A DNA stretch of 62,247 nt, the filler included. It is 4 parts of 4 records of this genome, joined end to end, with 100 filler letters (N's around TTAATTAATTAA, not from the genome) between each part and the next. Parts side by side here need not be neighbours in the genome. Positions count along the whole stretch, not along the records: positions 25,416 to 47,864 come from DRR723986_7202; 3 more parts are not named here. One strand, 5' to 3'. The notes beneath the pieces were generated by a model, which made no database searches, had not been told where the DNA came from, and was given only the letters and a program-made list of their open reading frames with translations. Shown piece by piece: positions 1-62,247 of this stretch; position 1 is the first letter of the stretch; each line of letters begins with the position of its first letter. The position numbers were made by a program, and so were the translations under genes.

Positions 1-1000
1 CCATTAAATAATCATCTGGAAAATAATCCAATAAGCAAAATGGTCTTGTACCAGGTGCTCTGCCATCTAGGTATCTAGAATAATTTTCAATACCAGAGCA
101 GTAACCTAGTTCTCTTATCATTTCAAGATCAAATTCGGTACGTTCTTTAAGTCGTTTTGCTTCTAGATGTTTACCAATATCTTTAAAATAATCGTGCTGC
201 TTTACCAAGTCATCTTGAATGTCTTTTATAGCTCCATTAAGAACATCTGGTGATGTCACAAACATATTTGCAGGATATATGTTTAATCGATTATAGCGTT
301 CTATAATTTCGTTTGTATGTGCGTCAAAGGCTTCAATTTCTTCAATTTCATCACCAAAGAAGTGAATTCTAAAAGCGTTATCGGAATATCCAGGAAATAC
401 ATCGACAGTATCACCTTTAATTCTGAAATTTCCATTTTTAAAATCGGCTTCTGTTCTAGAATATAATCCTTGAACTAATTGATGTAGTAGTTTGGTACGA
501 GAAATAACCTGATTGCGTTCTATTGTTATAACGTTTTTTTGAAATTCAACAGGATTACCAATACCATACAAACAAGATACTGAAGCAACTACCAAAACGT
601 CTCTTCTACCTGAAAGTAGGGAAGAGGTGGTGCTTAGCCTCATCTTTTCGATTTCCTCATTTATAGATAAATCCTTTTCTATATAAACACCAGAAACAGG
701 GATATAAGCCTCTGGTTGATAGTAGTCGTAGTAAGACACAAAATACTCAACAGCGTTCTCTGGAAAGAATTGTTTAAATTCGGAATATAACTGCGCAGCT
801 AATGTTTTGTTGTGAGCTAAAACCAGAGTTGGTCGTTGTACTTCCTGGATGACATTAGCAACGGTAAAGGTTTTACCAGATCCTGTAACACCTAAGAGTG
901 TTTGGTGCCTTTCGTCTTGCTTAATACCATCTGCAAGTTGTTTTATAGCTTGAGGCTGATCTCCCGTAGGTTTAAATTCTGATTCAATTTTAAAACGCAT
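1..1000 (-). CDS. uvrB: Excinuclease ABC subunit UvrB, 5' part (runs off the window start)
   Basis: Not in the ORF track. Manual translation from ATG at 1000 gives MRFKIESEFKPTGDQPQAIKQL..., Walker A LLGVTGSGKTFT, AHNKTLAAQLY and VSYYDYYQPEAY, all UvrB signature motifs. Confidence 0.97.
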   Translation of the reverse strand, partial: MRFKIESEFKPTGDQPQAIKQLADGIKQDERHQTLLGVTGSGKTFTVANVIQEVQRPTLVLAHNKTLAAQLYSEFKQFFPENAVEYFVSYYDYYQPEAYIPVSGVYIEKDLSINEEIEKMRLSTTSSLLSGRRDVLVVASVSCLYGIGNPVEFQKNVITIERNQVISRTKLLHQLVQGLYSRTEADFKNGNFRIKGDTVDVFPGYSDNAFRIHFFGDEIEEIEAFDAHTNEIIERYNRLNIYPANMFVTSPDVLNGAIKDIQDDLVKQHDYFKDIGKHLEAKRLKERTEFDLEMIRELGYCSGIENYSRYLDGRAPGTRPFCLLDYFPDDYLM

Positions 1001-1004
1001 AGTG

Positions 1005-1035
1005 CAAAGTTACGACAAAGAATATCAGTTATCAA
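1005..1035 (-). promoter_or_regulatory. Bacteroidota housekeeping promoter of uvrB (-7 TAACTTTG, -33 TTG)
   Basis: The minus strand reads TTG (1035-1033), 20 nt, TAACTTTG (1012-1005), CACT, then ATG. This matches the TAnnTTTG / TTG consensus. Confidence 0.7.
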
Positions 1036-4000
1036 TTATCGTTTTAAGGCAAAATGCCCTTTAACCTCGAAGTTTTTTCCATCTTTAATAACACTCGCAA
1101 CATACCAATAATCTCCTGTCGGCATGAGGTTTCCGTTGTAAGTGCCGTCCCAACCTGGTGTGTTATGTGTTAGTGTTTTGAGAAGTTTACCATATCTATC
1201 AAAAATATATATGATTGTACCTGGTAGCGTTTCTACACCGGTTATATGCCAAGTGTCAAAATCACCATCGCTATTAGGTGACATGTGCTTTGGTGTGTCT
1301 ATGACTAAAACATCTTTAGTAATACGACCACAGCCATTTTGATCTATAATTGTAATTGTATTGTAACCAATAGGTACATTGGTGAATACATTTGAATCCT
1401 GAAATGGAAGATCATTTATTTGATAAAGATAATTTCCTATACCCGAAACGGTTACAGTGATATTGTTAGGGTCTGAGAAATCTATAGTTTCAATAATATC
1501 AATTTCTGCAGATTCAGATTCAGTGACATTAAATGTATTGGTTGTTTCACAGCCAAACTCATTGGTAATGGTTACAGAATAAGTTCCAGTAGTATTTATT
1601 TCAATTTCTGCTGTTGTTGCATTTGTAGACCACAAATAAGAATCTAATGGATTATTTGTGTCTGCAGATACAATTAATGGTGTATCATTCAAACAAATTA
1701 CCTGATCTTCTATTTCCAGAAATTGAATTTCATTGATAATAATTCCAAATTGAGTTATATCAAAACAACCTGTTATGTCATTTTCAACTCGTACATAAAT
1801 AACTTCACCGTTTATAGCATTATAATTATTCTCAAGAGCATTACTGTTTTCAATTGCTTCATTTTCTGAATTATAATAGGTAACCGCAAAATCATTAGGG
1901 TTTTGCCCATTTAAAACCGCAGCATCTTGTTGTGTTAAATCAATATTTAGAATACCATCATAATTATCATCACAATTAACAATATCATCTGGTTGATTTA
2001 CTATTGGTAATGGATTTATATTTAATATAAAGGGATAAACTACGTAGCATTGAATAGTGCTAAATGATACCCTTGCATAAAGTGTTTGTTGAGTATTGGT
2101 ATATGTGTAATTTAAATTCAGTGCATTCTCATTTGCTTCTGCGTCTGCCTCAGAAGCATGATAGCTTATTAATTTATTAAACGTATTGTCTACTAAAGCT
2201 AAATTTATCTCTTCAAGATTAATAGTATTAGTAGAGTTGTCACATGCATCATAAACTTGGAAATTATTTATTTCAGGTGGTAAATTTATGTTTAAATCAA
2301 ATGGTACGACGATATTGCATCCTGTGGCTACATTAATGACCTTAGAATAAATTGTTTCCGGATAGCTTTGATTAAAATATGATTCTGGATTTAGTATCGG
2401 GTTCGAATCATTTTCAGCATCCATTTCACTGCGGTAATAAGAAAAATAAACATTAAACTGACGTCCGTCTAAAATATCTAGCTCTATTTCCGTTAAATTC
2501 CATTCTAAATTTGTTTCAAAGTTATTTCCACAGACCGTGAGGGATTGCCCAAAATTAACATCTGGTAAATCCAGAATATTAATAGAAAATGTTGTGACAT
2601 TATAACAACCAGATGCGCTATTAACAATTCTTGCATACAATAATTCAGGATTGCTTGTGCTGGTGTATGAAAGGGATACTGGGTTGGTTCCAAGGTCTGC
2701 GTTAAGTGGAGTATTATGAAACGTTATGTTTAAATCATAAGGGCTTCCATTTGAGATTTCTGTAATTTTTTCATTTAAATCTACAAGGTAAGGCCCATTC
2801 CCATTGGTGCCGCATATAGGTATGTCTGACGGTTCGTTAAAAATTGGAGCTTGTCTCACTTCAATTTGCATAGGTGCAACGCCAAAGCAGCCTAATTGTT
2901 CTTCATTTTCTAACCTTACATATATGGTTTGTGGATTAGATGTATTTTGATAAGCAATGGTTTTATCAATAGGGTTAGTACCGCTTAAAGCATCTACTTC
3001 AGTTTCAAAATAGAAAACTTCCATACCAGTTTGCCCATTTAAAATTTCATCATCTTTTTCCTCAAAAATGAAATTAGCAGAATCACCAACATTTAATTGG
3101 CAGTTTAAGTAATTTGAAATTTCGTTTAGAACAGGGTTGTCAAAAACTAATATTTCAAAGCCAATAATGGCGAGGCAATTTAAATTTTCGCGCTCTAACC
3201 TTATAAATACTTCACCTGAGTCGGTATTGTAATTTGTAGGGTTTTCTATAGGGTCTCTTTCTTGTACAGCGAACTCATAACTCTCGTAATAGGCTATGGT
3301 AAATTCACTAACGTCACTATTTAGTTGGGGTAAGATACTCTCTAGATTAACTGTTGTAAAACCATCCTGATCATTATCACAAATAATTAAATCTTCTGGT
3401 GTAGAAAAATTTAAGCTTTCTACAATGGTAACATCTATCGTGGTAATGTCGTAGCAATCCGTAACTCCATTTGCAACTCTTACATAAAATGTTTGATTAT
3501 TTCCTGCTAAGTTATAGGTACTCGTAATTTCATTCTCACTATTTTCTGCATCGTTAAAGGACTCGTAAAAACTAACCAATGGAAATGGTACGCCTTGCTC
3601 CATAAGATTAGTGTAATAACTTAAGTCTATTGTAGTTGTGCCATCAAGAGCATTGAAATTGCCACATGCGTCAGCAGTTCTTGGCTGTACTATTGTTGGT
3701 GGGTTAATATTCAGAGTAACTTTTGTAAAGTTTTCACATTCGTTTTTATACTGGGTCCTTACAAAAAGATCTCTTGTAGGTGTATTAACTGTAAATGGAA
3801 TATTTGTATTAATTGGATTGGTTCCGTTTAATTGATCCTCTTCAGTTAAGTAATAGGTAATAGCTAAATCAGCATAACCACCAATAAGTTCTTCTGTAAC
3901 TTCGTTGAGATCAAAATCGATTATACCATCATCAGACATATCATCACAGCGATTTACATCAGTTTCCTCACCTAAAATATTAAAAGCGATATTTTTATGA

Positions 4001-5892
4001 AGTTCTAAAGGCACTACAGATGTACAATAGCCACCAATTTCGGCAACAGACATATAAATGGTGGTCAATGGTGCTGAAACTCCAAATATTGGCTCATCGG
4101 CAAAAAGGAAACCATTTTGTACTGCCAAAGCATCTTCTGCTGTTGGATAAAAATTAACTCTAGGGTCTGGTATAAAATCTCTTACCAAATCTATGGCTTC
4201 ATTGAGATTAAAAGCTACCACTGAAGAGTCATAATCATCTTCAATAGGTACACATTGATTAAGTATGTAATTATCGTTCCCAATAAATGGACTTTCGTTA
4301 AATTCTAAAGTGAAAGGTACTGTGGAATGACAGCCATTAAAATCATCTACAACACGTGCATATAATACTTGTGTTTCTGATGGGCTAGGATATGGCGATG
4401 GTATGGCATTTTCACCATTTTCAGCTTCTTCTTCAGTAAAATGAAAGGTTACGGTTCTATTAAATTCAAAATTAGCAACTCTAAAATCATAAAAATCAAA
4501 ATCTACAGTAGCGGAAATGTATGGGATATATATTTGCTCACAGATAATTACAGGATCTATAACCAGCGTATTTGGTGCTGCCTTGATTATGATATCAAAC
4601 CATCCGATTTGAAGACAACTGTCATCAAGACTTTCAATTCTTACATAAATTGTTTCAAGTAATTCAGTGTTTTGATAGATTCCGATTATAGGATTGTCGT
4701 TTGTCTCTGCATCTTCAAGTGACGTATGATAACTTATAATATAGTCTGTAGACGATAAGTTATTATAGATTTCTGTGTTTTTCAATGTAAAATCAAAATC
4801 CGTAATCCCATCACTAGGTGCAGGATCACATTCAATAATATCATCAATTGGTGCTGCGTGCTGAAATCCTTGTACTTCAACTTCGATAGTATCTGAAAGT
4901 GTACACGTTCCACCTGCTATTGGTATAGTCACCTCTACGTCGTAAATACCACTTTCTGAAACCTGTAATGTTGAATTGTTTTCACCTACAATAAAGTTAT
5001 TATTAAGATACCACGAATACGTTGCAGTATTAATATTTACGTTAGGATCCAATACCAATTCATTACCACAAACGGATTGATCTGGACCTAAATCTATAGC
5101 TCCACCAAAACTGTCAGCTTCTATAAATACTGCAGAATCAAATCGTTCATCGATATGATCTGCGAGAACAAATTTCACATGGTATGAATTACCAGGAATA
5201 ACATCTGAACTCGCCGTCATAACAGTTGTTCTTCCATTATAGTTGGTGTCACCATTACCATAGCCTTGAAAGAAGTTTTCATTCTGTGCGGCACAAAATC
5301 CATTAATATCTGGATGAATGGTATTGGTGCTTACTTCTGAAACTGTGTCTGGAATTAATGCAATATTTACATATGGTTCTGCACTACCTGTTGGCTTAAT
5401 AAGTATTGCGAATACATCTCTAAAGTCACAGGGATATTCTTGCTGGTATTCATCTGACGCAAATAAGTATTTGAAAGCTACAAAATTATTGGCAGAAATA
5501 AAATCAAATTCAATAGAGGTGGCATTTAAGGTTTGATCAATACCTAATACATTTTCGATGTCAGAATCAGTAGTCCAATCTAATTCACCATCACTCAAGG
5601 ATTGTGGTATTAATCCATTACCTGCAGCATTGACGTTACCAGTAGATAAAACCATACCGCTCGCCAGTGGAAAGTTGGATCCAGCTCTGTCGAATAAACC
5701 ATAACTAACTATGTTGTTTACCTGTCCATTAACACTAGATGTAATGTTTGAAGCTTCAACACAGTTATCACCTATTAGATTTTCGATAAGTTGCTGAGGT
5801 TGAAGGGAACTATCCGTAACTATTTGTTGTGCATTTAAATAAATTATATGCACAAAAAAGAAGAGAAATATGTAGATATTTTTCTTTTTCAT
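1036..5892 (-). CDS. T9SS type-B sorting domain protein (choice-of-anchor L N-terminus, ~80-aa Ig-like repeats, gliding-motility-associated CTD)
   Basis: Signal peptide; N-terminal 'NATSIEFDF...FASDEY...DSAVFIEA' domain; repeated 'CD..DG...FDL...Y....DA....NPI...Y.N.....IYVR' units; C-terminal 'PKHMSPNSDGDFDTW...IFDRYGKLL...GWDGTYNG...DYWY...KGHFALKR'. Confidence 0.92.
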   Translation of the reverse strand: MKKKNIYIFLFFFVHIIYLNAQQIVTDSSLQPQQLIENLIGDNCVEASNITSSVNGQVNNIVSYGLFDRAGSNFPLASGMVLSTGNVNAAGNGLIPQSLSDGELDWTTDSDIENVLGIDQTLNATSIEFDFISANNFVAFKYLFASDEYQQEYPCDFRDVFAILIKPTGSAEPYVNIALIPDTVSEVSTNTIHPDINGFCAAQNENFFQGYGNGDTNYNGRTTVMTASSDVIPGNSYHVKFVLADHIDERFDSAVFIEADSFGGAIDLGPDQSVCGNELVLDPNVNINTATYSWYLNNNFIVGENNSTLQVSESGIYDVEVTIPIAGGTCTLSDTIEVEVQGFQHAAPIDDIIECDPAPSDGITDFDFTLKNTEIYNNLSSTDYIISYHTSLEDAETNDNPIIGIYQNTELLETIYVRIESLDDSCLQIGWFDIIIKAAPNTLVIDPVIICEQIYIPYISATVDFDFYDFRVANFEFNRTVTFHFTEEEAENGENAIPSPYPSPSETQVLYARVVDDFNGCHSTVPFTLEFNESPFIGNDNYILNQCVPIEDDYDSSVVAFNLNEAIDLVRDFIPDPRVNFYPTAEDALAVQNGFLFADEPIFGVSAPLTTIYMSVAEIGGYCTSVVPLELHKNIAFNILGEETDVNRCDDMSDDGIIDFDLNEVTEELIGGYADLAITYYLTEEDQLNGTNPINTNIPFTVNTPTRDLFVRTQYKNECENFTKVTLNINPPTIVQPRTADACGNFNALDGTTTIDLSYYTNLMEQGVPFPLVSFYESFNDAENSENEITSTYNLAGNNQTFYVRVANGVTDCYDITTIDVTIVESLNFSTPEDLIICDNDQDGFTTVNLESILPQLNSDVSEFTIAYYESYEFAVQERDPIENPTNYNTDSGEVFIRLERENLNCLAIIGFEILVFDNPVLNEISNYLNCQLNVGDSANFIFEEKDDEILNGQTGMEVFYFETEVDALSGTNPIDKTIAYQNTSNPQTIYVRLENEEQLGCFGVAPMQIEVRQAPIFNEPSDIPICGTNGNGPYLVDLNEKITEISNGSPYDLNITFHNTPLNADLGTNPVSLSYTSTSNPELLYARIVNSASGCYNVTTFSINILDLPDVNFGQSLTVCGNNFETNLEWNLTEIELDILDGRQFNVYFSYYRSEMDAENDSNPILNPESYFNQSYPETIYSKVINVATGCNIVVPFDLNINLPPEINNFQVYDACDNSTNTINLEEINLALVDNTFNKLISYHASEADAEANENALNLNYTYTNTQQTLYARVSFSTIQCYVVYPFILNINPLPIVNQPDDIVNCDDNYDGILNIDLTQQDAAVLNGQNPNDFAVTYYNSENEAIENSNALENNYNAINGEVIYVRVENDITGCFDITQFGIIINEIQFLEIEDQVICLNDTPLIVSADTNNPLDSYLWSTNATTAEIEINTTGTYSVTITNEFGCETTNTFNVTESESAEIDIIETIDFSDPNNITVTVSGIGNYLYQINDLPFQDSNVFTNVPIGYNTITIIDQNGCGRITKDVLVIDTPKHMSPNSDGDFDTWHITGVETLPGTIIYIFDRYGKLLKTLTHNTPGWDGTYNGNLMPTGDYWYVASVIKDGKNFEVKGHFALKR

Positions 5893-6082
5893 CTAGTTAT
5901 AAAAAATATAGTGGCATTAAGGTAAGTGCTTAACCTCCCTTTTTTTGAGATAAAGATACTGAAAATGTTGCAAAAACTATGTTAATACTCGGATTGCCTT
6001 AAAAGAGTGAGAATAACGGATATTCTATACGTTTAACCTTAAAGTTAGCGTAAGTTTAAGGTATTACCTAAATTAAAATTGG

Positions 6083-9000
6083 TTAGCGTCTAATAGTGAA
6101 ATGTCCTTTTACTTCAAACGCAATACCACCTTGTCTAACTTCGGCCACAAACCAATAATCACTTGCAGGCATTTTATTGCCGTTATAAGTTCCATCCCAA
6201 CCAGGTGTATTAGAGCTTAGTTGCTTTACAAGTTTACCATAACGATCAAAAATATGAATTATCGTACCTGGTAAGGTCTCAACACCAATAATATGCCATG
6301 TATCAAACTGTCCATCGTTATTTGGCGTCATATGCTTAGGAATATCTATAACCAGAACTTCTTTAGTAACCTCAGCACAACCATTAATATCAATTATAGT
6401 CACTGTGTGGTAACCCATGGCTACATCTTCAAAAAAGTTTGACTCCTGCGGTTCTCCATCATCTAGCTGGTATAAGTAATCACCATTTCCGCTAATAGTT
6501 ACTGTAATGTTATTTGGGTCTGAAAAATCAACAACTTCGGTAGCCTCAATGGTAGCAGATTCCGATTCTGTTACTCCAAAAGTTCTGGAATTTTCACAAC
6601 CAAACTCTGTTGTGATGGTTACCCAATAAGTTCCTACTTCAGTAATTTCAATTTCTGGTGTAGTTTCACCAGTTGACCATAAATAATTATCTGAAGGATT
6701 ATTAGTATTTGCAGAAACAAGTAATGGTAAATTATTTAAACAAATTACCTGATCTTCTAAATCAATAACAGGCAACGGGTTAATAAGTGTCATAAACTGT
6801 GTCGTTGCAAAACAACCAGAATTGTTATTTTCTATTCTCGCAAATATGATTTCACCATCAAATGCTAGATAATTAGTATCAATATTTGAAATGCCTTCGA
6901 TTGCATCTACTTCTGAATTATGATAAGTAATAGTGTATTGTGATGCATTTTGATTGCCAAGAATTACTGCATTTTGCTGTGTAAGGTCAAATTGAAAGAT
7001 ACCGTTAAAATCATCATCACAAGTCATTAAATCACTTGGTTGATTTGCAATTGGTAACGGACTAACATTTAGGTTAAATTCATAAATAGTAAAACAATGA
7101 GTTGTACTAAATTCTACGCGAGCAAATAAGACATCATTATTGGTTAAATAAGTATAATCTGTATCTAAAGCATTCGTGTTATTTTCAGCATCAGTTTGAT
7201 TTGTAAAGTAGGAGAATAGTACGTTAAAACTTTCGTCCATTAATGCACTATTGATTTCATTTAAATCGAAACTTTTAGTTTCATTTTTGCAAATGTTATA
7301 GGTCTGGAAATCATTAATCACAGGCGGTGCGTTAACTATAATATCTAATCCAGCGGAAACATAACAATTATAATTTGTGTTTGTTATTTTAATATATACC
7401 ATTTGAGGATTAGTAATATTATTAAAACTTTCAGGATTACTAATATTGTTAATGTTTGATTCTAAATCATCTATATTTTCAAAGTAAGAAATTTGAATAT
7501 CGTCTTGTCTTATACCTATAATGTCAAATTCGGCAAGAGTTAAATTAACTTCAGTCAGACCGTCATAGTCTATATCACATGCAACAAGTGGGATAGTTGT
7601 ATTCACTTCTGGTAGTTGGATAACGTTGACTTCAAATGAAGTAATAGATTTACAAATATTACCATTGTCTATTTGGACAAAAATTTGTTGTGGATTTACA
7701 GTATTCGTGAATTCAGATGTTATTGGATTTATACCATTTTCGGCATTATATTGAGATGTATAAAATGTAATTGTAAGGTTGTCATCAATACCACTAGATA
7801 TTTCATCAATTTTGGTATTTAGGTCGAATGTTTCAATCCCGTCATTATTACTACTATCACACATAAACCAATCTGCCGGTATATTATATAAAGGATTTGA
7901 ACCTACCTCAATCTCAAAATTTGATGTATTGTAGCAATTTTCATCGGTAAGATTTTCAACTCTAACGAATATCGTTTGTGGATTACTAATATTTTGGTAT
8001 TCGATATCTTTATTAATTTCATTTATACGATTATCAGCATCATTTTGATTCGTATAATATAAAACTTGTTTTCCCGACTGACCATTTAGAATTTCTGCAT
8101 CTTTCGTATTAAATAAAAATTCAGCTATACCATCACTATTATCCTCACAGATTGTATAATTATAATCGCTTATTGTTGATAAAATTGGTATTGTATTTAT
8201 AATTATTTTTAAAGTTTGAATTGAATAGCAACCCGTATTTGAATTCTCAATACGCAAATATACAGTTTCGGTTTGCGCATTATAGTTACTTTCATTTGTG
8301 ATAGCATTTATGTTGTTTTCGGCATCAGATAGAGAATTATAAAAACTGATAATTCTATTATTCGTATTAGAAACAATATCTGTAATTACATCTAGTAAGT
8401 TGATATTATAGAAACCATCTTCGTCATCATCACAAATTATTATATCTGCTGGTGCAGTAGCTTCTGGTGCAGGTAAAACTAGAATTTCAAAAGAATTAAT
8501 ATTTGAAGCACAACCTGTTTGATTTGATGTAACTCGCGTGAAAACCGTAAATGGATTAGATGTATTTTGATACGAATAAGGGTTTAATGCATTGGTATTA
8601 TTCGAGGCATCATCTTCTGTCAAAAAATATCGAACTTGGAAACCAGTTTGTTCAGCAGTAACTAAACTGTTAAATTCAGCTAATCTTAAATTAGTAAATC
8701 CATCTTGATCTTCATCACAAACGGTTTGACTAGATATTGGGGCAAACTCATCGATGGTATTAATAGAAATTTCAAATTCATCAATATCATCACAAGTAAG
8801 ACTAGACAAACCAATATAAATGGTTTGAGGATTACTTAATGGTATATAAGGTGAAGATTGATTTATAGGATTTATTTGGATATCTCTGTCTCCAGGAGTT
8901 TCGTAAAACGCAATAGTAACGTTTGGTAAATTATGTATAAAATCTGTCGCTATTGCACCTAAGAAGAATTCTTCTGTACCGTCATTACCAATATCACAAA

Positions 9001-10921
9001 TAGCAATGTCTCTTGTGTTGGTAGCACTGAGTAATAGGTTAGTATGTATTTCAACAGGTGTTACAGACGCGCAACTTGTTGTATTACTCTCAACTCTTAT
9101 AAATACAATTTGCTCATTAATATTTATATTACTGTAATTGGTATCGTCTGCAATAGGATTTGCACCAGAAATGGCATCTTCATTCGTTTCGTGAAATGTC
9201 ACAGTAACATCTGTTAAACCTTGAAGCACATCTGGTATAACTGTTGTTAAATCGAAATCTGCCCAGCCATCATGGTCGGCATCACACGCATCAATATAGT
9301 GATCATTTGTGTTTATTACCGGATTATCTAGTACATTAATATCTAACGTAGTTGTGCTAACGCATCGTGTTTGAGAATTTTGTACACGTACAAAAACTTG
9401 CTCACTAGGATTAGTATTTACATATGGCATAGGTAAAGCGTTGGTGCCATTTGCCGCATCTGCAGCTGTGCTATAATACGTAACAACTAGATTAAAATTT
9501 CCATTAGTTATTTCATCATCTTTAACACTTAAATCTATAGTTGTAAATCCATCTGCAGTTTGATCATCGCAAACATCTAATGGACTTGGATCAACAATAT
9601 TTGGTAGAGGATTAACAATTAAGTTAATTGTAGAAAAAGCAAGACAGCCGTTGGTTGTATCTTCAATTCTTACATGTATAACTTGTGGGCTGGTAGTGTT
9701 TTGTATTGGACTAGTTATTGGGTTAAAATTATTCTGCGCGGCAGCGTTGGTGAAATGATAAGAAATAGTATAAGATGAAGCTGGAACAGAAGCTAATACT
9801 TCTGCATCTTTTGTTGAAAGATCAAAAGTCTCAATGCCGTCATTGCTTAAATCATCGCATAATTCATAATCAGATATTGGATCAGATGATTGCGTAGAAC
9901 TTAAAGTTATATTTATATCGTCTTCAATTAAACATGTTTCGCCTGCTAAAGGAATTTCTGCAACGACTCGATAATTACCTGATTGTACTGCTGTATAAGT
10001 AGGTTGAGTTGCTCCTGAAATTATAACACCATTCAATAGCCATGAATAAGTGGCTTGTGGGTTTTGAATATCACCATCTAAAAATACATCACTTGCACAT
10101 GTAGAAAAATCATCACCTAAATCTACCGCTGCATCAAAACTGTTTCCTTCAATAAATACAGCAGAGTCATAATTCTCATCTGTCTGATCTGCTATTACAA
10201 GTTTAATTTGATATTGTACATTAGGTTGAACTGATGCTGCGGCAGTAAGAACAGTCGTTCTACCATTATAATTGGTGTCACCAACGTTATAACCATCAAA
10301 GTATTGCTCGTTAGATGCTGCACAAAAGCCCATTATTTCATCATGAACAGTATTAGTATTAACTGGAGTTGCTGTACCAGGTACCAAAGCAATGTTTGTG
10401 TACGGATTATTTGTGCCTGCTTCTCTGATTAAAAAAACAAATCCATCAGAGTACTGACATGGAAAATTACCAAAATATTCTTCTGAAGCTAATATATAGT
10501 TGAATTGTATTGTATTTGAAATTGAAACGAAATCGAACTCTATAGAAGTGGCATTTAATGTTCCAGTAATACCTAATGCAGTTTCCAGGTCAACATCTGT
10601 AGTCCAGCTATCATCACCATCATTTAGAATGGCTGTGTTTTGTCCATTACCCGCTGAGTTAGCATCACCAGTTGTTAATACAATTCCATTTTGAAAAGGA
10701 AAGTTTGAAGAGGCACGTTCAAAATACCCGAAACTTCCTAATCCAACAGAATTTCCGTTAGATGGAGATGTGATATTTGAAACTTCTACACATCCTTGTA
10801 TAAGTGTATTTTCTATTAAATCTTGAGGTGATACGGTGTTATCTACTGTTATTTTTTGAGCAAGCATACTGCCACAAATAAAGCACAGAATTATGCAGAG
10901 GGAATGTTTTAAATAATTCAT
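6083..10921 (-). CDS. T9SS type-B sorting domain protein, paralog of 1036-5892
   Basis: Same architecture and length (1612 aa); CTD 'PKHMTPNNDGQFDTW...IFDRYGKLV...GWDGTYNG...KGHFTIRR'. Confidence 0.92.
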   Translation of the reverse strand: MNYLKHSLCIILCFICGSMLAQKITVDNTVSPQDLIENTLIQGCVEVSNITSPSNGNSVGLGSFGYFERASSNFPFQNGIVLTTGDANSAGNGQNTAILNDGDDSWTTDVDLETALGITGTLNATSIEFDFVSISNTIQFNYILASEEYFGNFPCQYSDGFVFLIREAGTNNPYTNIALVPGTATPVNTNTVHDEIMGFCAASNEQYFDGYNVGDTNYNGRTTVLTAAASVQPNVQYQIKLVIADQTDENYDSAVFIEGNSFDAAVDLGDDFSTCASDVFLDGDIQNPQATYSWLLNGVIISGATQPTYTAVQSGNYRVVAEIPLAGETCLIEDDINITLSSTQSSDPISDYELCDDLSNDGIETFDLSTKDAEVLASVPASSYTISYHFTNAAAQNNFNPITSPIQNTTSPQVIHVRIEDTTNGCLAFSTINLIVNPLPNIVDPSPLDVCDDQTADGFTTIDLSVKDDEITNGNFNLVVTYYSTAADAANGTNALPMPYVNTNPSEQVFVRVQNSQTRCVSTTTLDINVLDNPVINTNDHYIDACDADHDGWADFDLTTVIPDVLQGLTDVTVTFHETNEDAISGANPIADDTNYSNININEQIVFIRVESNTTSCASVTPVEIHTNLLLSATNTRDIAICDIGNDGTEEFFLGAIATDFIHNLPNVTIAFYETPGDRDIQINPINQSSPYIPLSNPQTIYIGLSSLTCDDIDEFEISINTIDEFAPISSQTVCDEDQDGFTNLRLAEFNSLVTAEQTGFQVRYFLTEDDASNNTNALNPYSYQNTSNPFTVFTRVTSNQTGCASNINSFEILVLPAPEATAPADIIICDDDEDGFYNINLLDVITDIVSNTNNRIISFYNSLSDAENNINAITNESNYNAQTETVYLRIENSNTGCYSIQTLKIIINTIPILSTISDYNYTICEDNSDGIAEFLFNTKDAEILNGQSGKQVLYYTNQNDADNRINEINKDIEYQNISNPQTIFVRVENLTDENCYNTSNFEIEVGSNPLYNIPADWFMCDSSNNDGIETFDLNTKIDEISSGIDDNLTITFYTSQYNAENGINPITSEFTNTVNPQQIFVQIDNGNICKSITSFEVNVIQLPEVNTTIPLVACDIDYDGLTEVNLTLAEFDIIGIRQDDIQISYFENIDDLESNINNISNPESFNNITNPQMVYIKITNTNYNCYVSAGLDIIVNAPPVINDFQTYNICKNETKSFDLNEINSALMDESFNVLFSYFTNQTDAENNTNALDTDYTYLTNNDVLFARVEFSTTHCFTIYEFNLNVSPLPIANQPSDLMTCDDDFNGIFQFDLTQQNAVILGNQNASQYTITYHNSEVDAIEGISNIDTNYLAFDGEIIFARIENNNSGCFATTQFMTLINPLPVIDLEDQVICLNNLPLLVSANTNNPSDNYLWSTGETTPEIEITEVGTYWVTITTEFGCENSRTFGVTESESATIEATEVVDFSDPNNITVTISGNGDYLYQLDDGEPQESNFFEDVAMGYHTVTIIDINGCAEVTKEVLVIDIPKHMTPNNDGQFDTWHIIGVETLPGTIIHIFDRYGKLVKQLSSNTPGWDGTYNGNKMPASDYWFVAEVRQGGIAFEVKGHFTIRR

Positions 10922-11091
10922 AAGTTTCGGTTAAGTTTCAAAGCTTAGGTTAATGTAGATTTGAGGCAAACACTAACTCATCTTTTAAGAAAGTGTAAAA
11001 GTAGATTTAAATAAGATGAAATGCAAAAAAATACGTTGAAATACTTAAAAATTTAACAAAATATAAGAATTAGACTACAAAAAACAATTAC

Positions 11092-11112
11092 AAGGCCTCA
11101 AAACGAGGCCTT
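11092..11112 (-). terminator. Possible intrinsic terminator hairpin upstream of the T9SS gene pair
   Basis: Perfect 8-bp stem AAGGCCTC-aaaac-GAGGCCTT in AT-rich DNA, followed on the minus strand by GTAATTGTTTTTT. Confidence 0.4.
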
Positions 11113-11464
11113 CTCCCAAATTGAATTCTCGAAACATTTAAGCCTCAACATAAAATGTTTCTTAACCTGAAACTCAATATTAATGTGTTTTGATTTTTAA
11201 TTTACCTATAACCTTATTTATCAAAAACACGATGTTATTGAGAAATTAGAATTATAAAAAATGAGGGAGAATATGACAAAAATATGTGAGTAGGCTAAAA
11301 TTAAAAAAAGTCTAGTGTATATGCAAAAAAATAAGACGAACGGATAAAAATATTAACATTTTCAATAATTTACGTACACCCATCCTACCATTCGACGATA
11401 GTTAGGATCATTTAAATTAAGAATGTAATAGTAGGTACCAATTGGTACTAAGCTACCAAGATTA

Positions 11465-11564
11465 NNNNNNNNNNNNNNNNNNNNNNNNNNNNNNNNNNNN
11501 NNNNNNNNTTAATTAATTAANNNNNNNNNNNNNNNNNNNNNNNNNNNNNNNNNNNNNNNNNNNN
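11465..11564. other. Artificial contig spacer
   Basis: N44-TTAATTAATTAA-N44 (stop codons in all six frames); base composition changes abruptly across it. Confidence 0.99.
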
Positions 11565-14500
11565 GTCGGCGTCGCCGAGTGTGTAGGTGCTGCTGGTTGC
11601 CCCCGAGATATCGACTCCGTTACGCTGCCACTGGTAACTGATCGTGCCCAGACCGTCTGCGTCAGCGATTGTGTTGATGGCGGTCAGTGTTTCATTCTCA
11701 GTGGCTGTTCCCGAGATGGTCACGCTGCCAGTCGGCGCGTCGTTCACGTCGGTGACAACAATCGTTGCTGTTTCGCTTTCGCTACTGAAGGCCGTCGATC
11801 CGCCGTTGGTTGAAACGTCGACCAACGATCCGGCCGTCCCGGTCGATTGATCCCAGGCTCGGAACTGAATCGATGGAGCCGATCCCTGCCCGCCGTTGGG
11901 GTTAAACCGAATCAGATCCGTTGAACGCAGCAACTGAGCGTTCGTGGTAGAAGTTAGCCCAACGTTCGACCAGTTGGTGCCGCCGTCAAGGGAGTATTGC
12001 CAGGTGCCCTGACTATTGTTGCGTGACGTGATCGCAATCCCTTCGGCCGGGCCATCTGGGTCAGCAATTGGATCTCCGCCCGCGCCGGTGGCCAGCAGTG
12101 CGGCGACCGTCATGCCGCTGTTTCCAGCGTCGTCTTCGGTGATACTGGTCAGCGCCGGGGAACCGGAGTTGTCCAGAACTGGGGCATCATTCACATTTAC
12201 GACATTTGCAGTTTGAGCAGAAGTGAGCGGCCCTTCGCTGGCTCCTTCCGCGTCGGTATAACTCACTTGAACGCTGATTTTCTTGCCAACGTCGTCATCG
12301 CCCAGCGTGTAAGTACTGGACGTTGCACCTGTGATCGCCGATCCATCTCGCAGCCACTGATACGTGAACGTTCCCAGGCCATCGTTATCGCTGATGCCGC
12401 TGGTGTCAGCCGTCAGCGTTTGGTCTTCGGTGACCGTGCCGGTAATCGTTGGCAGGCCGGTTGGCGCGTCGTTAACATTCGTGATGTCTACGTTGACCAC
12501 CCCTAGAGTCTGATCTGTGCCTCCGCCAACGCCGGTGTTGCCGCCATCGTTAATCACAACGGTGACGGTGTCAGCGTTGTTTCCAGTGGTATGACTTGCT
12601 GGATGCAGGTATTGAATGTTGGAGGCGTCGTTGAAGTACGCGTTCAGGTTGGCCAGCGTGCCACTGAACGTTCGACTGGTCGCAGTGCCACCAACGGTGA
12701 CTCCGCCATCGCTGGTCGCCGACAAGTTCCCACCGCTGGAGGTCGAAAGGGTTACACTCAGCGAACTGGATCCTGCATCGGCATCGGTAAAGTTGATCGC
12801 GGACAGGTCCAGATTGGAAAGGACGTCTTCGGTGACAGTGACATCCGTCGGCACACCTGTGGCGTCGGGATCGTCATTCCTGGAACTGATCGTTACCGAC
12901 TGAGTTTCCACGGCCGTCATTCCGCCGCGAGCGTCATTGTCGTTGAACGTCCACTCCAACGTGACGCTTGACGAAGGCGTGTCGTTGGAGTTGCTGTACG
13001 CGATCAGTCGCATCGCGTCGTTCACTTGACTGTTGGTCGTCCCGGCTGCGAAGGTGATCGTGAGTGTTCCACCAGTGTTCGTGTAGCTGCCGATTTCGGT
13101 CGAAGCTAGCTCCAGGGTGCCGTCATCGAAGACCAGACTGCCTGTCGCGCTAAAGACATCGTCAGAGTTCGCGCCGCCGCTTCGATGAAGAGTAAGGGTC
13201 GCTCCTTCGAAATCATCTGCATCGGACAGTTCAGCGTCGAAGATCTCAACATTGCCGTCCAGCACAACAGGCGATCCGTTTTCGATAAACGTCGGGCTAT
13301 TATCAATCGTGCTGACCAGGCCAAACCTTTCATCGAGCGTTCCATCGGCATTCAGACGCAAGGTGAACAGCGTGTTCGCTCCATCGAACGTCTCACCAGT
13401 AATGACGATTTTCCCGTCGCCTTGCAAAACTGCTGCATAAGCTCGATCGTTGGTCCCGCTGAGATCGATCTCCGCAGTCCCAGCCGTTCCGAAGGAGGCA
13501 TCGAGCGAACCATCGGCAAGATACCTGATCGCAATGAGATCCGAATCAGAGCTGATCGTGCCGTGACCGACGACCGTCACCTTCCCATCGTCATCAAGAA
13601 GAAGTCCAGTCACCCTTTCGAAGTCGGCACCCGTTGCATCAGTCGTCACCCAGCCATCACCGCCACCAAAACTGGTGTCGACGGAGCCATCTGAATTCAG
13701 TTGCAGGAGTGCAAAGTCGAAATTGGTATCGACCGCTCGCCCGGCCACGAGAATCTTTCCATCGGGACGGACGGTAATCGAACTGGCCAAATCGTTAAGG
13801 CTGTTGAAGTCATGTTTGACATAACCATTGCCCGCTCCGAAGCTGGTATCAACCGAGCCGTCCGCGTTGATTCGAGCGATCGTGAAGTCAAGGCTGTCAC
13901 CAGTCGACTGGCCGGCCAACAGAATCTTTCCGTCTGGCTGCACCGTCATCCCGTAGACAATGTCCGAGTTGCCGATGTTGATGGTCTGCATTCCGTCGCC
14001 GCTGAAGCTGGTGTCCAGCGAACCGTTGCTGTTGTATCTCGCAACCGCGTATTCAGTGCCGCTGGCGGATTCATGCGTGCCTCCGACCAGGATCTTGCCG
14101 TCGTCCTGAATGTGCAGCGCTTCCGCTTGATCATCTGTTCCGCCGGTGAACTGCGTTGTCACAATTCCGCCCGAGCCAAACGAGGTGTCGAGCGAGCCGC
14201 TGGCCTCGTAGCGCACCAGCTCAAAGACTCCGCTACTTTGACGGTTGGACGCGACGACGATCTTTCCGTCCGGCTGAATCCTGACGTCTACACCTTCCTG
14301 GTCGGCACTGTCGATGTCAGTGATGACTATGCCGTCGCCGCCGCCGAAAGACGTGTCCAGCGTCCCGTCTGCGTTGTAACGCAGCAGAACGACGTCATCA
14401 CCGGAGTCAGTTGTTTCACCAACGACGACGATCTTTCCATCCAGTTGAACTGCAATGCCGTTGCCCTCACTGGTGTCGCCCACAGGCGTGACAACGATGC

Positions 14501-17500
14501 CATCACCGATGCCAAAGCTCGGTGCCTGGTTGGGCAGTGTTACTTCAATGGTTGCGTTTTCGGTCGCGGTGCTGAACGCTGTCACTCCGCCGTTGGTGCT
14601 GGTGTCAACTTTCTGGCCAGCCGAGCCCGACGTCTGGTCCCAAGCTCGGAAGGTGATATCAGCGGTCGTTACTGTGGTGCCGTTCGGGACGAATCGAAGC
14701 AGATCCGTTTCGCGCAGCAGCAGTGACGCTGTGCCAGAGACTGCATCGACGTCGATCCAGCTACTGCCACTATCGAGCGAATACTCCCAGTGGCCGTTGC
14801 CATCGTTCGCCGCCGTGATGGCGATCCCTTCAACCGCACCGGAGCTCGCATCGGTGATCCTGTCGCCGCCTGCTGAAGCGATCACCGAAGCGATCGTTTG
14901 ACCGTCATTGTCGGTTTCGGTTGTTGTGATACCGTCCAGAGCCATATCTCCGGTATTGTCAAGCACCGGCGATGGCAGCGCTGTTACGGAGGCGGTCGCT
15001 GTGTCGTAAACAGCATCGGCAAACACGATGCGTTCAACGGTTCCGTAAACTCGGTCCTGGTCTTCATCAACACCGTTCACATTGGTTTCGTGGACGGAGA
15101 TATATCCTGAGTTTGAGTTCCCGTCGTAGTTTGATCGGCTGATCGAGTAGTCCGCGATGTTGCCGTCGTAATATGCGGTATCAAATCCGGCATCGCCATA
15201 GAGGTAATCGTTGCCATCGCCGCCGTACAGCGAATCATCTCCGTCACCGCCATAGAGATCGTGAGCATTCGCGCCATCAATCAAGGTGTCGTCGCCGCCA
15301 TTGCCGAAGATGTCCATGTTCTCGGTGTCATCAACGATGATCGTATCACTTTGCGTACTACCGTGCAGTTCCAGGATGTATTGCAAGTCGACCCCAGTGA
15401 AATCCCAGTGCAGCGAGGTGCTATGGCTCGCGTTCCCAAGATCATTTTGATTGCTACTGCCGAAGCCACGCACCTGTTCGATACCGGTCAGTGCCAGTGA
15501 AAACGTGTCCTCGATTGTGAAGGAGCCACTACTGGAGAAAGCACGGATAATGTCAAAGCCTGTCGTGCCGGAATCGCGGATCTGATCGCCAACCGTGTCG
15601 TTGGAGGCTCGGTACAAATCAGCATCTTCACCGCCATCGATCAGGTCTGTTTCGCCGTCAATACTTGTAAAGAATGTATCGGCACCGCTCCCGCCAAAGA
15701 GTGTATCAAGGCCGTCTCCGTCATAAATGTCGTCGTCGCCTTCGCCGCCGTAGATAGTGTCGTTACCGGCGTCGCCATAGAGTCGGTCCTCTTCTCCGCC
15801 GCCAATGATCGTATCGTCGCCGTCACCACCACGCAGAATGTCTTCACCATTGGTTACGGAATCGGAAACCATCCTGATGCCCGCGATCAACGGTCCGCCG
15901 CTTGCATCGCCGGTGACCGAAGCAAACGACAACGTGTGAGTCGCTGCAGTCGCCGTGAACGTGTAGACACGCGGCTGCCAGTTCATGTTGCTCAAGCTGT
16001 TGCCGCTAGGGGTGGTGACCGAAATTGCTTCCGTCCCGGCAGTCGTTCCGTCAGTGGAGACGTTGACCGTCTGAGTCGTCTCACCGTCTGCACCGAGCAT
16101 GAAAGCGACGTGGTAGGTTTCGCCGATGGTTAATCCGCCCAAGGTCTGCCCGATGGTCGCATCTTTCAGATCGACTGTCCGGAGCTCAGCATCGTTCGCA
16201 TCTGTTGGACGTAGTAGTTCCTCTTCGTCGATGCCTAGGAAATCGACGCTGCCTCCTGAGATCGTCCATCCGCTGTTGGTGCCAGTTACTCCATACTGAG
16301 ACAAACCGGTGTCGCTATTGAAGTTACCGTTTCCCAGCAGATCGGTGCCGCCGAGAAGTATGTCATTCCCAGCTCCACCGTTGACATTGTCATCAGCATT
16401 GGTGCCGACAATGATGTCGTCGTTTGATGTCGTCGTCGCGTAGGCATTGATCACGCTGACCGTAAAGGTTTCGGTCCGCGTATTCCCCTCGCTGTCTGTA
16501 GCCAAGATGGAAACAGTTTCACTCACCGATGTATTGAAGTCCAACAGGGAGCTGTCGGCTACAGTTAGGCGGCCCGTGTCTGCATCGATCGCAAACGCAC
16601 CTGCCGCCGATTGAGCCTGGAGGGTGAACGTTATTGCGTCAGTAGTATCCAGAACATCGTCGACATCCCATTCGATTACGGAACGGTAATTCCCCGACCC
16701 CTTATCGTCCCATTGACCAGCCGATCCGCCGGTCGCGTACATGATGGCAAAGTCCTCGCCGCTATTGTCGTTTGGCTCGTTCGATGCCCAGTTCTCGTAT
16801 GCTCCATTGACCGCCGTTCCGCCATCATCGCCTTGCCAGAATTGGTCGCCAGTGCTACTGCCGTCGTACCATCGCCATTCTCCTTCGACAGCGTTATCGG
16901 ATGCGCCAAGCCAGATTGATGTTCCTTCAGCCGAAACGATACTCTGAACAATCTCCTGCTCTGCAGCGGAGGTAATGGTAGCCAATTGTCCACTCGCGCC
17001 ATTCAAAAGTGTTCCGATAGCGTTGCTTTGCGCCGCTGAGAATCCGGTCGATGAACTGGAGAACATGTAGAATTTTCCGGTCTCAGCGCTGTAAACCAGA
17101 TTTGGCACACTTGTTACGAGTTCGGCAATACGAGCTTCTCGGTCTGCATCAAGAGCGGCCACCGTCCCTACATAACTTCCGTCATCTGCGTTCTCCCAAA
17201 CGCTGAAGCCGCCAGTGATTTCGCTGGCTGTAAAACCAGACTCGCTGGTATGTTCCAGCGAAAGATGGTTTGTTCCAGCGACTCTTTCCTTCACAAAACC
17301 TTCCGTTGAGATTCCGTCGAAGGTCCACTGGGCCACCAGCCCTGCTTCGTCATAGTTGACACCATAACGGTGCGCATCCAACGCCTCGGATTCAGTGCGT
17401 AGATGGTCGTAGATTTGAATGCTGTGATAACGCCCTTTGAAAACCTGACTAGGATCGAACGCGCCAGAGATAGCATCTAGTTCTTGCCCGAACACCAATC

Positions 17501-20500
17501 GCCCCTCGCCAACAACCGGTGTCGTGGGCAAGCCCGATGCTGTCGCAACCGAAGCACCATTGACGAAGACTTCGAATTGTCCAGTGCCCGTATCCAGGGC
17601 AACTGCTATCGAATGCCGCCCGCCATCAGAAAGCGAGTGGAAGTCGTAACCCGATGTCGCGACCTGAATTCCTGCATGTGTCAAAGTAAAATTGCCACTG
17701 GAGTCGATCCATACCAGCAACTCGTTGTGCCTATCAACGGTGGCATAAGACAGCAGTGGGATCCCGCCCATTTCGGTTGTTTCAAACTTGATTTCAAACG
17801 TTAGTTCGGTGAGTCCGCCGAGAAGCGCGCCGCCATCAACTGCCTCCAGATACGCGTTGTTGCCGCCATCGTTATTCAGCGACAGCGTTCCATCACCGTT
17901 GCCGTCAAAGGCAAAGAGGTCCGCAATGCCTGAACCATCCGATTCACCACTAACGGCAACTATGTAATTCGAGATCTCTGACGAGTTGCCGCTACCTGTT
18001 GTTATTGCCGTGATGTATTCACCAGCCGCAACTGACACACCAGATTCACTTGTGAAGACATCGCCAACGTTCCCTGAGATTGTCTTGCTAAACAGATACC
18101 GCTCTGCCTCAACAGAACCTCCATCGCGATCACTACTGGCATAGAAATCTACTGTGTACGTTCCGCTGGCCAGAGTGCTACTGTCGATAACAACACTGAC
18201 GTCACCATTATCCATGACATCGAACTGTTCAATCGCAGCCCAGTTCTGAACACCATCGCTGTCGCCCGCGTCGTTGGCAGTCGCTCCACCGTCGCCGTTG
18301 TCGATACCGAGCCCCGCATTGCCGTAGATCGAATTGCCACGGATCACGTTGTTCGCGCCAGCCAGGGATGAGAGCCGGATGCCATCAAAACCGGTGGACG
18401 TGACGTTCGTAATCGTGTTGCCGTTCCCCAACTCTCCAATTGTTGTGTCGCTGGCCGAATCCGCCACTAAGATGCCGTGCAACGCGATATTCCCGGCAAC
18501 CGTCTTATCGGAGTTCGTTCCGATAAAATTTCCGGTGACCGATGTGTTCGTAGTACTGCTTCCGGTGATACTGATCCCGACATCGTCGGTAGCTAGTATT
18601 GTATTGTTGGACACCTGAGTGAAATCTGCTCCTGAGTCGACGCTAATCCCCGAGCTACCAATACTCAACAATGTCGCCCCATTGGCCGCGACACCGAGCC
18701 AATTGTGACTGATCGTGGTGTTATCTGTCGCCTCGCCAGTGACCTGAATACCGTGGTCACCAACACCGGCAAGGAAGTTCCGGTGGTCTTCAGTAGCGCC
18801 CCCGATCAAACCGCCTGAAGCACCAGACTCGAAACGAACCCCATCAAAGGTGATATCAACCTGCGTCGCCCCGGCAGCATTCAGTCCAAAATAATTGCCC
18901 GAAACGACCGTCGAATCCCCTCTTGATACGACACCATTGTCAGTGCCGCCGAATATGTTCCGGTCAGCGATTGTGTGACCACCGATGACCGCATTGTCGC
19001 CCTCAACCAATACTCCGGCACCATTACCACCGTTGCCAGCTACAGAATTTCCAGACGAATCGAAAGCCCCAAGGAAGTTTCCAGAGACTTCAACATCATT
19101 CGCTCCGGACTGAATGTGAATGTTGTTGCTCGCAAAGTCTCTGATCACCAACCCACTGACTTCACTGCCGTCGGCGGCTGAGTCAATGTTGATTCCGACA
19201 GCATTTATTCCATTTCCATCAATCACAATGGGGAGGAAACTACCCTCGGTCCACCCGGTCTGTGTGGTCCCGTCAATGGTGACCTGGTCGGTGATCGTAT
19301 CCAGCGCCGATGACAGAGTGATCACCTGAGTGCCACTGCCAGCGATGTCGAATTCAATCCGATCGTGACCAGCGTTGTTGTTGGCGTCGATAATGGCCTG
19401 ACGCAGTGAACCCGCGCCACTGCCGTTGGTGTTCGTAACGGTATAGACAGTTTGGTCCGGCAGTTCGTACAGGTCCTCAACCTCGCTGGCAGCCAAAGCG
19501 CGAGAGTAGATGCGGACGTCATCGAGCTTGCCATCATAGTCGTTGCTAGATCCATTCACGCCGCCCAAAGTGATTGGTGCCGCTGGATCAATGACTCCGA
19601 CATTGACAACCGAAGACGTCGTCACCGTATTGTCGACGTAGATACTGAGCGTGTTGTCGGCGAAAGTCGCAACGACGTGATGCCAGGCACTATCTGGAAT
19701 GAACCCACCAACCGAGTTCCAAGCAGCGGAACCGTTACTGCCATAAAGATTGAAGCTAACGTAACCGTTCGTTAGCGCGCCAACAGCGAACCCGGTCGAT
19801 CCATCAAAGGATCGAATAAAATCACCGCGAGCGAACTGAGGCGTGTTTGTGTTGTACCAGAACGAAATTGAAAACTCGTCGCTGAAATCAAGCGACGGTG
19901 CATCGGGAATCGAGACGATGTTGTTCGAACTACTGGCATCACCAGTAAAGACCAGTGAGTAGTCTCCCACTTTCGAATCGGAACTCCAGGTTGGTGAGTT
20001 GACGAATGAGCCATCGTTATCGTTGGCCGTTTCGTCCAGCACCGTTGTGCCACCGTTTTCTTCAAAGTCGTAGTGCGCGACCAACCCCGACGTCACGTCC
20101 AGAGTACCAAACCAGGAAGCCTGAGCCGCATAACCAAACGCAACATCCGAGGATATGTCCCCGACGGTGTACTCCAGAATCCAGTCACCGCCCAGTTCAG
20201 CATTTCCAGTCAAATCCTCACTTGCCGCCACGTCTGCATTCGTCAGCGCAGCCAAAGAGTTCACCAGATCGCGTCCGTCTTCCGAGCTGGCAAGATCACA
20301 GCCGTAGATCAGCAGATCCGCCCCGCTACTGAGCGAAGCGTTCCAGGCAGCGAAATGGTCAGCGTACAGGCTCAAGGACTCGGCCGTCAGCCGGGTATTG
20401 CCAAGCGCGACTTCCCCTTCGGATCCGTGAGAAACGACATGCAGCGCATCAATTCCGGTTCGCCCAGCCAGAGCTTCCGTTATCTGTTCAAGGCCATCAC

Positions 20501-20960
20501 GCGTTGGATCGATGAAGACAACTTCGATCTGCCGCGTCGGATCAGTCAGTGAGCTGATATCCTCCAGGAGCGTCTGGTAGTCCTCCACGCTCATGTCGAT
20601 AAAGATTATTTCGCTCGATTGAGCAGCACTGCCCACGCTCAGCTCAGCCTGCGGCTCCAACGTTTCATGGCCTGCTGAATCGCTCTGTTCTCGTGGTGCT
20701 TCGGTTGTGTTCTCTTCTGATGCGGCCCACTGTGCAAGGTCAACATCATTCCCAGTTGTTGATTCAACGGCTGCATCCGGTGGCTCTACCATCGGCACAG
20801 CGCTGTACAGAATTCGCTCCTCCAGCGCAATTGCATCTAGCCCGGCTTCACTTTGCGCCGGCGCAGCACTTCCCGCATCCGATGTACGTGGACGTTCACT
20901 TCGAAGGCAACGATCTAGCCGAGTGACGATTTTCCAAAGCAATTGTTGTTTGTCCCGCAT
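11565..20960 (-). CDS. Giant secreted multidomain adhesin (LEPR-XLL, DUF4347, LamG, beta-helix, C-type lectin/cadherin, RTX-like Ca-binding repeats, delta-60 propeller, cadherin-like repeats); 3' end truncated
   Basis: Planctomycete LEPRxLL-type motif 'LEERILYSA'; DUF4347 motif 'ALHVVSHGSEG...LLIYGCDLA...DVAASEDLTG'; LamG 'WHHVVATF...GKLDDVRIYSRAL'; GGxGxDxL nonapeptides; 'QPDGKILV...RYNSNGSLDTSF' repeats. The start could be 20960, 20981 or GTG 21035. Confidence 0.9.
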
Positions 20961-21535
20961 GAGTCGTACCCAGGAGTGCATAACGGTGGCGCAGTTGGGG
21001 CTATGTAAGTCTTGCACGGGAATTGCACCCGCCACCGATTAGCGACTCTATGCCATTGCTAACGAGAAAGTAAACGTCCCGCATTCGTTAGGACGTAGCA
21101 TGTTTGCGTTTTGCACCGGATGCACAAGCTAGAGGCTGCGGCTAGGCGCAAAAGCCGGTGGACACAATAACGTGTTAAGGAACAATCGCGCCGCGGTCCT
21201 TAGGCATCCTCGAAAGTAGGGTATTGGCCGAACCCGTAAGTTCGGCTTTCGGACACACCAGCCCTAGAATGCTACTAGCCGGAAGACAACCGCTTGTGGC
21301 AACTGCGGATAGCCGCAACCAAACCACACCAAAGCGGTGATTGGCACGCGAACAGAACCAGTTCTTCCTAGTCCGCTTTTCATCCGAGTTCACGCGGAGC
21401 AACGTGCCCAGCAATCACTAAATTGCGACGGGAGAAGGTGCGCGGCTGGGGAATTGAAGTTGTCCTTCACTCACGACGACCGCAGCATGGAAGTGCTGTC
21501 TGTGAAAGCGATACTTTTGCCGCCTTGGATGCAAG

Positions 21536-22543
21536 CTATTTCAGCACAAACGTCGCTACGACTGGATAATGATCACTCAAATCGACTTCGCGAGGCGCCA
21601 ACTGCAGCCTGTTGTCCCAGTGAGCTTGCCCATCTGGGCGACCGCGAACAACGGCGCGGTCCAAAATTCGAATATCCCGGAAAACCCAATCTCTTCCCGG
21701 CCCGTCCTCGATCATACTCTGACTAGCATAGATCCGATCAAACTGTTTGTTGACGATCAGATGCGTTCGAGCGGTCGGATCTTTCGCCTTCGCCAAGAGA
21801 TCAACCATGGTCGGGTCATCACCTACGATAGCTTGCACATCGCCGTTCAATTCTCCTACTGAATGCTCAGAATTCATATCCCCCAGTATGATCACATCCT
21901 GCCCTCGCCCAAGCGGCAACTCTAGCCACTTGCGAGCAAGTTTCGCCTGTTTGACGCGCAAGTCTTCTTTTTCGGCTCGTGCCCGCAGGTGAACATTCAA
22001 CACTGAAAGTGGGCTTTCAACATCCGACCAACGAAACCCGCCACACAGATGTTTCGAGATGTTGTAGTACTGCCGGCTGTCATACATGGTTTTGCTTTGC
22101 TCAAACCTGCTGTAGCGAAACAAGCCGCCTTTGAAGAGAAACCCCACGTCCTGTTCGGTCGCAGTGTCGCGGCCATTGATGAAAGCATAGCGATAACTCT
22201 TGCCAAGTTTCTTCAGCTCAACTCTCAAAGCAGCCAATGAATCGGCGTCTTCGATTTCTTGCAAAGCGACTATGCTTGGCTCTTCAGAAGCGATTACTTG
22301 AGCAACCCCCTGCAACCGAGCCTGCCAATACTCCCTGGTCGGCGCTGACTGCTCCTTGGCAAGTTCCGACCGGTTGTCAGGCGTGAAATCGTCATAGAAC
22401 CATTCGACGTTCCACGTCATAACCTTCAGCGATGTCGGGGCGGGGTCGTAGGGTTGTGCCATCGACGAGGAGCTCGACAAACATACAAATGATCCAACCA
22501 ATAAGATCAAACACTCTCTTAGTATTGAATTGAGCAGACGCAT
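21536..22543 (-). CDS. Secreted endonuclease/exonuclease/phosphatase (EEP) family protein
   Basis: Signal peptide; motifs MTWNVEW, ALQEIE, NVHL, ILGDMN, FDRIY, SDHYPV. Confidence 0.88.
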   Translation of the reverse strand: MRLLNSILRECLILLVGSFVCLSSSSSMAQPYDPAPTSLKVMTWNVEWFYDDFTPDNRSELAKEQSAPTREYWQARLQGVAQVIASEEPSIVALQEIEDADSLAALRVELKKLGKSYRYAFINGRDTATEQDVGFLFKGGLFRYSRFEQSKTMYDSRQYYNISKHLCGGFRWSDVESPLSVLNVHLRARAEKEDLRVKQAKLARKWLELPLGRGQDVIILGDMNSEHSVGELNGDVQAIVGDDPTMVDLLAKAKDPTARTHLIVNKQFDRIYASQSMIEDGPGRDWVFRDIRILDRAVVRGRPDGQAHWDNRLQLAPREVDLSDHYPVVATFVLK

Positions 22544-22649
22544 CGCATTCGTTCCGATTTCTGGTGGCAGCTTAATGATTTCCAGCTAGTAGAACATTAC
22601 CGAGATTCCTGGCAAGTCGTCAGGCTTTCGTGAGGCTTATCCAGACACT

Positions 22650-23558
22650 CTACGAAGATGATATCTTCGGGAACCACAGCGGAACCGTTGCCTTGTAGCG
22701 GGCAAACGAATCGCCGAATCTCTCGGCCAAGTCACGCTCTTCTGCGGGCCTGACGAGAACGTGCCATCCTACACAACACAACACGGACAGGATGACGACC
22801 ATCGGACTACCCAGGAGCAAGCCGATGGCGATCCCCTGCCAGAGGCCTGCAATCGCCATCGGATTGCGGACAAATCGATACGGTCCCGTAACAACTAGTT
22901 GAGGTGCCGCGTCGGTGGGCAGCGGCGTTCCCTTCCCAGCCGTCGCCATCGTAAAGCCACTCCATAGGCCCAGTGCGGACGCTAAAAGCAGCAGGAGAAT
23001 TGGCCAGACCGCCCGAATAGCAAACTGCGGAATATTGACGAGTTGTTCAACTGATGCGATCGTCTTCGGCAAGATGTACAGAAAGTAGGTCCAGAAGATG
23101 CATATCTGAACAACGGTCGTCAGCCGTGCATTCCAAACCGATCGCTCGACGGCGCGGAACGCTCTAATGGAATGGGAACTGTCCTGCGTTGCGAAAATGC
23201 TGCATGCAATGTAGTTAGCAAAGAGCATCGTGCTCATTAGGCCAGATGCCAACCAGGCTTCCCCGGTCAGACTGCTCAACGCAACACAATACAGCGTCGG
23301 ATAAACGGCCAAGAGTGCGGTTGCTTTGACAAGCGTCAGGGACATTCTTGCCCGCATCAGCATTGCTACCGCAGCGGATAACGAACAACCCGCGAGGGCT
23401 GCATCGGGGACGATGAACGCCCCGAAAAAATCATCATCAAAACTCGCTGGTTTGAAGTGGTCGACCAGTATTGGGAACATGTAGAGCAATAGCCACCAAG
23501 CAGCAATTGCAACGAACTGCGTTGAATAAAATCCCGCAAACAGAATTCGCGGTCGCAT
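22650..23558 (-). CDS. Isoprenylcysteine carboxyl-/phospholipid methyltransferase (ICMT/PEMT) family membrane protein with an extra N-terminal TM domain
   Basis: 'GKGTPLP...LVVTGPYRFVRNPM...EERDLAERFGDSFARYKATVPLW'. ATG 23558 is preferred because the TTG at 23603 lies in the upstream terminator tail. Confidence 0.82.
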   Translation of the reverse strand: MRPRILFAGFYSTQFVAIAAWWLLLYMFPILVDHFKPASFDDDFFGAFIVPDAALAGCSLSAAVAMLMRARMSLTLVKATALLAVYPTLYCVALSSLTGEAWLASGLMSTMLFANYIACSIFATQDSSHSIRAFRAVERSVWNARLTTVVQICIFWTYFLYILPKTIASVEQLVNIPQFAIRAVWPILLLLLASALGLWSGFTMATAGKGTPLPTDAAPQLVVTGPYRFVRNPMAIAGLWQGIAIGLLLGSPMVVILSVLCCVGWHVLVRPAEERDLAERFGDSFARYKATVPLWFPKISSS

Positions 23559-23601
23559 GTCGTGTGAAGGTCTGCTCAATTGACCAAGCAAATCAAAGTA
23601 C

Positions 23602-23640
23602 AAAAAGAAAGCGTCACCGAAACAGGTTCGGCGACGCTTT
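23602..23640 (-). terminator. Rho-independent terminator
   Basis: Minus strand AAAGCGTCGCCGAA-cctgt-TTCGGTGACGCTTT-CTTTTT: 14-bp stem with one G.U pair, directly after the 23671 stop. Confidence 0.85.
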
Positions 23641-23670
23641 GAAAATCAATGCAAAGAGTTGATGCTAATC

Positions 23671-25315
23671 TTAGTAGCCGCCATCGCCTCCGTAGCCGCC
23701 CATCCCACCATCACCGCCGGCAGGCTGTGATGGCGTGCTCTCGGCTGCTTCCCGTTCATCACTGAAGTTGTACGTACGGTACAGGAAGAGGTCATCCAGC
23801 TCGGAAGAAAACTCAAGATGCCCGTCTTGATGCAAGATCAGCATCTCGCCAATCGCGGACATCGGGTCATCTCGCGAATAGTTGTCGAGAGGTATACCGC
23901 CCAGGACGTCGACTACCATTCCACCACGAGTCATCTCGTAGTCTTCCTTTGCTTTGATCACTCTGCTGCTAGGAACGATGACTTCTGCATCGAATTCTTC
24001 GTTCAGTGCCGAGCCGCGTTGAACTTTGTCATACCGGTTTGCAAACTTGGCTCCCCCCATCGTTGGATCGAACTGAGTCGCAACAACGGATGCCGATACC
24101 TCTTGGAAACGCGGTACATATCGTGTCTTAGAGAGGTATTTCCCTGGCTTGGCTGTCACACTTCCAAGAAATGTTTCCGAAGCACTGCAGACTCGGAATG
24201 CTGGACTTGGTTCGCTCCAGGCGGTCTTGAGAGGTGTCCGCTCAACGTCAACCGCATCTGGATCATCCGCACCGTCTGCGGCGCGGAGTTTTTGCACCCG
24301 TTCCCAAACGGCGCTTTCCAGGCTACTCGGATCAGGATCCTGAATTTTGGAATCCGATGGATAGTTCGGATCCAACATCACCAGTCGCAGACGGTAACGA
24401 TAGACTTTAGCGATATCTCGAGTGCTCAACATGTCGTAGCACCGAACCATTTTGTGAGTTGGTGGTAACGCACCAGGTGACGCTACTGCTCCGCCGCCGT
24501 ATCCACCACCATAACCACCACCGTAGCCCTCGCCACCGTAGCCGCCATCACCTTCGCCATATCCGCCACCATAACCTCCGTCGCCTTCACCCATTCCAGG
24601 GCCGCCCATGCCGGGTCCCCCCATGCCAGGCCCACCCATGCCGGGTCCCCCCATGCCAGGGCCACCACCGCCGTACATTCCTTCTCCACCACCATACATT
24701 CCTCCGCCAGCGGCGGCACCTTGTCCGGGCGTCATTGGAGCATCCGCGTCCCCCTCATCCTCGGTCTTCGCCTTTTTTGGTTTAGGCGGTCGGTATGCCC
24801 AAGTCCAAGCAATGTCTGGGTGTTTGGACGATTCGTGGTACGAGCGAACCAAAATCGGAGGAATTGGCATCGTGATGTAAACATCTCGATTTGCTCCGCT
24901 CACAACGTCTGCAATCGGTCCTGCTAGAGGAGGTTCCTTTTCGTTCGTTCTCGGCAAACGTGCCGCCCATTTTTGGGTTCGCTGGTAATCATACTGAGTC
25001 CTAAAGTCGGGCAGGGCTTTCCATTCGTTCTCAGCAATGTCCCGGGTAGGATCTGCGGTAACATCAACCCGTTGCAGTTCGAATCCGCGATACTGCGGTG
25101 TATCTCTTCGTGGATCGATGATTCCGGTATTCGCAAAGGCTTCTTCGTAGCTTTTTACCATTTCAGCATGGGGAACCAGAGCGGTTATCGTATTGAACAT
25201 AATCGGTCGCGACCCAAGCTTAGTGCTCCGCCCAGACTTCCGATCACCGCTATTTAGTCCGCCGTCTGCTCCGCCACCAGCTCCGCCCATCCCGGGCCCC
25301 ATACCCATCCCGGGC
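23671..25315 (-). CDS. Planctomycete-type hypothetical protein with Gly/Met/Tyr low-complexity tracts; 5' end truncated
   Basis: Open frame up to the contig edge; GGPGM and GGYG tracts alternate with globular segments (e.g. YRYRLRLVMLDPNYP). Confidence 0.75.
24591..24665. repeat. 15-bp coding tandem repeat (GGPGM x5)
   Basis: Alternating CCATGCCAGG... and CCATGCCGGG... 15-mers encode (GGPGM)n on the minus strand. Confidence 0.85.
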
Positions 25316-25415
25316 NNNNNNNNNNNNNNNNNNNNNNNNNNNNNNNNNNNNNNNNNNNNTTAATTAATTAANNNNNNNNNNNNNNNNNNNNNNNNNNNNN
25401 NNNNNNNNNNNNNNN
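25316..25415. other. Artificial contig spacer
   Basis: N44-TTAATTAATTAA-N44. Confidence 0.99.
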
Positions 25416-25532
25416 CCCCCGCCAATAAGACCCGAAAGCGTCGCCTCCAAGGGTCTGGAGCCCGGTCGCATGGGCAGGGCGCGCAACAGCGGCGGCGGCA
25501 AGGGCGAGGAAGTGGCGGCGGGTCAGGGGCAT
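25416..25532 (-). CDS. apbE: Probable FAD:protein FMN transferase ApbE, N-terminal 39 codons only (Tat-type signal)
   Basis: Not in the ORF track. Translates as MPLTRRHFLALAAAAVARPAHATGLQTLGGDAFGSYWRG: a twin-arginine signal, then an ApbE-like 'G.AFG(T/S).W' start. Lies 3 nt after the nqrF stop, the usual apbE position. Confidence 0.65.
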
Positions 25533-25535
25533 GGG

Positions 25536-26750
25536 TCAGCTCGCAAAATCGTCGAAGAAGATGGCATCCGGCTCGACCCCGAGGTCGTCCAGCATGGTGA
25601 TCACCGCCCGCATCATCAGGGGCGGACCGCAGAGATAGTAGTCGCAGGCATCGGGCGCAGGGTGGTTGCCCAGATAGGCCCGCAAGGCGACGTCATGGAT
25701 AAAGCCGGTCTCACCGGTCCAGCCATCTTCGGCCTGCGGATCAGACAGGGCGACGGTCCAACTGAAATTCGGGTGCGTTGCGGCCAGCGCCTTGAACTCT
25801 TCATCATAGAACAGGTCCGACCGGCTGCGTGCGCCGTAGAAATAGGAGATACGCCGTGGTGTGCCGGTCGCAGTCAGTTGTTCATGTGCGATGGCACGCA
25901 AGGGGGCCATTCCAACACCGCCGCCGATCAGCACGATCTCTCGGTCAGAGGGGCGCACGCGGAAGGTGCCGTAAGGGCCAGCCAACGCCAGACGGTCGCC
26001 GGATTTCAGCCCGAAGAGGTAGGACGACACCACGCCGGGCGGTACACCGGGCTTGCCCACGGGCGGCAGGGCAAGGCGGATGTTGAACACGACCTTGCCT
26101 GCGTCTTCTGGCCGATTCGCAATGGAATAGGCGCGCGAGACGGGTTCGGGGCTGCGGGCGGACAGGGATCGCAGGCCGCGACGATCCCAGATGCTTGCAA
26201 AATCGCCTGCATCGACCTTGGCAAAATCCAACGCATAGGCGGGGGCTGTCAGTTGCCCGTATTCCCCGGCGATGAAATCGAAATCGGCCCCGTCGGGCAA
26301 TGCCAGAACCAGTTCCTTTATCAGCGGCGCGAGAGAGTGGTTAGACAGAACCTCGCAGTCATAGCTTTCCGCCGACAGGATATCGTCGGGCACCTGCACG
26401 GCCATCGGTCCGCGCAACACGGTCTGACAGGCCAGCCGTTCGCCCCTGTCCGTTGCCGGTTTGCCAAGCGTTCCTGTTTCGGTCGCGAGCGGCGATCCGG
26501 GGTTTTCGACAGTCACCCGACACAGCCCGCATGTTCCCGCCCCGGCGCAGCCCGACGGCATTGGGATGCCGCCTGCCTTCAGCGCATCCAGCAGCTTCTC
26601 ACCTGTTCGGGCCTGAACCTCTCGCCGTCCGTTCACCATCAAGCGCACAGGGCGAGATGGCACCAGCACCGCCCGCGCGGCCATGACGCCAAGCGCCAGC
26701 GCCATGACCAGTGCAACCAGAAGAAGGGTGGCGAGCAGGATCTGGGTCAT
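25536..26750 (-). CDS. nqrF: NADH:quinone reductase (Na+-NQR) subunit F
   Basis: N-terminal TM helix; 2Fe-2S '[10 protein letters not shown]...RLACQ'; FAD motif 'RAYSIAN'; NAD motif '[10 protein letters not shown]'; 'YYLCGPP...FFDDF'. The ATG at 26750 overlaps the nqrE stop (ATGA). Confidence 0.92.
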
Positions 26751-27349
26751 GGCGCGGCCATCGTGGCAAAGGCGGTGAAGGCCATGGACATGAGGCCCGT
26801 GACGATGAAGGTCATCCCTAGCCCGCGCAGACCGGCGGGCATGTCGGCATAGGCCAGCCTCTCGCGGATCGCGGCCAAAGCTACAATGGCCAAGGCCCAT
26901 CCCAACCCGCTGCCGAAGCCGAAGACGATGGACTCCCCGAACCCGTAAGACCGTTCCGCCATGAACAGGCTACCGCCCAGAATGGCGCAATTGACCGTGA
27001 TCAACGGCAGGTAGATGCCAAGCGCCGCGTAAAGCGCCGGTGCAAAGCGATCCAGCACCATTTCCAGCACCTGCACCATGGCCGCAATGACCCCGATGAA
27101 TGCGATAAGCCTGAGGAATGTCAGGTCCACATCGCCCGCACCGATCCACCCCCACGCCCCCGGTGCCAGCAGCACATTCAGGATCAACTGGTTGACCGGC
27201 ACCGTGATCGTCAGGATCACGATAATCGCAACCCCAAGGCCAAGCGCCGTTTCCACCCGTTTCGACACCGCCAGAAAAGTACACACGCCCAGAAAGAAGC
27301 TGAGGATCAGGTTGTCGGCAAAGACCGCGCGAAGGAATAGGTCGGTCAT
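26747..27349 (-). CDS. nqrE: Na+-NQR subunit E
   Basis: '[13 protein letters not shown]', '[11 protein letters not shown]' and '[12 protein letters not shown]' with both Fe-S cysteines. Confidence 0.93.
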
Positions 27350-27999
27350 GACAACGCCTCCTCCCGATCCACATGGGTTGTTGCAGGCTCTGCCTGTTCC
27401 ACCCGCCAGCTTCGCAGCGCCCAGACCAGAAGGCCAAGCAGCATGAACGCAGACGGCGCCAGCAGCATGAAGCCGAAGGGCTGATACCAGCCGCCATTGG
27501 CCACGGTCGGGAAAATGGAGATGCCAAAGAGCGTGCCGAAGCCCAGAAGCTCCCGCACGAAGGCGATAACCATCAGGATTGCGGAGTACCCCGCGCCGTT
27601 GCCCAGCGCGTCAAGGATGCTGGGCCCGACAGGGTTCGACATGGCAAACGCCTCGGCCCGGCCAAGAACGATACAGTTGGTCACGATCAGCGACACGAAG
27701 ATCGAAAGCCGCTGACTGATCGCATAGGCATAGGCCTGAAGGATCAGGTCCGCGACGATGACCATGGCGGCGATGATGGTGATTTGCAGGATCAGCCGGA
27801 TCTGCGCAGGGATATGACGGCGGATCAGCGAGATGACCGCGTTCGAGGCAACCAGAACGGCCGTCAGCGCGAAGCTCATGGTCAGGGCGGTTGTCATCGA
27901 CGTGGTGACCGCGAGCGCCGAGCAGATACCCAGAATCTGTACCGTCACCGGGTTGTCGCGCAACAGCGGGTCGAGAAGCGGTTTCAGCGCGGCCCTCAT
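27346..27999 (-). CDS. nqrD: Na+-NQR subunit D
   Basis: '[17 protein letters not shown]', '[16 protein letters not shown]', 'LLAPSAF'. Start ATG 27999 is coupled to the nqrC stop. Confidence 0.93.
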
Positions 28000-28769
28000 C
28001 ACAGATCCCCACTGCGCAAGGCGTCCAGAACCGGGCCAAAGCCAAGCGGCCCGATCCAGAAACGGATCATGTTCTGCACCCCGTTGGAACTGCGGGTCGC
28101 ACCGGTGATTGCATCGACCTCGTATTCCGTTGTGCCCCCACCCCGGACCACGGCAACGCGGATGTCTCCCACCTCGTCCATCAGCTGCGTTCCCGGCCAT
28201 TGCGCCAGCCAGCCGGGCGTCTGGATCGTGGCCCCAAGCCCCGGCGTTTCGCCCTGCTCGGTTATTGCGAGGCCCACCACGGTGTTCAGGTCAGGCCCAA
28301 GCGCCAGATATCCCCGGATTGTCGATTGATAGCCCTGCCCGTAGACCGGCAGGATCACCAGGGCCAGATCACGCCCGTCACGGGCCATGAAGATCTGTTG
28401 CAGATCGGGCCGGGTGCCGATGCCCGCAATGTCGTCGTCAGGGGTCAGCTCCGTCACTTGGGCAGGGTCAACCGCGTCTGCCAGCGACAGATCACGCAGA
28501 TCCACGGTCAGCACCTCCAGGCTGTCGATCCCGCTGCCCGGCAACACCTCGGCCAGTCCCGGCGTCTCGGCAATCAGTGCCTCCAGCCGTGCGCGACGTT
28601 CGGCTTCTCGGTTGGCGTCTAGCCTCGGCCCAAGCAGGACCGCCGCGCTGGACACCGCAAGCGCCGCCACGAAGGACACGAGAAACGCCATGCTCAGCGT
28701 TTTGCCTCGGCTGTCATTCGGGGCCGCAAGCAGGCGTTGCCACAGGGTTATCGGGTTCAAATCAGGCAT
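27999..28769 (-). CDS. nqrC: Na+-NQR subunit C (FMN-binding)
   Basis: N-terminal TM helix; 'ILPVYGQG', 'GETPGLG' and the flavinylation motif 'VDAITGATRSS'. Confidence 0.9.
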   Translation of the reverse strand: MPDLNPITLWQRLLAAPNDSRGKTLSMAFLVSFVAALAVSSAAVLLGPRLDANREAERRARLEALIAETPGLAEVLPGSGIDSLEVLTVDLRDLSLADAVDPAQVTELTPDDDIAGIGTRPDLQQIFMARDGRDLALVILPVYGQGYQSTIRGYLALGPDLNTVVGLAITEQGETPGLGATIQTPGWLAQWPGTQLMDEVGDIRVAVVRGGGTTEYEVDAITGATRSSNGVQNMIRFWIGPLGFGPVLDALRSGDL

Positions 28770-29547
28770 GTCGCCGCCCCCTTGCATGGCGCTTCATCGC
28801 AAGCGCCGCATAGTCGATTGTCGGCGCAAAGACCTGCGCCAGAAGCACCGCGAAGACGGTGGCGCGTTCCGCCCCCGCCAGCCCCTCGGCCCCTGCCAGA
28901 AGAGCGATCAATGCGCCGCCAAGCAGGCCGTAGACCAGCCGCGCGGGCGACGTTGTCGGCGCGGTCACCGGGTCGGCCAGCAACAGCAGCCCGAAGCCCG
29001 CGCCCCCGGCCAGCAAAGCGGTTTCCAAAGGCGCACCTATCAGGGCCATCGTTCCAAGCATGCCAACGATACTCCCGAACAACGCCGGTAGCGGCAGAAT
29101 GCCGAGCGACAGTAGCAGCAGGGCCGAAATGCCCGAGGCAAGCAACATTGTGGTTTCCGACCCCTGCCCTGCGCCACCCGGCCAAGTCAGGAACACCATC
29201 GCCAGCGCCACCGGAGCGGCCCCAACCACGTTGCGACCCCACCCGCCGAAGATGAGGTCGGCCAAAACGATGCCAAAGCTCGCCCCGAGCGCCAGTTGCA
29301 GCGGCGACAGACCCGACGGGGCCAGCACCGCCATCGACACCGCCAGCACCGCGCCCGTGGGTGACCATGGCACCCCGCGCTGCCTGCGGAACAGCAGCTG
29401 CCACAGCGACGCGACGGCCAGCACCGCGCCGATGCGCAACACGCCCTCGACCCCTTGTTCCACCAAGACGACGGCAGCAGGCGGTAGGAGGGCGGCAACC
29501 ATCGCCCACCCGATCATGTCCCGAGACCAGAGCCCGCGCGCTGTCAT
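28762..29547 (-). CDS. nqrB: Shortened NqrB/RnfD-family membrane subunit (261 aa) lacking the flavinylation loop
   Basis: 'IFGGWGRN', 'ADPVTAP' and 'FAPTID' match NqrB/RnfD, and the operon position fits. There is no (S/T)GAT motif and the protein is far shorter than canonical NqrB (~400 aa). Confidence 0.8.
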   Translation of the reverse strand: MTARGLWSRDMIGWAMVAALLPPAAVVLVEQGVEGVLRIGAVLAVASLWQLLFRRQRGVPWSPTGAVLAVSMAVLAPSGLSPLQLALGASFGIVLADLIFGGWGRNVVGAAPVALAMVFLTWPGGAGQGSETTMLLASGISALLLLSLGILPLPALFGSIVGMLGTMALIGAPLETALLAGGAGFGLLLLADPVTAPTTSPARLVYGLLGGALIALLAGAEGLAGAERATVFAVLLAQVFAPTIDYAALAMKRHARGRRHA

Positions 29548-30767
29548 GCTGCCTCCAACCTGTCCAGAACGGCCCGAAGGCGAACCGCGAAGTCTTCCAT
29601 GCCGCCGGACAGATAGGTGGCAAGGGCCATGTCATCTTCCAGCAACCCCAGAACCCCCATCCGTTCGGCCTGCTCTGCTTCGCCCACGCTAAGCGCCCGC
29701 AAAAGCGCCACGGCTGACAAATCAGGCCCAAGCGATCGGGCCAAGGCGGCATTGGGGATCATCGCCGAGCGTTTGAGGTTCGTTGACCTGCGCGTCGCAT
29801 GGGCAGGGACAGCCCGGGGGATCAGGGTGATTTGCAGATGCCTGCGCCGCAGGAAACGGCTCTCTTGCCCGGACGGCACCGGGCCGGATAGCACGCGATA
29901 GCCGGTGCCGTTGGCCTCTTGCCCTGACAGCGCCTCGATATCCACCCCGATAGGCAGGCGCAGCAGACGCGGATCCGCTGCCGCCGGGCCAGACAGGGAC
30001 ACCACCCTATCTGCAGGCAAGGCCCCCTCGCGCAGCAATTGCCCAAGCGCCAGCACATCGGCATAGCCGATTTGCCAGACCGGATGGGACGCTGATGCCG
30101 GGCATAGTCGTTCCACATGCACACCGGGCATCCCCGCCGGGTGCGGGCCCTTGAAACCAGCCACATGAATCCGGTCGGTGATCCTTGCCAGTTCCGGCCC
30201 CGGGGCCTGACAGACAAAGACCGGGCCGGGCCCCAGATGGCAGAGCGCCTGAACGCCGGCATTGAAATTCCCCGCCTCGGCCCGGATCAGCGGGGCCGGA
30301 TCAACGGCGCCCGGTTCGGTTGCCATGGCGGTGACCACGATGGCAGAGGGAGTTTCGTCCGGTAACGGCACATTCCCGAAGGGCCTGCGCAGCATCGCAG
30401 TCCATAACCCGCTGCTCAGCATCAGGTGGCGCACGCCTTCGGCACTGTCGGATTTCGCAACATCGAACCGGCGCGCCGCACCCGCGCCACGCCGGATCAC
30501 GATCCGGGACACTTGCCGTCGGGCACCGATAACGATGTTCATTACCGTGCCGCTGACCGGACTGACCACAACCCTTTCGGGCAGCGCGTGATCGTGCAGA
30601 ACGGCCTGTCCCGCGACCACGGCATCGCCTTCCGCAACCACCGCGCGCAGCTTCATCCCCGGATAGTCTGCTCCGATCAGGCCCACGCAATCGGGTAGCG
30701 TCGCCATCCCGATCTCCTGCCGGGGGGCACCGTCATCGGGCAGTCTGACACCTTTGACACGAGGCAA
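29544..30767 (-). CDS. nqrA: Divergent NqrA-family subunit
   Basis: 'DYPGMK...VAEGDAV..GQ...SPVSGTV', 'SGLWTAMLRRPFG', 'GPHPAG..GVH', 'LLRAL..G..E.AE.MG.L.L.EDD.AL'. TTG start preceded by a GGAG RBS. Confidence 0.85.
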   Translation of the reverse strand: MPRVKGVRLPDDGAPRQEIGMATLPDCVGLIGADYPGMKLRAVVAEGDAVVAGQAVLHDHALPERVVVSPVSGTVMNIVIGARRQVSRIVIRRGAGAARRFDVAKSDSAEGVRHLMLSSGLWTAMLRRPFGNVPLPDETPSAIVVTAMATEPGAVDPAPLIRAEAGNFNAGVQALCHLGPGPVFVCQAPGPELARITDRIHVAGFKGPHPAGMPGVHVERLCPASASHPVWQIGYADVLALGQLLREGALPADRVVSLSGPAAADPRLLRLPIGVDIEALSGQEANGTGYRVLSGPVPSGQESRFLRRRHLQITLIPRAVPAHATRRSTNLKRSAMIPNAALARSLGPDLSAVALLRALSVGEAEQAERMGVLGLLEDDMALATYLSGGMEDFAVRLRAVLDRLEAA

Positions 30768-30837
30768 ATCGGGATACTCCAGCTGGATCGGACAGGGCCG
30801 CTTCGATCCACCTTACCGTGTATCGACCCGCCCCGGA

Positions 30838-30851
30838 TTGACTGAGGTCAA
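30838..30851. promoter_or_regulatory. FNR/FnrL (Crp-Fnr family) box serving two divergent promoters
   Basis: Perfect palindrome TTGAC-tgag-GTCAA (consensus TTGAY-N4-RTCAA). A -10-like hexamer lies exactly 22 nt away on each side: CATACT 30874-30879 (+) and TAAGGT 30815-30810 (-). Confidence 0.85.
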
Positions 30852-30915
30852 TGCCGGTCAAGTTGCATGGGCGCATACTCGGACAATCGCTGTTGCCGCC
30901 CCTAAGGAGACTGCC

Positions 30916-31989
30916 ATGAATTTCGCCCGCGCCAGCCTGCTGGCCCTACTCACCGCCTTCTCGCCCTCCGCCCTGATTGCTCAGGAGGGCGGCACCGCTG
31001 CCGCTGTTCAGGCCTGGGTGCAATCGGCCCATGGCGACGCCGCCGCCGAGGCTTTTGCCCATTGGAGCGGCGAGGACGAAGTGCCCGCCGCCTGTGCTGT
31101 CTGTCATTCCGGGGCGGGGTTCCGGGATTTTCACGGATTGGACGGAACCGCCGCTGGCGTCATCGACCAGACCATCGCGCCGGGGGGCGTGGTGGATTGC
31201 GACACCTGCCACACGGATGGCGTGTCCGCGATTACCGAGATCACTTTCCCCTCTGGCGTGACAATGACCGCATTGCCCAATGCGGGCACTTGCCTGACCT
31301 GCCATCAGGGCCGGTCGTCTGGCCCGACGCTGCAAGGGCAACTGGCCGGAATGGATCCCGACACCCCGAATGACGAACTGCGCTTCGTGAACCCGCATTA
31401 TGCGGCCGCAGGTGCAACAACCTTCGGGTCAGAGGTTGCGGGGCTATATGAATACATGGGCCAGACCTATGACGGCGCCTTCAGCCATACCGGCCCCATC
31501 ACCACCTGTTCTTCCTGCCACGATCCGCATTCGCTGGAAGTGGATACAACAGGCTGCGTCAGCTGCCATGAAAACGCCGATCCCGCCACGATCCGCATCT
31601 CGCGCATCGACTATGACGGCGATGGCGACATCACCGAAGGCATCTCTGCCGAGGTCGAAGGCCTGCGCCTGATTCTGGCCGCCGAGATCGCCGCCTATGC
31701 GGAAACCGTTGCAGGCGCGCCAATCCTGTATGAACTGCACACCTACCCGTATTTCTTCAACGACCTGAACGGAAATGGCGGCATCGACGATGGCGAGGCG
31801 ATCTACCCGAACCAATACGCAAGCTGGACGCCACGCCTTCTGGCTGCCGCCTACAACTTCCAGTTCGTGACGCGCGATCCGGGCGGGTATGCGCATAACC
31901 CGAACTACACATTGCAGGCGATCCATGACAGCATCATGGACCTTGCCGAAGCCTCGGGCCGCCCGGCACCTGCGATCAACCGGCCCTGA
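30916..31989 (+). CDS. Periplasmic pentaheme cytochrome c
   Basis: AAGGAG RBS; Sec signal (..SALIA|QE); five CxxCH motifs (CAVCH, CDTCH, CLTCH, CSSCH, CVSCH); two Dx[DN]G[DN]G loops. Confidence 0.92.
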   Translation: MNFARASLLALLTAFSPSALIAQEGGTAAAVQAWVQSAHGDAAAEAFAHWSGEDEVPAACAVCHSGAGFRDFHGLDGTAAGVIDQTIAPGGVVDCDTCHTDGVSAITEITFPSGVTMTALPNAGTCLTCHQGRSSGPTLQGQLAGMDPDTPNDELRFVNPHYAAAGATTFGSEVAGLYEYMGQTYDGAFSHTGPITTCSSCHDPHSLEVDTTGCVSCHENADPATIRISRIDYDGDGDITEGISAEVEGLRLILAAEIAAYAETVAGAPILYELHTYPYFFNDLNGNGGIDDGEAIYPNQYASWTPRLLAAAYNFQFVTRDPGGYAHNPNYTLQAIHDSIMDLAEASGRPAPAINRP

Positions 31990-32010
31990 ATCGGCCCGGA
32001 CCCGGCGGCG

Positions 32011-32664
32011 TCACAAGCCGCCCGCCGGGTCGATCAGCCCCTCGCGCAGCGCATAGGCGATCAGTTGCGCGACGGAATGCACGTCGAGCTTTTGCATCAG
32101 GCTGGTGCGGTGGCGATCCACGGTCTTGGCACTGATCCCGAGCGTTTCGGCCATTTCCTTGTTCGACTGGCCCGAGACAATCAGGTTCAGCGTCTGGCGT
32201 TCCCGCGCTGTCAGTTCCGGCACTTTCGGTGCGTCTTCCAGCATCGCGACGAAGCTTTCCGCGATGTGACGCCGCCCGCGCAGGATGTTGGGCAATTGCC
32301 GGTACAGCTCTGCATTGTCCTCGCCTTTGGAAAACAGGCCATCCACGCCGCTTGACACCAGTTCGCTGATCTTGCCCACGGACATGACGCCGGTCAAAAT
32401 CACGATTTTGGTGTCAGGCGACCAGCGGCGCGCTTCCAGCAGCACCTCCAACCCGCCAGCATGAGGCATCTGAACATCCAGCAGCAATAGATGCGGGCGG
32501 TGCTGGCGCAGCGCGGCGATGGCCTGCAAGCCGTCCGCCGCCTCGGCCACCACGCCGATCCCGTCTGTTTCCACCATTCCGGGGGTTTCCAGCGCGGTGC
32601 GCAACCCTGCCCGCACGATGGCATGATCGTCTGCAATAACAGCGTGAAATCTTGGCTCGGGCAA
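32011..32664 (-). CDS. NarL/FixJ-family response regulator (REC + LuxR HTH)
   Basis: 'ADDHAIVRAGL', 'LLDVQMP', 'LTARERQTL...GQSNKEMA..LGIS.KTV..HR..LMQKL'. Confidence 0.93.
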   Translation of the reverse strand: MPEPRFHAVIADDHAIVRAGLRTALETPGMVETDGIGVVAEAADGLQAIAALRQHRPHLLLLDVQMPHAGGLEVLLEARRWSPDTKIVILTGVMSVGKISELVSSGVDGLFSKGEDNAELYRQLPNILRGRRHIAESFVAMLEDAPKVPELTARERQTLNLIVSGQSNKEMAETLGISAKTVDRHRTSLMQKLDVHSVAQLIAYALREGLIDPAGGL

Positions 32665-32702
32665 TCTAAGCTCCCCTCATTATCTTTCGAAAAGGCAATC
32701 TG

Positions 32703-34700
32703 TTGCGGGCGATCCTATCATTCCTTTTGGTCTGTGCGACCCTGCTTTTCACCACCCTGCCCGGAGGTGCGCAAAGCCTGCCGGTGATGGAGGTCGATCC
32801 GGCCTATTCCTCGCCCAATATCGCGCCTGCCATGCGCTTTGCCCGCGATGTGGGGCAGCCCATTGCCGATATCGTCACCGCCTATATGGACGGCGCGCTG
32901 AGCGGCGACTTTGAGGCCGTCACCGCCCCTGCCGCCCCCTATCAGCCGATTTGGGCGCTGACCGAACTGCTCAACATCGCGCCCGATGAAGGCCGCCCGC
33001 CGGACACCTGGATTCTGGCGTCGGACACCCACGGCCTGGTAGCGCTGGACGTGTTCCTCGTGCGCGACGGCGGCGGGACCGAGCAATTGCTGGCCCATGA
33101 TATTCGTGACCCTTTTGATCCGTCAGATTTCAGCGCCACACGGCTGAGCAGCGCGCCGGTGGAACTTTCTGCCGGAGAACGGGCGCTTTTGATGGTGCGG
33201 ATGACTTATGGCGCAACGGATCTGGTGGATCTGAGCCTTGAGACCCCCGCCGACCATCAGGCCCGCACCTTCACCGATGGCATGAAGCTGGCGGGGTTCT
33301 ACGCCTTTCTGGCCTCCTGCATCCTGTTCTTCGCGGTCTTCAGCGCCACCATGCGCAGCGACGTGGGTGCGGCCTATGCGGGGTTGTTGGCGCTCGGGCT
33401 GATCTTCATCGCTTATATCGACATTCTGCTGTTCCGCTTCCTCTACCCCACCCACCCGACATGGCACTTGCCGGTTGGACTGTGCCTGCTCTACGCGCTC
33501 TGCGCCGCGGGGTTTGCCACCGCCGCCCTGTCGCTGATCCGGTTCACGAAGAAGCCAAGGTTGCGACGGGCCATTCAGGGACTGGCCGTCTTCTCGATCA
33601 TCGGCATTGCGATGGTCTTCGTTCTGCCACCCGAGGTCATGGCGCCGGCCTCCTACATCCTCTTGGTTCTGATGCTGGGGTCGCATCTCTTGGCGGGATT
33701 TCAATGGGACATGATCACCGGCGCACGCAGGCCGGTCTTTCGCGTTGTGGTTCTTGTGGCCTTCGTCGGGCTTGGCCTGCTGATCGCGCTGGCGCTGGCA
33801 CGGCTTGGATCTGTCGACATTCCGATGAGTTGGGCCATCAAGGCGATTTACGCCGTCATCGCCTTTGGCACCATGTCGGGCCTGTCCGTGGGGCTGATCG
33901 ACTTGCGCCGGGAACATGCCACGGCATTGGAACGGGAAATGGTGGCCCTTCAGAAAGAGGCGGAAACCACCCGCGAATTGCTGGAAGCCGAACGCAATTA
34001 CACCCATGCCCGCGATCTGGCAGACCGGCGGCGGCAGCAACTGGCGACCATGTCCCACGACATAAGGCAACCGTTGGCTTCCCTGCGCATGACGATGGAG
34101 ACCATGACCCGCGACCAGTCTCCGGACATCCGCGAGCGTCTGTCAGAGGCGTTCGACTACATGCACGATCTGGCGCTCGGTCAGTTGGAGGACAGCCGCC
34201 CCGATGACCCGCCCGACACCGCGTCGCCACCGCCGCCGCCAGAGACCGACACAGAGCCCTACGCCCTGTCGCTGATCCTGAACACCGTGGCGCAAATGTT
34301 CCGCGAAGAGGCCGTGTCCAAGGGGGTGCGTCTGCGTGTCGTGGCCTCTTCCCTGCCTGTCACCGTGCCACCGCTGATCCTGATGCGGATCGTGTCAAAC
34401 CTCGTGTCCAACGCGGTGAAATACACCACCGAAGGCGCGGTTCTGGCGGGGGTTCGGCGCAAGCTGGACGGGGCCAGCATCGACGTACTGGACACCGGCA
34501 CAGGCATGACGGCCGAAGAATTGGAGAGCTTCCAGCAGGCTTGGTCCCAAGGCGAGACCAGCAGCGGCCACGGGCTTGGCCTGTCGATCTGTTACGAGCT
34601 GGCCGCGCAACACGGGCTGGACCTGACGGTCGCCTCCTCCCCCGGAATGGGCACGGTTTTTTCGCTACGGATTCCCGCGTCCTGCGTGGTAAAAGGATAG
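32703..34700 (+). CDS. 7TM-DISM sensor histidine kinase
   Basis: Signal peptide, periplasmic DISMED2-like domain and 7 TM helices; H-box SHDIRQPL, N-box NLVSNAVKYT, DTGTGM, GHGLGL. Confidence 0.9.
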   Translation: MRAILSFLLVCATLLFTTLPGGAQSLPVMEVDPAYSSPNIAPAMRFARDVGQPIADIVTAYMDGALSGDFEAVTAPAAPYQPIWALTELLNIAPDEGRPPDTWILASDTHGLVALDVFLVRDGGGTEQLLAHDIRDPFDPSDFSATRLSSAPVELSAGERALLMVRMTYGATDLVDLSLETPADHQARTFTDGMKLAGFYAFLASCILFFAVFSATMRSDVGAAYAGLLALGLIFIAYIDILLFRFLYPTHPTWHLPVGLCLLYALCAAGFATAALSLIRFTKKPRLRRAIQGLAVFSIIGIAMVFVLPPEVMAPASYILLVLMLGSHLLAGFQWDMITGARRPVFRVVVLVAFVGLGLLIALALARLGSVDIPMSWAIKAIYAVIAFGTMSGLSVGLIDLRREHATALEREMVALQKEAETTRELLEAERNYTHARDLADRRRQQLATMSHDIRQPLASLRMTMETMTRDQSPDIRERLSEAFDYMHDLALGQLEDSRPDDPPDTASPPPPPETDTEPYALSLILNTVAQMFREEAVSKGVRLRVVASSLPVTVPPLILMRIVSNLVSNAVKYTTEGAVLAGVRRKLDGASIDVLDTGTGMTAEELESFQQAWSQGETSSGHGLGLSICYELAAQHGLDLTVASSPGMGTVFSLRIPASCVVKG

Positions 34701-34702
34701 CC

Positions 34703-35029
34703 ATGATGCGATTTCTGGTTCTGCTTTTCGTGCTGTTTCTCCCGCTCGCGGCCACGGCCCAAACCGAGGTAGATGGCGTTGGCCCCGTGACCGAGGGAGA
34801 GGTTGATGCCTTCGTCGTGGCAGATGAAAACCGCGACGGGATGCTCAGCTTTCCGGAGTTCCGCGAGTTTGTCCGCCAGATGGCGCGCAGCGGCCAGCCC
34901 ACGGCCCGGCTGATCCGCAACTTTGCCGCCTATCGCATTGCCTTTCGCCGCGTGGATCTGAACGAGGATGGCTTTGCCAGCCCCGCCGAACTGCGTAGCG
35001 CCGACGACGACTTTCGCGAAAACGGCTAG
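34703..35029 (+). CDS. Secreted two-EF-hand protein
   Basis: Signal peptide (..AATA|Q); EF loops DENRDGMLSFPE and DLNEDGFASPAE; starts 2 nt after the kinase stop. Confidence 0.85.
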   Translation: MMRFLVLLFVLFLPLAATAQTEVDGVGPVTEGEVDAFVVADENRDGMLSFPEFREFVRQMARSGQPTARLIRNFAAYRIAFRRVDLNEDGFASPAELRSADDDFRENG

Positions 35030-35042
35030 GTCTCCTGCCTGA

Positions 35043-35060
35043 TTGAGGTGTTCACCCCAT
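35043..35060. promoter_or_regulatory. 18-bp palindromic operator, copy 1 (TTGAGG-TGTTCA-CCCCAT)
   Basis: One of three copies; 67 nt upstream of ATG 35128. Confidence 0.65.
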
Positions 35061-35127
35061 GCCCCGGTGGGCAAGGGGCCCCCGTATCTGTGATCCCAGC
35101 TTCATCATGAAACAGGGACAGCCAATC

Positions 35128-35262
35128 ATGAACCGCCTTCTTCCCCTTACCGTCGCACTTGCCATTGCCGTGCTGCTGCCCGTCACCGCCGCCGTGACGC
35201 TTGCCGTGACCACGCCCGCTTCGGCGCTGGCCTTCGAGATCAGCGAAACACGGTCCAAATAG
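35128..35262 (+). CDS. 44-aa small hydrophobic/secreted peptide
   Basis: MNRLLPLTVALAIAVLLPVTAAVTLAVTTPASALAFEISETRSK; AGGGA RBS; GC-rich third codon positions; operator upstream. Confidence 0.55.
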   Translation: MNRLLPLTVALAIAVLLPVTAAVTLAVTTPASALAFEISETRSK

Positions 35263-35273
35263 GCAGCGTGCAA

Positions 35274-35291
35274 TTGGGGGATCGCCCTCAT
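35274..35291. promoter_or_regulatory. 18-bp palindromic operator, copy 2 (TTGGGG-GATCGC-CCTCAT)
   Basis: 64 nt upstream of ATG 35356; -10-like TACTTT lies 22 nt downstream. Confidence 0.72.
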
Positions 35292-35355
35292 CCAACGCTC
35301 CCGATGCGTCCACTACTTTCAGGTCAGACACCGCCCCAACCCGAAAGGCCCGACC

Positions 35356-35646
35356 ATGACGAGACTTATCCTTGCCGCCCTGCTGGCCCTGTCTGCCGGT
35401 TCGGCATTTGCCCAAACCGCTACCGCGCCGAACAACTATGTCGCCAATCCCGGCATTCCCATTGCCGATACCGGCCCGCGCTATTGCCCTGAACTGGCGG
35501 GCACGGAGCACCCGTTTCGAATTCGCTGCCCGTCCTGGCCTGACTACAGCAACGTCGCCATTGGAGCCCCTATCGGAATCCGTACCGGACAGGGCGTGGC
35601 GGGCGACAATCCCGGCGTTCAAATCGAGGAGGACAATCACGACTGA
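35356..35646 (+). CDS. Small secreted hypothetical protein (96 aa, two Cys)
   Basis: Clear Sec signal MTRLILAALLALSAGSAFA|Q; GAAAGG RBS; followed by its own terminator. Confidence 0.75.
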   Translation: MTRLILAALLALSAGSAFAQTATAPNNYVANPGIPIADTGPRYCPELAGTEHPFRIRCPSWPDYSNVAIGAPIGIRTGQGVAGDNPGVQIEEDNHD

Positions 35647-35673
35647 CCCAACCAAGCGCATTCGCGTCATGCA

Positions 35674-35703
35674 GCCCCGTCAGTGCTTCGCTGGCGGGGT
35701 TTT
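35674..35703 (+). terminator. Rho-independent terminator
   Basis: GCCCCGTCAG-tgcttcg-CTGGCGGGGT-TTT. Confidence 0.65.
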
Positions 35704-35723
35704 CCTTGGTCGTTCCTGCCCCA

Positions 35724-35741
35724 TTGGGGGATCGACCCCAT
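35724..35741. promoter_or_regulatory. 18-bp palindromic operator, copy 3 (TTGGGG-GATCGA-CCCCAT)
   Basis: 64 nt upstream of ATG 35806; -10-like TAGCCT lies 22 nt downstream. Confidence 0.72.
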
Positions 35742-35805
35742 CCGGCACGCGGCCCGAACGGGCTAGCCTGACAACAGCGTTTTCCCCAACCGAAAAGGCC
35801 CCAAG

Positions 35806-36174
35806 ATGCCCCGCCTGTCCCGCCGCCAGATCCTTTGCCTGCCCGCCCTTTTGTGGGCGTTGCCAGCACAGGCCGATCTTTTCCAGTCGCAATTGGCGAC
35901 CCGAACCGCTCAGGCGGCGCAGGCCGGGGTCACGCCGGGCACCTATCTGGGGCAATGGTCCGATGGCCGCGCGCTGCGCAACAGTGTCCGCGTGATCGGC
36001 CCCGACATGATCACCCTGCAACGGCAAGGCTATTCCACCCCGCCGGTGCCCTATCACCGCATTGCGCAGGACCGGTTCCAAAGCGGCAATGGAAACAGCC
36101 TGACGGTGATCACCGCGACGCGCCTGCGCTGGACCAATGCAGGCGGAACATCCGTAATCTACGAGCTGGAGTGA
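35806..36174 (+). CDS. Small exported hypothetical protein (Tat-like signal, beta-rich)
   Basis: MPRLSRRQIL...ALPAQA|D; AAAAGG RBS. Confidence 0.75.
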   Translation: MPRLSRRQILCLPALLWALPAQADLFQSQLATRTAQAAQAGVTPGTYLGQWSDGRALRNSVRVIGPDMITLQRQGYSTPPVPYHRIAQDRFQSGNGNSLTVITATRLRWTNAGGTSVIYELE

Positions 36175-36181
36175 AGCGCCG

Positions 36182-37201
36182 TTAGCCCTCGGCCCTGATT
36201 GCCCTGTCCAGCATCAGCCGAAACGCCTTCGCCCCGGCATCGAGCCCAAGGTCGATATGCGGCGTCACGAGCGCTTTCATACCCTTGTGCACCTCTTCCA
36301 GCACATCCTTGTCTTCCAGGAACGCCATCCGTGCGCCGTTGTTCATATATTCGGAAATCGCCTGATCCCCGGCATGATCATTGCGGTGCTGGAACCAGAA
36401 ATAGCGGGTCCGGTCCTCATCTATCGGGGTCATGAAATTGTAAGAGATATTGACGAAGGTTTCGTCCACCTGCGGTCTGTCATAGCCCCCTGTTCCAACG
36501 GGCGTGTAGATGGATTTGTTCACGCCGATGGCGGGCATGCACATCTCGTAATGTTGCAGCCGGTCGCAATCCCCTTCGAACCGCACCAGCTTGGAATAGT
36601 AGGGCGAGGGTGGTTTGTTCTCGATCCAGCGGGACACGACGACGCCATTGTCGTGGCGGTCGATATTCAACGGCTCGTGATCCGTACCCGCCCCGGCAAA
36701 GGAGCTGACATGCACCCAGGCAACGTGGCTTGGATCCAGCAGGTTGTCGCAGACCCACAGGTAATGACAGTCGATATCCATGACCCCGCCATCAGTCTTG
36801 CCCCAAGTGGGATCATCGAAATTGGGGATGTCGAATATGGTGTCGGGGTCGGCCAGATCCGGGTCGCCCATCCAGATCCAAAGGAAACGATACCGGTCGA
36901 TCACCGGATAAGACTTCACCACCGCCCGGCGCGGGGTCATGCCGCGCTGTGTGGGACTGTCGGTGCATGTGCCGGTGCAATCGAAGGTCAGCCCGTGATA
37001 GCCGCATTCCACCGTGTCACCGATCAGGTTGCCCTTGGACAGGGGCAGCTTGCGATGCGGGCAGGCATTTTCCAGCGCCACCGGCGTGCCGTCTTCCTTG
37101 CGATAAAACACGATGCGTTCCCCAAGCAGGGTTTCCGCCTTCAATTCCCGACCGACATCGGTGCTCCATGCGGCGACATACCAGCAGTTTCTCAGATACA
37201 T
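36182..37201 (-). CDS. Rieske non-heme iron oxygenase, VanA-like (O/N-demethylase class)
   Basis: MYLRNCWYVAAW; Rieske motif CPHR...CGYHG; mononuclear Fe motif DNLLDPSHVAWVH; 'FLEDKDVLE'. Start ATG 37201 preceded by a GAAGGA RBS. Confidence 0.92.
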   Translation of the reverse strand: MYLRNCWYVAAWSTDVGRELKAETLLGERIVFYRKEDGTPVALENACPHRKLPLSKGNLIGDTVECGYHGLTFDCTGTCTDSPTQRGMTPRRAVVKSYPVIDRYRFLWIWMGDPDLADPDTIFDIPNFDDPTWGKTDGGVMDIDCHYLWVCDNLLDPSHVAWVHVSSFAGAGTDHEPLNIDRHDNGVVVSRWIENKPPSPYYSKLVRFEGDCDRLQHYEMCMPAIGVNKSIYTPVGTGGYDRPQVDETFVNISYNFMTPIDEDRTRYFWFQHRNDHAGDQAISEYMNNGARMAFLEDKDVLEEVHKGMKALVTPHIDLGLDAGAKAFRLMLDRAIRAEG

Positions 37202-37294
37202 TGGGCGGCGTCCTTCTTTCGGTGGCTGCGGTCCATCCTGCCGCAAGCGCAGGGCGCACACCATGGGGTAGATGTTATGCCCCCATTAGGCAGG

Positions 37295-38233
37295 CTAATC
37301 CGTTGGCAAGACCGCGCCCGGCAGGTCCGGCTCTGACGCGACCTCAGACCGGATCCAGGACATGAAGCTTTGCACCTTGGTGCTGTCCATCCGGTCGTGA
37401 CGCAGCACCAGCCAGTAGGACAGCGGCGACTGGGTGATCTCGGGGAAAGGGCGCACAAGCCGCCCGTCCAGCAGCGCGTCGATCACCAGGGGTTTCCGCC
37501 CGAGCGCCACACCGATCCCCTGAATCGCCGCCTGCACAACAAGGTTCGACTGCCCGAACCGGCGCGATTTCGCGGGCTTCGGCAGGGTCAGACCACAGTT
37601 GCGCGCCCAGAAATCCCATGTGGGGGCGGCGTTCCCAAAGCTCTCGTTTTCATCATGCAACAGGGTGTGACTGGCAAGATCCTCCAGCCGATGCAAACCC
37701 GGATGCCCCTGTATCAGCGAGGGCGCGCAGACTGGCGTCAGGCTTTCATGCATAAGATGTTCCACATGAAATCCAGGGTAATCGCCAAGCCCGTAACGAA
37801 TGCCGATATCAGCGTCAGCGGCGGAAAACGGGTGCTGGCCGGTATCGGTCGCGATGGACACGGCCAGATGCGGATGCGCGGTGTCGAAGTTGAGCAGCCG
37901 GGGAAAGAGCCACGTAAAGGCAAACCCCGGCAAGCAACTGATAACAATGGTATTTTCCGAGCGGGTTCGGTCACGCAACTGCGCGCAGACATCAGAGATA
38001 CGCCCCAACCCGTCAGAGATCGCGCGCGCCAGCTGATCCCCCTCTCGGGTCGGTTCCGATTTGCGTGCCCCCCGGACCAGCAGGTCCTGCCCCAACCATT
38101 CCTCCAACGCCTTCACATGCTGGCTGACCGCGCTTTGGCTGACCCCCAATTCCTGCGCGGCGGCAGAGAAGCCGGACAGGCGCACAACAGCCTCAAACGC
38201 GCGCAGGGCAGAGAAGGGAAGATTGATGATCAT
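37295..38233 (-). CDS. LysR-family regulator (GcvA-like)
   Basis: 'ALRAFEAVVRLSGFSAAAQELGVSQSAVSQHVKALEEWLG'; 'WLFPRL..F...HP'. Start ATG 38233. Confidence 0.93.
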   Translation of the reverse strand: MIINLPFSALRAFEAVVRLSGFSAAAQELGVSQSAVSQHVKALEEWLGQDLLVRGARKSEPTREGDQLARAISDGLGRISDVCAQLRDRTRSENTIVISCLPGFAFTWLFPRLLNFDTAHPHLAVSIATDTGQHPFSAADADIGIRYGLGDYPGFHVEHLMHESLTPVCAPSLIQGHPGLHRLEDLASHTLLHDENESFGNAAPTWDFWARNCGLTLPKPAKSRRFGQSNLVVQAAIQGIGVALGRKPLVIDALLDGRLVRPFPEITQSPLSYWLVLRHDRMDSTKVQSFMSWIRSEVASEPDLPGAVLPTD

Positions 38234-38248
38234 ATAAGTCAGCCTAAT
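38234..38248. promoter_or_regulatory. LysR recognition box (T-N11-A)
   Basis: ATAAG-tcagc-CTAAT directly abuts the LysR start codon in the divergent intergenic region. Confidence 0.6.
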
Positions 38249-38335
38249 GAAACCCATTACGGGAATCAAATAGCAGCAATCAACATTCGGGAAATAGACT
38301 GAACACAACACCCGTCAAGAAAAAGAGCCCGCAAA

Positions 38336-39421
38336 ATGCCGAACATGTCCCCGGAAAACGGTGCTTTGAACCTTTTGCAGAACTGCGCCCATGCCGCAGA
38401 GGGCGACAAGTTGCTAATCGCCTATGAACCCCCGGAATACGGTTATTTCGATGCCGATGCAGTGGGCGTGGTCAATCGAGCGGCCGAACGGCTTGGGTTG
38501 CAGGTCGATGCGGTCGATGTGGGGTTCAACCCTGACAATCCGCATTTGCCCGCCGACCTTCTGGACCGGTTCGAAGCCGCCGATATCATCCTGTTCCTCG
38601 CCCGGCTCGGTGATCAGCTTCGCTTCTCCGAGATGCCTCAGGGTAAGAAGATCATTGTCAGCTTTGCCCTGTCACGTGACCTGTTCGGGTCGGGTTTCGC
38701 CAATGGCCATCACGCAGCGTTTCTGGAACTGAAAGCAGCGGTCAACACGGCGCTCGACCGGGCCGAGCATGTCCGCATCACCTGCCCGCTTGGCACCGAC
38801 ATCACCGGACGCCCAGAAATGAACCTGACCGCCAGCGGCGACACGACGATCCTGCGGTTTCCGATGTCGGTTTTCACCCCGGTGCCCGCGCATAGCTTCT
38901 CTGGCCGCGCGGCGATGACCTTCCTGACCGGGACCGGATCGAAATACTACGACGACTACACGCCGGAATTCAGCGCACCTGTTATTGCCCTGATGGAAAA
39001 CGGTCGTTTGACTGGCTTCGAAGGGGCCCCCGGTGACGTCGCCCGCGCCAACGCCCAATATGATCGGGTCGCGGGGATGTTCGGAATTGACCGCAATTTC
39101 GTGCATTCTTGGCACGCGGGCATTCACCCCGGCTGCGGCTACCCGTGGGACATGCGCAAGAACTACGAACGGTGGGGCGGAGCGGCATTTGGCAACCCGC
39201 GCATCCTGCATTTCCACACCTGCGGCACCTACGCGCCGGGTGAAATCAGCTGGAACATCTTCGATCCCACGATCGAGCTGGATGGCGTTGCACTTTGGGA
39301 AGAGGGCGCGTTCCGGGCCGAACGGCTGCCCGGCGGATCGGAGATTCTGGCCCGCTACCCCTGCGCAGCAAAACTGTTTGACAGGCCAGACCGAGACATC
39401 GGCCTTCGGGCCGTTGGATGA
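38336..39421 (+). CDS. Uncharacterised protein, probable M29 aminopeptidase/NicX-like fold
   Basis: 'VRITCPLGTDI', 'ENGRLTGFEG' and 'PTIELDG' resemble the M29 scaffold; His-rich 'HSWHAGIHP' and 'LHFHTCG'. Confidence 0.6.
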   Translation: MPNMSPENGALNLLQNCAHAAEGDKLLIAYEPPEYGYFDADAVGVVNRAAERLGLQVDAVDVGFNPDNPHLPADLLDRFEAADIILFLARLGDQLRFSEMPQGKKIIVSFALSRDLFGSGFANGHHAAFLELKAAVNTALDRAEHVRITCPLGTDITGRPEMNLTASGDTTILRFPMSVFTPVPAHSFSGRAAMTFLTGTGSKYYDDYTPEFSAPVIALMENGRLTGFEGAPGDVARANAQYDRVAGMFGIDRNFVHSWHAGIHPGCGYPWDMRKNYERWGGAAFGNPRILHFHTCGTYAPGEISWNIFDPTIELDGVALWEEGAFRAERLPGGSEILARYPCAAKLFDRPDRDIGLRAVG

Positions 39422-39581
39422 GGGGCTTGATCTTACGGTCAGGCGCTCCATAATCCATCATTAATGGGGCCGGTATGGGTCGGCCCCATGGTGCGGAGCA
39501 CTCCCGTCTCCGGCGCCGGAATTGACCGAGATGGCGTCCGCAAAGGCCCCCGGCACCGGCAGAACTCATGGACCACCAACA

Positions 39582-40520
39582 ATGACACAAGGTATTGTCA
39601 CGCCCCTGACCCAGGCGCTTGCAGAGGGCAAGCTGACGAGGGAAGACCTCAAATCCTTCATGCAACGATCCGATGGCCCGGCCCTGCGGCGGCTGGTGCT
39701 ATGGGTGCTGGTATTGACGGGCACCACAACGCTGATTGCGCTGGCATGGAACAGCTGGCTGATCTGGCCCGCCATGTTCCTGCAAGGCATCGTGCTGGTG
39801 CATCACTTCTCTTTGCAACATGAATGCGTGCATTACACCGTGTTTCGCACCCGCACGCTGAATGACATCGTGGGCCAGGTTTGCGGACTGATCATCCTGC
39901 TGCCACATCGGTTTTTCCGGTACGAACATTGCGACCATCACACCTATACCCAACTGACCGGACAAGACCCTGAACAGATCCCGATGCCCAAGACCTACGG
40001 CGCATATCTGCTGTATCTATCCGCCATCCCCTACTGGAAGGCCAAGTTCACCGAGGTTGCACGCCACGCCAGCGGACGGCTGTCGGACGTTGAAAAGCGG
40101 TTCATCCCGAAAGAGGAATATACCTCTGTTTATTGGGACGCGCGCATGATGCTGGGTGTTTATGCAGTGATCTTCGCCGCCATGGCAATCACCGGCTGGT
40201 GGGGGCTGATCTGGTATTGGATCATTCCGCTGTTCCTGGGCGAGCCGGTGATGCGCTTTATCCGGATGACGGAACATGTGGGCCGCCCCACGGTCGCACA
40301 GATGAGCGACAATACGCGGACCAACCTTGTCTCCGCGCCGTGGCGGTTCCTGTGCTGGAACATGAACTATCACGCCGAACACCATTACGTGGCCTCGGTG
40401 CCCTATCACGCATTGCCACGCCTGCATGAAAAGCTGCGTGACCATATCCATGTGGAACCGCGCGGTTATCTGGGCGCGCATCTGGATATCCTGCGCCAGA
40501 TCCGAAAGGCGCAAGGATGA
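39582..40520 (+). CDS. Membrane di-iron fatty-acid-desaturase-like oxygenase (MocD-like)
   Basis: His boxes HECVH, HCDHH, EH and YHAEHH; TM helices; overlaps the ferredoxin start (ATGA). Confidence 0.88.
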   Translation: MTQGIVTPLTQALAEGKLTREDLKSFMQRSDGPALRRLVLWVLVLTGTTTLIALAWNSWLIWPAMFLQGIVLVHHFSLQHECVHYTVFRTRTLNDIVGQVCGLIILLPHRFFRYEHCDHHTYTQLTGQDPEQIPMPKTYGAYLLYLSAIPYWKAKFTEVARHASGRLSDVEKRFIPKEEYTSVYWDARMMLGVYAVIFAAMAITGWWGLIWYWIIPLFLGEPVMRFIRMTEHVGRPTVAQMSDNTRTNLVSAPWRFLCWNMNYHAEHHYVASVPYHALPRLHEKLRDHIHVEPRGYLGAHLDILRQIRKAQG

Positions 40521-40831
40521 GCGGCAAGGACTGGCGCGAAGTGATCGCGGTGGCGGACCTGGAGGAAAACTGGGTTACACGGGTCGAGGTCGGGCGGCGG
40601 CTGATCGCCATCTATGATACCCCGAGCGGGATCTATGCCTCGCTGGCGCTGTGCAACCATGGCGGGGCAGATCTGTGTGACGGGTATTTCGACGACCATG
40701 TCATCGAATGCCCCCTTCACCAAGGGGCGTTTGATGTGCGCGACGGGCGGCCAGTGGCCGCGCCTGCCACTCGTCCGATGCGGGTGCTGGAGGCGCGGGT
40801 GCAGAACGGCAAGGTGCAAGTCAAGATATGA
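40517..40831 (+). CDS. Rieske 2Fe-2S ferredoxin (MocE-like)
   Basis: CNH...CPLHQGAFD. Confidence 0.92.
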   Translation: MSGKDWREVIAVADLEENWVTRVEVGRRLIAIYDTPSGIYASLALCNHGGADLCDGYFDDHVIECPLHQGAFDVRDGRPVAAPATRPMRVLEARVQNGKVQVKI

Positions 40832-41318
40832 CGCGGCTCAGATAATCCGTCACCATCGGCCCAAAGCTCTGCTCGACAGCCAGATCGAACCCGCCCTCGC
40901 AACGGGTGACGAGCGCCTTGAGGCCGAACGCTTCCGTGAAACTGACGGCTTCCGGGCCAAAGCGGCTGGCGTGCAGGTCCATTGGGCAGGCCACAGCCAT
41001 GACCTCCCCCGCATCAGGGCCGGTAATGCGGAAAAAAGCCATCGTGTCTGAAACCCTGACGATCGAGACGTCTGGCGGGGCCTCGGCGGGGCGAAGCGCG
41101 GTTTCCAGCGCAACTTCCGTCGTCAGGTCCGCGCGTAAGATCCAGTGGTCGGACCCGATGAACATCAGGTCCATACCCCCTGCCCCGGCCTTGGAATTCG
41201 GTTTTTCCGGAAAAGGCGGCAGCGCCTCCCCCGCCCAGTTCAAAAGCGCCTCGGGTGGGCCTTTCAGGTCGTAAAGCGCCTGCGTTTCCAGCCGGGTAAA
41301 GGTCACATCATAGGGCAT
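40821..41318 (-). CDS. soxG: Sarcosine oxidase-family gamma subunit
   Basis: 'IGSDHWIL', 'VSD....FRITGP.A..VMA.ACPMDL', 'QSFG'; last gene of the BDAG order. Confidence 0.85.
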   Translation of the reverse strand: MPYDVTFTRLETQALYDLKGPPEALLNWAGEALPPFPEKPNSKAGAGGMDLMFIGSDHWILRADLTTEVALETALRPAEAPPDVSIVRVSDTMAFFRITGPDAGEVMAVACPMDLHASRFGPEAVSFTEAFGLKALVTRCEGGFDLAVEQSFGPMVTDYLSRVIS

Positions 41319-41321
41319 CGC

Positions 41322-44237
41322 TCAGGACCTCAGCTTTTCGCCATCGGGGTCGTAGTGGCAGGGCGGCGTCACCCGCACCGGGATCACATCACCGCCCTTC
41401 AGCCGCACATGGGCGGTTTCTCCATGACGTGAATGACCGTTTTCCAGCAGGGCCAGCCCGACCCACCGGTCGTGCACCACGCTCCAGACGCAGGCGGTGA
41501 CGAAGCCCTCGGTCTTTTCCTTGCGTCCGCCGGGGGTCAGCGGCGCGCCTTCGGGGATCTGACGGTCGGGTTCGGGGATCACGCCGACCAGTTCACGCCG
41601 CACGCCGCTGCCCTCTCGGCGGATCTGCACCGCGCGCTTGCCAAGGTAGTCGGGCTTTTTCTTTGACATCGCCCACCCCATGCCAAGGTCGTAGGCATCA
41701 ACTGTCCCATCCACCTCGTGGCCGAGCGACAGGAAGCCTTTCTCGACCCGCAACACATGGCTGCCCTCTGACCCGACGGGCAGGATGCCGAACGGCTGTC
41801 CCGCCTCCAACACCTTCAACCACAGTGCCCGCATGTCACGGGGCGTGACGTTGACCTCGTAGGACAACTCGCCGGTAAAGCTGACCCGCACCACGCGGGC
41901 AGGCAGGCCCGCAACGGTGCCATCGCGGAAGGCCATGAAGGGAAAGGCATCAGGCGACAGGTCAATATCGGTTCCAAGTGCCGCCATCACGTCTCGCGCC
42001 TTTGGCCCGCAGATCGTGGCGTTGTTCCATTGGCTGGTGACGTTGGTGATGAAGACATTCCAATCGGGGAAGCGGGTTTGCAGCATCTCCTCCATATGGG
42101 AATGGATCGCGTCGGCATGGCCGGTCGAGGTCGAGACAATCCAGCGATGTTCGTCCAGCCGCAGGCACACCCCGTCATCCATGATCAACCCGTCATCTGA
42201 CAGCATCAGACCGTAGCGGCACTGCCCCGGCTTCAGCGATGACATGACATTGCTGTAGAGGTAGTCTAGCAAGCGCCCCACATCGCGGCCCTTAAGCTCG
42301 AACGTGCCAAGGGGCGAGCTGTCATATACCCCCACACGCTCGCGCACCGCGCGGCATTCGCGGTTGGTGGCCTCTTGCAGGCCTTCGCCCGCGCGCGGGA
42401 AATATCCGGGCCTGCGCCAGCGCGCGCCGGATTCATACATGAACGCGCCTTGACTGAGGTTCCAGTCGGTGATCGGCGTATGCCGGTAGGGCAGCGCCAC
42501 GGTTTCCTCTCGCAGGCCCCCGATGGCCCCGAAGGAAACAGGCGTATAGGGCGCGCGGAAGGTGGTAGTGCCAACGTTGTCCATGGCCACGCCCTGCGCC
42601 AACGCCACGGTGCCGATAATGTTGATATTGCCGGTCTTACCCTGATCAATCCCCATGCCGCCGGTGGTGTAGCGCTTGACATGTTCGACGTTGGAATAGC
42701 CTTCTCTGATCGCCAGATGGACATCATCGACAGTGACGTCGTTTTGCAGGTCCAGGAACGCTTTGCCTTTCGCCGTTTCAACCCGCCAAAGCGGCTCGAT
42801 GGCATAGGTCAGGTCATGTGCATCGGGGATGTCCGGTGCCTGCGTGGTGGCGATTTTTGCGGCGGTCTCTGCGCCGGAGCGTAGAGCGTCGGACAGCGCC
42901 AGCGCCCCATTCGCCGCGCCCGCCGCGCTGATCGTCTGCGCGGGTTTGTCGGGCAGGAAGGTCGCAAGTTGGTCGTCATAGCGCAGAGAGCTGCGGGACT
43001 GTGACCACAGATGCACCGTCGGATTCCAGCCGCCGGACACTGCCAAGAGATCGCAGGACAGTATCCGCGCCGAGCCACCCGTTTTGGCCGCCACGGCCAC
43101 GCCGCGAACCTGCCGCCCGCCTTGTGCTTCGGTCACCACTTTGCCGGCCATGATCTCGATGTCGGGCACCAGAACGCGGGCCTCCTCCGGCACGCGGTCC
43201 CGGCTGTCAACGATCGCGACCAGCTTTACGCCTGCCGCCACCAGATCGGCAGCGACCTCATAGGCGGAATTGTTGGTGGTAAAGATCACCGCACGCTTGC
43301 CAGGCGCCACGCCGTAGCGGTTCACATAGGTCTGCACGGCAGAGGCCAGCATCACACCGGGCCGGTCATTGTTGCCAAACACCAGCCCCCGTTCGATGGC
43401 CCCCGTCGCGGTCACCACATGGCCTGCGCGCACCCTCCAGCTGCGTTCCAGCAGGCTGGGATTGTCAGGCGCGCGTTCCGTGACCATCAGGTAATTGTGT
43501 TCTCGATAGCCCCAGACCGTCGCATTTTGCAGATGCGTGACATTGGGCAACGCGGCCAGTTCCGCCACCACACCTGCCACCCAATCCATCGCCGGTGCGC
43601 CGTTGACGGTCAGTCGCCGGGACAGCAGCGCCCCGCCCGCCTCGCCCGCTTCATCCGCGATCATAACCCTCAGCCCGGCCCGCGCCGCCGTCAGCGCAGC
43701 CATCAGACCAGAAGGCCCCGCGCCCGCAATCAACACATCACAATGACCAAAACGGGTTTCGAAGTGGCCCGTCGCAGGTGGTTCCGATGGCGCGGCGGCA
43801 AGCCCCGCAGCCTTGCGAATGGTCGGCTCATAGAGATGCCAGTTCGGCCATTTGAACGTCTTGTAGTAGAATCCGGCGGGGATGAACCGGGCAGCGAGCT
43901 GATTGACGGTGCCAATGTCAAACCCCGGCGACGGCCAGCAGTTGACGGACTTGGCCACCAACCCCTCTGACAGCGGCACGGTCGTTGCGGGGCGGTTGCC
44001 CGAGGCGTCCTCGCCCATCAATTCGACCAGTGTTGAAGGCTCCTCGACCCCTGCCCCGACAATCCCGCGCGGGCGGTGATACTTGAAACTGCGCGCCGTC
44101 AGCCGCACGCCATTGGCCAGCAGAGCCGAGGCCAGCGTGTCGCCCTGAAACCCCTGATAGCCCTTGCCGTTGAAGGTGAAGTTCAGCGGGCGCGACCGAT
44201 CAATCCGCCCGCCCTTGTTCAGCCGGTTAGCCTGCAT
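41322..44237 (-). CDS. soxA: Sarcosine oxidase-family alpha subunit
   Basis: 'GDTLASALLANG...RSFKYHRPRG', GAGPSG, 'EHVKRYTT.GMG.DQGKT', and a C-terminal GcvT-like folate domain 'SFTGELSYE'. Start ATG 44237. Confidence 0.93.
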   Translation of the reverse strand: MQANRLNKGGRIDRSRPLNFTFNGKGYQGFQGDTLASALLANGVRLTARSFKYHRPRGIVGAGVEEPSTLVELMGEDASGNRPATTVPLSEGLVAKSVNCWPSPGFDIGTVNQLAARFIPAGFYYKTFKWPNWHLYEPTIRKAAGLAAAPSEPPATGHFETRFGHCDVLIAGAGPSGLMAALTAARAGLRVMIADEAGEAGGALLSRRLTVNGAPAMDWVAGVVAELAALPNVTHLQNATVWGYREHNYLMVTERAPDNPSLLERSWRVRAGHVVTATGAIERGLVFGNNDRPGVMLASAVQTYVNRYGVAPGKRAVIFTTNNSAYEVAADLVAAGVKLVAIVDSRDRVPEEARVLVPDIEIMAGKVVTEAQGGRQVRGVAVAAKTGGSARILSCDLLAVSGGWNPTVHLWSQSRSSLRYDDQLATFLPDKPAQTISAAGAANGALALSDALRSGAETAAKIATTQAPDIPDAHDLTYAIEPLWRVETAKGKAFLDLQNDVTVDDVHLAIREGYSNVEHVKRYTTGGMGIDQGKTGNINIIGTVALAQGVAMDNVGTTTFRAPYTPVSFGAIGGLREETVALPYRHTPITDWNLSQGAFMYESGARWRRPGYFPRAGEGLQEATNRECRAVRERVGVYDSSPLGTFELKGRDVGRLLDYLYSNVMSSLKPGQCRYGLMLSDDGLIMDDGVCLRLDEHRWIVSTSTGHADAIHSHMEEMLQTRFPDWNVFITNVTSQWNNATICGPKARDVMAALGTDIDLSPDAFPFMAFRDGTVAGLPARVVRVSFTGELSYEVNVTPRDMRALWLKVLEAGQPFGILPVGSEGSHVLRVEKGFLSLGHEVDGTVDAYDLGMGWAMSKKKPDYLGKRAVQIRREGSGVRRELVGVIPEPDRQIPEGAPLTPGGRKEKTEGFVTACVWSVVHDRWVGLALLENGHSRHGETAHVRLKGGDVIPVRVTPPCHYDPDGEKLRS

Positions 44238-44484
44238 CGCCCGGCCCCTCCACAATCTCATGGGTGCGCGTGTCGCGCCAGATCGTCAGCCACGTGCCGC
44301 AGCCGCGCGCGTGCAGCCATTGTTCCTGCACGGGGCCGAGCGGGTTGGGCACCTGGGTCAGCCATTCGGTCCACTCCTGATCGCTAATTGCCGCAGGATC
44401 GGGGCGCGGGGGCTTCACCGGGCCGCCGAAGGAAAACTCGCTTTCATTGCGCGGCCCGCAGAATGGGCAGGGGATCTGCATCAT
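44227..44484 (-). CDS. soxD: Sarcosine oxidase-family delta subunit
   Basis: 'IPCPFCGPRNESEF...W.H..GC..W....RDT.THEI' (Zn site). Confidence 0.93.
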   Translation of the reverse strand: MMQIPCPFCGPRNESEFSFGGPVKPPRPDPAAISDQEWTEWLTQVPNPLGPVQEQWLHARGCGTWLTIWRDTRTHEIVEGPGDAG

Positions 44485-44493
44485 GGCTTGCGT

Positions 44494-45747
44494 CTACCTC
44501 GCCGTCGTGGTGCCGGTTTCCATCACGTAGTCGAGTTGGCGGAAACGGCTGATCGTGAAAGGTTCCATCAACGGATGCGGCCGCCCTGTTGCCACCAGAT
44601 GCGCCAGCGTCAAGCCACCTGCGGGGATCGCCTTGTAGCCCCCCCACCACCCGGCCGTGACGAACAGCCCCGGCACATCGGTTTCGTCCTGAATGGGCGA
44701 GGCATCATGGGCGATATCAAGATGCCCACCCCATTGGCGCATCAGCTTGAGCCGTTTGAAGGACGGGAACAGCGACAGCATCGCCGAGACCGTATCCTCG
44801 AACACCGTCTGCTTGATATCGCGGCGAAAGCTCTGACCCGGATCGGGCGCGCCACCGATCACCAGTTCCCCCTTGTCGGACTGGCTAAGGTAGAAGCCCG
44901 CGTCGGGGCAATTGACGATCACATCAATCAGCGGCTTCACCGGTTCCGACACGAAGGCGGTCAGGTTCATGGTGCGCAGCGGCAGTTTCAGCCCCACTGT
45001 TTCGGTCAGCGTCGTGGTATGGCCAGACACCGCAATCGCAACTTTCGGCGCGCGAATGATGCCGCGTGGGGTTTGCACGCCCTCGATCCGCCCATCAGGC
45101 CCTCGCAACAGCTGAGTCACCGGCGTTTTCTGGTGGATCTCACCGCCCATGGAATCGATGGCCCGGGCATAGCCCCAGGCTACGGCGTCATGGCGGTTTA
45201 CGGCGGCATCGGTGTGGACGTAGCCGCCCACGACGGGCAGTCGCGCATCCGGGCCACCGCCGGTCAGTGCCGGAATGCGGCGGCGGACCTCGGCCTCGGT
45301 GATCTGCTCATAGGTCGAGCCGTAGATATCCATGATATGCTGACGCCGCCTGCGGTCGCGCATCATCGGATAGTTCTGGATCACGTCGATCATGCTGCGC
45401 TTGGAATGCATCATGTTGAAGTTCAGCTCTCGCGTCATCGCCTCGTAAAGCGCGACGGATTTCACGTAGAACGGGATCGACGCATCGCGCATGTAGTTCG
45501 AGCGGATCGTGATCGTGTTACGCGCGATATTGCCGCCGCCAAGCCAGCCGCTTTCCAGCACCGCGACATTGGTCAGCCCGTGTTCCTTCGCCAGATAATA
45601 GGCTGTTGCCAGCCCGTGCCCTCCCGCCCCGATGACGATCACGTCATAGCGGTCTTTCAGGGCCGGACTGCGCCACGCAGGGGCCCAGGTGGTGTGCCGG
45701 TTGATCCCGTGGCGCAACAGGGAGAGGGCGGAATATCGTTGCTTCAT
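44494..45747 (-). CDS. soxB: Sarcosine oxidase-family beta subunit
   Basis: 'IGAGGHGLATAYYLAKEHG', 'GGGNIARNTITIRSNY', 'RHDAVAWGYAR'. Start ATG 45747. Confidence 0.93.
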   Translation of the reverse strand: MKQRYSALSLLRHGINRHTTWAPAWRSPALKDRYDVIVIGAGGHGLATAYYLAKEHGLTNVAVLESGWLGGGNIARNTITIRSNYMRDASIPFYVKSVALYEAMTRELNFNMMHSKRSMIDVIQNYPMMRDRRRRQHIMDIYGSTYEQITEAEVRRRIPALTGGGPDARLPVVGGYVHTDAAVNRHDAVAWGYARAIDSMGGEIHQKTPVTQLLRGPDGRIEGVQTPRGIIRAPKVAIAVSGHTTTLTETVGLKLPLRTMNLTAFVSEPVKPLIDVIVNCPDAGFYLSQSDKGELVIGGAPDPGQSFRRDIKQTVFEDTVSAMLSLFPSFKRLKLMRQWGGHLDIAHDASPIQDETDVPGLFVTAGWWGGYKAIPAGGLTLAHLVATGRPHPLMEPFTISRFRQLDYVMETGTTTAR

Positions 45748-45757
45748 GAGAACATGT

Positions 45758-45772
45758 TTTACTATAGGTAAA
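45758..45772. promoter_or_regulatory. Palindromic operator between soxB and the XRE regulator
   Basis: TTTAC-tatag-GTAAA in a 58-bp AT-rich divergent spacer. Confidence 0.6.
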
Positions 45773-45805
45773 TACTCGTCAAGTGATTCCAGAGGCCTGA
45801 TACCC

Positions 45806-46384
45806 ATGACAGACAAGCCGGCGATCGACCTTGCGGTTGGCCACGCATTGAACCGTCTTCGGCAGGAACGGGGGCTGACCGTCACGGCCCTGGCGACCGA
45901 GGCCGGGGTTTCGCCCGCGATGGTCAGTCGGATCGAAAATGCGCAGGTGTCACCTTCGCTTGCGACGCTGTCGGCGCTTGCAGGGGCTCTCTCGGTTCCG
46001 GTCATGGCGTTGGTTGCGCAGCATGATCAGGTCTCCGATGTGCATCATGTGACGGCCGGTCAGGGGTTGCCCTCACGCCGGGTGACGCCCGATCACAGCC
46101 ACGAATACCTTCTGTTGGGAAAGCACGGCGGGCCGGGCGGGCGGTTCGAGGCGGCGCGTATCAGGATAGAGGCCGCCGACGCGGGAACCCTGCCCGCCTA
46201 TCAGCACGAAGGCTATGCCTTCATCCACGTCGTTTCGGGCGCTGCCACCTATCGCTGCGGCGGGCAGACCTTTCCGCTTGGGCCTGGGGATTCACTTAGC
46301 TTCGACGCCAAGCTGCCCCATGGGTTTGCCGAGATTACCGGCGATCATATCGAGTTTCTGACGGTGTCATCGCGCCCGGCATGA
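45806..46384 (+). CDS. XRE-family HTH + cupin transcriptional regulator
   Basis: 'LRQERGLT...LA..AGVS..MVSRIEN...SPSLATL'; cupin motif 'HEG....HVVSG...LGPGDSLSFDA..PHGF'. Confidence 0.9.
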   Translation: MTDKPAIDLAVGHALNRLRQERGLTVTALATEAGVSPAMVSRIENAQVSPSLATLSALAGALSVPVMALVAQHDQVSDVHHVTAGQGLPSRRVTPDHSHEYLLLGKHGGPGGRFEAARIRIEAADAGTLPAYQHEGYAFIHVVSGAATYRCGGQTFPLGPGDSLSFDAKLPHGFAEITGDHIEFLTVSSRPA

Positions 46385-46386
46385 GC

Positions 46387-47274
46387 CTAGCGTTCATCGC
46401 GTGTACTTCGCCGCTCCAACCGGCTGAAAAGACGCGAGAGTGTGAAGCAGACAACGAAGTAGAACATTGCCGTGGTGATCCAGGCCTCGAAGATCATCCG
46501 TGACGAGGCGACGAGTTCCACCGTCTTGTAGGTCAGCTCCTGAACAGAAATCAGCGAGATGATGGAACTGTCCTTGATCAGCGTGATGAACTGGTTGGCC
46601 AGCGGCGGAACAACCTTCTTGATCGCCTGAGGCAGCACGATATAGCGCATTTCCTGCCAGCGGCTCATGCCGATGGACCGAGCGGCCTCTCGTTGCCCCT
46701 TGGGAACCGATTGAATTCCGGCGCGGATGATCTCGCCGACGAAGGCGCTTTCAAACAGCGCCAGAACGATGACCCCGGAAATCAGCGACGGGAAACGGCG
46801 CATTTCGCCGAAAAAGAACTCCCACACGCCGTTGTTTTCCTGCCGCGCAATCCCGCGTGCCCATCTTTCGAGGTTCAGGAAGTCGATCAACTGCTGCGAG
46901 AGGAAGAAGAAGAAAATGAAGACGACAACAACAGGCGGGATGTTGCGCAGAAATTCCAGATAGGTGCGCGCCAGCATTCGAACCGTCAGGTTCGACGAAC
47001 AGCGGGCGATGCCCAGAAACGTACCGAGGATCAGCGCCAGAATGGAGGCATAGATCGAAATGCGGATCGTTGCGGCAAGGCCCTGCAACAGGATGTTGGC
47101 GAAGTATTCTTCGCGGCCCGTATGCCAGCCGACGATATAGTTTGGGATCAGGTGCCACCGCCAAGCATAGTTCAGCGTGCCTTCGATGGTGAACCAGATA
47201 TAGCCGAAAAACGCCATCAGAACGGCAAGAATTACCCAGTCGGGCCATCTGAATTTCTTGAAAAACCGGATCAC
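46387..47274 (-). CDS. Polar amino-acid ABC transporter permease
   Basis: 'EFLRNIPP'; EAA loop 'EIIRAGIQSVPKGQREAARSIGM'; 'LIKDSS'. Confidence 0.93.
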   Translation of the reverse strand: MIRFFKKFRWPDWVILAVLMAFFGYIWFTIEGTLNYAWRWHLIPNYIVGWHTGREEYFANILLQGLAATIRISIYASILALILGTFLGIARCSSNLTVRMLARTYLEFLRNIPPVVVVFIFFFFLSQQLIDFLNLERWARGIARQENNGVWEFFFGEMRRFPSLISGVIVLALFESAFVGEIIRAGIQSVPKGQREAARSIGMSRWQEMRYIVLPQAIKKVVPPLANQFITLIKDSSIISLISVQELTYKTVELVASSRMIFEAWITTAMFYFVVCFTLSRLFSRLERRSTRDER

Positions 47275-47300
47275 GATGCGGGCCTGCCTGCCATGGGGGT

Positions 47301-47325
47301 GAAGGGGCGGCGGAACCGCCCCTTC
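47301..47325. other. Intercistronic stem-loop between the SBP and permease genes
   Basis: GAAGGGGCGG-cggaa-CCGCCCCTTC, a perfect 10-bp stem with no U tract; typical of mRNA-stabilising hairpins in ABC operons. Confidence 0.65.
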
Positions 47326-47338
47326 GGATGGTGGGGTT

Positions 47339-47864
47339 TTACTGAGCGACCTGGTCGGCCCAGTCTTCGGTGGCGAACCAGTAGTCGTGACGCTCTTCCA
47401 GCCAGCCGGAGCGCCACTGCTGCGCGATCCAGTTGTTGAAGTAGTTCAGCGCATCCGGGTCACCGCGGCGAACGGCAAAGCCCTCACCACGCGGATCGAA
47501 CAGGGAATCGAACGGCACGTAGAGGATATCGGGGTGACGGCCTGCTTCACGATTCGGGCTCGGCTGCGAGGCCATGGTGGCATGCGCGTTGCCGTTCAGA
47601 ACCTCCTGTGCGGCGGCACCATCTTCATCAAAGAGCAAGAGCTGCGCTTCGGGGAAGCGGTCGGCGATCACGACGGCGGGCGTGGCCCCGCGACGCGCAG
47701 AGAAGATCACGTCGGGCGAGTTCAGGTCCTCCATCGACATGCCCGCCGTCATTTCGCGGTTGGCAAGAATGGCAAGACCCGAGAACGCATAGGGATCGGT
47801 GAAGTTCACCGTCAGGTTCCGCTGTGCGGTCACGGACATGCCCGAGATGATCACGTCAAAGTTG
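47339..47864 (-). CDS. Amino-acid ABC transporter substrate-binding protein (family 3); 5' end truncated
   Basis: 'FDVIISGMSVTAQRNLTVNFTDPY', 'FAVRRGDPD.LN..NNWI'. Confidence 0.9.
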
Positions 47865-47964
47865 NNNNNNNNNNNNNNNNNNNNNNNNNNNNNNNNNNNN
47901 NNNNNNNNTTAATTAATTAANNNNNNNNNNNNNNNNNNNNNNNNNNNNNNNNNNNNNNNNNNNN
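47865..47964. other. Artificial contig spacer
   Basis: N44-TTAATTAATTAA-N44. Confidence 0.99.
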
Positions 47965-47965
47965 C

Positions 47966-48184
47966 TTCCGCAACTTTGCGACGACGGCAACGATTTTCCT
48001 GGGTGACGCCGCACGTTGGATAAACAGGACCGGTGCCACTTTGGATGCCACAGACGGCCGCGGTCAAAACGGCGGTGTGCGCATGCGTTTAAGCAGCAAC
48101 GCGACCTTCACAAATAATGGAAACGTTGGTTTCCGCAATTTTGCAACGACGGCAACAATTTTCCTGGGTGACGCCGCACGTTGG
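47966..48184 (+). repeat. Near-identical 54-nt coding repeat, 165-nt period
   Basis: 47966-48019 and 48131-48184 both encode FRNFATTATIFLGDAARW and differ by three synonymous changes. Confidence 0.9.
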
Positions 48185-50665
48185 CACAACAACACGCAGG
48201 GGACACTCGAAGCGACAACTATCGGCGGTCTACGCATCCGTGCCGACGGCAACTCGCTGTTTAACAACTGCAACCTGGTCAAGGCGACTAATGTAACGAC
48301 AGCCGGCATCTTCATTGGCGGTTCGTCAATCTACAACAACAAGGTTGGAGCATTGACGACCTTCAACTCGGTGCTGGATGTGTCCAATCTGCAAACAGCA
48401 ACGAATGGGACCTATATTAACGGCGGAGCTTCCTACTACGGTAGCCGCCAAATAGCGCGCTTGCGCATTCAGGATGATTCCCGCGTGGAAAACTCCACCG
48501 GCGCAACATTTGAAATCAATGGTAAAGGCAGCACAAATGCACGTCTGGACGCGCGCCTGAATGGTAATGCACGCCTGGAAAACAATGGCAAGCTTGAAGT
48601 CAACGAGATTAAATTTGAGATTAAGTTTAATTCACTTGGCAACTCCTGGATTGGTATTGGCTTCCCCGGCGAACTGAAAACCAGTACATCTGAGACGGTT
48701 CAATTTGTTCACAGCGATAACTCACGCTTCTTTAACGATGGTAATGTATGTTTTAACAATCCAGGTATCTTCGATTTTGACCTCGGTGGAACGGCCAAGG
48801 CAACCTGCACGACGCGCTCCAGCCTAAGAGTCGAATCTCCCAAACTGGCAGCCGGTATCCGTGCCACAAATGCCGCTGTTTTTGCGAACCGCGGATATAT
48901 GGAGTTTGAGAACACTACACGTGCCATAGTTGACTTTGGCGACGATACGCGCTTTGAAAATAAGGGCCGGATGGATGTTGAATCGCCCACGACAATTGCA
49001 GTATTTAAAATTCGCCGGAAGTCAAGAGCTGTGTTCTTACATAGCGGTGAAATTAACACAACTAAAACTCATGTTAAGGTCAGACTGGCAGATCCGCTTC
49101 TACGTACCACTGAGCCACTTGTTCAGATCGCGACAAATGCACGCTGGCATCACAGCGGTGGGGCTCGCACGCAGTTCCATAATGGGCAGATGGACCTTAA
49201 GGGACGTTATACAGGTGATGGCCAGCTAGCTTTCAGCAATGCGACCGTCTTTACAACCAAAGCTCTAATCGGATTGACTGGGCCCAATGCACGCCTGCGC
49301 ATGGACAATACACATTTTGTCAGTACGGCATCCTTCGTGGTATATGACTTCCGTGAACCGTTGTACATTAACATTCCTTTAGAGCTGCGCGGGAAAACAA
49401 TTCTCGACGCGGTCATCACAACCGCCAACCGCACTGTGCTTAAGCCCAGTTCCAATGGCACAATTGATGTTAAATTCGCCAAACCGGTCACTAATTTGGG
49501 CGACTTAGTCCTCGCTGAAAAAGCAACCAATGCGATCATTTCTGTGGAAGCGGCACGGCGCTACGCTATGGAAAACCCTGCGCGCATACTGTTTGATGAC
49601 GATGTCACAAAAGCAACCTTTAAGTTGGCGACTAACGCGCAGTTCATGCACGGCGGTGAGATTGTCGTTACAACAGGTGTTCTGGACATGCCGCTTAATC
49701 CAGGCGCACGCTTTGTATTGACCAACAGTGCCAAGTTCGACCTGGACCGCGCTACTCTTAACATCGTCACAGCGGGAACATTGAACTTGCCTGTGCCGAC
49801 CAATGCAATCTTTCGTGGAACTGGCCGGTTTAACGTTGGGAATGTTAGAATGGGCGGAACCATTGAGCCAGGGCGTTCGCCAGGTCTTCACACTTATACT
49901 GACGACCTCCTCATGACTTCCACGGCCAATATTAACATTGAGCTAGGTGGTGCAACAACCGCTGGTATTGATTATGATCAGATCATTGCCGATGATGTTG
50001 AACTTAACGGTACACTGAACGTCAGCTTCATCAATGGTTTCACGCCGACTGCCGGCGATCGCTTTGTGATTATGAAATACAACTCAGTGACCGGAGCCTT
50101 TACGACCGTTACATTTGCAACTGTCGTGACGGGCTTAACACTTAGCGTCGAATCAACACAGGCCGTTCTGCAATTTGGCACCTCAACTCCGCTGTCTATC
50201 GTTGATGTTGACATCTACCTTGAGGGCTACTGGAATGGGCTCCTGCACAGGCGCACACCGGTAATGCTGGAATTGCGCACCGGGCCGGCGATTATGACTT
50301 CGGCCACAACAGCGCGCGTCAGCACGCTGATTTCGACAACTGCCTCTGCCGGCTTCACATTTGAGAACTTACCCGAAGACGACTACTGGGTGATTCTGCG
50401 TCACGGTGGCCACCTGCCGGCTGCGTCAATTGGTCGTATACACATTGCACAGGGAACGACAACGAATGTCGACTTTACCGACAAAACCAATGTTATCAAT
50501 GGTTTATTCCAACTGAAAACAACAGTCCTTAACGGTACAAGTTATAACGTGCTGATTGGGGGGGACATGAATGCGAACCAGGATGTCGGCGCTGACGACT
50601 TTATTCAATACTTCCGGCCGAACTTCGGTATTGCCAATCCGGGATTGGTGCCGACACTGGATTAA
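47966..50665 (+). CDS. Large extracellular beta-helix-repeat protein; 5' end truncated
   Basis: Frame is open from the contig edge; N/G/T-rich repeats; 'GTIEPGRSPG...NIELGG...YDQI...LNGTLNVS..NGFTP..GDRF' module; C-terminal 'YLEG...VMLELR...ILRH..HL...GDMNANQDVGADD' domain. Confidence 0.82.
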   Translation, partial: FRNFATTATIFLGDAARWINRTGATLDATDGRGQNGGVRMRLSSNATFTNNGNVGFRNFATTATIFLGDAARWHNNTQGTLEATTIGGLRIRADGNSLFNNCNLVKATNVTTAGIFIGGSSIYNNKVGALTTFNSVLDVSNLQTATNGTYINGGASYYGSRQIARLRIQDDSRVENSTGATFEINGKGSTNARLDARLNGNARLENNGKLEVNEIKFEIKFNSLGNSWIGIGFPGELKTSTSETVQFVHSDNSRFFNDGNVCFNNPGIFDFDLGGTAKATCTTRSSLRVESPKLAAGIRATNAAVFANRGYMEFENTTRAIVDFGDDTRFENKGRMDVESPTTIAVFKIRRKSRAVFLHSGEINTTKTHVKVRLADPLLRTTEPLVQIATNARWHHSGGARTQFHNGQMDLKGRYTGDGQLAFSNATVFTTKALIGLTGPNARLRMDNTHFVSTASFVVYDFREPLYINIPLELRGKTILDAVITTANRTVLKPSSNGTIDVKFAKPVTNLGDLVLAEKATNAIISVEAARRYAMENPARILFDDDVTKATFKLATNAQFMHGGEIVVTTGVLDMPLNPGARFVLTNSAKFDLDRATLNIVTAGTLNLPVPTNAIFRGTGRFNVGNVRMGGTIEPGRSPGLHTYTDDLLMTSTANINIELGGATTAGIDYDQIIADDVELNGTLNVSFINGFTPTAGDRFVIMKYNSVTGAFTTVTFATVVTGLTLSVESTQAVLQFGTSTPLSIVDVDIYLEGYWNGLLHRRTPVMLELRTGPAIMTSATTARVSTLISTTASAGFTFENLPEDDYWVILRHGGHLPAASIGRIHIAQGTTTNVDFTDKTNVINGLFQLKTTVLNGTSYNVLIGGDMNANQDVGADDFIQYFRPNFGIANPGLVPTLD

Positions 50666-50729
50666 CATGCTGCACTGTTAACGGTTGCTGCAGTCTGTTT
50701 AAGTCCTGTGGCCCTGGCGATCAAAATAC

Positions 50730-50763
50730 AAAGCCCCACTACCCAAGGTAGCGGGGCTTTGTT
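50730..50763. terminator. Probable bidirectional intrinsic terminator
   Basis: AAAGCCCC-a-CTACC-caa-GGTAG-c-GGGGCTTT between convergent genes. Confidence 0.75.
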
Positions 50764-50919
50764 CCTAGTGGCCGGCCTGTCGCAGAAGCGTTAACACTTC
50801 CTAGCCCGGGGTATCAGATTGTTACTAGGCAGTGAGCTAAGAAGTGGGGCGGTTCCAACGGTACCTGACGGCCATTTCCGAACTGTGACTGTACAAGAAC
50901 AGCCGCAGCAACATCGAAA

Positions 50920-52674
50920 TCAGGGCGCAACAATAAACTGTAAGCCGCCATATTCGGCTGTGCGTATTCTAAAGGTATAAACACCGGCCTGCAGCGTGCT
51001 GGTCGCCAGTTCAACCTGGCTTTCGCCGGCTCTCACCTGCAAAACGCCGCTAAGGACTTTACGGCCTTGCAGGTCGTAAATATCATAGTCCAGCGTTTGC
51101 CCTGATTCGATAGCCTTTGCCGAAACAAACAGATGAGCATCCGTACCCAGTTCCGTTGGGTTCGTAACTCCAAACGTGATTCCGTTTTGTGGTCCCACGG
51201 GAGAATCAATACCCTGCTTGATAAACACAGTTCCGTCGGTGTCCTGGCAGATCGGCAGAGTCCAATGCTCTGAATGTAACTCCATTTCGATAGCGGTCGA
51301 ATGCGCCCAGTGATCATCCTCAAACGCGCGGATGTACGACCGATTCTCGAGCGTGGGGTCATCTTCAATCGGGTGCTCACAGCCGGTAAACCCATTAACA
51401 CCAGTGCGCAGTGCGTACCATTCGCGCGGATAACCAGTCTGCGATTCTGTGAATCCAATTACGTGGTATCCACGTTCAATTACACCCGGAAGGTCGGGAT
51501 GTGTGTTTTCAAATATGGAGACATCATGGCCAAAGTCGGTGCCGGTGCCTCCGTAAAAGTTAAACCACAACGGTGTTCCCAGATTGTTGCCAAGCTCCAT
51601 CAGGAACAACTCGCGCCCAGCACCGCTGCTGGGTTCCGTGTATCCCGTTACAACGAAATGAAAAGGTGTGTGACTGCGTTCAATAGCATAGGCCCCGTTT
51701 TCTCCTGGCCCGCCACTTGTTGGATTGTAACAGTTCAGTGAACCAATAACTGCAAGCGTGTTGGTATTGATTTTGGCAGCCATTATATCCGAAGTCGGAG
51801 ATGTTGTACTGCAGGATTCACCTACCACAACAATGGTGTTGTTCCCATTGTCCTCAATGTCTCGCCAGATATCGTTTGTGTTTGCCATTCCATAGAAACC
51901 GCCTTGAACGGCAGTGCCTGTGGGGCCAACGCGAAGAATAAATGCCTCTTCCTGTCCCGGCGAAAGCCGCGCATCAGCATAGCCACAAATGATGTAGTCG
52001 CTTAAGTTAACCTGGCGGATACACAAACCACGTTCATTGTATGCCTGTGTGCCTTCCGAATATGAACGCGACCAGAATGTAGCTCCGGTACCGGAGTTAA
52101 TCTTCGCAGCAAATGGATCCCATAGTGTGCCTTTATTCGCATTTTCAACGTAACCTGCGATCGCAAGATGGCCGTCGGCAGTTTCGATTATTGAAGCCCC
52201 AATTTCGTCTTCTGCCGTTGCAATTTTACGGTACCAGATTGGAATCATGTTAAAGTCCATCTTGCCCACTACAATATCCCAACTCCAGTTCGCCTGGTTA
52301 AAATAGGTCGCTACCCATGCAATGTCTCCATTGCCCATCTCAACGATGTCAAAATGGCGCATATCACTGATCAAACCGAATTGCTGCACTCCAAGTGTAA
52401 ACCCAAGGCGGTCGGCAATGCGCACGCAGATTTGTGGCTGTCCAGGCATAGAAGGTACACCATACGACTGCGTGTAACCAATCGATACGGTATTCCCATT
52501 AGAGAGCGTTTTTACAGCCCAGGCTTCATCTGCAGCGGCAGCGCCACCAAAATGCCATTCCCATACGCTAGTCTGTGCCTGTGTCTCAAGGGCCGTACAG
52601 ACTAACATTGCCACGAGCAGCAATAGTCGATTAGCGGTACCCTTAGTGGAGCGCCGTGTTTTTTGAAAATTCAT
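50920..52674 (-). CDS. Secreted beta-propeller protein with T9SS type-A-like CTD
   Basis: Signal peptide; repeats of 'W...G....D....I..T.DG....AG.'; CTD 'NP...IYDLQGRKV...TLQAGVYTFRI'. Confidence 0.8.
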   Translation of the reverse strand: MNFQKTRRSTKGTANRLLLLVAMLVCTALETQAQTSVWEWHFGGAAAADEAWAVKTLSNGNTVSIGYTQSYGVPSMPGQPQICVRIADRLGFTLGVQQFGLISDMRHFDIVEMGNGDIAWVATYFNQANWSWDIVVGKMDFNMIPIWYRKIATAEDEIGASIIETADGHLAIAGYVENANKGTLWDPFAAKINSGTGATFWSRSYSEGTQAYNERGLCIRQVNLSDYIICGYADARLSPGQEEAFILRVGPTGTAVQGGFYGMANTNDIWRDIEDNGNNTIVVVGESCSTTSPTSDIMAAKINTNTLAVIGSLNCYNPTSGGPGENGAYAIERSHTPFHFVVTGYTEPSSGAGRELFLMELGNNLGTPLWFNFYGGTGTDFGHDVSIFENTHPDLPGVIERGYHVIGFTESQTGYPREWYALRTGVNGFTGCEHPIEDDPTLENRSYIRAFEDDHWAHSTAIEMELHSEHWTLPICQDTDGTVFIKQGIDSPVGPQNGITFGVTNPTELGTDAHLFVSAKAIESGQTLDYDIYDLQGRKVLSGVLQVRAGESQVELATSTLQAGVYTFRIRTAEYGGLQFIVAP

Positions 52675-53225
52675 GATTGTCTCAAATTACTTGTGATCAA
52701 AATAGCAGATCCACCAAACAGTAATGAGTAAGTGGGGGAGTCCCATAAACTGGGCAAACTCATAGTGAATCGGCAGCTGTTAACTAAAAAACCGGCCGGG
52801 TTTCAGGTTAAATCTAGGCGACTTTTGCAAAGAAGCTCTACGTATAAAATGCGTAGGAGCGTCCTAAATGCTTGTGTCGTAATGGTTTAGGCTTGCACTT
52901 GATGCTGCGCTCGCACGCTTTTTCCCGTCAACTTGAACCAATCAGAGCCGGAGTGGAAGAGTTAAGTCGCTGTTTAATACTCTCGTCACCAGCTTCTGTC
53001 TTGCTACCTGAAATGCGAGTCGGGGCCTGTCACAAAGATAAACAGGTGCAGTTGGAGAGCCCGCGGAGACGTTCTGCTTGCGGCACATCTGTTCAGACAT
53101 CGGTTAATATTTTCATGCACAATGTGCGTTTTCCGGGCATCGGGTTGTAACTGGATTCCCGATTTACGTATATTCGCACAATACAATTGCTGTTCAATGT
53201 GCCGAATTCCCCAGGGTATCCAGAG

Positions 53226-54068
53226 ATGAATTTAACTATTCGCCCTTTGCGTTCCGACGAAATGAATTTTCCGATTGATTTAGCGGCCGCCGAGGGCTGG
53301 AATCCCGGCCTGCGCGATGGTGAGGCGTTCCACGCTACAGACCCGGAAGGTTTTCTGGTCGCCGAAATTGATGGCCGCAAAGTTGGCTGTATCTCGGGTG
53401 TCAGCTACGGCGGTGTTTACGGCTTTCTGGGATTTTTTATCGTGCTGCCGGAATTGCGCGCACGTGGACTCGGGCACGAACTGTGGGCCGCTATTGAGAA
53501 ACGTTTAACTGGTCATATTAACGGCATGGATGGTGTTGTGGCACAGCAGGACAACTACCGCAGCGCCGGTTATGTCAGCGCGCACCGCAGTATTCGTTAT
53601 CAGAACGTTACCGGTGGGGAGAGATTTGAGTCACATGTAATCGTGCCGGCCGCGCAGGTGGACTTTAACAAAATTGCGGCTTATGACGAGCGTGCGTTTG
53701 GAATTGCGCGTACTGAATTCCTGCGCGCCTGGCTTAAAATGGACAACTCTATTGCTCTCGTGGCACTCGATGGTGAGGATGTGCGTGCCTTCGGCTGCGT
53801 CCGCGAATGCCGCCAAGGCTGGAAAATTGGTCCGCTCTTTGCCGATAATCTGGAGATGGCTGATATCATGTACCGCAGCTTGTGCAGCCGCCTGGAACCA
53901 GGTTCCGAAGTTTTTCTGGACGTGCCCGAAAACAATCCCGCCGCTCTCCAGCTAGCTAAACATTACTCGATGACTAGTGTGTTTGAGGTTGCGCGTATGT
54001 ACAATAAAACGCCGCTTCCAACTGAGGATCAACTCGTCTTTGGTGTCACGACCTTTGAATTGGGTTGA
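53226..54068 (+). CDS. Tandem GNAT acetyltransferase (YitH-like)
   Basis: 'EGWNPG', 'GFFIVLPELRARGLG' and 'KIGPLFAD'. ATG 53226 preferred; TATATTCG promoter-like element at 53169. Confidence 0.88.
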   Translation: MNLTIRPLRSDEMNFPIDLAAAEGWNPGLRDGEAFHATDPEGFLVAEIDGRKVGCISGVSYGGVYGFLGFFIVLPELRARGLGHELWAAIEKRLTGHINGMDGVVAQQDNYRSAGYVSAHRSIRYQNVTGGERFESHVIVPAAQVDFNKIAAYDERAFGIARTEFLRAWLKMDNSIALVALDGEDVRAFGCVRECRQGWKIGPLFADNLEMADIMYRSLCSRLEPGSEVFLDVPENNPAALQLAKHYSMTSVFEVARMYNKTPLPTEDQLVFGVTTFELG

Positions 54069-54421
54069 CATCCTCTAAATGTTAAGTGGGCGCTTTGAGC
54101 CCTTTGTTTAATCCATGCCCGGGGCATGTCCTGCACTGCGGTCTCAGGCTTTTATGATGTTTTTGTTTGGCACTGAGGCCACAGTGTTCAGAACTTGAGA
54201 CGTGTACAAGACAGAATTGCACCGGACCAAAGTGTTCGTGACTGACCAATCGCAGACGAGCAAAAGAAAAAATAGCCAGCCACCAGAATTAATCGCTCCC
54301 GCCCCTTATCTGAAAAGCTGCCATGCTCCAGGGGGCGCAGTGCTCAGGGCCGATACGGTAATCGTCAAAATTAAAATTCAAAACTCTGAAGATTGCACTT
54401 TCCATTCTGCGTATGATGTCA

Positions 54422-54429
54422 TATATTTG
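54422..54429 (+). promoter_or_regulatory. Bacteroidota-type -7 promoter element TATATTTG
   Basis: Exact TAnnTTTG match in an AT-rich intergenic region, ~450 nt before the next ATG. Confidence 0.45.
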
Positions 54430-54880
54430 CAAGTGTTCAATCGCAAGAGCCACTTAATATGCTTTTGAACACGTAGTTCACTATTACTTGTTAATTCCCT
54501 AAGAATACAATAGACAAAGACTGTTACAATGAGTGTGTGATCAACCATTGCCAAAATGCATTCATGTAACCAGTCAATGAAGGCGCGAGCTTATTTTTGT
54601 GTCATAAAACTGTTGCTGTCAGAATTACCAAGGCCTGAGGCACAAACGTGCATTGGTCCCACCTGGTTTGTATTGAGTTGATTAACCAGAATTAGCTGGC
54701 TGATTCTCAATTTCCGCGCAACAGTTTTGGGACTCGATTTATCTGTACAGTACTCCCCCCATCTGCTACGACCTGAAATTACGTGGCCGTGGCACTGTTT
54801 TCTCTACCGTTCTATCACTAACCGCAGAAGTGCGGCAGGCACACTGTTGTCTGAATTATGTTAACTCATGGAGTTTAAGT

Positions 54881-57220
54881 ATGCGTAGTATTCTAATTAG
54901 TATGTGCGTTTTTGTGGGCGCTGTGTTTTTTACCGGAACCGAGGCGTTCTCAAAGACTTTGATCTGTTATGGAGCGAACCACTATACTCTTGTACCAAGA
55001 GATCTTGATTGTGATGATCTGGGGTCAGGTGATTGCGGCTGTATTACCTACTGTGAAAGTGGTTTGAGTGTCGCACCGGGACCAATTGGCGGCCTGAAGC
55101 AAAAAAACAGGATCACAAAAATCAGTGTCGGCGTACTTAACAGTGTTTCCGCCCAGGACTATGCCGAGGTATCTCAATTGCTCGATGATATCGGTGGCAT
55201 TCTGCTGCCAATTATCGAATTCGACCGCGGTCTTACACAAAAAGTGTTCACTGGTGATCCAGGCTCGTCACTCACGGAGATTAACCAGTTCCTTACGAAT
55301 GCTTTTAGTGAAATGGACAATGCCGTCAGCGCTGTGGCCGCAATTGAGGTCCTGCTTAACGAGGGTTCCGACGCAAAACAGGAGGACGTGGATGACCTGG
55401 CTGCCATTCTTCAGCAAGTGGTGCTGGAGTTGACAAACGCTGAAAGTGTTTACAGCTCAATGCCGTCAGATCCACGTTTTGTCTTACTGCAAAGTCAAAC
55501 GGCCGAAGGGCTGCTGTTAAGTGAACTGGACACTGAGAGTGGGCAAGTTGTTAATTTGTTTACCGAGGCGGGCGAAACACTAACGCTGGGCGGTGTTATC
55601 CAGGATCTGGATGCGGACGTCACGCTGCAAGCTGCGGCTGCCGGCGGAGTTTTGCGTGCCGATGATGCCGGTAATATTACGATGCGTTCCGATATTAACA
55701 ATTCAGGTGGTTATTGCCTGATGTTTAGCGATTGGACACCGACCTCAGCAGGCGGTGGCACTCCTGTGCTGAGTTTACAGTCCGAAATATACGACAATGC
55801 CTCTGACCAGACCTACACCCAAACCCTTGCAGGTACAATGCAGGCCGATGGCAGTGCTGATTATACATTAACACTTAACCAGGCCCCGGCCTTTACGGTA
55901 ATTGAGAGTTATGCCGACGATGAATTGGTGGCGCAAATTACAACCAGCGGTGGTGACATCGGATCAGGTTTGGCCTGGCCGCGCTGGCTTGAAGGCCGTG
56001 AGAAACGCGAATGTCGTCCATTCCGCAGCGCCCGTCATCGCAGTGTTTATGACCTTGAAAACGGTGATGATGGCCTTGGTGAATTATGGATTGGTTTTGA
56101 CGATCCTACCTCAAGTACATCCGAACTGGTGGAGTACACGTTGCCGGATGGACAGGTGGTGCAAACAAACCTCCTACGTATTATGCCGGTCTACCAAACG
56201 TCCACATTGTTTGAAGTCTCAATCAATGAGCTTGAAGTCGAAGGCGATTACATTGAAGAGATTCCGCTGGAAGGGCAAATGGTGTACTTCTCAGGTGTAC
56301 GCAACACCGCCGCCGGTGCAGATGAAGTGTTTGCAATTGCGAATGAAGTGCTGGAAGTGCTCAGCGTAAACAGTGGCTTCGCAGGGCAGGAGTGCAGCTC
56401 ATGTCCGGCCGAAGGTTATTACATTGAATTTGACGGCTTCGGTGCAAAACTGCCAAATACTGAGGACCGGCTCTTAATATCATACAATGGTGTGGTTAAC
56501 GACTCAGATCCGCATACAATTGGCGCACTTGCGTTTAATGAAGCCTCGGGTGGTATTGAGTTGCGTGCTGCAATTGCCCCACAGATTGGCCTGATTGACC
56601 GAATTGAACTGTATTCCGGCGGCACACCCGTCGCCGATCACGCAGTTCTGTCACCGCTGGTTGCGCTGCTTGAGAACCTGCCGGAACGTGTGTTAACTTA
56701 CCTGGGATCGCATGACTTGACGACTATTGAGATTTCCTGGGAAGATGATCAGAATATTGAGATCGACGGGAATAGTTATCTGGCTAATCAACTGGTGTTG
56801 AGCTGGGATTCAGCCCCCGAGTTTGAATCCGCTGAAATTCGCGAAGCTCTGATTGATGTGCAGGGCCGTGAGTCGTATCGCGTCAAAGAGATTGAAGATA
56901 TTCTGCTGGCGCCTGCCGTTTCCTCGCTTAACAATTCAACTGTTGCGCGCATTGATGCGCGAATCGAACGTGTCTACCCTACACCTGCCGCTGCGCAGTT
57001 GGGAGTTGATGTGTTGTGGAATGAAAGTTCTCCGATGCAGTCTGTAGAACTTCTGGATGCCGCTGGTCGTGCGCTCTCGCTGCCGACGCCGCAGCTCTGT
57101 GCTTCCGGAGAGATTTGTCGCCTGGAGTTTGACGTCTCTTCGCTGTCGGCTGGTGCGTACACATTGATTATTCGCAGTGCGAATGGTTCCGTGGCTCACC
57201 CGGTACTGTTAACTCGTTAA
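54881..57220 (+). CDS. Secreted hypothetical protein with Cys-rich N-terminus and T9SS type-A-like CTD
   Basis: GGAG RBS; signal peptide; CTD 'VYPTPA...LLDAAGR...DVSSLSAGAYTLII'. Confidence 0.8.
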   Translation: MRSILISMCVFVGAVFFTGTEAFSKTLICYGANHYTLVPRDLDCDDLGSGDCGCITYCESGLSVAPGPIGGLKQKNRITKISVGVLNSVSAQDYAEVSQLLDDIGGILLPIIEFDRGLTQKVFTGDPGSSLTEINQFLTNAFSEMDNAVSAVAAIEVLLNEGSDAKQEDVDDLAAILQQVVLELTNAESVYSSMPSDPRFVLLQSQTAEGLLLSELDTESGQVVNLFTEAGETLTLGGVIQDLDADVTLQAAAAGGVLRADDAGNITMRSDINNSGGYCLMFSDWTPTSAGGGTPVLSLQSEIYDNASDQTYTQTLAGTMQADGSADYTLTLNQAPAFTVIESYADDELVAQITTSGGDIGSGLAWPRWLEGREKRECRPFRSARHRSVYDLENGDDGLGELWIGFDDPTSSTSELVEYTLPDGQVVQTNLLRIMPVYQTSTLFEVSINELEVEGDYIEEIPLEGQMVYFSGVRNTAAGADEVFAIANEVLEVLSVNSGFAGQECSSCPAEGYYIEFDGFGAKLPNTEDRLLISYNGVVNDSDPHTIGALAFNEASGGIELRAAIAPQIGLIDRIELYSGGTPVADHAVLSPLVALLENLPERVLTYLGSHDLTTIEISWEDDQNIEIDGNSYLANQLVLSWDSAPEFESAEIREALIDVQGRESYRVKEIEDILLAPAVSSLNNSTVARIDARIERVYPTPAAAQLGVDVLWNESSPMQSVELLDAAGRALSLPTPQLCASGEICRLEFDVSSLSAGAYTLIIRSANGSVAHPVLLTR

Positions 57221-57379
57221 GCCCAAGGTCGGCATAGGAGTACCGTCCCTTTCCGGGCGGAATAACTCAGGGCTTCGATTCGGACTGCCTGGTGCGGCAA
57301 AAATTAACATGTACGTTTGTATGCTGTTAACTGCCGGCCGGGCAGTTCGATACTATTAGTTCACGCTGCTGAGCTTTAC

Positions 57380-60300
57380 TCAGCTTGAATGTATCATGAC
57401 TGGAAGAAATAATTCTACGCGCGTTCCAATGGCTTTGTTGTTCTTGTCAAATAGATCAGTGATGTCAACGTGCATTTGTTCGCGTAGCGCTTCGTTTAAC
57501 ATCTCGATACGTTTGTCAGTTACATGAATTCCCATCGACTCGTGTTTGGTTCCGGCAGACCGTGACTCTGCACCGCGCTGGGCGGCGGACTTACGGCCAA
57601 CGCCATCGTCTTCGATCGTGTAGACAATTTGATTTTGCCGGCGCTGGACATTGATGTTGATTGTGCCTTCACCGTGACGTTGCTGTAAACCATGTACGAC
57701 AGCATTTTCAACAAAAGGCTGCAGAAGCATCGGCGGGATTGAAATCTCGTCGGGATTTACGTTTGAGTCAACCTGAATCTTGTATTGCAATCGCTGCTGG
57801 AAACGTTCGCGTTCCAGTTTTAAGTACGTATCGAGAATATTGAGTTCTTCTGAAAGTGAAATTCGCTCTTTGTTGCCGGTTTCAACTACCATGCGCATCA
57901 GGCGTGCAAAGCGCGCAATGTAGTCGCGGGCTGTATCCGGATGATTGCGCATAATAAAGTGTTGCACGGAGGTCAGCGAGTTAAACAGAAAGTGCGGATT
58001 CATCTGCATTCGCAGCGCTTCCAACTCGCGTTCGAGTAATTTGCGTTTAACTTCTGCGCGTTGCTGTGCGCGTTTATAGCGACTGCGTGCAATCAGAAAG
58101 ACCAAAGTGCAAATCAAGAGGAGCAGGGCTATCCGGAATTCGAGTGTCGTCCACGGTTCAGGACGGATGTCTACAACAATCGCAAAATTCTCGTCATTCC
58201 AGATTCGGTCGCTATTCGTGCCTTTGATGCGGAAAGTGTATGTCCCGCCCGCCAGCTCCGTGTATGCAGCCAGCCGTCGCGAGCCGGAGTAGACCCAGTC
58301 ACGGTCAACACCTTCAAGCATGTAAGCATATTGGTGTTTGCTGGGGTTCGAATAGTCTACAGAGGCAAAACGGAAGCTGACAAAGTTGTCACGCCAATCC
58401 AGCTGCAGGGTATCGCCATTCAGAAGTTCGCGATTGATGGGTTTATCCATTATGCGAATTTCTGTTAACAACATTGGTGGAGATGTCGTATTTGTTAATA
58501 CGCTGTCTGGGTTAAATGCTGAGTAACCGCGCAAACCGCCAACGAACATCTGCCCGCTGGGTTTATGATGCAAATATGCTCCGAAGTAATTTTCATTGCT
58601 CCAGAGACCGTCCATTTGGTCGTAGTTTTTGAACTGTGTAGAGCGCAGATCAAAGCGACTTAGCCCCTTGTCGGTACTGAGCCAAAGGTAACCGCGCTGA
58701 TCCTGCATAATGCCGTAGATGACGTTATTGCTTAAACCATCCTGGTCCGTGTAAAGGCTAAATTCCTGATTTGTCAAGTTCAGACGATTGAGGCCATGAC
58801 CGTACGTGCCGGCCCAGAGAGTATTTCTATCGCTAAATAACAAGCTCCAGACAGCGTTATTGGAGACGCTGGTCGCATATTCGCTGTTGCTGGAATACAC
58901 GTTGACGAACGCCTTTTCACCGCGGTCAAAAACGCGAATACCATCATTACTGCCTATCCAAAGTGAATCATCGCCACCGCGCTCGGCCATCGAGAATGTA
59001 AAGGATCGGCCTCCGTCGGACATGCGATCCTCGGGACGAAACTTCTGAACTTCGCCGCTAGAGTGTTGGTAAAGGCACAGGTCCATTGAGGAGCCAAGCC
59101 AGATGTCTCCAGCTGGATCGATGTAAGCTGAATAGATGCCAGCTAATCTCGCCGGGAGCGAATCTGAATCCTTAGAGGCAAATGATATAATTGAGTCGTT
59201 CAGCGGGTGCCAGGCCACGGTGTGGGTATTGGAACTGCCAAACCACAGGTATCCACTGCTGTCTTCGCGAATCACATTTATAGAGTGTGCAGTGGGAAAG
59301 TCCGGGTCACCAGGAATGCCGCGCACAAATTGGCTGGAGTCCTTTTTCCGGTGGTAAATGCCCAGGTCGGCACCAAGCCACTCGGTACCATGCGAGTCAA
59401 TGAATATTGAGCGCAAGTACCAAACCTGCGGTCGTTGCTCAAGTCCATAGTTGCCCGCCGTCGAAACCCGCTCAAAGTCCAGGCTGTGGCGATGAATGTG
59501 TGCAAGGCCATTGCGCCAGCCCAGCCAGATTGTACCTGAACGATCAGCAAAAATGCGCATTGAATTCGGCACCAGGATCGGCTCATCTTTTATGCCCGCA
59601 TAAACCAGAGTGCGCTCGCCGCTTTGCAGGTCATGCATAATAATACTCTGGTTGGCGCGCAACAGCCACAGCTGCTGATTCCCGTTATTGGCCATGCCGA
59701 TATACTGGTGCGGACCCAGGGAGTCACGTACCGCGTTGTGATACAGATATTCCAGTTGGTTGGTCCTGGCGTTGTACCTGGCGTAAGAATGTGTCAGGCA
59801 CAGAAAAAACTCATCATCATTGTGCCTGTGCATTTCAAGGAAGCCAAACATGGTGGCGTCCAGTTTTAGAAGCGGTTGAACAATAGCTACAGAGCTGTCC
59901 GCCGGCGAGAAACGTGCCATGCCGTCCTCAGTGTAGTAGAACAGGCGGCCTTGTGAGTCGGTCAGGAACATCCGACACCTATAACTTTCGACGTGTTTTT
60001 TGGGGGCCTGTTTTGCCAGTTCTGCTAAACTACGGCATACACCTGTGCTTGTGTTAAAGTGGAGAATCTGCCACTTACTTGTGGCCATCCACAGGTTGCC
60101 GTCACCGGCATTTGCAAAAAACGTAATTGTTTTCTTTCCAGGTCCGCTCTTGGAGTTCAATTTGATGTCAAAGCGGTTGAACGTTCCCGTTCGCCGATCA
60201 TAGCAGTTCAGATTGCCGTCTGCCGTCCCTATCCATATCAGGCCATCTTCGGATTCAAACAGGCCGGTTATGCCGGAACCATTCAAGGTGTTGCTGGAAC

Positions 60301-60616
60301 GCGGGTCAGGTGCATAAACCGTAAAGTCATAACCATCAAAACGATTTAGCCAATTGTTGGTGCCAATCCACATATAGCCGCGACTGTCCTGCATCAGCTG
60401 CGTTATGTTGCGACTGGAAAGCCCGCGATTCATAAAATTCTCGCGCAAGGTATATGCATGTGATACATCAACCAATTCTTCGGCTACGGCCGACGGGCCT
60501 GCAGGCCCCAGGGCTATCAGTAGCAGAATCACGGCGTGTACAATCCACCGGACAGGATGCCTGAGAGATTGAACTGTACAGAATTGCATGGATTGTTTGC
60601 TCGTATTCAGCATCAT
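57380..60616 (-). CDS. LytS-type sensor histidine kinase with beta-propeller (Reg_prop) and Y_Y_Y domains
   Basis: 'GLS...I....QD.RGY.W.GT' repeats; 'YAYMLEGVD.DW...YT.L..GTYTF'; 'QMNPHFLFNSL'; 'LLQPFVENAV.HG'; 'IEDDGVG'. Confidence 0.93.
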   Translation of the reverse strand: MMLNTSKQSMQFCTVQSLRHPVRWIVHAVILLLIALGPAGPSAVAEELVDVSHAYTLRENFMNRGLSSRNITQLMQDSRGYMWIGTNNWLNRFDGYDFTVYAPDPRSSNTLNGSGITGLFESEDGLIWIGTADGNLNCYDRRTGTFNRFDIKLNSKSGPGKKTITFFANAGDGNLWMATSKWQILHFNTSTGVCRSLAELAKQAPKKHVESYRCRMFLTDSQGRLFYYTEDGMARFSPADSSVAIVQPLLKLDATMFGFLEMHRHNDDEFFLCLTHSYARYNARTNQLEYLYHNAVRDSLGPHQYIGMANNGNQQLWLLRANQSIIMHDLQSGERTLVYAGIKDEPILVPNSMRIFADRSGTIWLGWRNGLAHIHRHSLDFERVSTAGNYGLEQRPQVWYLRSIFIDSHGTEWLGADLGIYHRKKDSSQFVRGIPGDPDFPTAHSINVIREDSSGYLWFGSSNTHTVAWHPLNDSIISFASKDSDSLPARLAGIYSAYIDPAGDIWLGSSMDLCLYQHSSGEVQKFRPEDRMSDGGRSFTFSMAERGGDDSLWIGSNDGIRVFDRGEKAFVNVYSSNSEYATSVSNNAVWSLLFSDRNTLWAGTYGHGLNRLNLTNQEFSLYTDQDGLSNNVIYGIMQDQRGYLWLSTDKGLSRFDLRSTQFKNYDQMDGLWSNENYFGAYLHHKPSGQMFVGGLRGYSAFNPDSVLTNTTSPPMLLTEIRIMDKPINRELLNGDTLQLDWRDNFVSFRFASVDYSNPSKHQYAYMLEGVDRDWVYSGSRRLAAYTELAGGTYTFRIKGTNSDRIWNDENFAIVVDIRPEPWTTLEFRIALLLLICTLVFLIARSRYKRAQQRAEVKRKLLERELEALRMQMNPHFLFNSLTSVQHFIMRNHPDTARDYIARFARLMRMVVETGNKERISLSEELNILDTYLKLERERFQQRLQYKIQVDSNVNPDEISIPPMLLQPFVENAVVHGLQQRHGEGTININVQRRQNQIVYTIEDDGVGRKSAAQRGAESRSAGTKHESMGIHVTDKRIEMLNEALREQMHVDITDLFDKNNKAIGTRVELFLPVMIHSS

Positions 60617-61071
60617 TACAAGAAAGAGACGGGTAGATTATTGAATCCGAATTTGGTTACGACTGTTACATAAGCGCTTCAGAAAATCGGCCAATAGCTG
60701 TATGCATCGACTTTGTAGCTGCCATGGCTCGAAAGCAGCCCGCATGCTGACTTTCTTACTGACAGTGCATCGCATCAAGGATGCTTCGGCCTGCAGCCCC
60801 TGGAAAAATCCACGGGTCGGCATACACGTACCGACGCGCAATTGGGTAGCACTACTCAACCAAAAGTCTGGCAATGCAGTTTCAGCAAGGCTCTAAATCT
60901 TACGTAAAAAAAACACCAGGGGGCACGGAGAGATTGGTTTGGTCCAGGAAAATGGGTATGCGTTGATAGGGTTTAATACGGCTATGAATCTTATTTCTTG
61001 CACGAGAAGTTAGCATATTATACATTGAGCCCCTTCTGTGTTACTAGATGAGCACCTACGGCGCGCAAGGT

Positions 61072-61842
61072 ATGCAAAATCTACGGGCAGCGATCATTGA
61101 AGATCAAGCTGCAAACGTTGAAATTCTTCAGGACTTACTGCAACGTTATTGTCCGGGAATTGAAGTTATTGGACATGCTGGTTCTATAGACACCGGTGTT
61201 GAACTGTTGTCGCGACAACAACCCGACATACTATTTGTCGATGTTGAATTAAGCGACGGTGATAGTTTCGAAATTTTGGAGAATTTCCCCAATCTCCGTA
61301 GCCAATTAATATTCGTAACTGCGCACAACCACTACGCAATGCGGGCCATCAAGAATTCAGCTTTAGACTACATCCTCAAACCGATTGTTATCTCGGAACT
61401 CAAGGCTGCAGTTGCCAAAGCCCGTAAACGGCTTTCTGAGCGTGATGCCGCCGCTTCGGAGCCAGAACCTGGTAGCGAGGTAATCACGCAGCCAGGCGCA
61501 GTGTCATTGATTCAGGACGGTATCATGGCCTTGCCGGTGCTGAACGGCTTTGATATCGTCAAAGTTGGCAATCTTGTCCGAATCTCTGCCGAGCGCTCCT
61601 ATTCATTGCTGCACATGATGGACGGCAACAGCCACCTCGTATCCCGCCCGATTGCAGAGTATGAGCGTCTGCTCCTGAATCACGGCTTTTACCGCGTTCA
61701 TAAAACGCACCTCGTCAACTTGCGCCACATTCGGCGCTACCTGCGTGGGCGCGGCGGTCAGCTGATAATGTCTGACGGTTCCACTGTTAACGTTGCAGCT
61801 CGCAAGCGTGATGCTTTCCTGGAGATATTCGATCAATTGTAA
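61072..61842 (+). CDS. LytTR-family response regulator
   Basis: REC motifs 'FVDVEL', 'IFVTAH..YA..A......DYILKP'; LytTR motif 'FYRVHKTHLVNL'. Alternative start at 61048. Confidence 0.93.
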   Translation: MQNLRAAIIEDQAANVEILQDLLQRYCPGIEVIGHAGSIDTGVELLSRQQPDILFVDVELSDGDSFEILENFPNLRSQLIFVTAHNHYAMRAIKNSALDYILKPIVISELKAAVAKARKRLSERDAAASEPEPGSEVITQPGAVSLIQDGIMALPVLNGFDIVKVGNLVRISAERSYSLLHMMDGNSHLVSRPIAEYERLLLNHGFYRVHKTHLVNLRHIRRYLRGRGGQLIMSDGSTVNVAARKRDAFLEIFDQL

Positions 61843-62247
61843 TCTTTGCAGCGCCGCTTGTCCACGCTGGTTCAGTATAACTACACGCCAGTAAATCCAC
61901 ACTGCACGTCCGTCCAAGGGCGCTGGTATCTTGCTTGCTTATATACCATATTGTATCTGTGTTAAAATACAGATGTCCAACCACTGTGTAATGCAAAGTC
62001 GTCAGTAGACGTATTCGCCCCCCAAGTTCTGTGCGAGCGGTCATCATCTGAATTGACACAAGGAACGCCAGGCCGGCTCTATGTAGCTGGAATCTGAAAA
62101 TTCACATTTTTGAAGTTGAACAAAATTTGCCTTTCTCAGCCAACCGCTGTTGTACATATCTGTTGTTTACACAAAACTCAGAGTGTTAAGTCGGATTGTG
62201 CTGTAGGGATAGTCTGTACTTGAAAATGGCTGTAATGATGGTGCGAC

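Follow-up and report, generated by a model that had tools for sequence, protein, structure and literature searches.

The window, i.e. the whole stretch of 62,247 nt that was analysed, consists of four joined parts, of which positions 25,416 to 47,864 derive from DRR723986_7202. Open reading frames and family scans of the window reveal on the minus strand of this part a single operon in the order nqrA-B-C-D-E-F: nqrA (29544..30767; 407 aa, TTG start; Pfam NQRA_N, NQRA_2nd and NQRA_SLBB), a short nqrB (28762..29547; 261 aa, the NqrB/RnfD channel core according to family scans, alignment and model), nqrC (27999..28769; the membrane-anchored periplasmic FMN subunit, PF04205 FMN_bind), nqrD (27346..27999; NF006777), nqrE (26747..27349; TIGR01940) and nqrF (25536..26750; the NADH dehydrogenase subunit with FAD and 2Fe-2S, TIGR01941). 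All junctions overlap, as a preliminary description of this DNA had stated, by 1 to 26 nt: 4 nt for A/B, D/E and E/F, 1 nt for C/D, and 8 or 26 nt for B/C, the larger value applying when the alternative upstream ATG of nqrC at 28787 is chosen. The apbE-like gene (flavin transferase; 25416..25532, minus strand) that was placed 3 nt past the nqrF stop indeed has its ATG there, at 25532, but only 39 codons lie within the window, where the frame is interrupted by the contig linker N44-TTAATTAATTAA-N44 (25316-25415) and comprises a Tat-like leader and few further residues. Its identity was taken from Nioella loci whose NqrB is 88% identical to that of the window, and in which the equivalent frame encodes a 316-aa ApbE (PF02424, 203.6 bits; the full-length ortholog in Nioella L006, also PF02424, lies at 13016-13966). 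In relatives, nqrF is followed by the maturation genes apbE and nqrM and then by a CBS-pair gene, the last of the operon in every complete locus (126 of 126).

Divergently from nqrA, on the plus strand, lies the gene for an exported pentaheme cytochrome c of 357 aa with five CxxCH motifs (30916..31989), which we refer to as Cyt5, and between the two start codons, at promoter distance from them, an FNR/FixK-type box is found (TTGACTGAGGTCAA, 30838..30851). Convergent with Cyt5 is the gene of a LuxR/NarL-type response regulator (32011..32664, minus strand; Pfam Response_reg and GerE), from which the gene of a 7TMR-DISM sensor histidine kinase diverges (32703..34700, plus strand; Pfam HATPase_c, HisKA and 7TMR-DISM_7TM). 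The presence of regulator and kinase beside Cyt5 is confined to Nioella-type loci (the regulator was found in five Nioella loci).

The cytochrome gene and the box had both been described before, and both were recovered; the box alone, however, is not beyond chance in the window, as the pattern TTGAY-N4-RTCAA yielded two matches there versus 0.49 expected, and two or more were obtained in 10 of 100 shuffles. The box carries weight because it recurs at the same place in relatives: it is present in the corresponding intergenic region of 15 out of 70 related loci (about 0.5 expected), in 10 of these 15 at the identical locus offset. In the Nioella group the box suggests low-oxygen induction. The label 'anaerobic' that had been given to the module thus extends to a minority of loci only, the box being absent from the remainder.

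Judging by the aligned residues, the NADH-oxidising and outward-conducting half of Na+-NQR, i.e. NqrF, NqrD/E and NqrC, is intact, in keeping with the motifs reported earlier for these subunits. NqrF passes the Na+-NQR equivalog cut-off (TIGR01941, 426.9 bits vs 295), and so do NqrE (TIGR01940, 296.1 vs 247.55) and NqrD (NF006777, 297.3 vs 235). In an alignment to V. cholerae 8a1t_F, NqrF retains Cys70/76/79/111 of the 2Fe-2S centre and the RAYS motif; all four cysteines of the intramembrane Fe-S centre are in place (NqrD C29 and C112, NqrE C26 and C120), and the flavinylated Thr of NqrC, within D-A-I-T-G-A-T, aligns to the V. cholerae site (Thr225 in S/T-G-A-T), with G229, A230 and T231 of NqrC invariant in 32 of 32 sequences. 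Acidic residues are likewise retained in NqrD (D133), in NqrE (E95) and at the equivalents of NqrB D346 and D397, residues that we take to be linked to Na+ handling. NqrA has no counterpart of V. cholerae residues 327-365 (alignment to 7xk3_A).

A further deviation concerns NqrB, of which residues 39-129 align to V. cholerae (Vc) 134-224 and residues 121-259 to Vc264-411. Missing are Vc225-263, and with them the loop that bears Thr236, the second covalent FMN site, as well as about 95 N-terminal residues (~Vc1-95); the truncation to 261 aa and the loss of the flavinylation site had thus been correctly recognised. Within positions 107-190 no Ser or Thr was found among the invariant or near-invariant columns. 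The NqrB/RnfD channel fold is otherwise kept in the model (pLDDT 87.2; TMq 0.79-0.80 vs V. cholerae NqrB). Of 31 homolog clusters, which reach down to 37% identity, 29 have a short form of 250-262 aa; this form also occupies the top of a search over 1.84 billion representatives and was found in 207 + 110 species genomes. A recent, strain-specific deletion is ruled out by this length conservation and by the outcome of the search. A decaying or non-functional nqr remnant, to which one might attribute the fact that NqrA, NqrB and NqrC score under the curated NCBIfam equivalog cut-offs (305.9 vs 505, 71.9 vs 414 and 184 vs 255, respectively), is hardly credible either, given the intact and overlapping reading frames, the same length conservation in 156 species loci with a full gene set, and the confident NqrB model.

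According to the structural account of Hau et al. 2023 (PMC10643135), ubiquinone sits at the NqrB rim, where it touches F159, G141 and L138, the inhibitor HQNO occupies the NqrB pocket of ubiquinone and contacts F160 and L33, and the riboflavin of V. cholerae NqrB is held by G198, N200 and D346, among others. By alignment, the N-terminal helices that form this pocket for quinone and inhibitor are missing from the short NqrB. The riboflavin-ligand equivalents G104, N106 and D192 (Vc G198, N200 and D346), on the other hand, are invariant in the NqrB alignment, whereas the T162 equivalent is a Thr in 7 of 16 sequences and the N203 equivalent an Asn in none of the 16. It is conceivable, then, that the complex is still an NADH:quinone oxidoreductase, in which the covalent FMN on NqrC reaches into the FMN site left empty in NqrB and passes electrons via a retained riboflavin to quinone, Cyt5 then being either a side branch under common regulation or a neighbour without functional relation. 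Such a route would agree with the invariant riboflavin ligands and with the retention of NqrA, which in some cases is even fused to the short NqrB (P0032, P0070, P0076, P0082 and P0109), and Huang et al. 2024 (PMC11334425) propose for two-subunit complexes that an NqrC-like flavin samples the non-covalent flavin site of a Thr-less NqrB-like domain. We nevertheless regard it as unlikely, in view of the missing pocket and of the absence of Asn at the N203 equivalent, and also because it leaves the cytochrome associations described below unexplained.

Cyt5 combines five CxxCH motifs, invariant in 35 of 35 sequences, with an N-terminal signal-like leader; the active-site heme motif CxxCK is absent, all five motifs being CxxCH. 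Its Pfam matches are weak and concern the c7/c3 families, Cytochrom_C552 (PF02335) gave no match, and a Foldseek search returned nothing at E <= 0.001. The best structural matches of the Cyt5 model (pLDDT 76.7) are NrfA (Z 9.7) and OcwA (Z 9.4); the VIA-align comparison with 1qdb_A gave Z 9.7 and an rmsd of 5.2 A over 244 aligned residues, and the six best matches all belong to the NrfA/OcwA/octaheme reductase group (Z 8.4-9.7, 222-251 residues aligned). In addition, hhalign locally matched Cyt5 to the helix of E. coli NrfA in which H393 lies (probability 53%, E 1.3e-4). The predicted fold of Cyt5 appears to be NrfA/OcwA-like. In five of five complete genomes Cyt5 is single-copy and located at the nqr locus.

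The linkage of the short NqrB to a cytochrome, which the preliminary description had named as a check on its proposal, is clearly present across species. Cyt5 adjoins the short-nqrB locus in 111 of 156 species loci (in 102 upstream in divergent orientation, in 5 upstream with the same orientation and in 4 downstream), and in 7 more its place is taken by another multiheme cytochrome (c3-type, with 3-6 hemes), such that 118 of the 156 loci have a multiheme cytochrome gene attached. Cyt5 adjacency is in part inherited by descent, and the loci are therefore not independent. Within a family sample of 151 genomes, at least 18 of the 21 that have a short NqrB also carry Cyt5; of the co-occurrence anticipated earlier, of variant, cytochrome and FNR-type box, the part concerning the cytochrome was hence confirmed, while the box is limited to the fraction of loci given above. 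In 18 of the 156 loci no adjoining cytochrome was found where the sequence sufficed to show one (19 more were too short to judge), and in all five genomes tested among those whose variant locus lacks an adjoining cytochrome Cyt5 is absent genome-wide. Partnership with Cyt5 is consequently not obligatory for the variant in every genome, and the variant complex can work without Cyt5, a point in favour of continued quinone reduction. About eight of the 18 cytochrome-less loci (Rhizobium, Brucella pseudogrignonensis, Kaistia, Shinella) share a common island-like arrangement and may stem from a single event. Whether the genomes also encode canonical NADH dehydrogenases, a question raised before, could be answered: complex I NuoD is present in five of five genomes tested, and genome G005 has canonical nqrABCDEF together with the variant, the identity between them being 26-54% subunit by subunit. 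The retention of a canonical NQR alongside the variant in this one genome argues against the latter still being a quinone reductase.

Further clues come from gene fusions and from a second partner of Cyt5. In a Bauldia MAG, a Pro/Ala linker connects NqrC with a tetraheme PF14537 domain, and of the 9 protein clusters retrieved with the PF14537 domain 7 show such a fusion of NqrC to a tetraheme cytochrome c3. The fused domain is of the c3 tetraheme type and not Cyt5, so that direct contact between NqrC and Cyt5 is suggested by analogy. The family sample also contains nine genomes with Cyt5 but without short NqrB, and in all six of these that were examined Cyt5 is divergent from the gene of a protein of ~500 aa with Ferric_reduct, FAD_binding_8 and NAD_binding_1 domains. 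Likewise, of the 80 loci closest to this sister-group type of Cyt5, 78 have next to the cytochrome gene that of a transmembrane NAD(P)H reductase of the NOX/ferric-reductase-like kind. In the NOX/ferric-reductase family electrons flow from NAD(P)H outward, and we read both partner systems of Cyt5 as carrying cytoplasmic NAD(P)H electrons in that direction. Flow in the opposite direction, from a reduced periplasmic cytochrome via NqrC, NqrD/E and NqrF to NAD+ and driven by a sodium or proton gradient, as for Rnf in nitrogen fixers, would be compatible with the retained acidic residues (the NqrB D346/D397 equivalents, NqrD-D133 and NqrE-E95) and with the reversibility described for Rnf-type complexes (PMC12174285; Reyes-Prieto 2014). 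It is the more improbable of the two electron routes considered as alternatives, since the Cyt5 sister group has NOX/ferric-reductase-type enzymes as partners, neither module has a conserved low-potential donor system of the periplasm at its side, and most of the hosts are heterotrophs, aerobic or facultative, that possess complex I.

Taken together, the locus probably encodes an NQR-derived, membrane-bound NADH:periplasmic-cytochrome-c oxidoreductase, a widespread and apparently undescribed relative of the bacterial sodium-pumping NADH dehydrogenase; our literature search found no published description of a short-NqrB/Cyt5 NQR variant. Electrons would pass from NADH via FAD and 2Fe-2S in NqrF and the Fe-S centre of NqrD/E to the FMN of NqrC at the periplasmic side, and would there exit to the hemes of Cyt5 rather than return via NqrB to ubiquinone. 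The cofactor residues and the losses in NqrB support the earlier notion that the outward half of the wire was kept and the return half dismantled; the proposed exit of electrons from the NqrC FMN to the cytochrome is supported by the cytochrome linkage and the conservation of the short form, and further by the NqrC fusions and the NOX/ferric-reductase-like second partner. As neither partner system is accompanied by any further conserved redox gene, Cyt5 would either reduce a periplasmic substrate itself, which fits its modelled NrfA/OcwA-like fold, or supply a general periplasmic cytochrome pool. The retained NqrB core, with its acidic residues and those of NqrD and NqrE, may still conduct Na+, and the CBS-pair protein, whose gene is always co-transcribed, may act as a gate on the complex that responds to the level of adenine nucleotides. 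The retention of NqrA, for which an outward-only wire has no use, counts against this cytochrome oxidoreductase, and the invariant G104, N106 and D192 make riboflavin and some inward path in the short NqrB possible.

Compared to canonical Na+-NQR, the variant has six homologous subunits in equal order, followed (in relatives) by apbE and nqrM; three of these (NqrD, NqrE and NqrF) score above the equivalog cut-offs, the ligands of FAD, of the two Fe-S centres and of the NqrC FMN are kept, and so is the NqrB channel fold. It differs in the absence from NqrB of the Thr236 FMN loop and the ~95 residues of the quinone/inhibitor pocket, in the absence from NqrA of the Vc327-365 equivalent, in the CBS-pair gene that ends the operon (126/126 loci) and in the attached gene for a periplasmic multiheme cytochrome (118/156 loci). 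By the rule stated in PMC8238504, that NqrF next to a flavinylation gene denotes 'NQR', the variant operon would count simply as 'NQR'. The two-subunit NQR/RNF-like systems of Actinobacteria and CPR (Méheust et al. 2021, PMC8238504; 2024 mSystems, PMC11334425) are described as consisting of an NqrC-like protein and a second protein in which an NAD-binding domain is attached to an NqrB-like membrane domain, with a proposed one-way flow from NAD(P)H to the extracytosolic flavin. Their NqrB-like part, as described there, also lacks the flavinylation Thr; they are, however, without NqrA, NqrD, NqrE and NqrF, and the NqrB-like domain is their sole transmembrane path, whereas the variant keeps the NqrD/E path and its NqrB is a stripped core. 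Cyt5 resembles NrfA, OcwA and the octaheme reductases in that its five c-type hemes precede long C-terminal helices, and differs from NrfA in being shorter (357 aa) and in having CxxCH throughout, without CxxCK. The NOX/ferric-reductase-domain NAD(P)H oxidoreductases are single-protein carriers from NAD(P)H to the outside, whose gene, not present in the window, takes the place of the variant nqr operon divergent from Cyt5 in 78 of 80 loci; their homology to NQR is limited to the FNR-like FAD/NAD module. A precedent is the Rnf complex of Methanosarcina acetivorans, which is associated with the multiheme cytochrome MmcA; this cytochrome is reported to draw electrons off at the outer face (PMC12174285). 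That system differs from the variant in being an archaeal, ferredoxin-driven Rnf with a full RnfD and without NqrF, the acceptors of MmcA are methanophenazine or extracellular compounds, and MmcA and Cyt5 are unrelated as far as tested; the two have in common that the genes of an Rnf/Nqr superfamily complex are accompanied by one for a multiheme c-type cytochrome.

The operon sits at the left end of the 25416-47864 piece and comprises, on the minus strand, nqrA (29544-30767), a short nqrB encoding 261 amino acids (28762-29547), nqrC (27999-28769, or from a start at 28787), nqrD (27346-27999), nqrE (26747-27349) and nqrF (25536-26750), all assigned on the basis of ORFs and family scans and overlapping at every junction from nqrA to nqrF. 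An ATG is found 3 nt past the nqrF stop, the frame of which is cut by the contig end after 39 codons; its counterpart in Nioella loci with an 88% identical NqrB is a full ApbE. On the other side, with a start 148 nt from nqrA, lies the divergent gene for an exported cytochrome c of 357 aa with five CxxCH motifs, here called Cyt5 (30916-31989). The gene order and the divergent cytochrome reported in the preliminary description were confirmed by the ORFs and family scans, with the qualification that apbE is only a stub in the window.

The pieces of the window are separated by linkers (N44-TTAATTAATTAA-N44, at 11465-11564, 25316-25415 and 47865-47964). The G+C content is about 0.61-0.67 on the nqr piece (profiled over 26000-35999) versus 0.52-0.56 on the preceding piece (11565-25315), and the two may in nature be neither neighbours nor parts of one organism. 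That preceding piece carries a 545-aa ORF (23671-25308, minus strand) that has long repeats rich in Gly, Met, Pro and Tyr (GGPGMGG..., GYGGG...) at its two termini and in its centre, and no Pfam family was found in it. On the nqr contig, a heterotetrameric sarcosine-oxidase-type cluster (soxB-, soxA- and soxG-like; 40821-46005, minus strand) stands beside genes for a LysR/GcvA-type regulator, a desaturase-like and a Rieske-type monooxygenase-like protein; the cluster represents ordinary methylated-amine catabolism and has no relation to the nqr finding.

The nqr arrangement is a real and conserved feature, and what we observe of it comprises the gene set, the losses from NqrB, their conservation, the linkage to a cytochrome, the occurrence of NqrC-cytochrome fusions and a NOX-like partner of the same cytochrome. 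We consider it rather probable, short of confident, that the operon encodes an NQR-derived NADH:periplasmic-cytochrome oxidoreductase, in which electrons would be handed from the FMN of NqrC to Cyt5, quinone reduction would have been lost and the flow of electrons would be outward.

Measured against the NCBI curated equivalog models for Na+-NQR, NqrD (score 297.3, cut-off 235), NqrE (296.1, cut-off 247.55) and NqrF (426.9, cut-off 295) score above the cut-offs, and NqrA (305.9, cut-off 505), NqrB (71.9, cut-off 414) and NqrC (184, cut-off 255) below them. In alignments to the solved V. cholerae chains, the four 2Fe-2S cysteines of NqrF, C29, C112 and D133 of NqrD, C26, C120 and E95 of NqrE and the flavinylated threonine of NqrC are all retained; NqrA is without an equivalent of V. 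cholerae residues 327-365. A profile of 16 short NqrBs matches V. cholerae NqrB with residues 39-129 on 134-224 and residues 121-259 on 264-411, and the first ~95 Vibrio residues and the loop 225-263, which includes the FMN-bearing Thr236, have no counterpart. The structural model of the short NqrB (pLDDT 87.2) yields TM-scores of 0.79-0.80 to NqrB chains (over its own length) and of 0.77 to RnfD, and the channel-like core is, by this model, kept.

Passages of Hau et al. (2023, PMC10643135) place ubiquinone at the rim of NqrB, touching F159, G141 and L138, and HQNO in the same pocket, touching F160 and L33, with N-terminal amphiphilic helices being recruited by both. These helices are gone from the short NqrB when it is aligned to the V. 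cholerae protein, and to judge from this comparison neither the FMN site nor the quinone pocket has survived. The same source lists G198, N200, T162, N203, D346, A205 and F342 as holders of riboflavin: the short NqrBs invariably have G104, N106 and D192 in the places of G198, N200 and D346, the equivalent of T162 is Thr in 7 of the 16 and that of N203 is never Asn, and a riboflavin site may remain. Natural fusions of NqrA to a short NqrB (663-692 aa; protein clusters P0032, P0070, P0076, P0082 and P0109) are found in several lineages, e.g. Marinicella sp., and one related locus (L116, 7498-9810) encodes such a fusion as a 771-aa ORF. Their existence speaks for continued docking of NqrA on the stripped NqrB.

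A recent strain-specific deletion, which the preliminary description had named as one of the findings that would undo its interpretation, is ruled out by the conservation of length: the short NqrB measures 250-262 aa in 29 of 31 homolog clusters, at 37-99% identity, the other two being fragments. When 1.84 billion representative proteins were searched with a profile, the top ranks were taken by about 90 single-block proteins of 240-290 aa and by four fusions of NqrA to NqrB (671-692 aa), and canonical NqrB/RnfD proteins with two blocks (~300-510 aa) first came up near 143 bits; the distant short-NqrB clusters consist mostly of metagenome proteins. Two scans covering one genome per species recovered relatives in 207 and 110 genomes, and the best 80 of each gave 156 distinct loci after the removal of duplicates. 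Most of the loci belong to Rhodobacterales and Hyphomicrobiales (among them Devosia, Maritalea, Hoeflea, Martelella and Rhizobium), besides a few from Burkholderiales and gammaproteobacterial MAGs.

The end of the operon could be surveyed in the 126 loci in which nqrF is complete and the sequence extends at least 1.8 kb further. There, apbE follows nqrF in 116 loci, a gene of 51-58 codons resembling nqrM (one helix and a Cys-rich tail) is present in 118 and a CBS-pair gene in all 126, which makes the latter a constant member of the variant operon; in Nioella the three genes are translationally coupled. The CBS-pair protein stands alone, is ~130-180 aa long and is always encoded last (e.g. L006 14118-14513, L015 14051-14584 and L042 14168-14608, three of the related loci). 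It may be a nucleotide-sensing regulatory subunit, and we know of nothing like it among the partners of canonical NQR.

That the short NqrB is linked to the cytochrome, as had been suggested from the window, is upheld by the wider set: Cyt5 is adjacent in 111 of the 156 loci, namely upstream and divergent in 102, upstream on the same strand in 5 and downstream in 4, and another c3-type cytochrome of 3-6 hemes (PF14537) occupies the same place or lies near in 7 more. No cytochrome was found despite there being room for one in 18 loci, the contig is too short to tell in 19, and one locus, with an nqrA-nqrB fusion, was left unclassed. About 8 of the 18 cytochrome-free loci (Rhizobium, Brucella pseudogrignonensis, Kaistia, Shinella) share one island-like arrangement, with Usp and DUF1269 genes upstream and nitroreductase, Na/Ca-exchanger and recombinase genes downstream. 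Seven loci (L129, L130, L138, L151-L153 and L165) combine a variant operon lacking the cytochrome with identical spacing and flanking nitroreductase-family, Na/Ca exchanger and serine recombinase genes. The cytochrome-free loci of the four named taxa look like a single horizontally moved island. A Cyt5 profile detected no copy anywhere in five out of five genomes with a cytochrome-free variant locus, and a single copy in each of five control genomes, in every case at the nqr locus.

The association was also followed in 151 genomes sampled evenly from the Nioella family. The short NqrB is present in 21 of these, at least 18 of which have Cyt5 (with a broken copy in one more, a weak match only in one, and none in two), and a canonical-type NqrB in 22; a second NqrB was found in none of the 21. 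The broken copy (G024:C1:2677853-2678482) consists of Cyt5 in two pieces with an in-frame TGA, beside an intact short nqrB, and may reflect a recent loss or a sequencing error.

A first independent line on direction and contact comes from gene fusions. In a Bauldia MAG, a tetraheme c3 domain (Cytochrom_c3_2 at 369-450) is joined to NqrC (FMN_bind at 218-311) by a Pro/Ala-rich linker of ~45 residues, and the fusion of NqrC to a tetraheme c3 domain recurs in 7 of the 9 protein clusters found with that domain (P0205-P0211; 387-396 aa). In one locus with such a fusion (L123, 9585-10955), the operon is divided into two divergent halves, nqrA-B-C::cyt and nqrD-E-F-apbE-CBS. The fusions are an argument for electron transfer from NqrC-FMN to c-type hemes within this lineage.

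A second line of argument is provided by Cyt5 genes that occur without a short NqrB, as they do in 9 of the 151 family genomes. In all six of these that were fetched, Cyt5 is divergent from a gene for a protein of ~500 aa whose domains, Ferric_reduct (PF01794), FAD_binding_8 and NAD_binding_1, make up the NOX/ferric-reductase architecture. A pattern scan with the NOX-paired type of Cyt5 found relatives in 396 species genomes, and among the 80 closest loci the NOX-like gene is adjacent and divergent in 78 and near in one, the last locus ending at the contig edge. No further conserved redox gene was seen beside the NOX-like/Cyt5 pair or beside the nqr module in the loci examined. The two-gene module occurs in at least 84 alphaproteobacterial genomes (one Halomonadaceae; L167-L172, L175-L254), and we did not find a printed description of it. 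One cytochrome family is therefore served by two unrelated machines, which have in common that they carry electrons of cytoplasmic NAD(P)H to the outer face of the membrane; this pairing with two unrelated NAD(P)H partners is the strongest argument from which we infer that the flow is outward and that Cyt5 would be the purpose of the export.

As to Cyt5 itself, Pfam yielded weak c7/c3 matches only, comparison with PDB sequences gave nothing below E 0.04, and a Foldseek search of its model (pLDDT 76.7, from 35 sequences) against the PDB gave nothing at E <= 0.001, the best hit being OcwA at E 1.1. In VIA-align, six chains stand together at the top with Z 8.4-9.7, followed by a match at Z 6.2; they are NrfA (1qdb, 6v0a, 1oah), an octaheme nitrite reductase, OcwA and an undecaheme S-layer cytochrome, aligned over 222-251 residues spanning 16-349 of the model, and the match is moderate evidence because values below about 8 are common with this method. 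Profile comparison locally matches Cyt5 310-340 to E. coli NrfA 376-406 (probability 53%, E 1.3e-4), with H327 on H393, and in a protein atlas a cluster of the NrfA family comes at rank 22 (0.90), which serves as a lead only. The five CxxCH motifs and H39, H161, H191, H205 and H327 are invariant across both groups of Cyt5, residue 49 being His or Tyr; the five extra histidines would fit five bis-His hemes and, equally, four distal ligands plus a catalytic His as in NrfA.

The FNR-type box noted in the preliminary description (TTGACTGAGGTCAA, 30838-30851) is indeed present between the nqrA and Cyt5 starts, although taken alone it is within chance in the window (2 found against 0.49 expected, and at least 2 in 10 of 100 shuffles). 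A second perfect box (TTGACCGTGATCAA, 26991-27004) lies inside nqrE and is probably due to chance. The suggested co-occurrence of box and module holds in part: of 70 loci, 15 have TTGAY-N4-RTCAA in the interval that separates Cyt5 from nqrA, where ~0.5 would be expected in the 28.8 kb examined since all 1.28 Mb of fetched loci contain 35, and the other 55 are without it. The boxed loci include all five of Nioella and others from Histidinibacterium, Pelagibacterium, Martelella, Rhodovulum and a few more. K-mer and perfect-palindrome counts revealed no motif common to the 55 box-free intergenic regions, and a promoter consensus scan no sigma-70-like site between nqrA and Cyt5. A response regulator and a 7TMR-DISM kinase are encoded beside Cyt5 in Nioella-type loci only. 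Low-oxygen control is plausible in the window's organism and is not a trait of the whole module.

Na+-NQR is commonly viewed as a quinone reductase and antibiotic target. In a large lineage found in nature (at least 156 species loci examined, mainly of marine Rhodobacterales and Hyphomicrobiales) it appears rewired, and, if the proposed reading is true, NADH electrons would go straight to periplasmic hemes, without quinone or bc1, in ordinary aerobic or facultative heterotrophs. Current models of Na+ translocation credit the FMN(NqrB) and riboflavin steps; because these steps are probably missing, the variant would be a natural 'half enzyme' that could reveal which electron-transfer steps drive translocation. 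For the Cyt5 family (396 species genomes), two unrelated NAD(P)H-driven exporters narrow the function to the acceptance of exported reducing power, which is therefore directly testable. A more far-reaching and rather doubtful proposal is that the complex is a putative Na+- (or proton-) pumping NADH:cytochrome c oxidoreductase bypassing the quinone pool and bc1, i.e. a new respiratory coupling site, with Cyt5 as dedicated acceptor and NrfA-like terminal reductase for a periplasmic substrate (N-oxide, sulfite or chelated Fe(III), say) that is NOX-fed in other Alphaproteobacteria; if so, Cyt5 would mark out a family of periplasmic reductase systems that are driven by NAD(P)H and independent of quinone.

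The variant coexists with known respiratory complexes. In five complete genomes of relatives of the window's organism, inspected for the canonical nqr or nuo about which the preliminary description had asked, NuoD is present in all and a second NqrB/RnfD gene in one, the other four having none. One Maritimibacter MAG has a full canonical nqrABCDEF beside the variant, with all six canonical subunits above the curated cut-offs and identities to its own variant of 26% (B), 31% (C), 34% (A), 47% (F) and 52-54% (D, E); the variant is an ancient paralogous lineage rather than an ongoing replacement. An Rnf complex is ruled out by the presence of NqrF and by NqrD and NqrE scoring as nqr, not rnf.

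In the literature searched, no account was found of an NQR that combines a short NqrB with a cytochrome partner, and the consulted portion of Reyes-Prieto et al. 2014 does not mention such a variant. Méheust et al. (2021, PMC8238504), in the sections consulted, define 'NQR' by an NqrF adjoining a flavinylation gene, and because of this rule the variant operon would count as an ordinary NQR; Supplementary file 1 of that study may list such operons under this name. The two-subunit NQR/RNF-like system described in the same sections was rejected as the identity of the variant, being a different device. Excerpts of a 2024 follow-up (PMC11334425) show that the NqrB threonine is absent from the two-subunit system too. 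Multiheme domains have been noted on RnfG proteins of Christensenellales (Méheust et al. 2021, PMC8238504, same sections), and the Rnf of M. acetivorans with its cytochrome MmcA (2025 review, PMC12174285) is the nearest experimental precedent.
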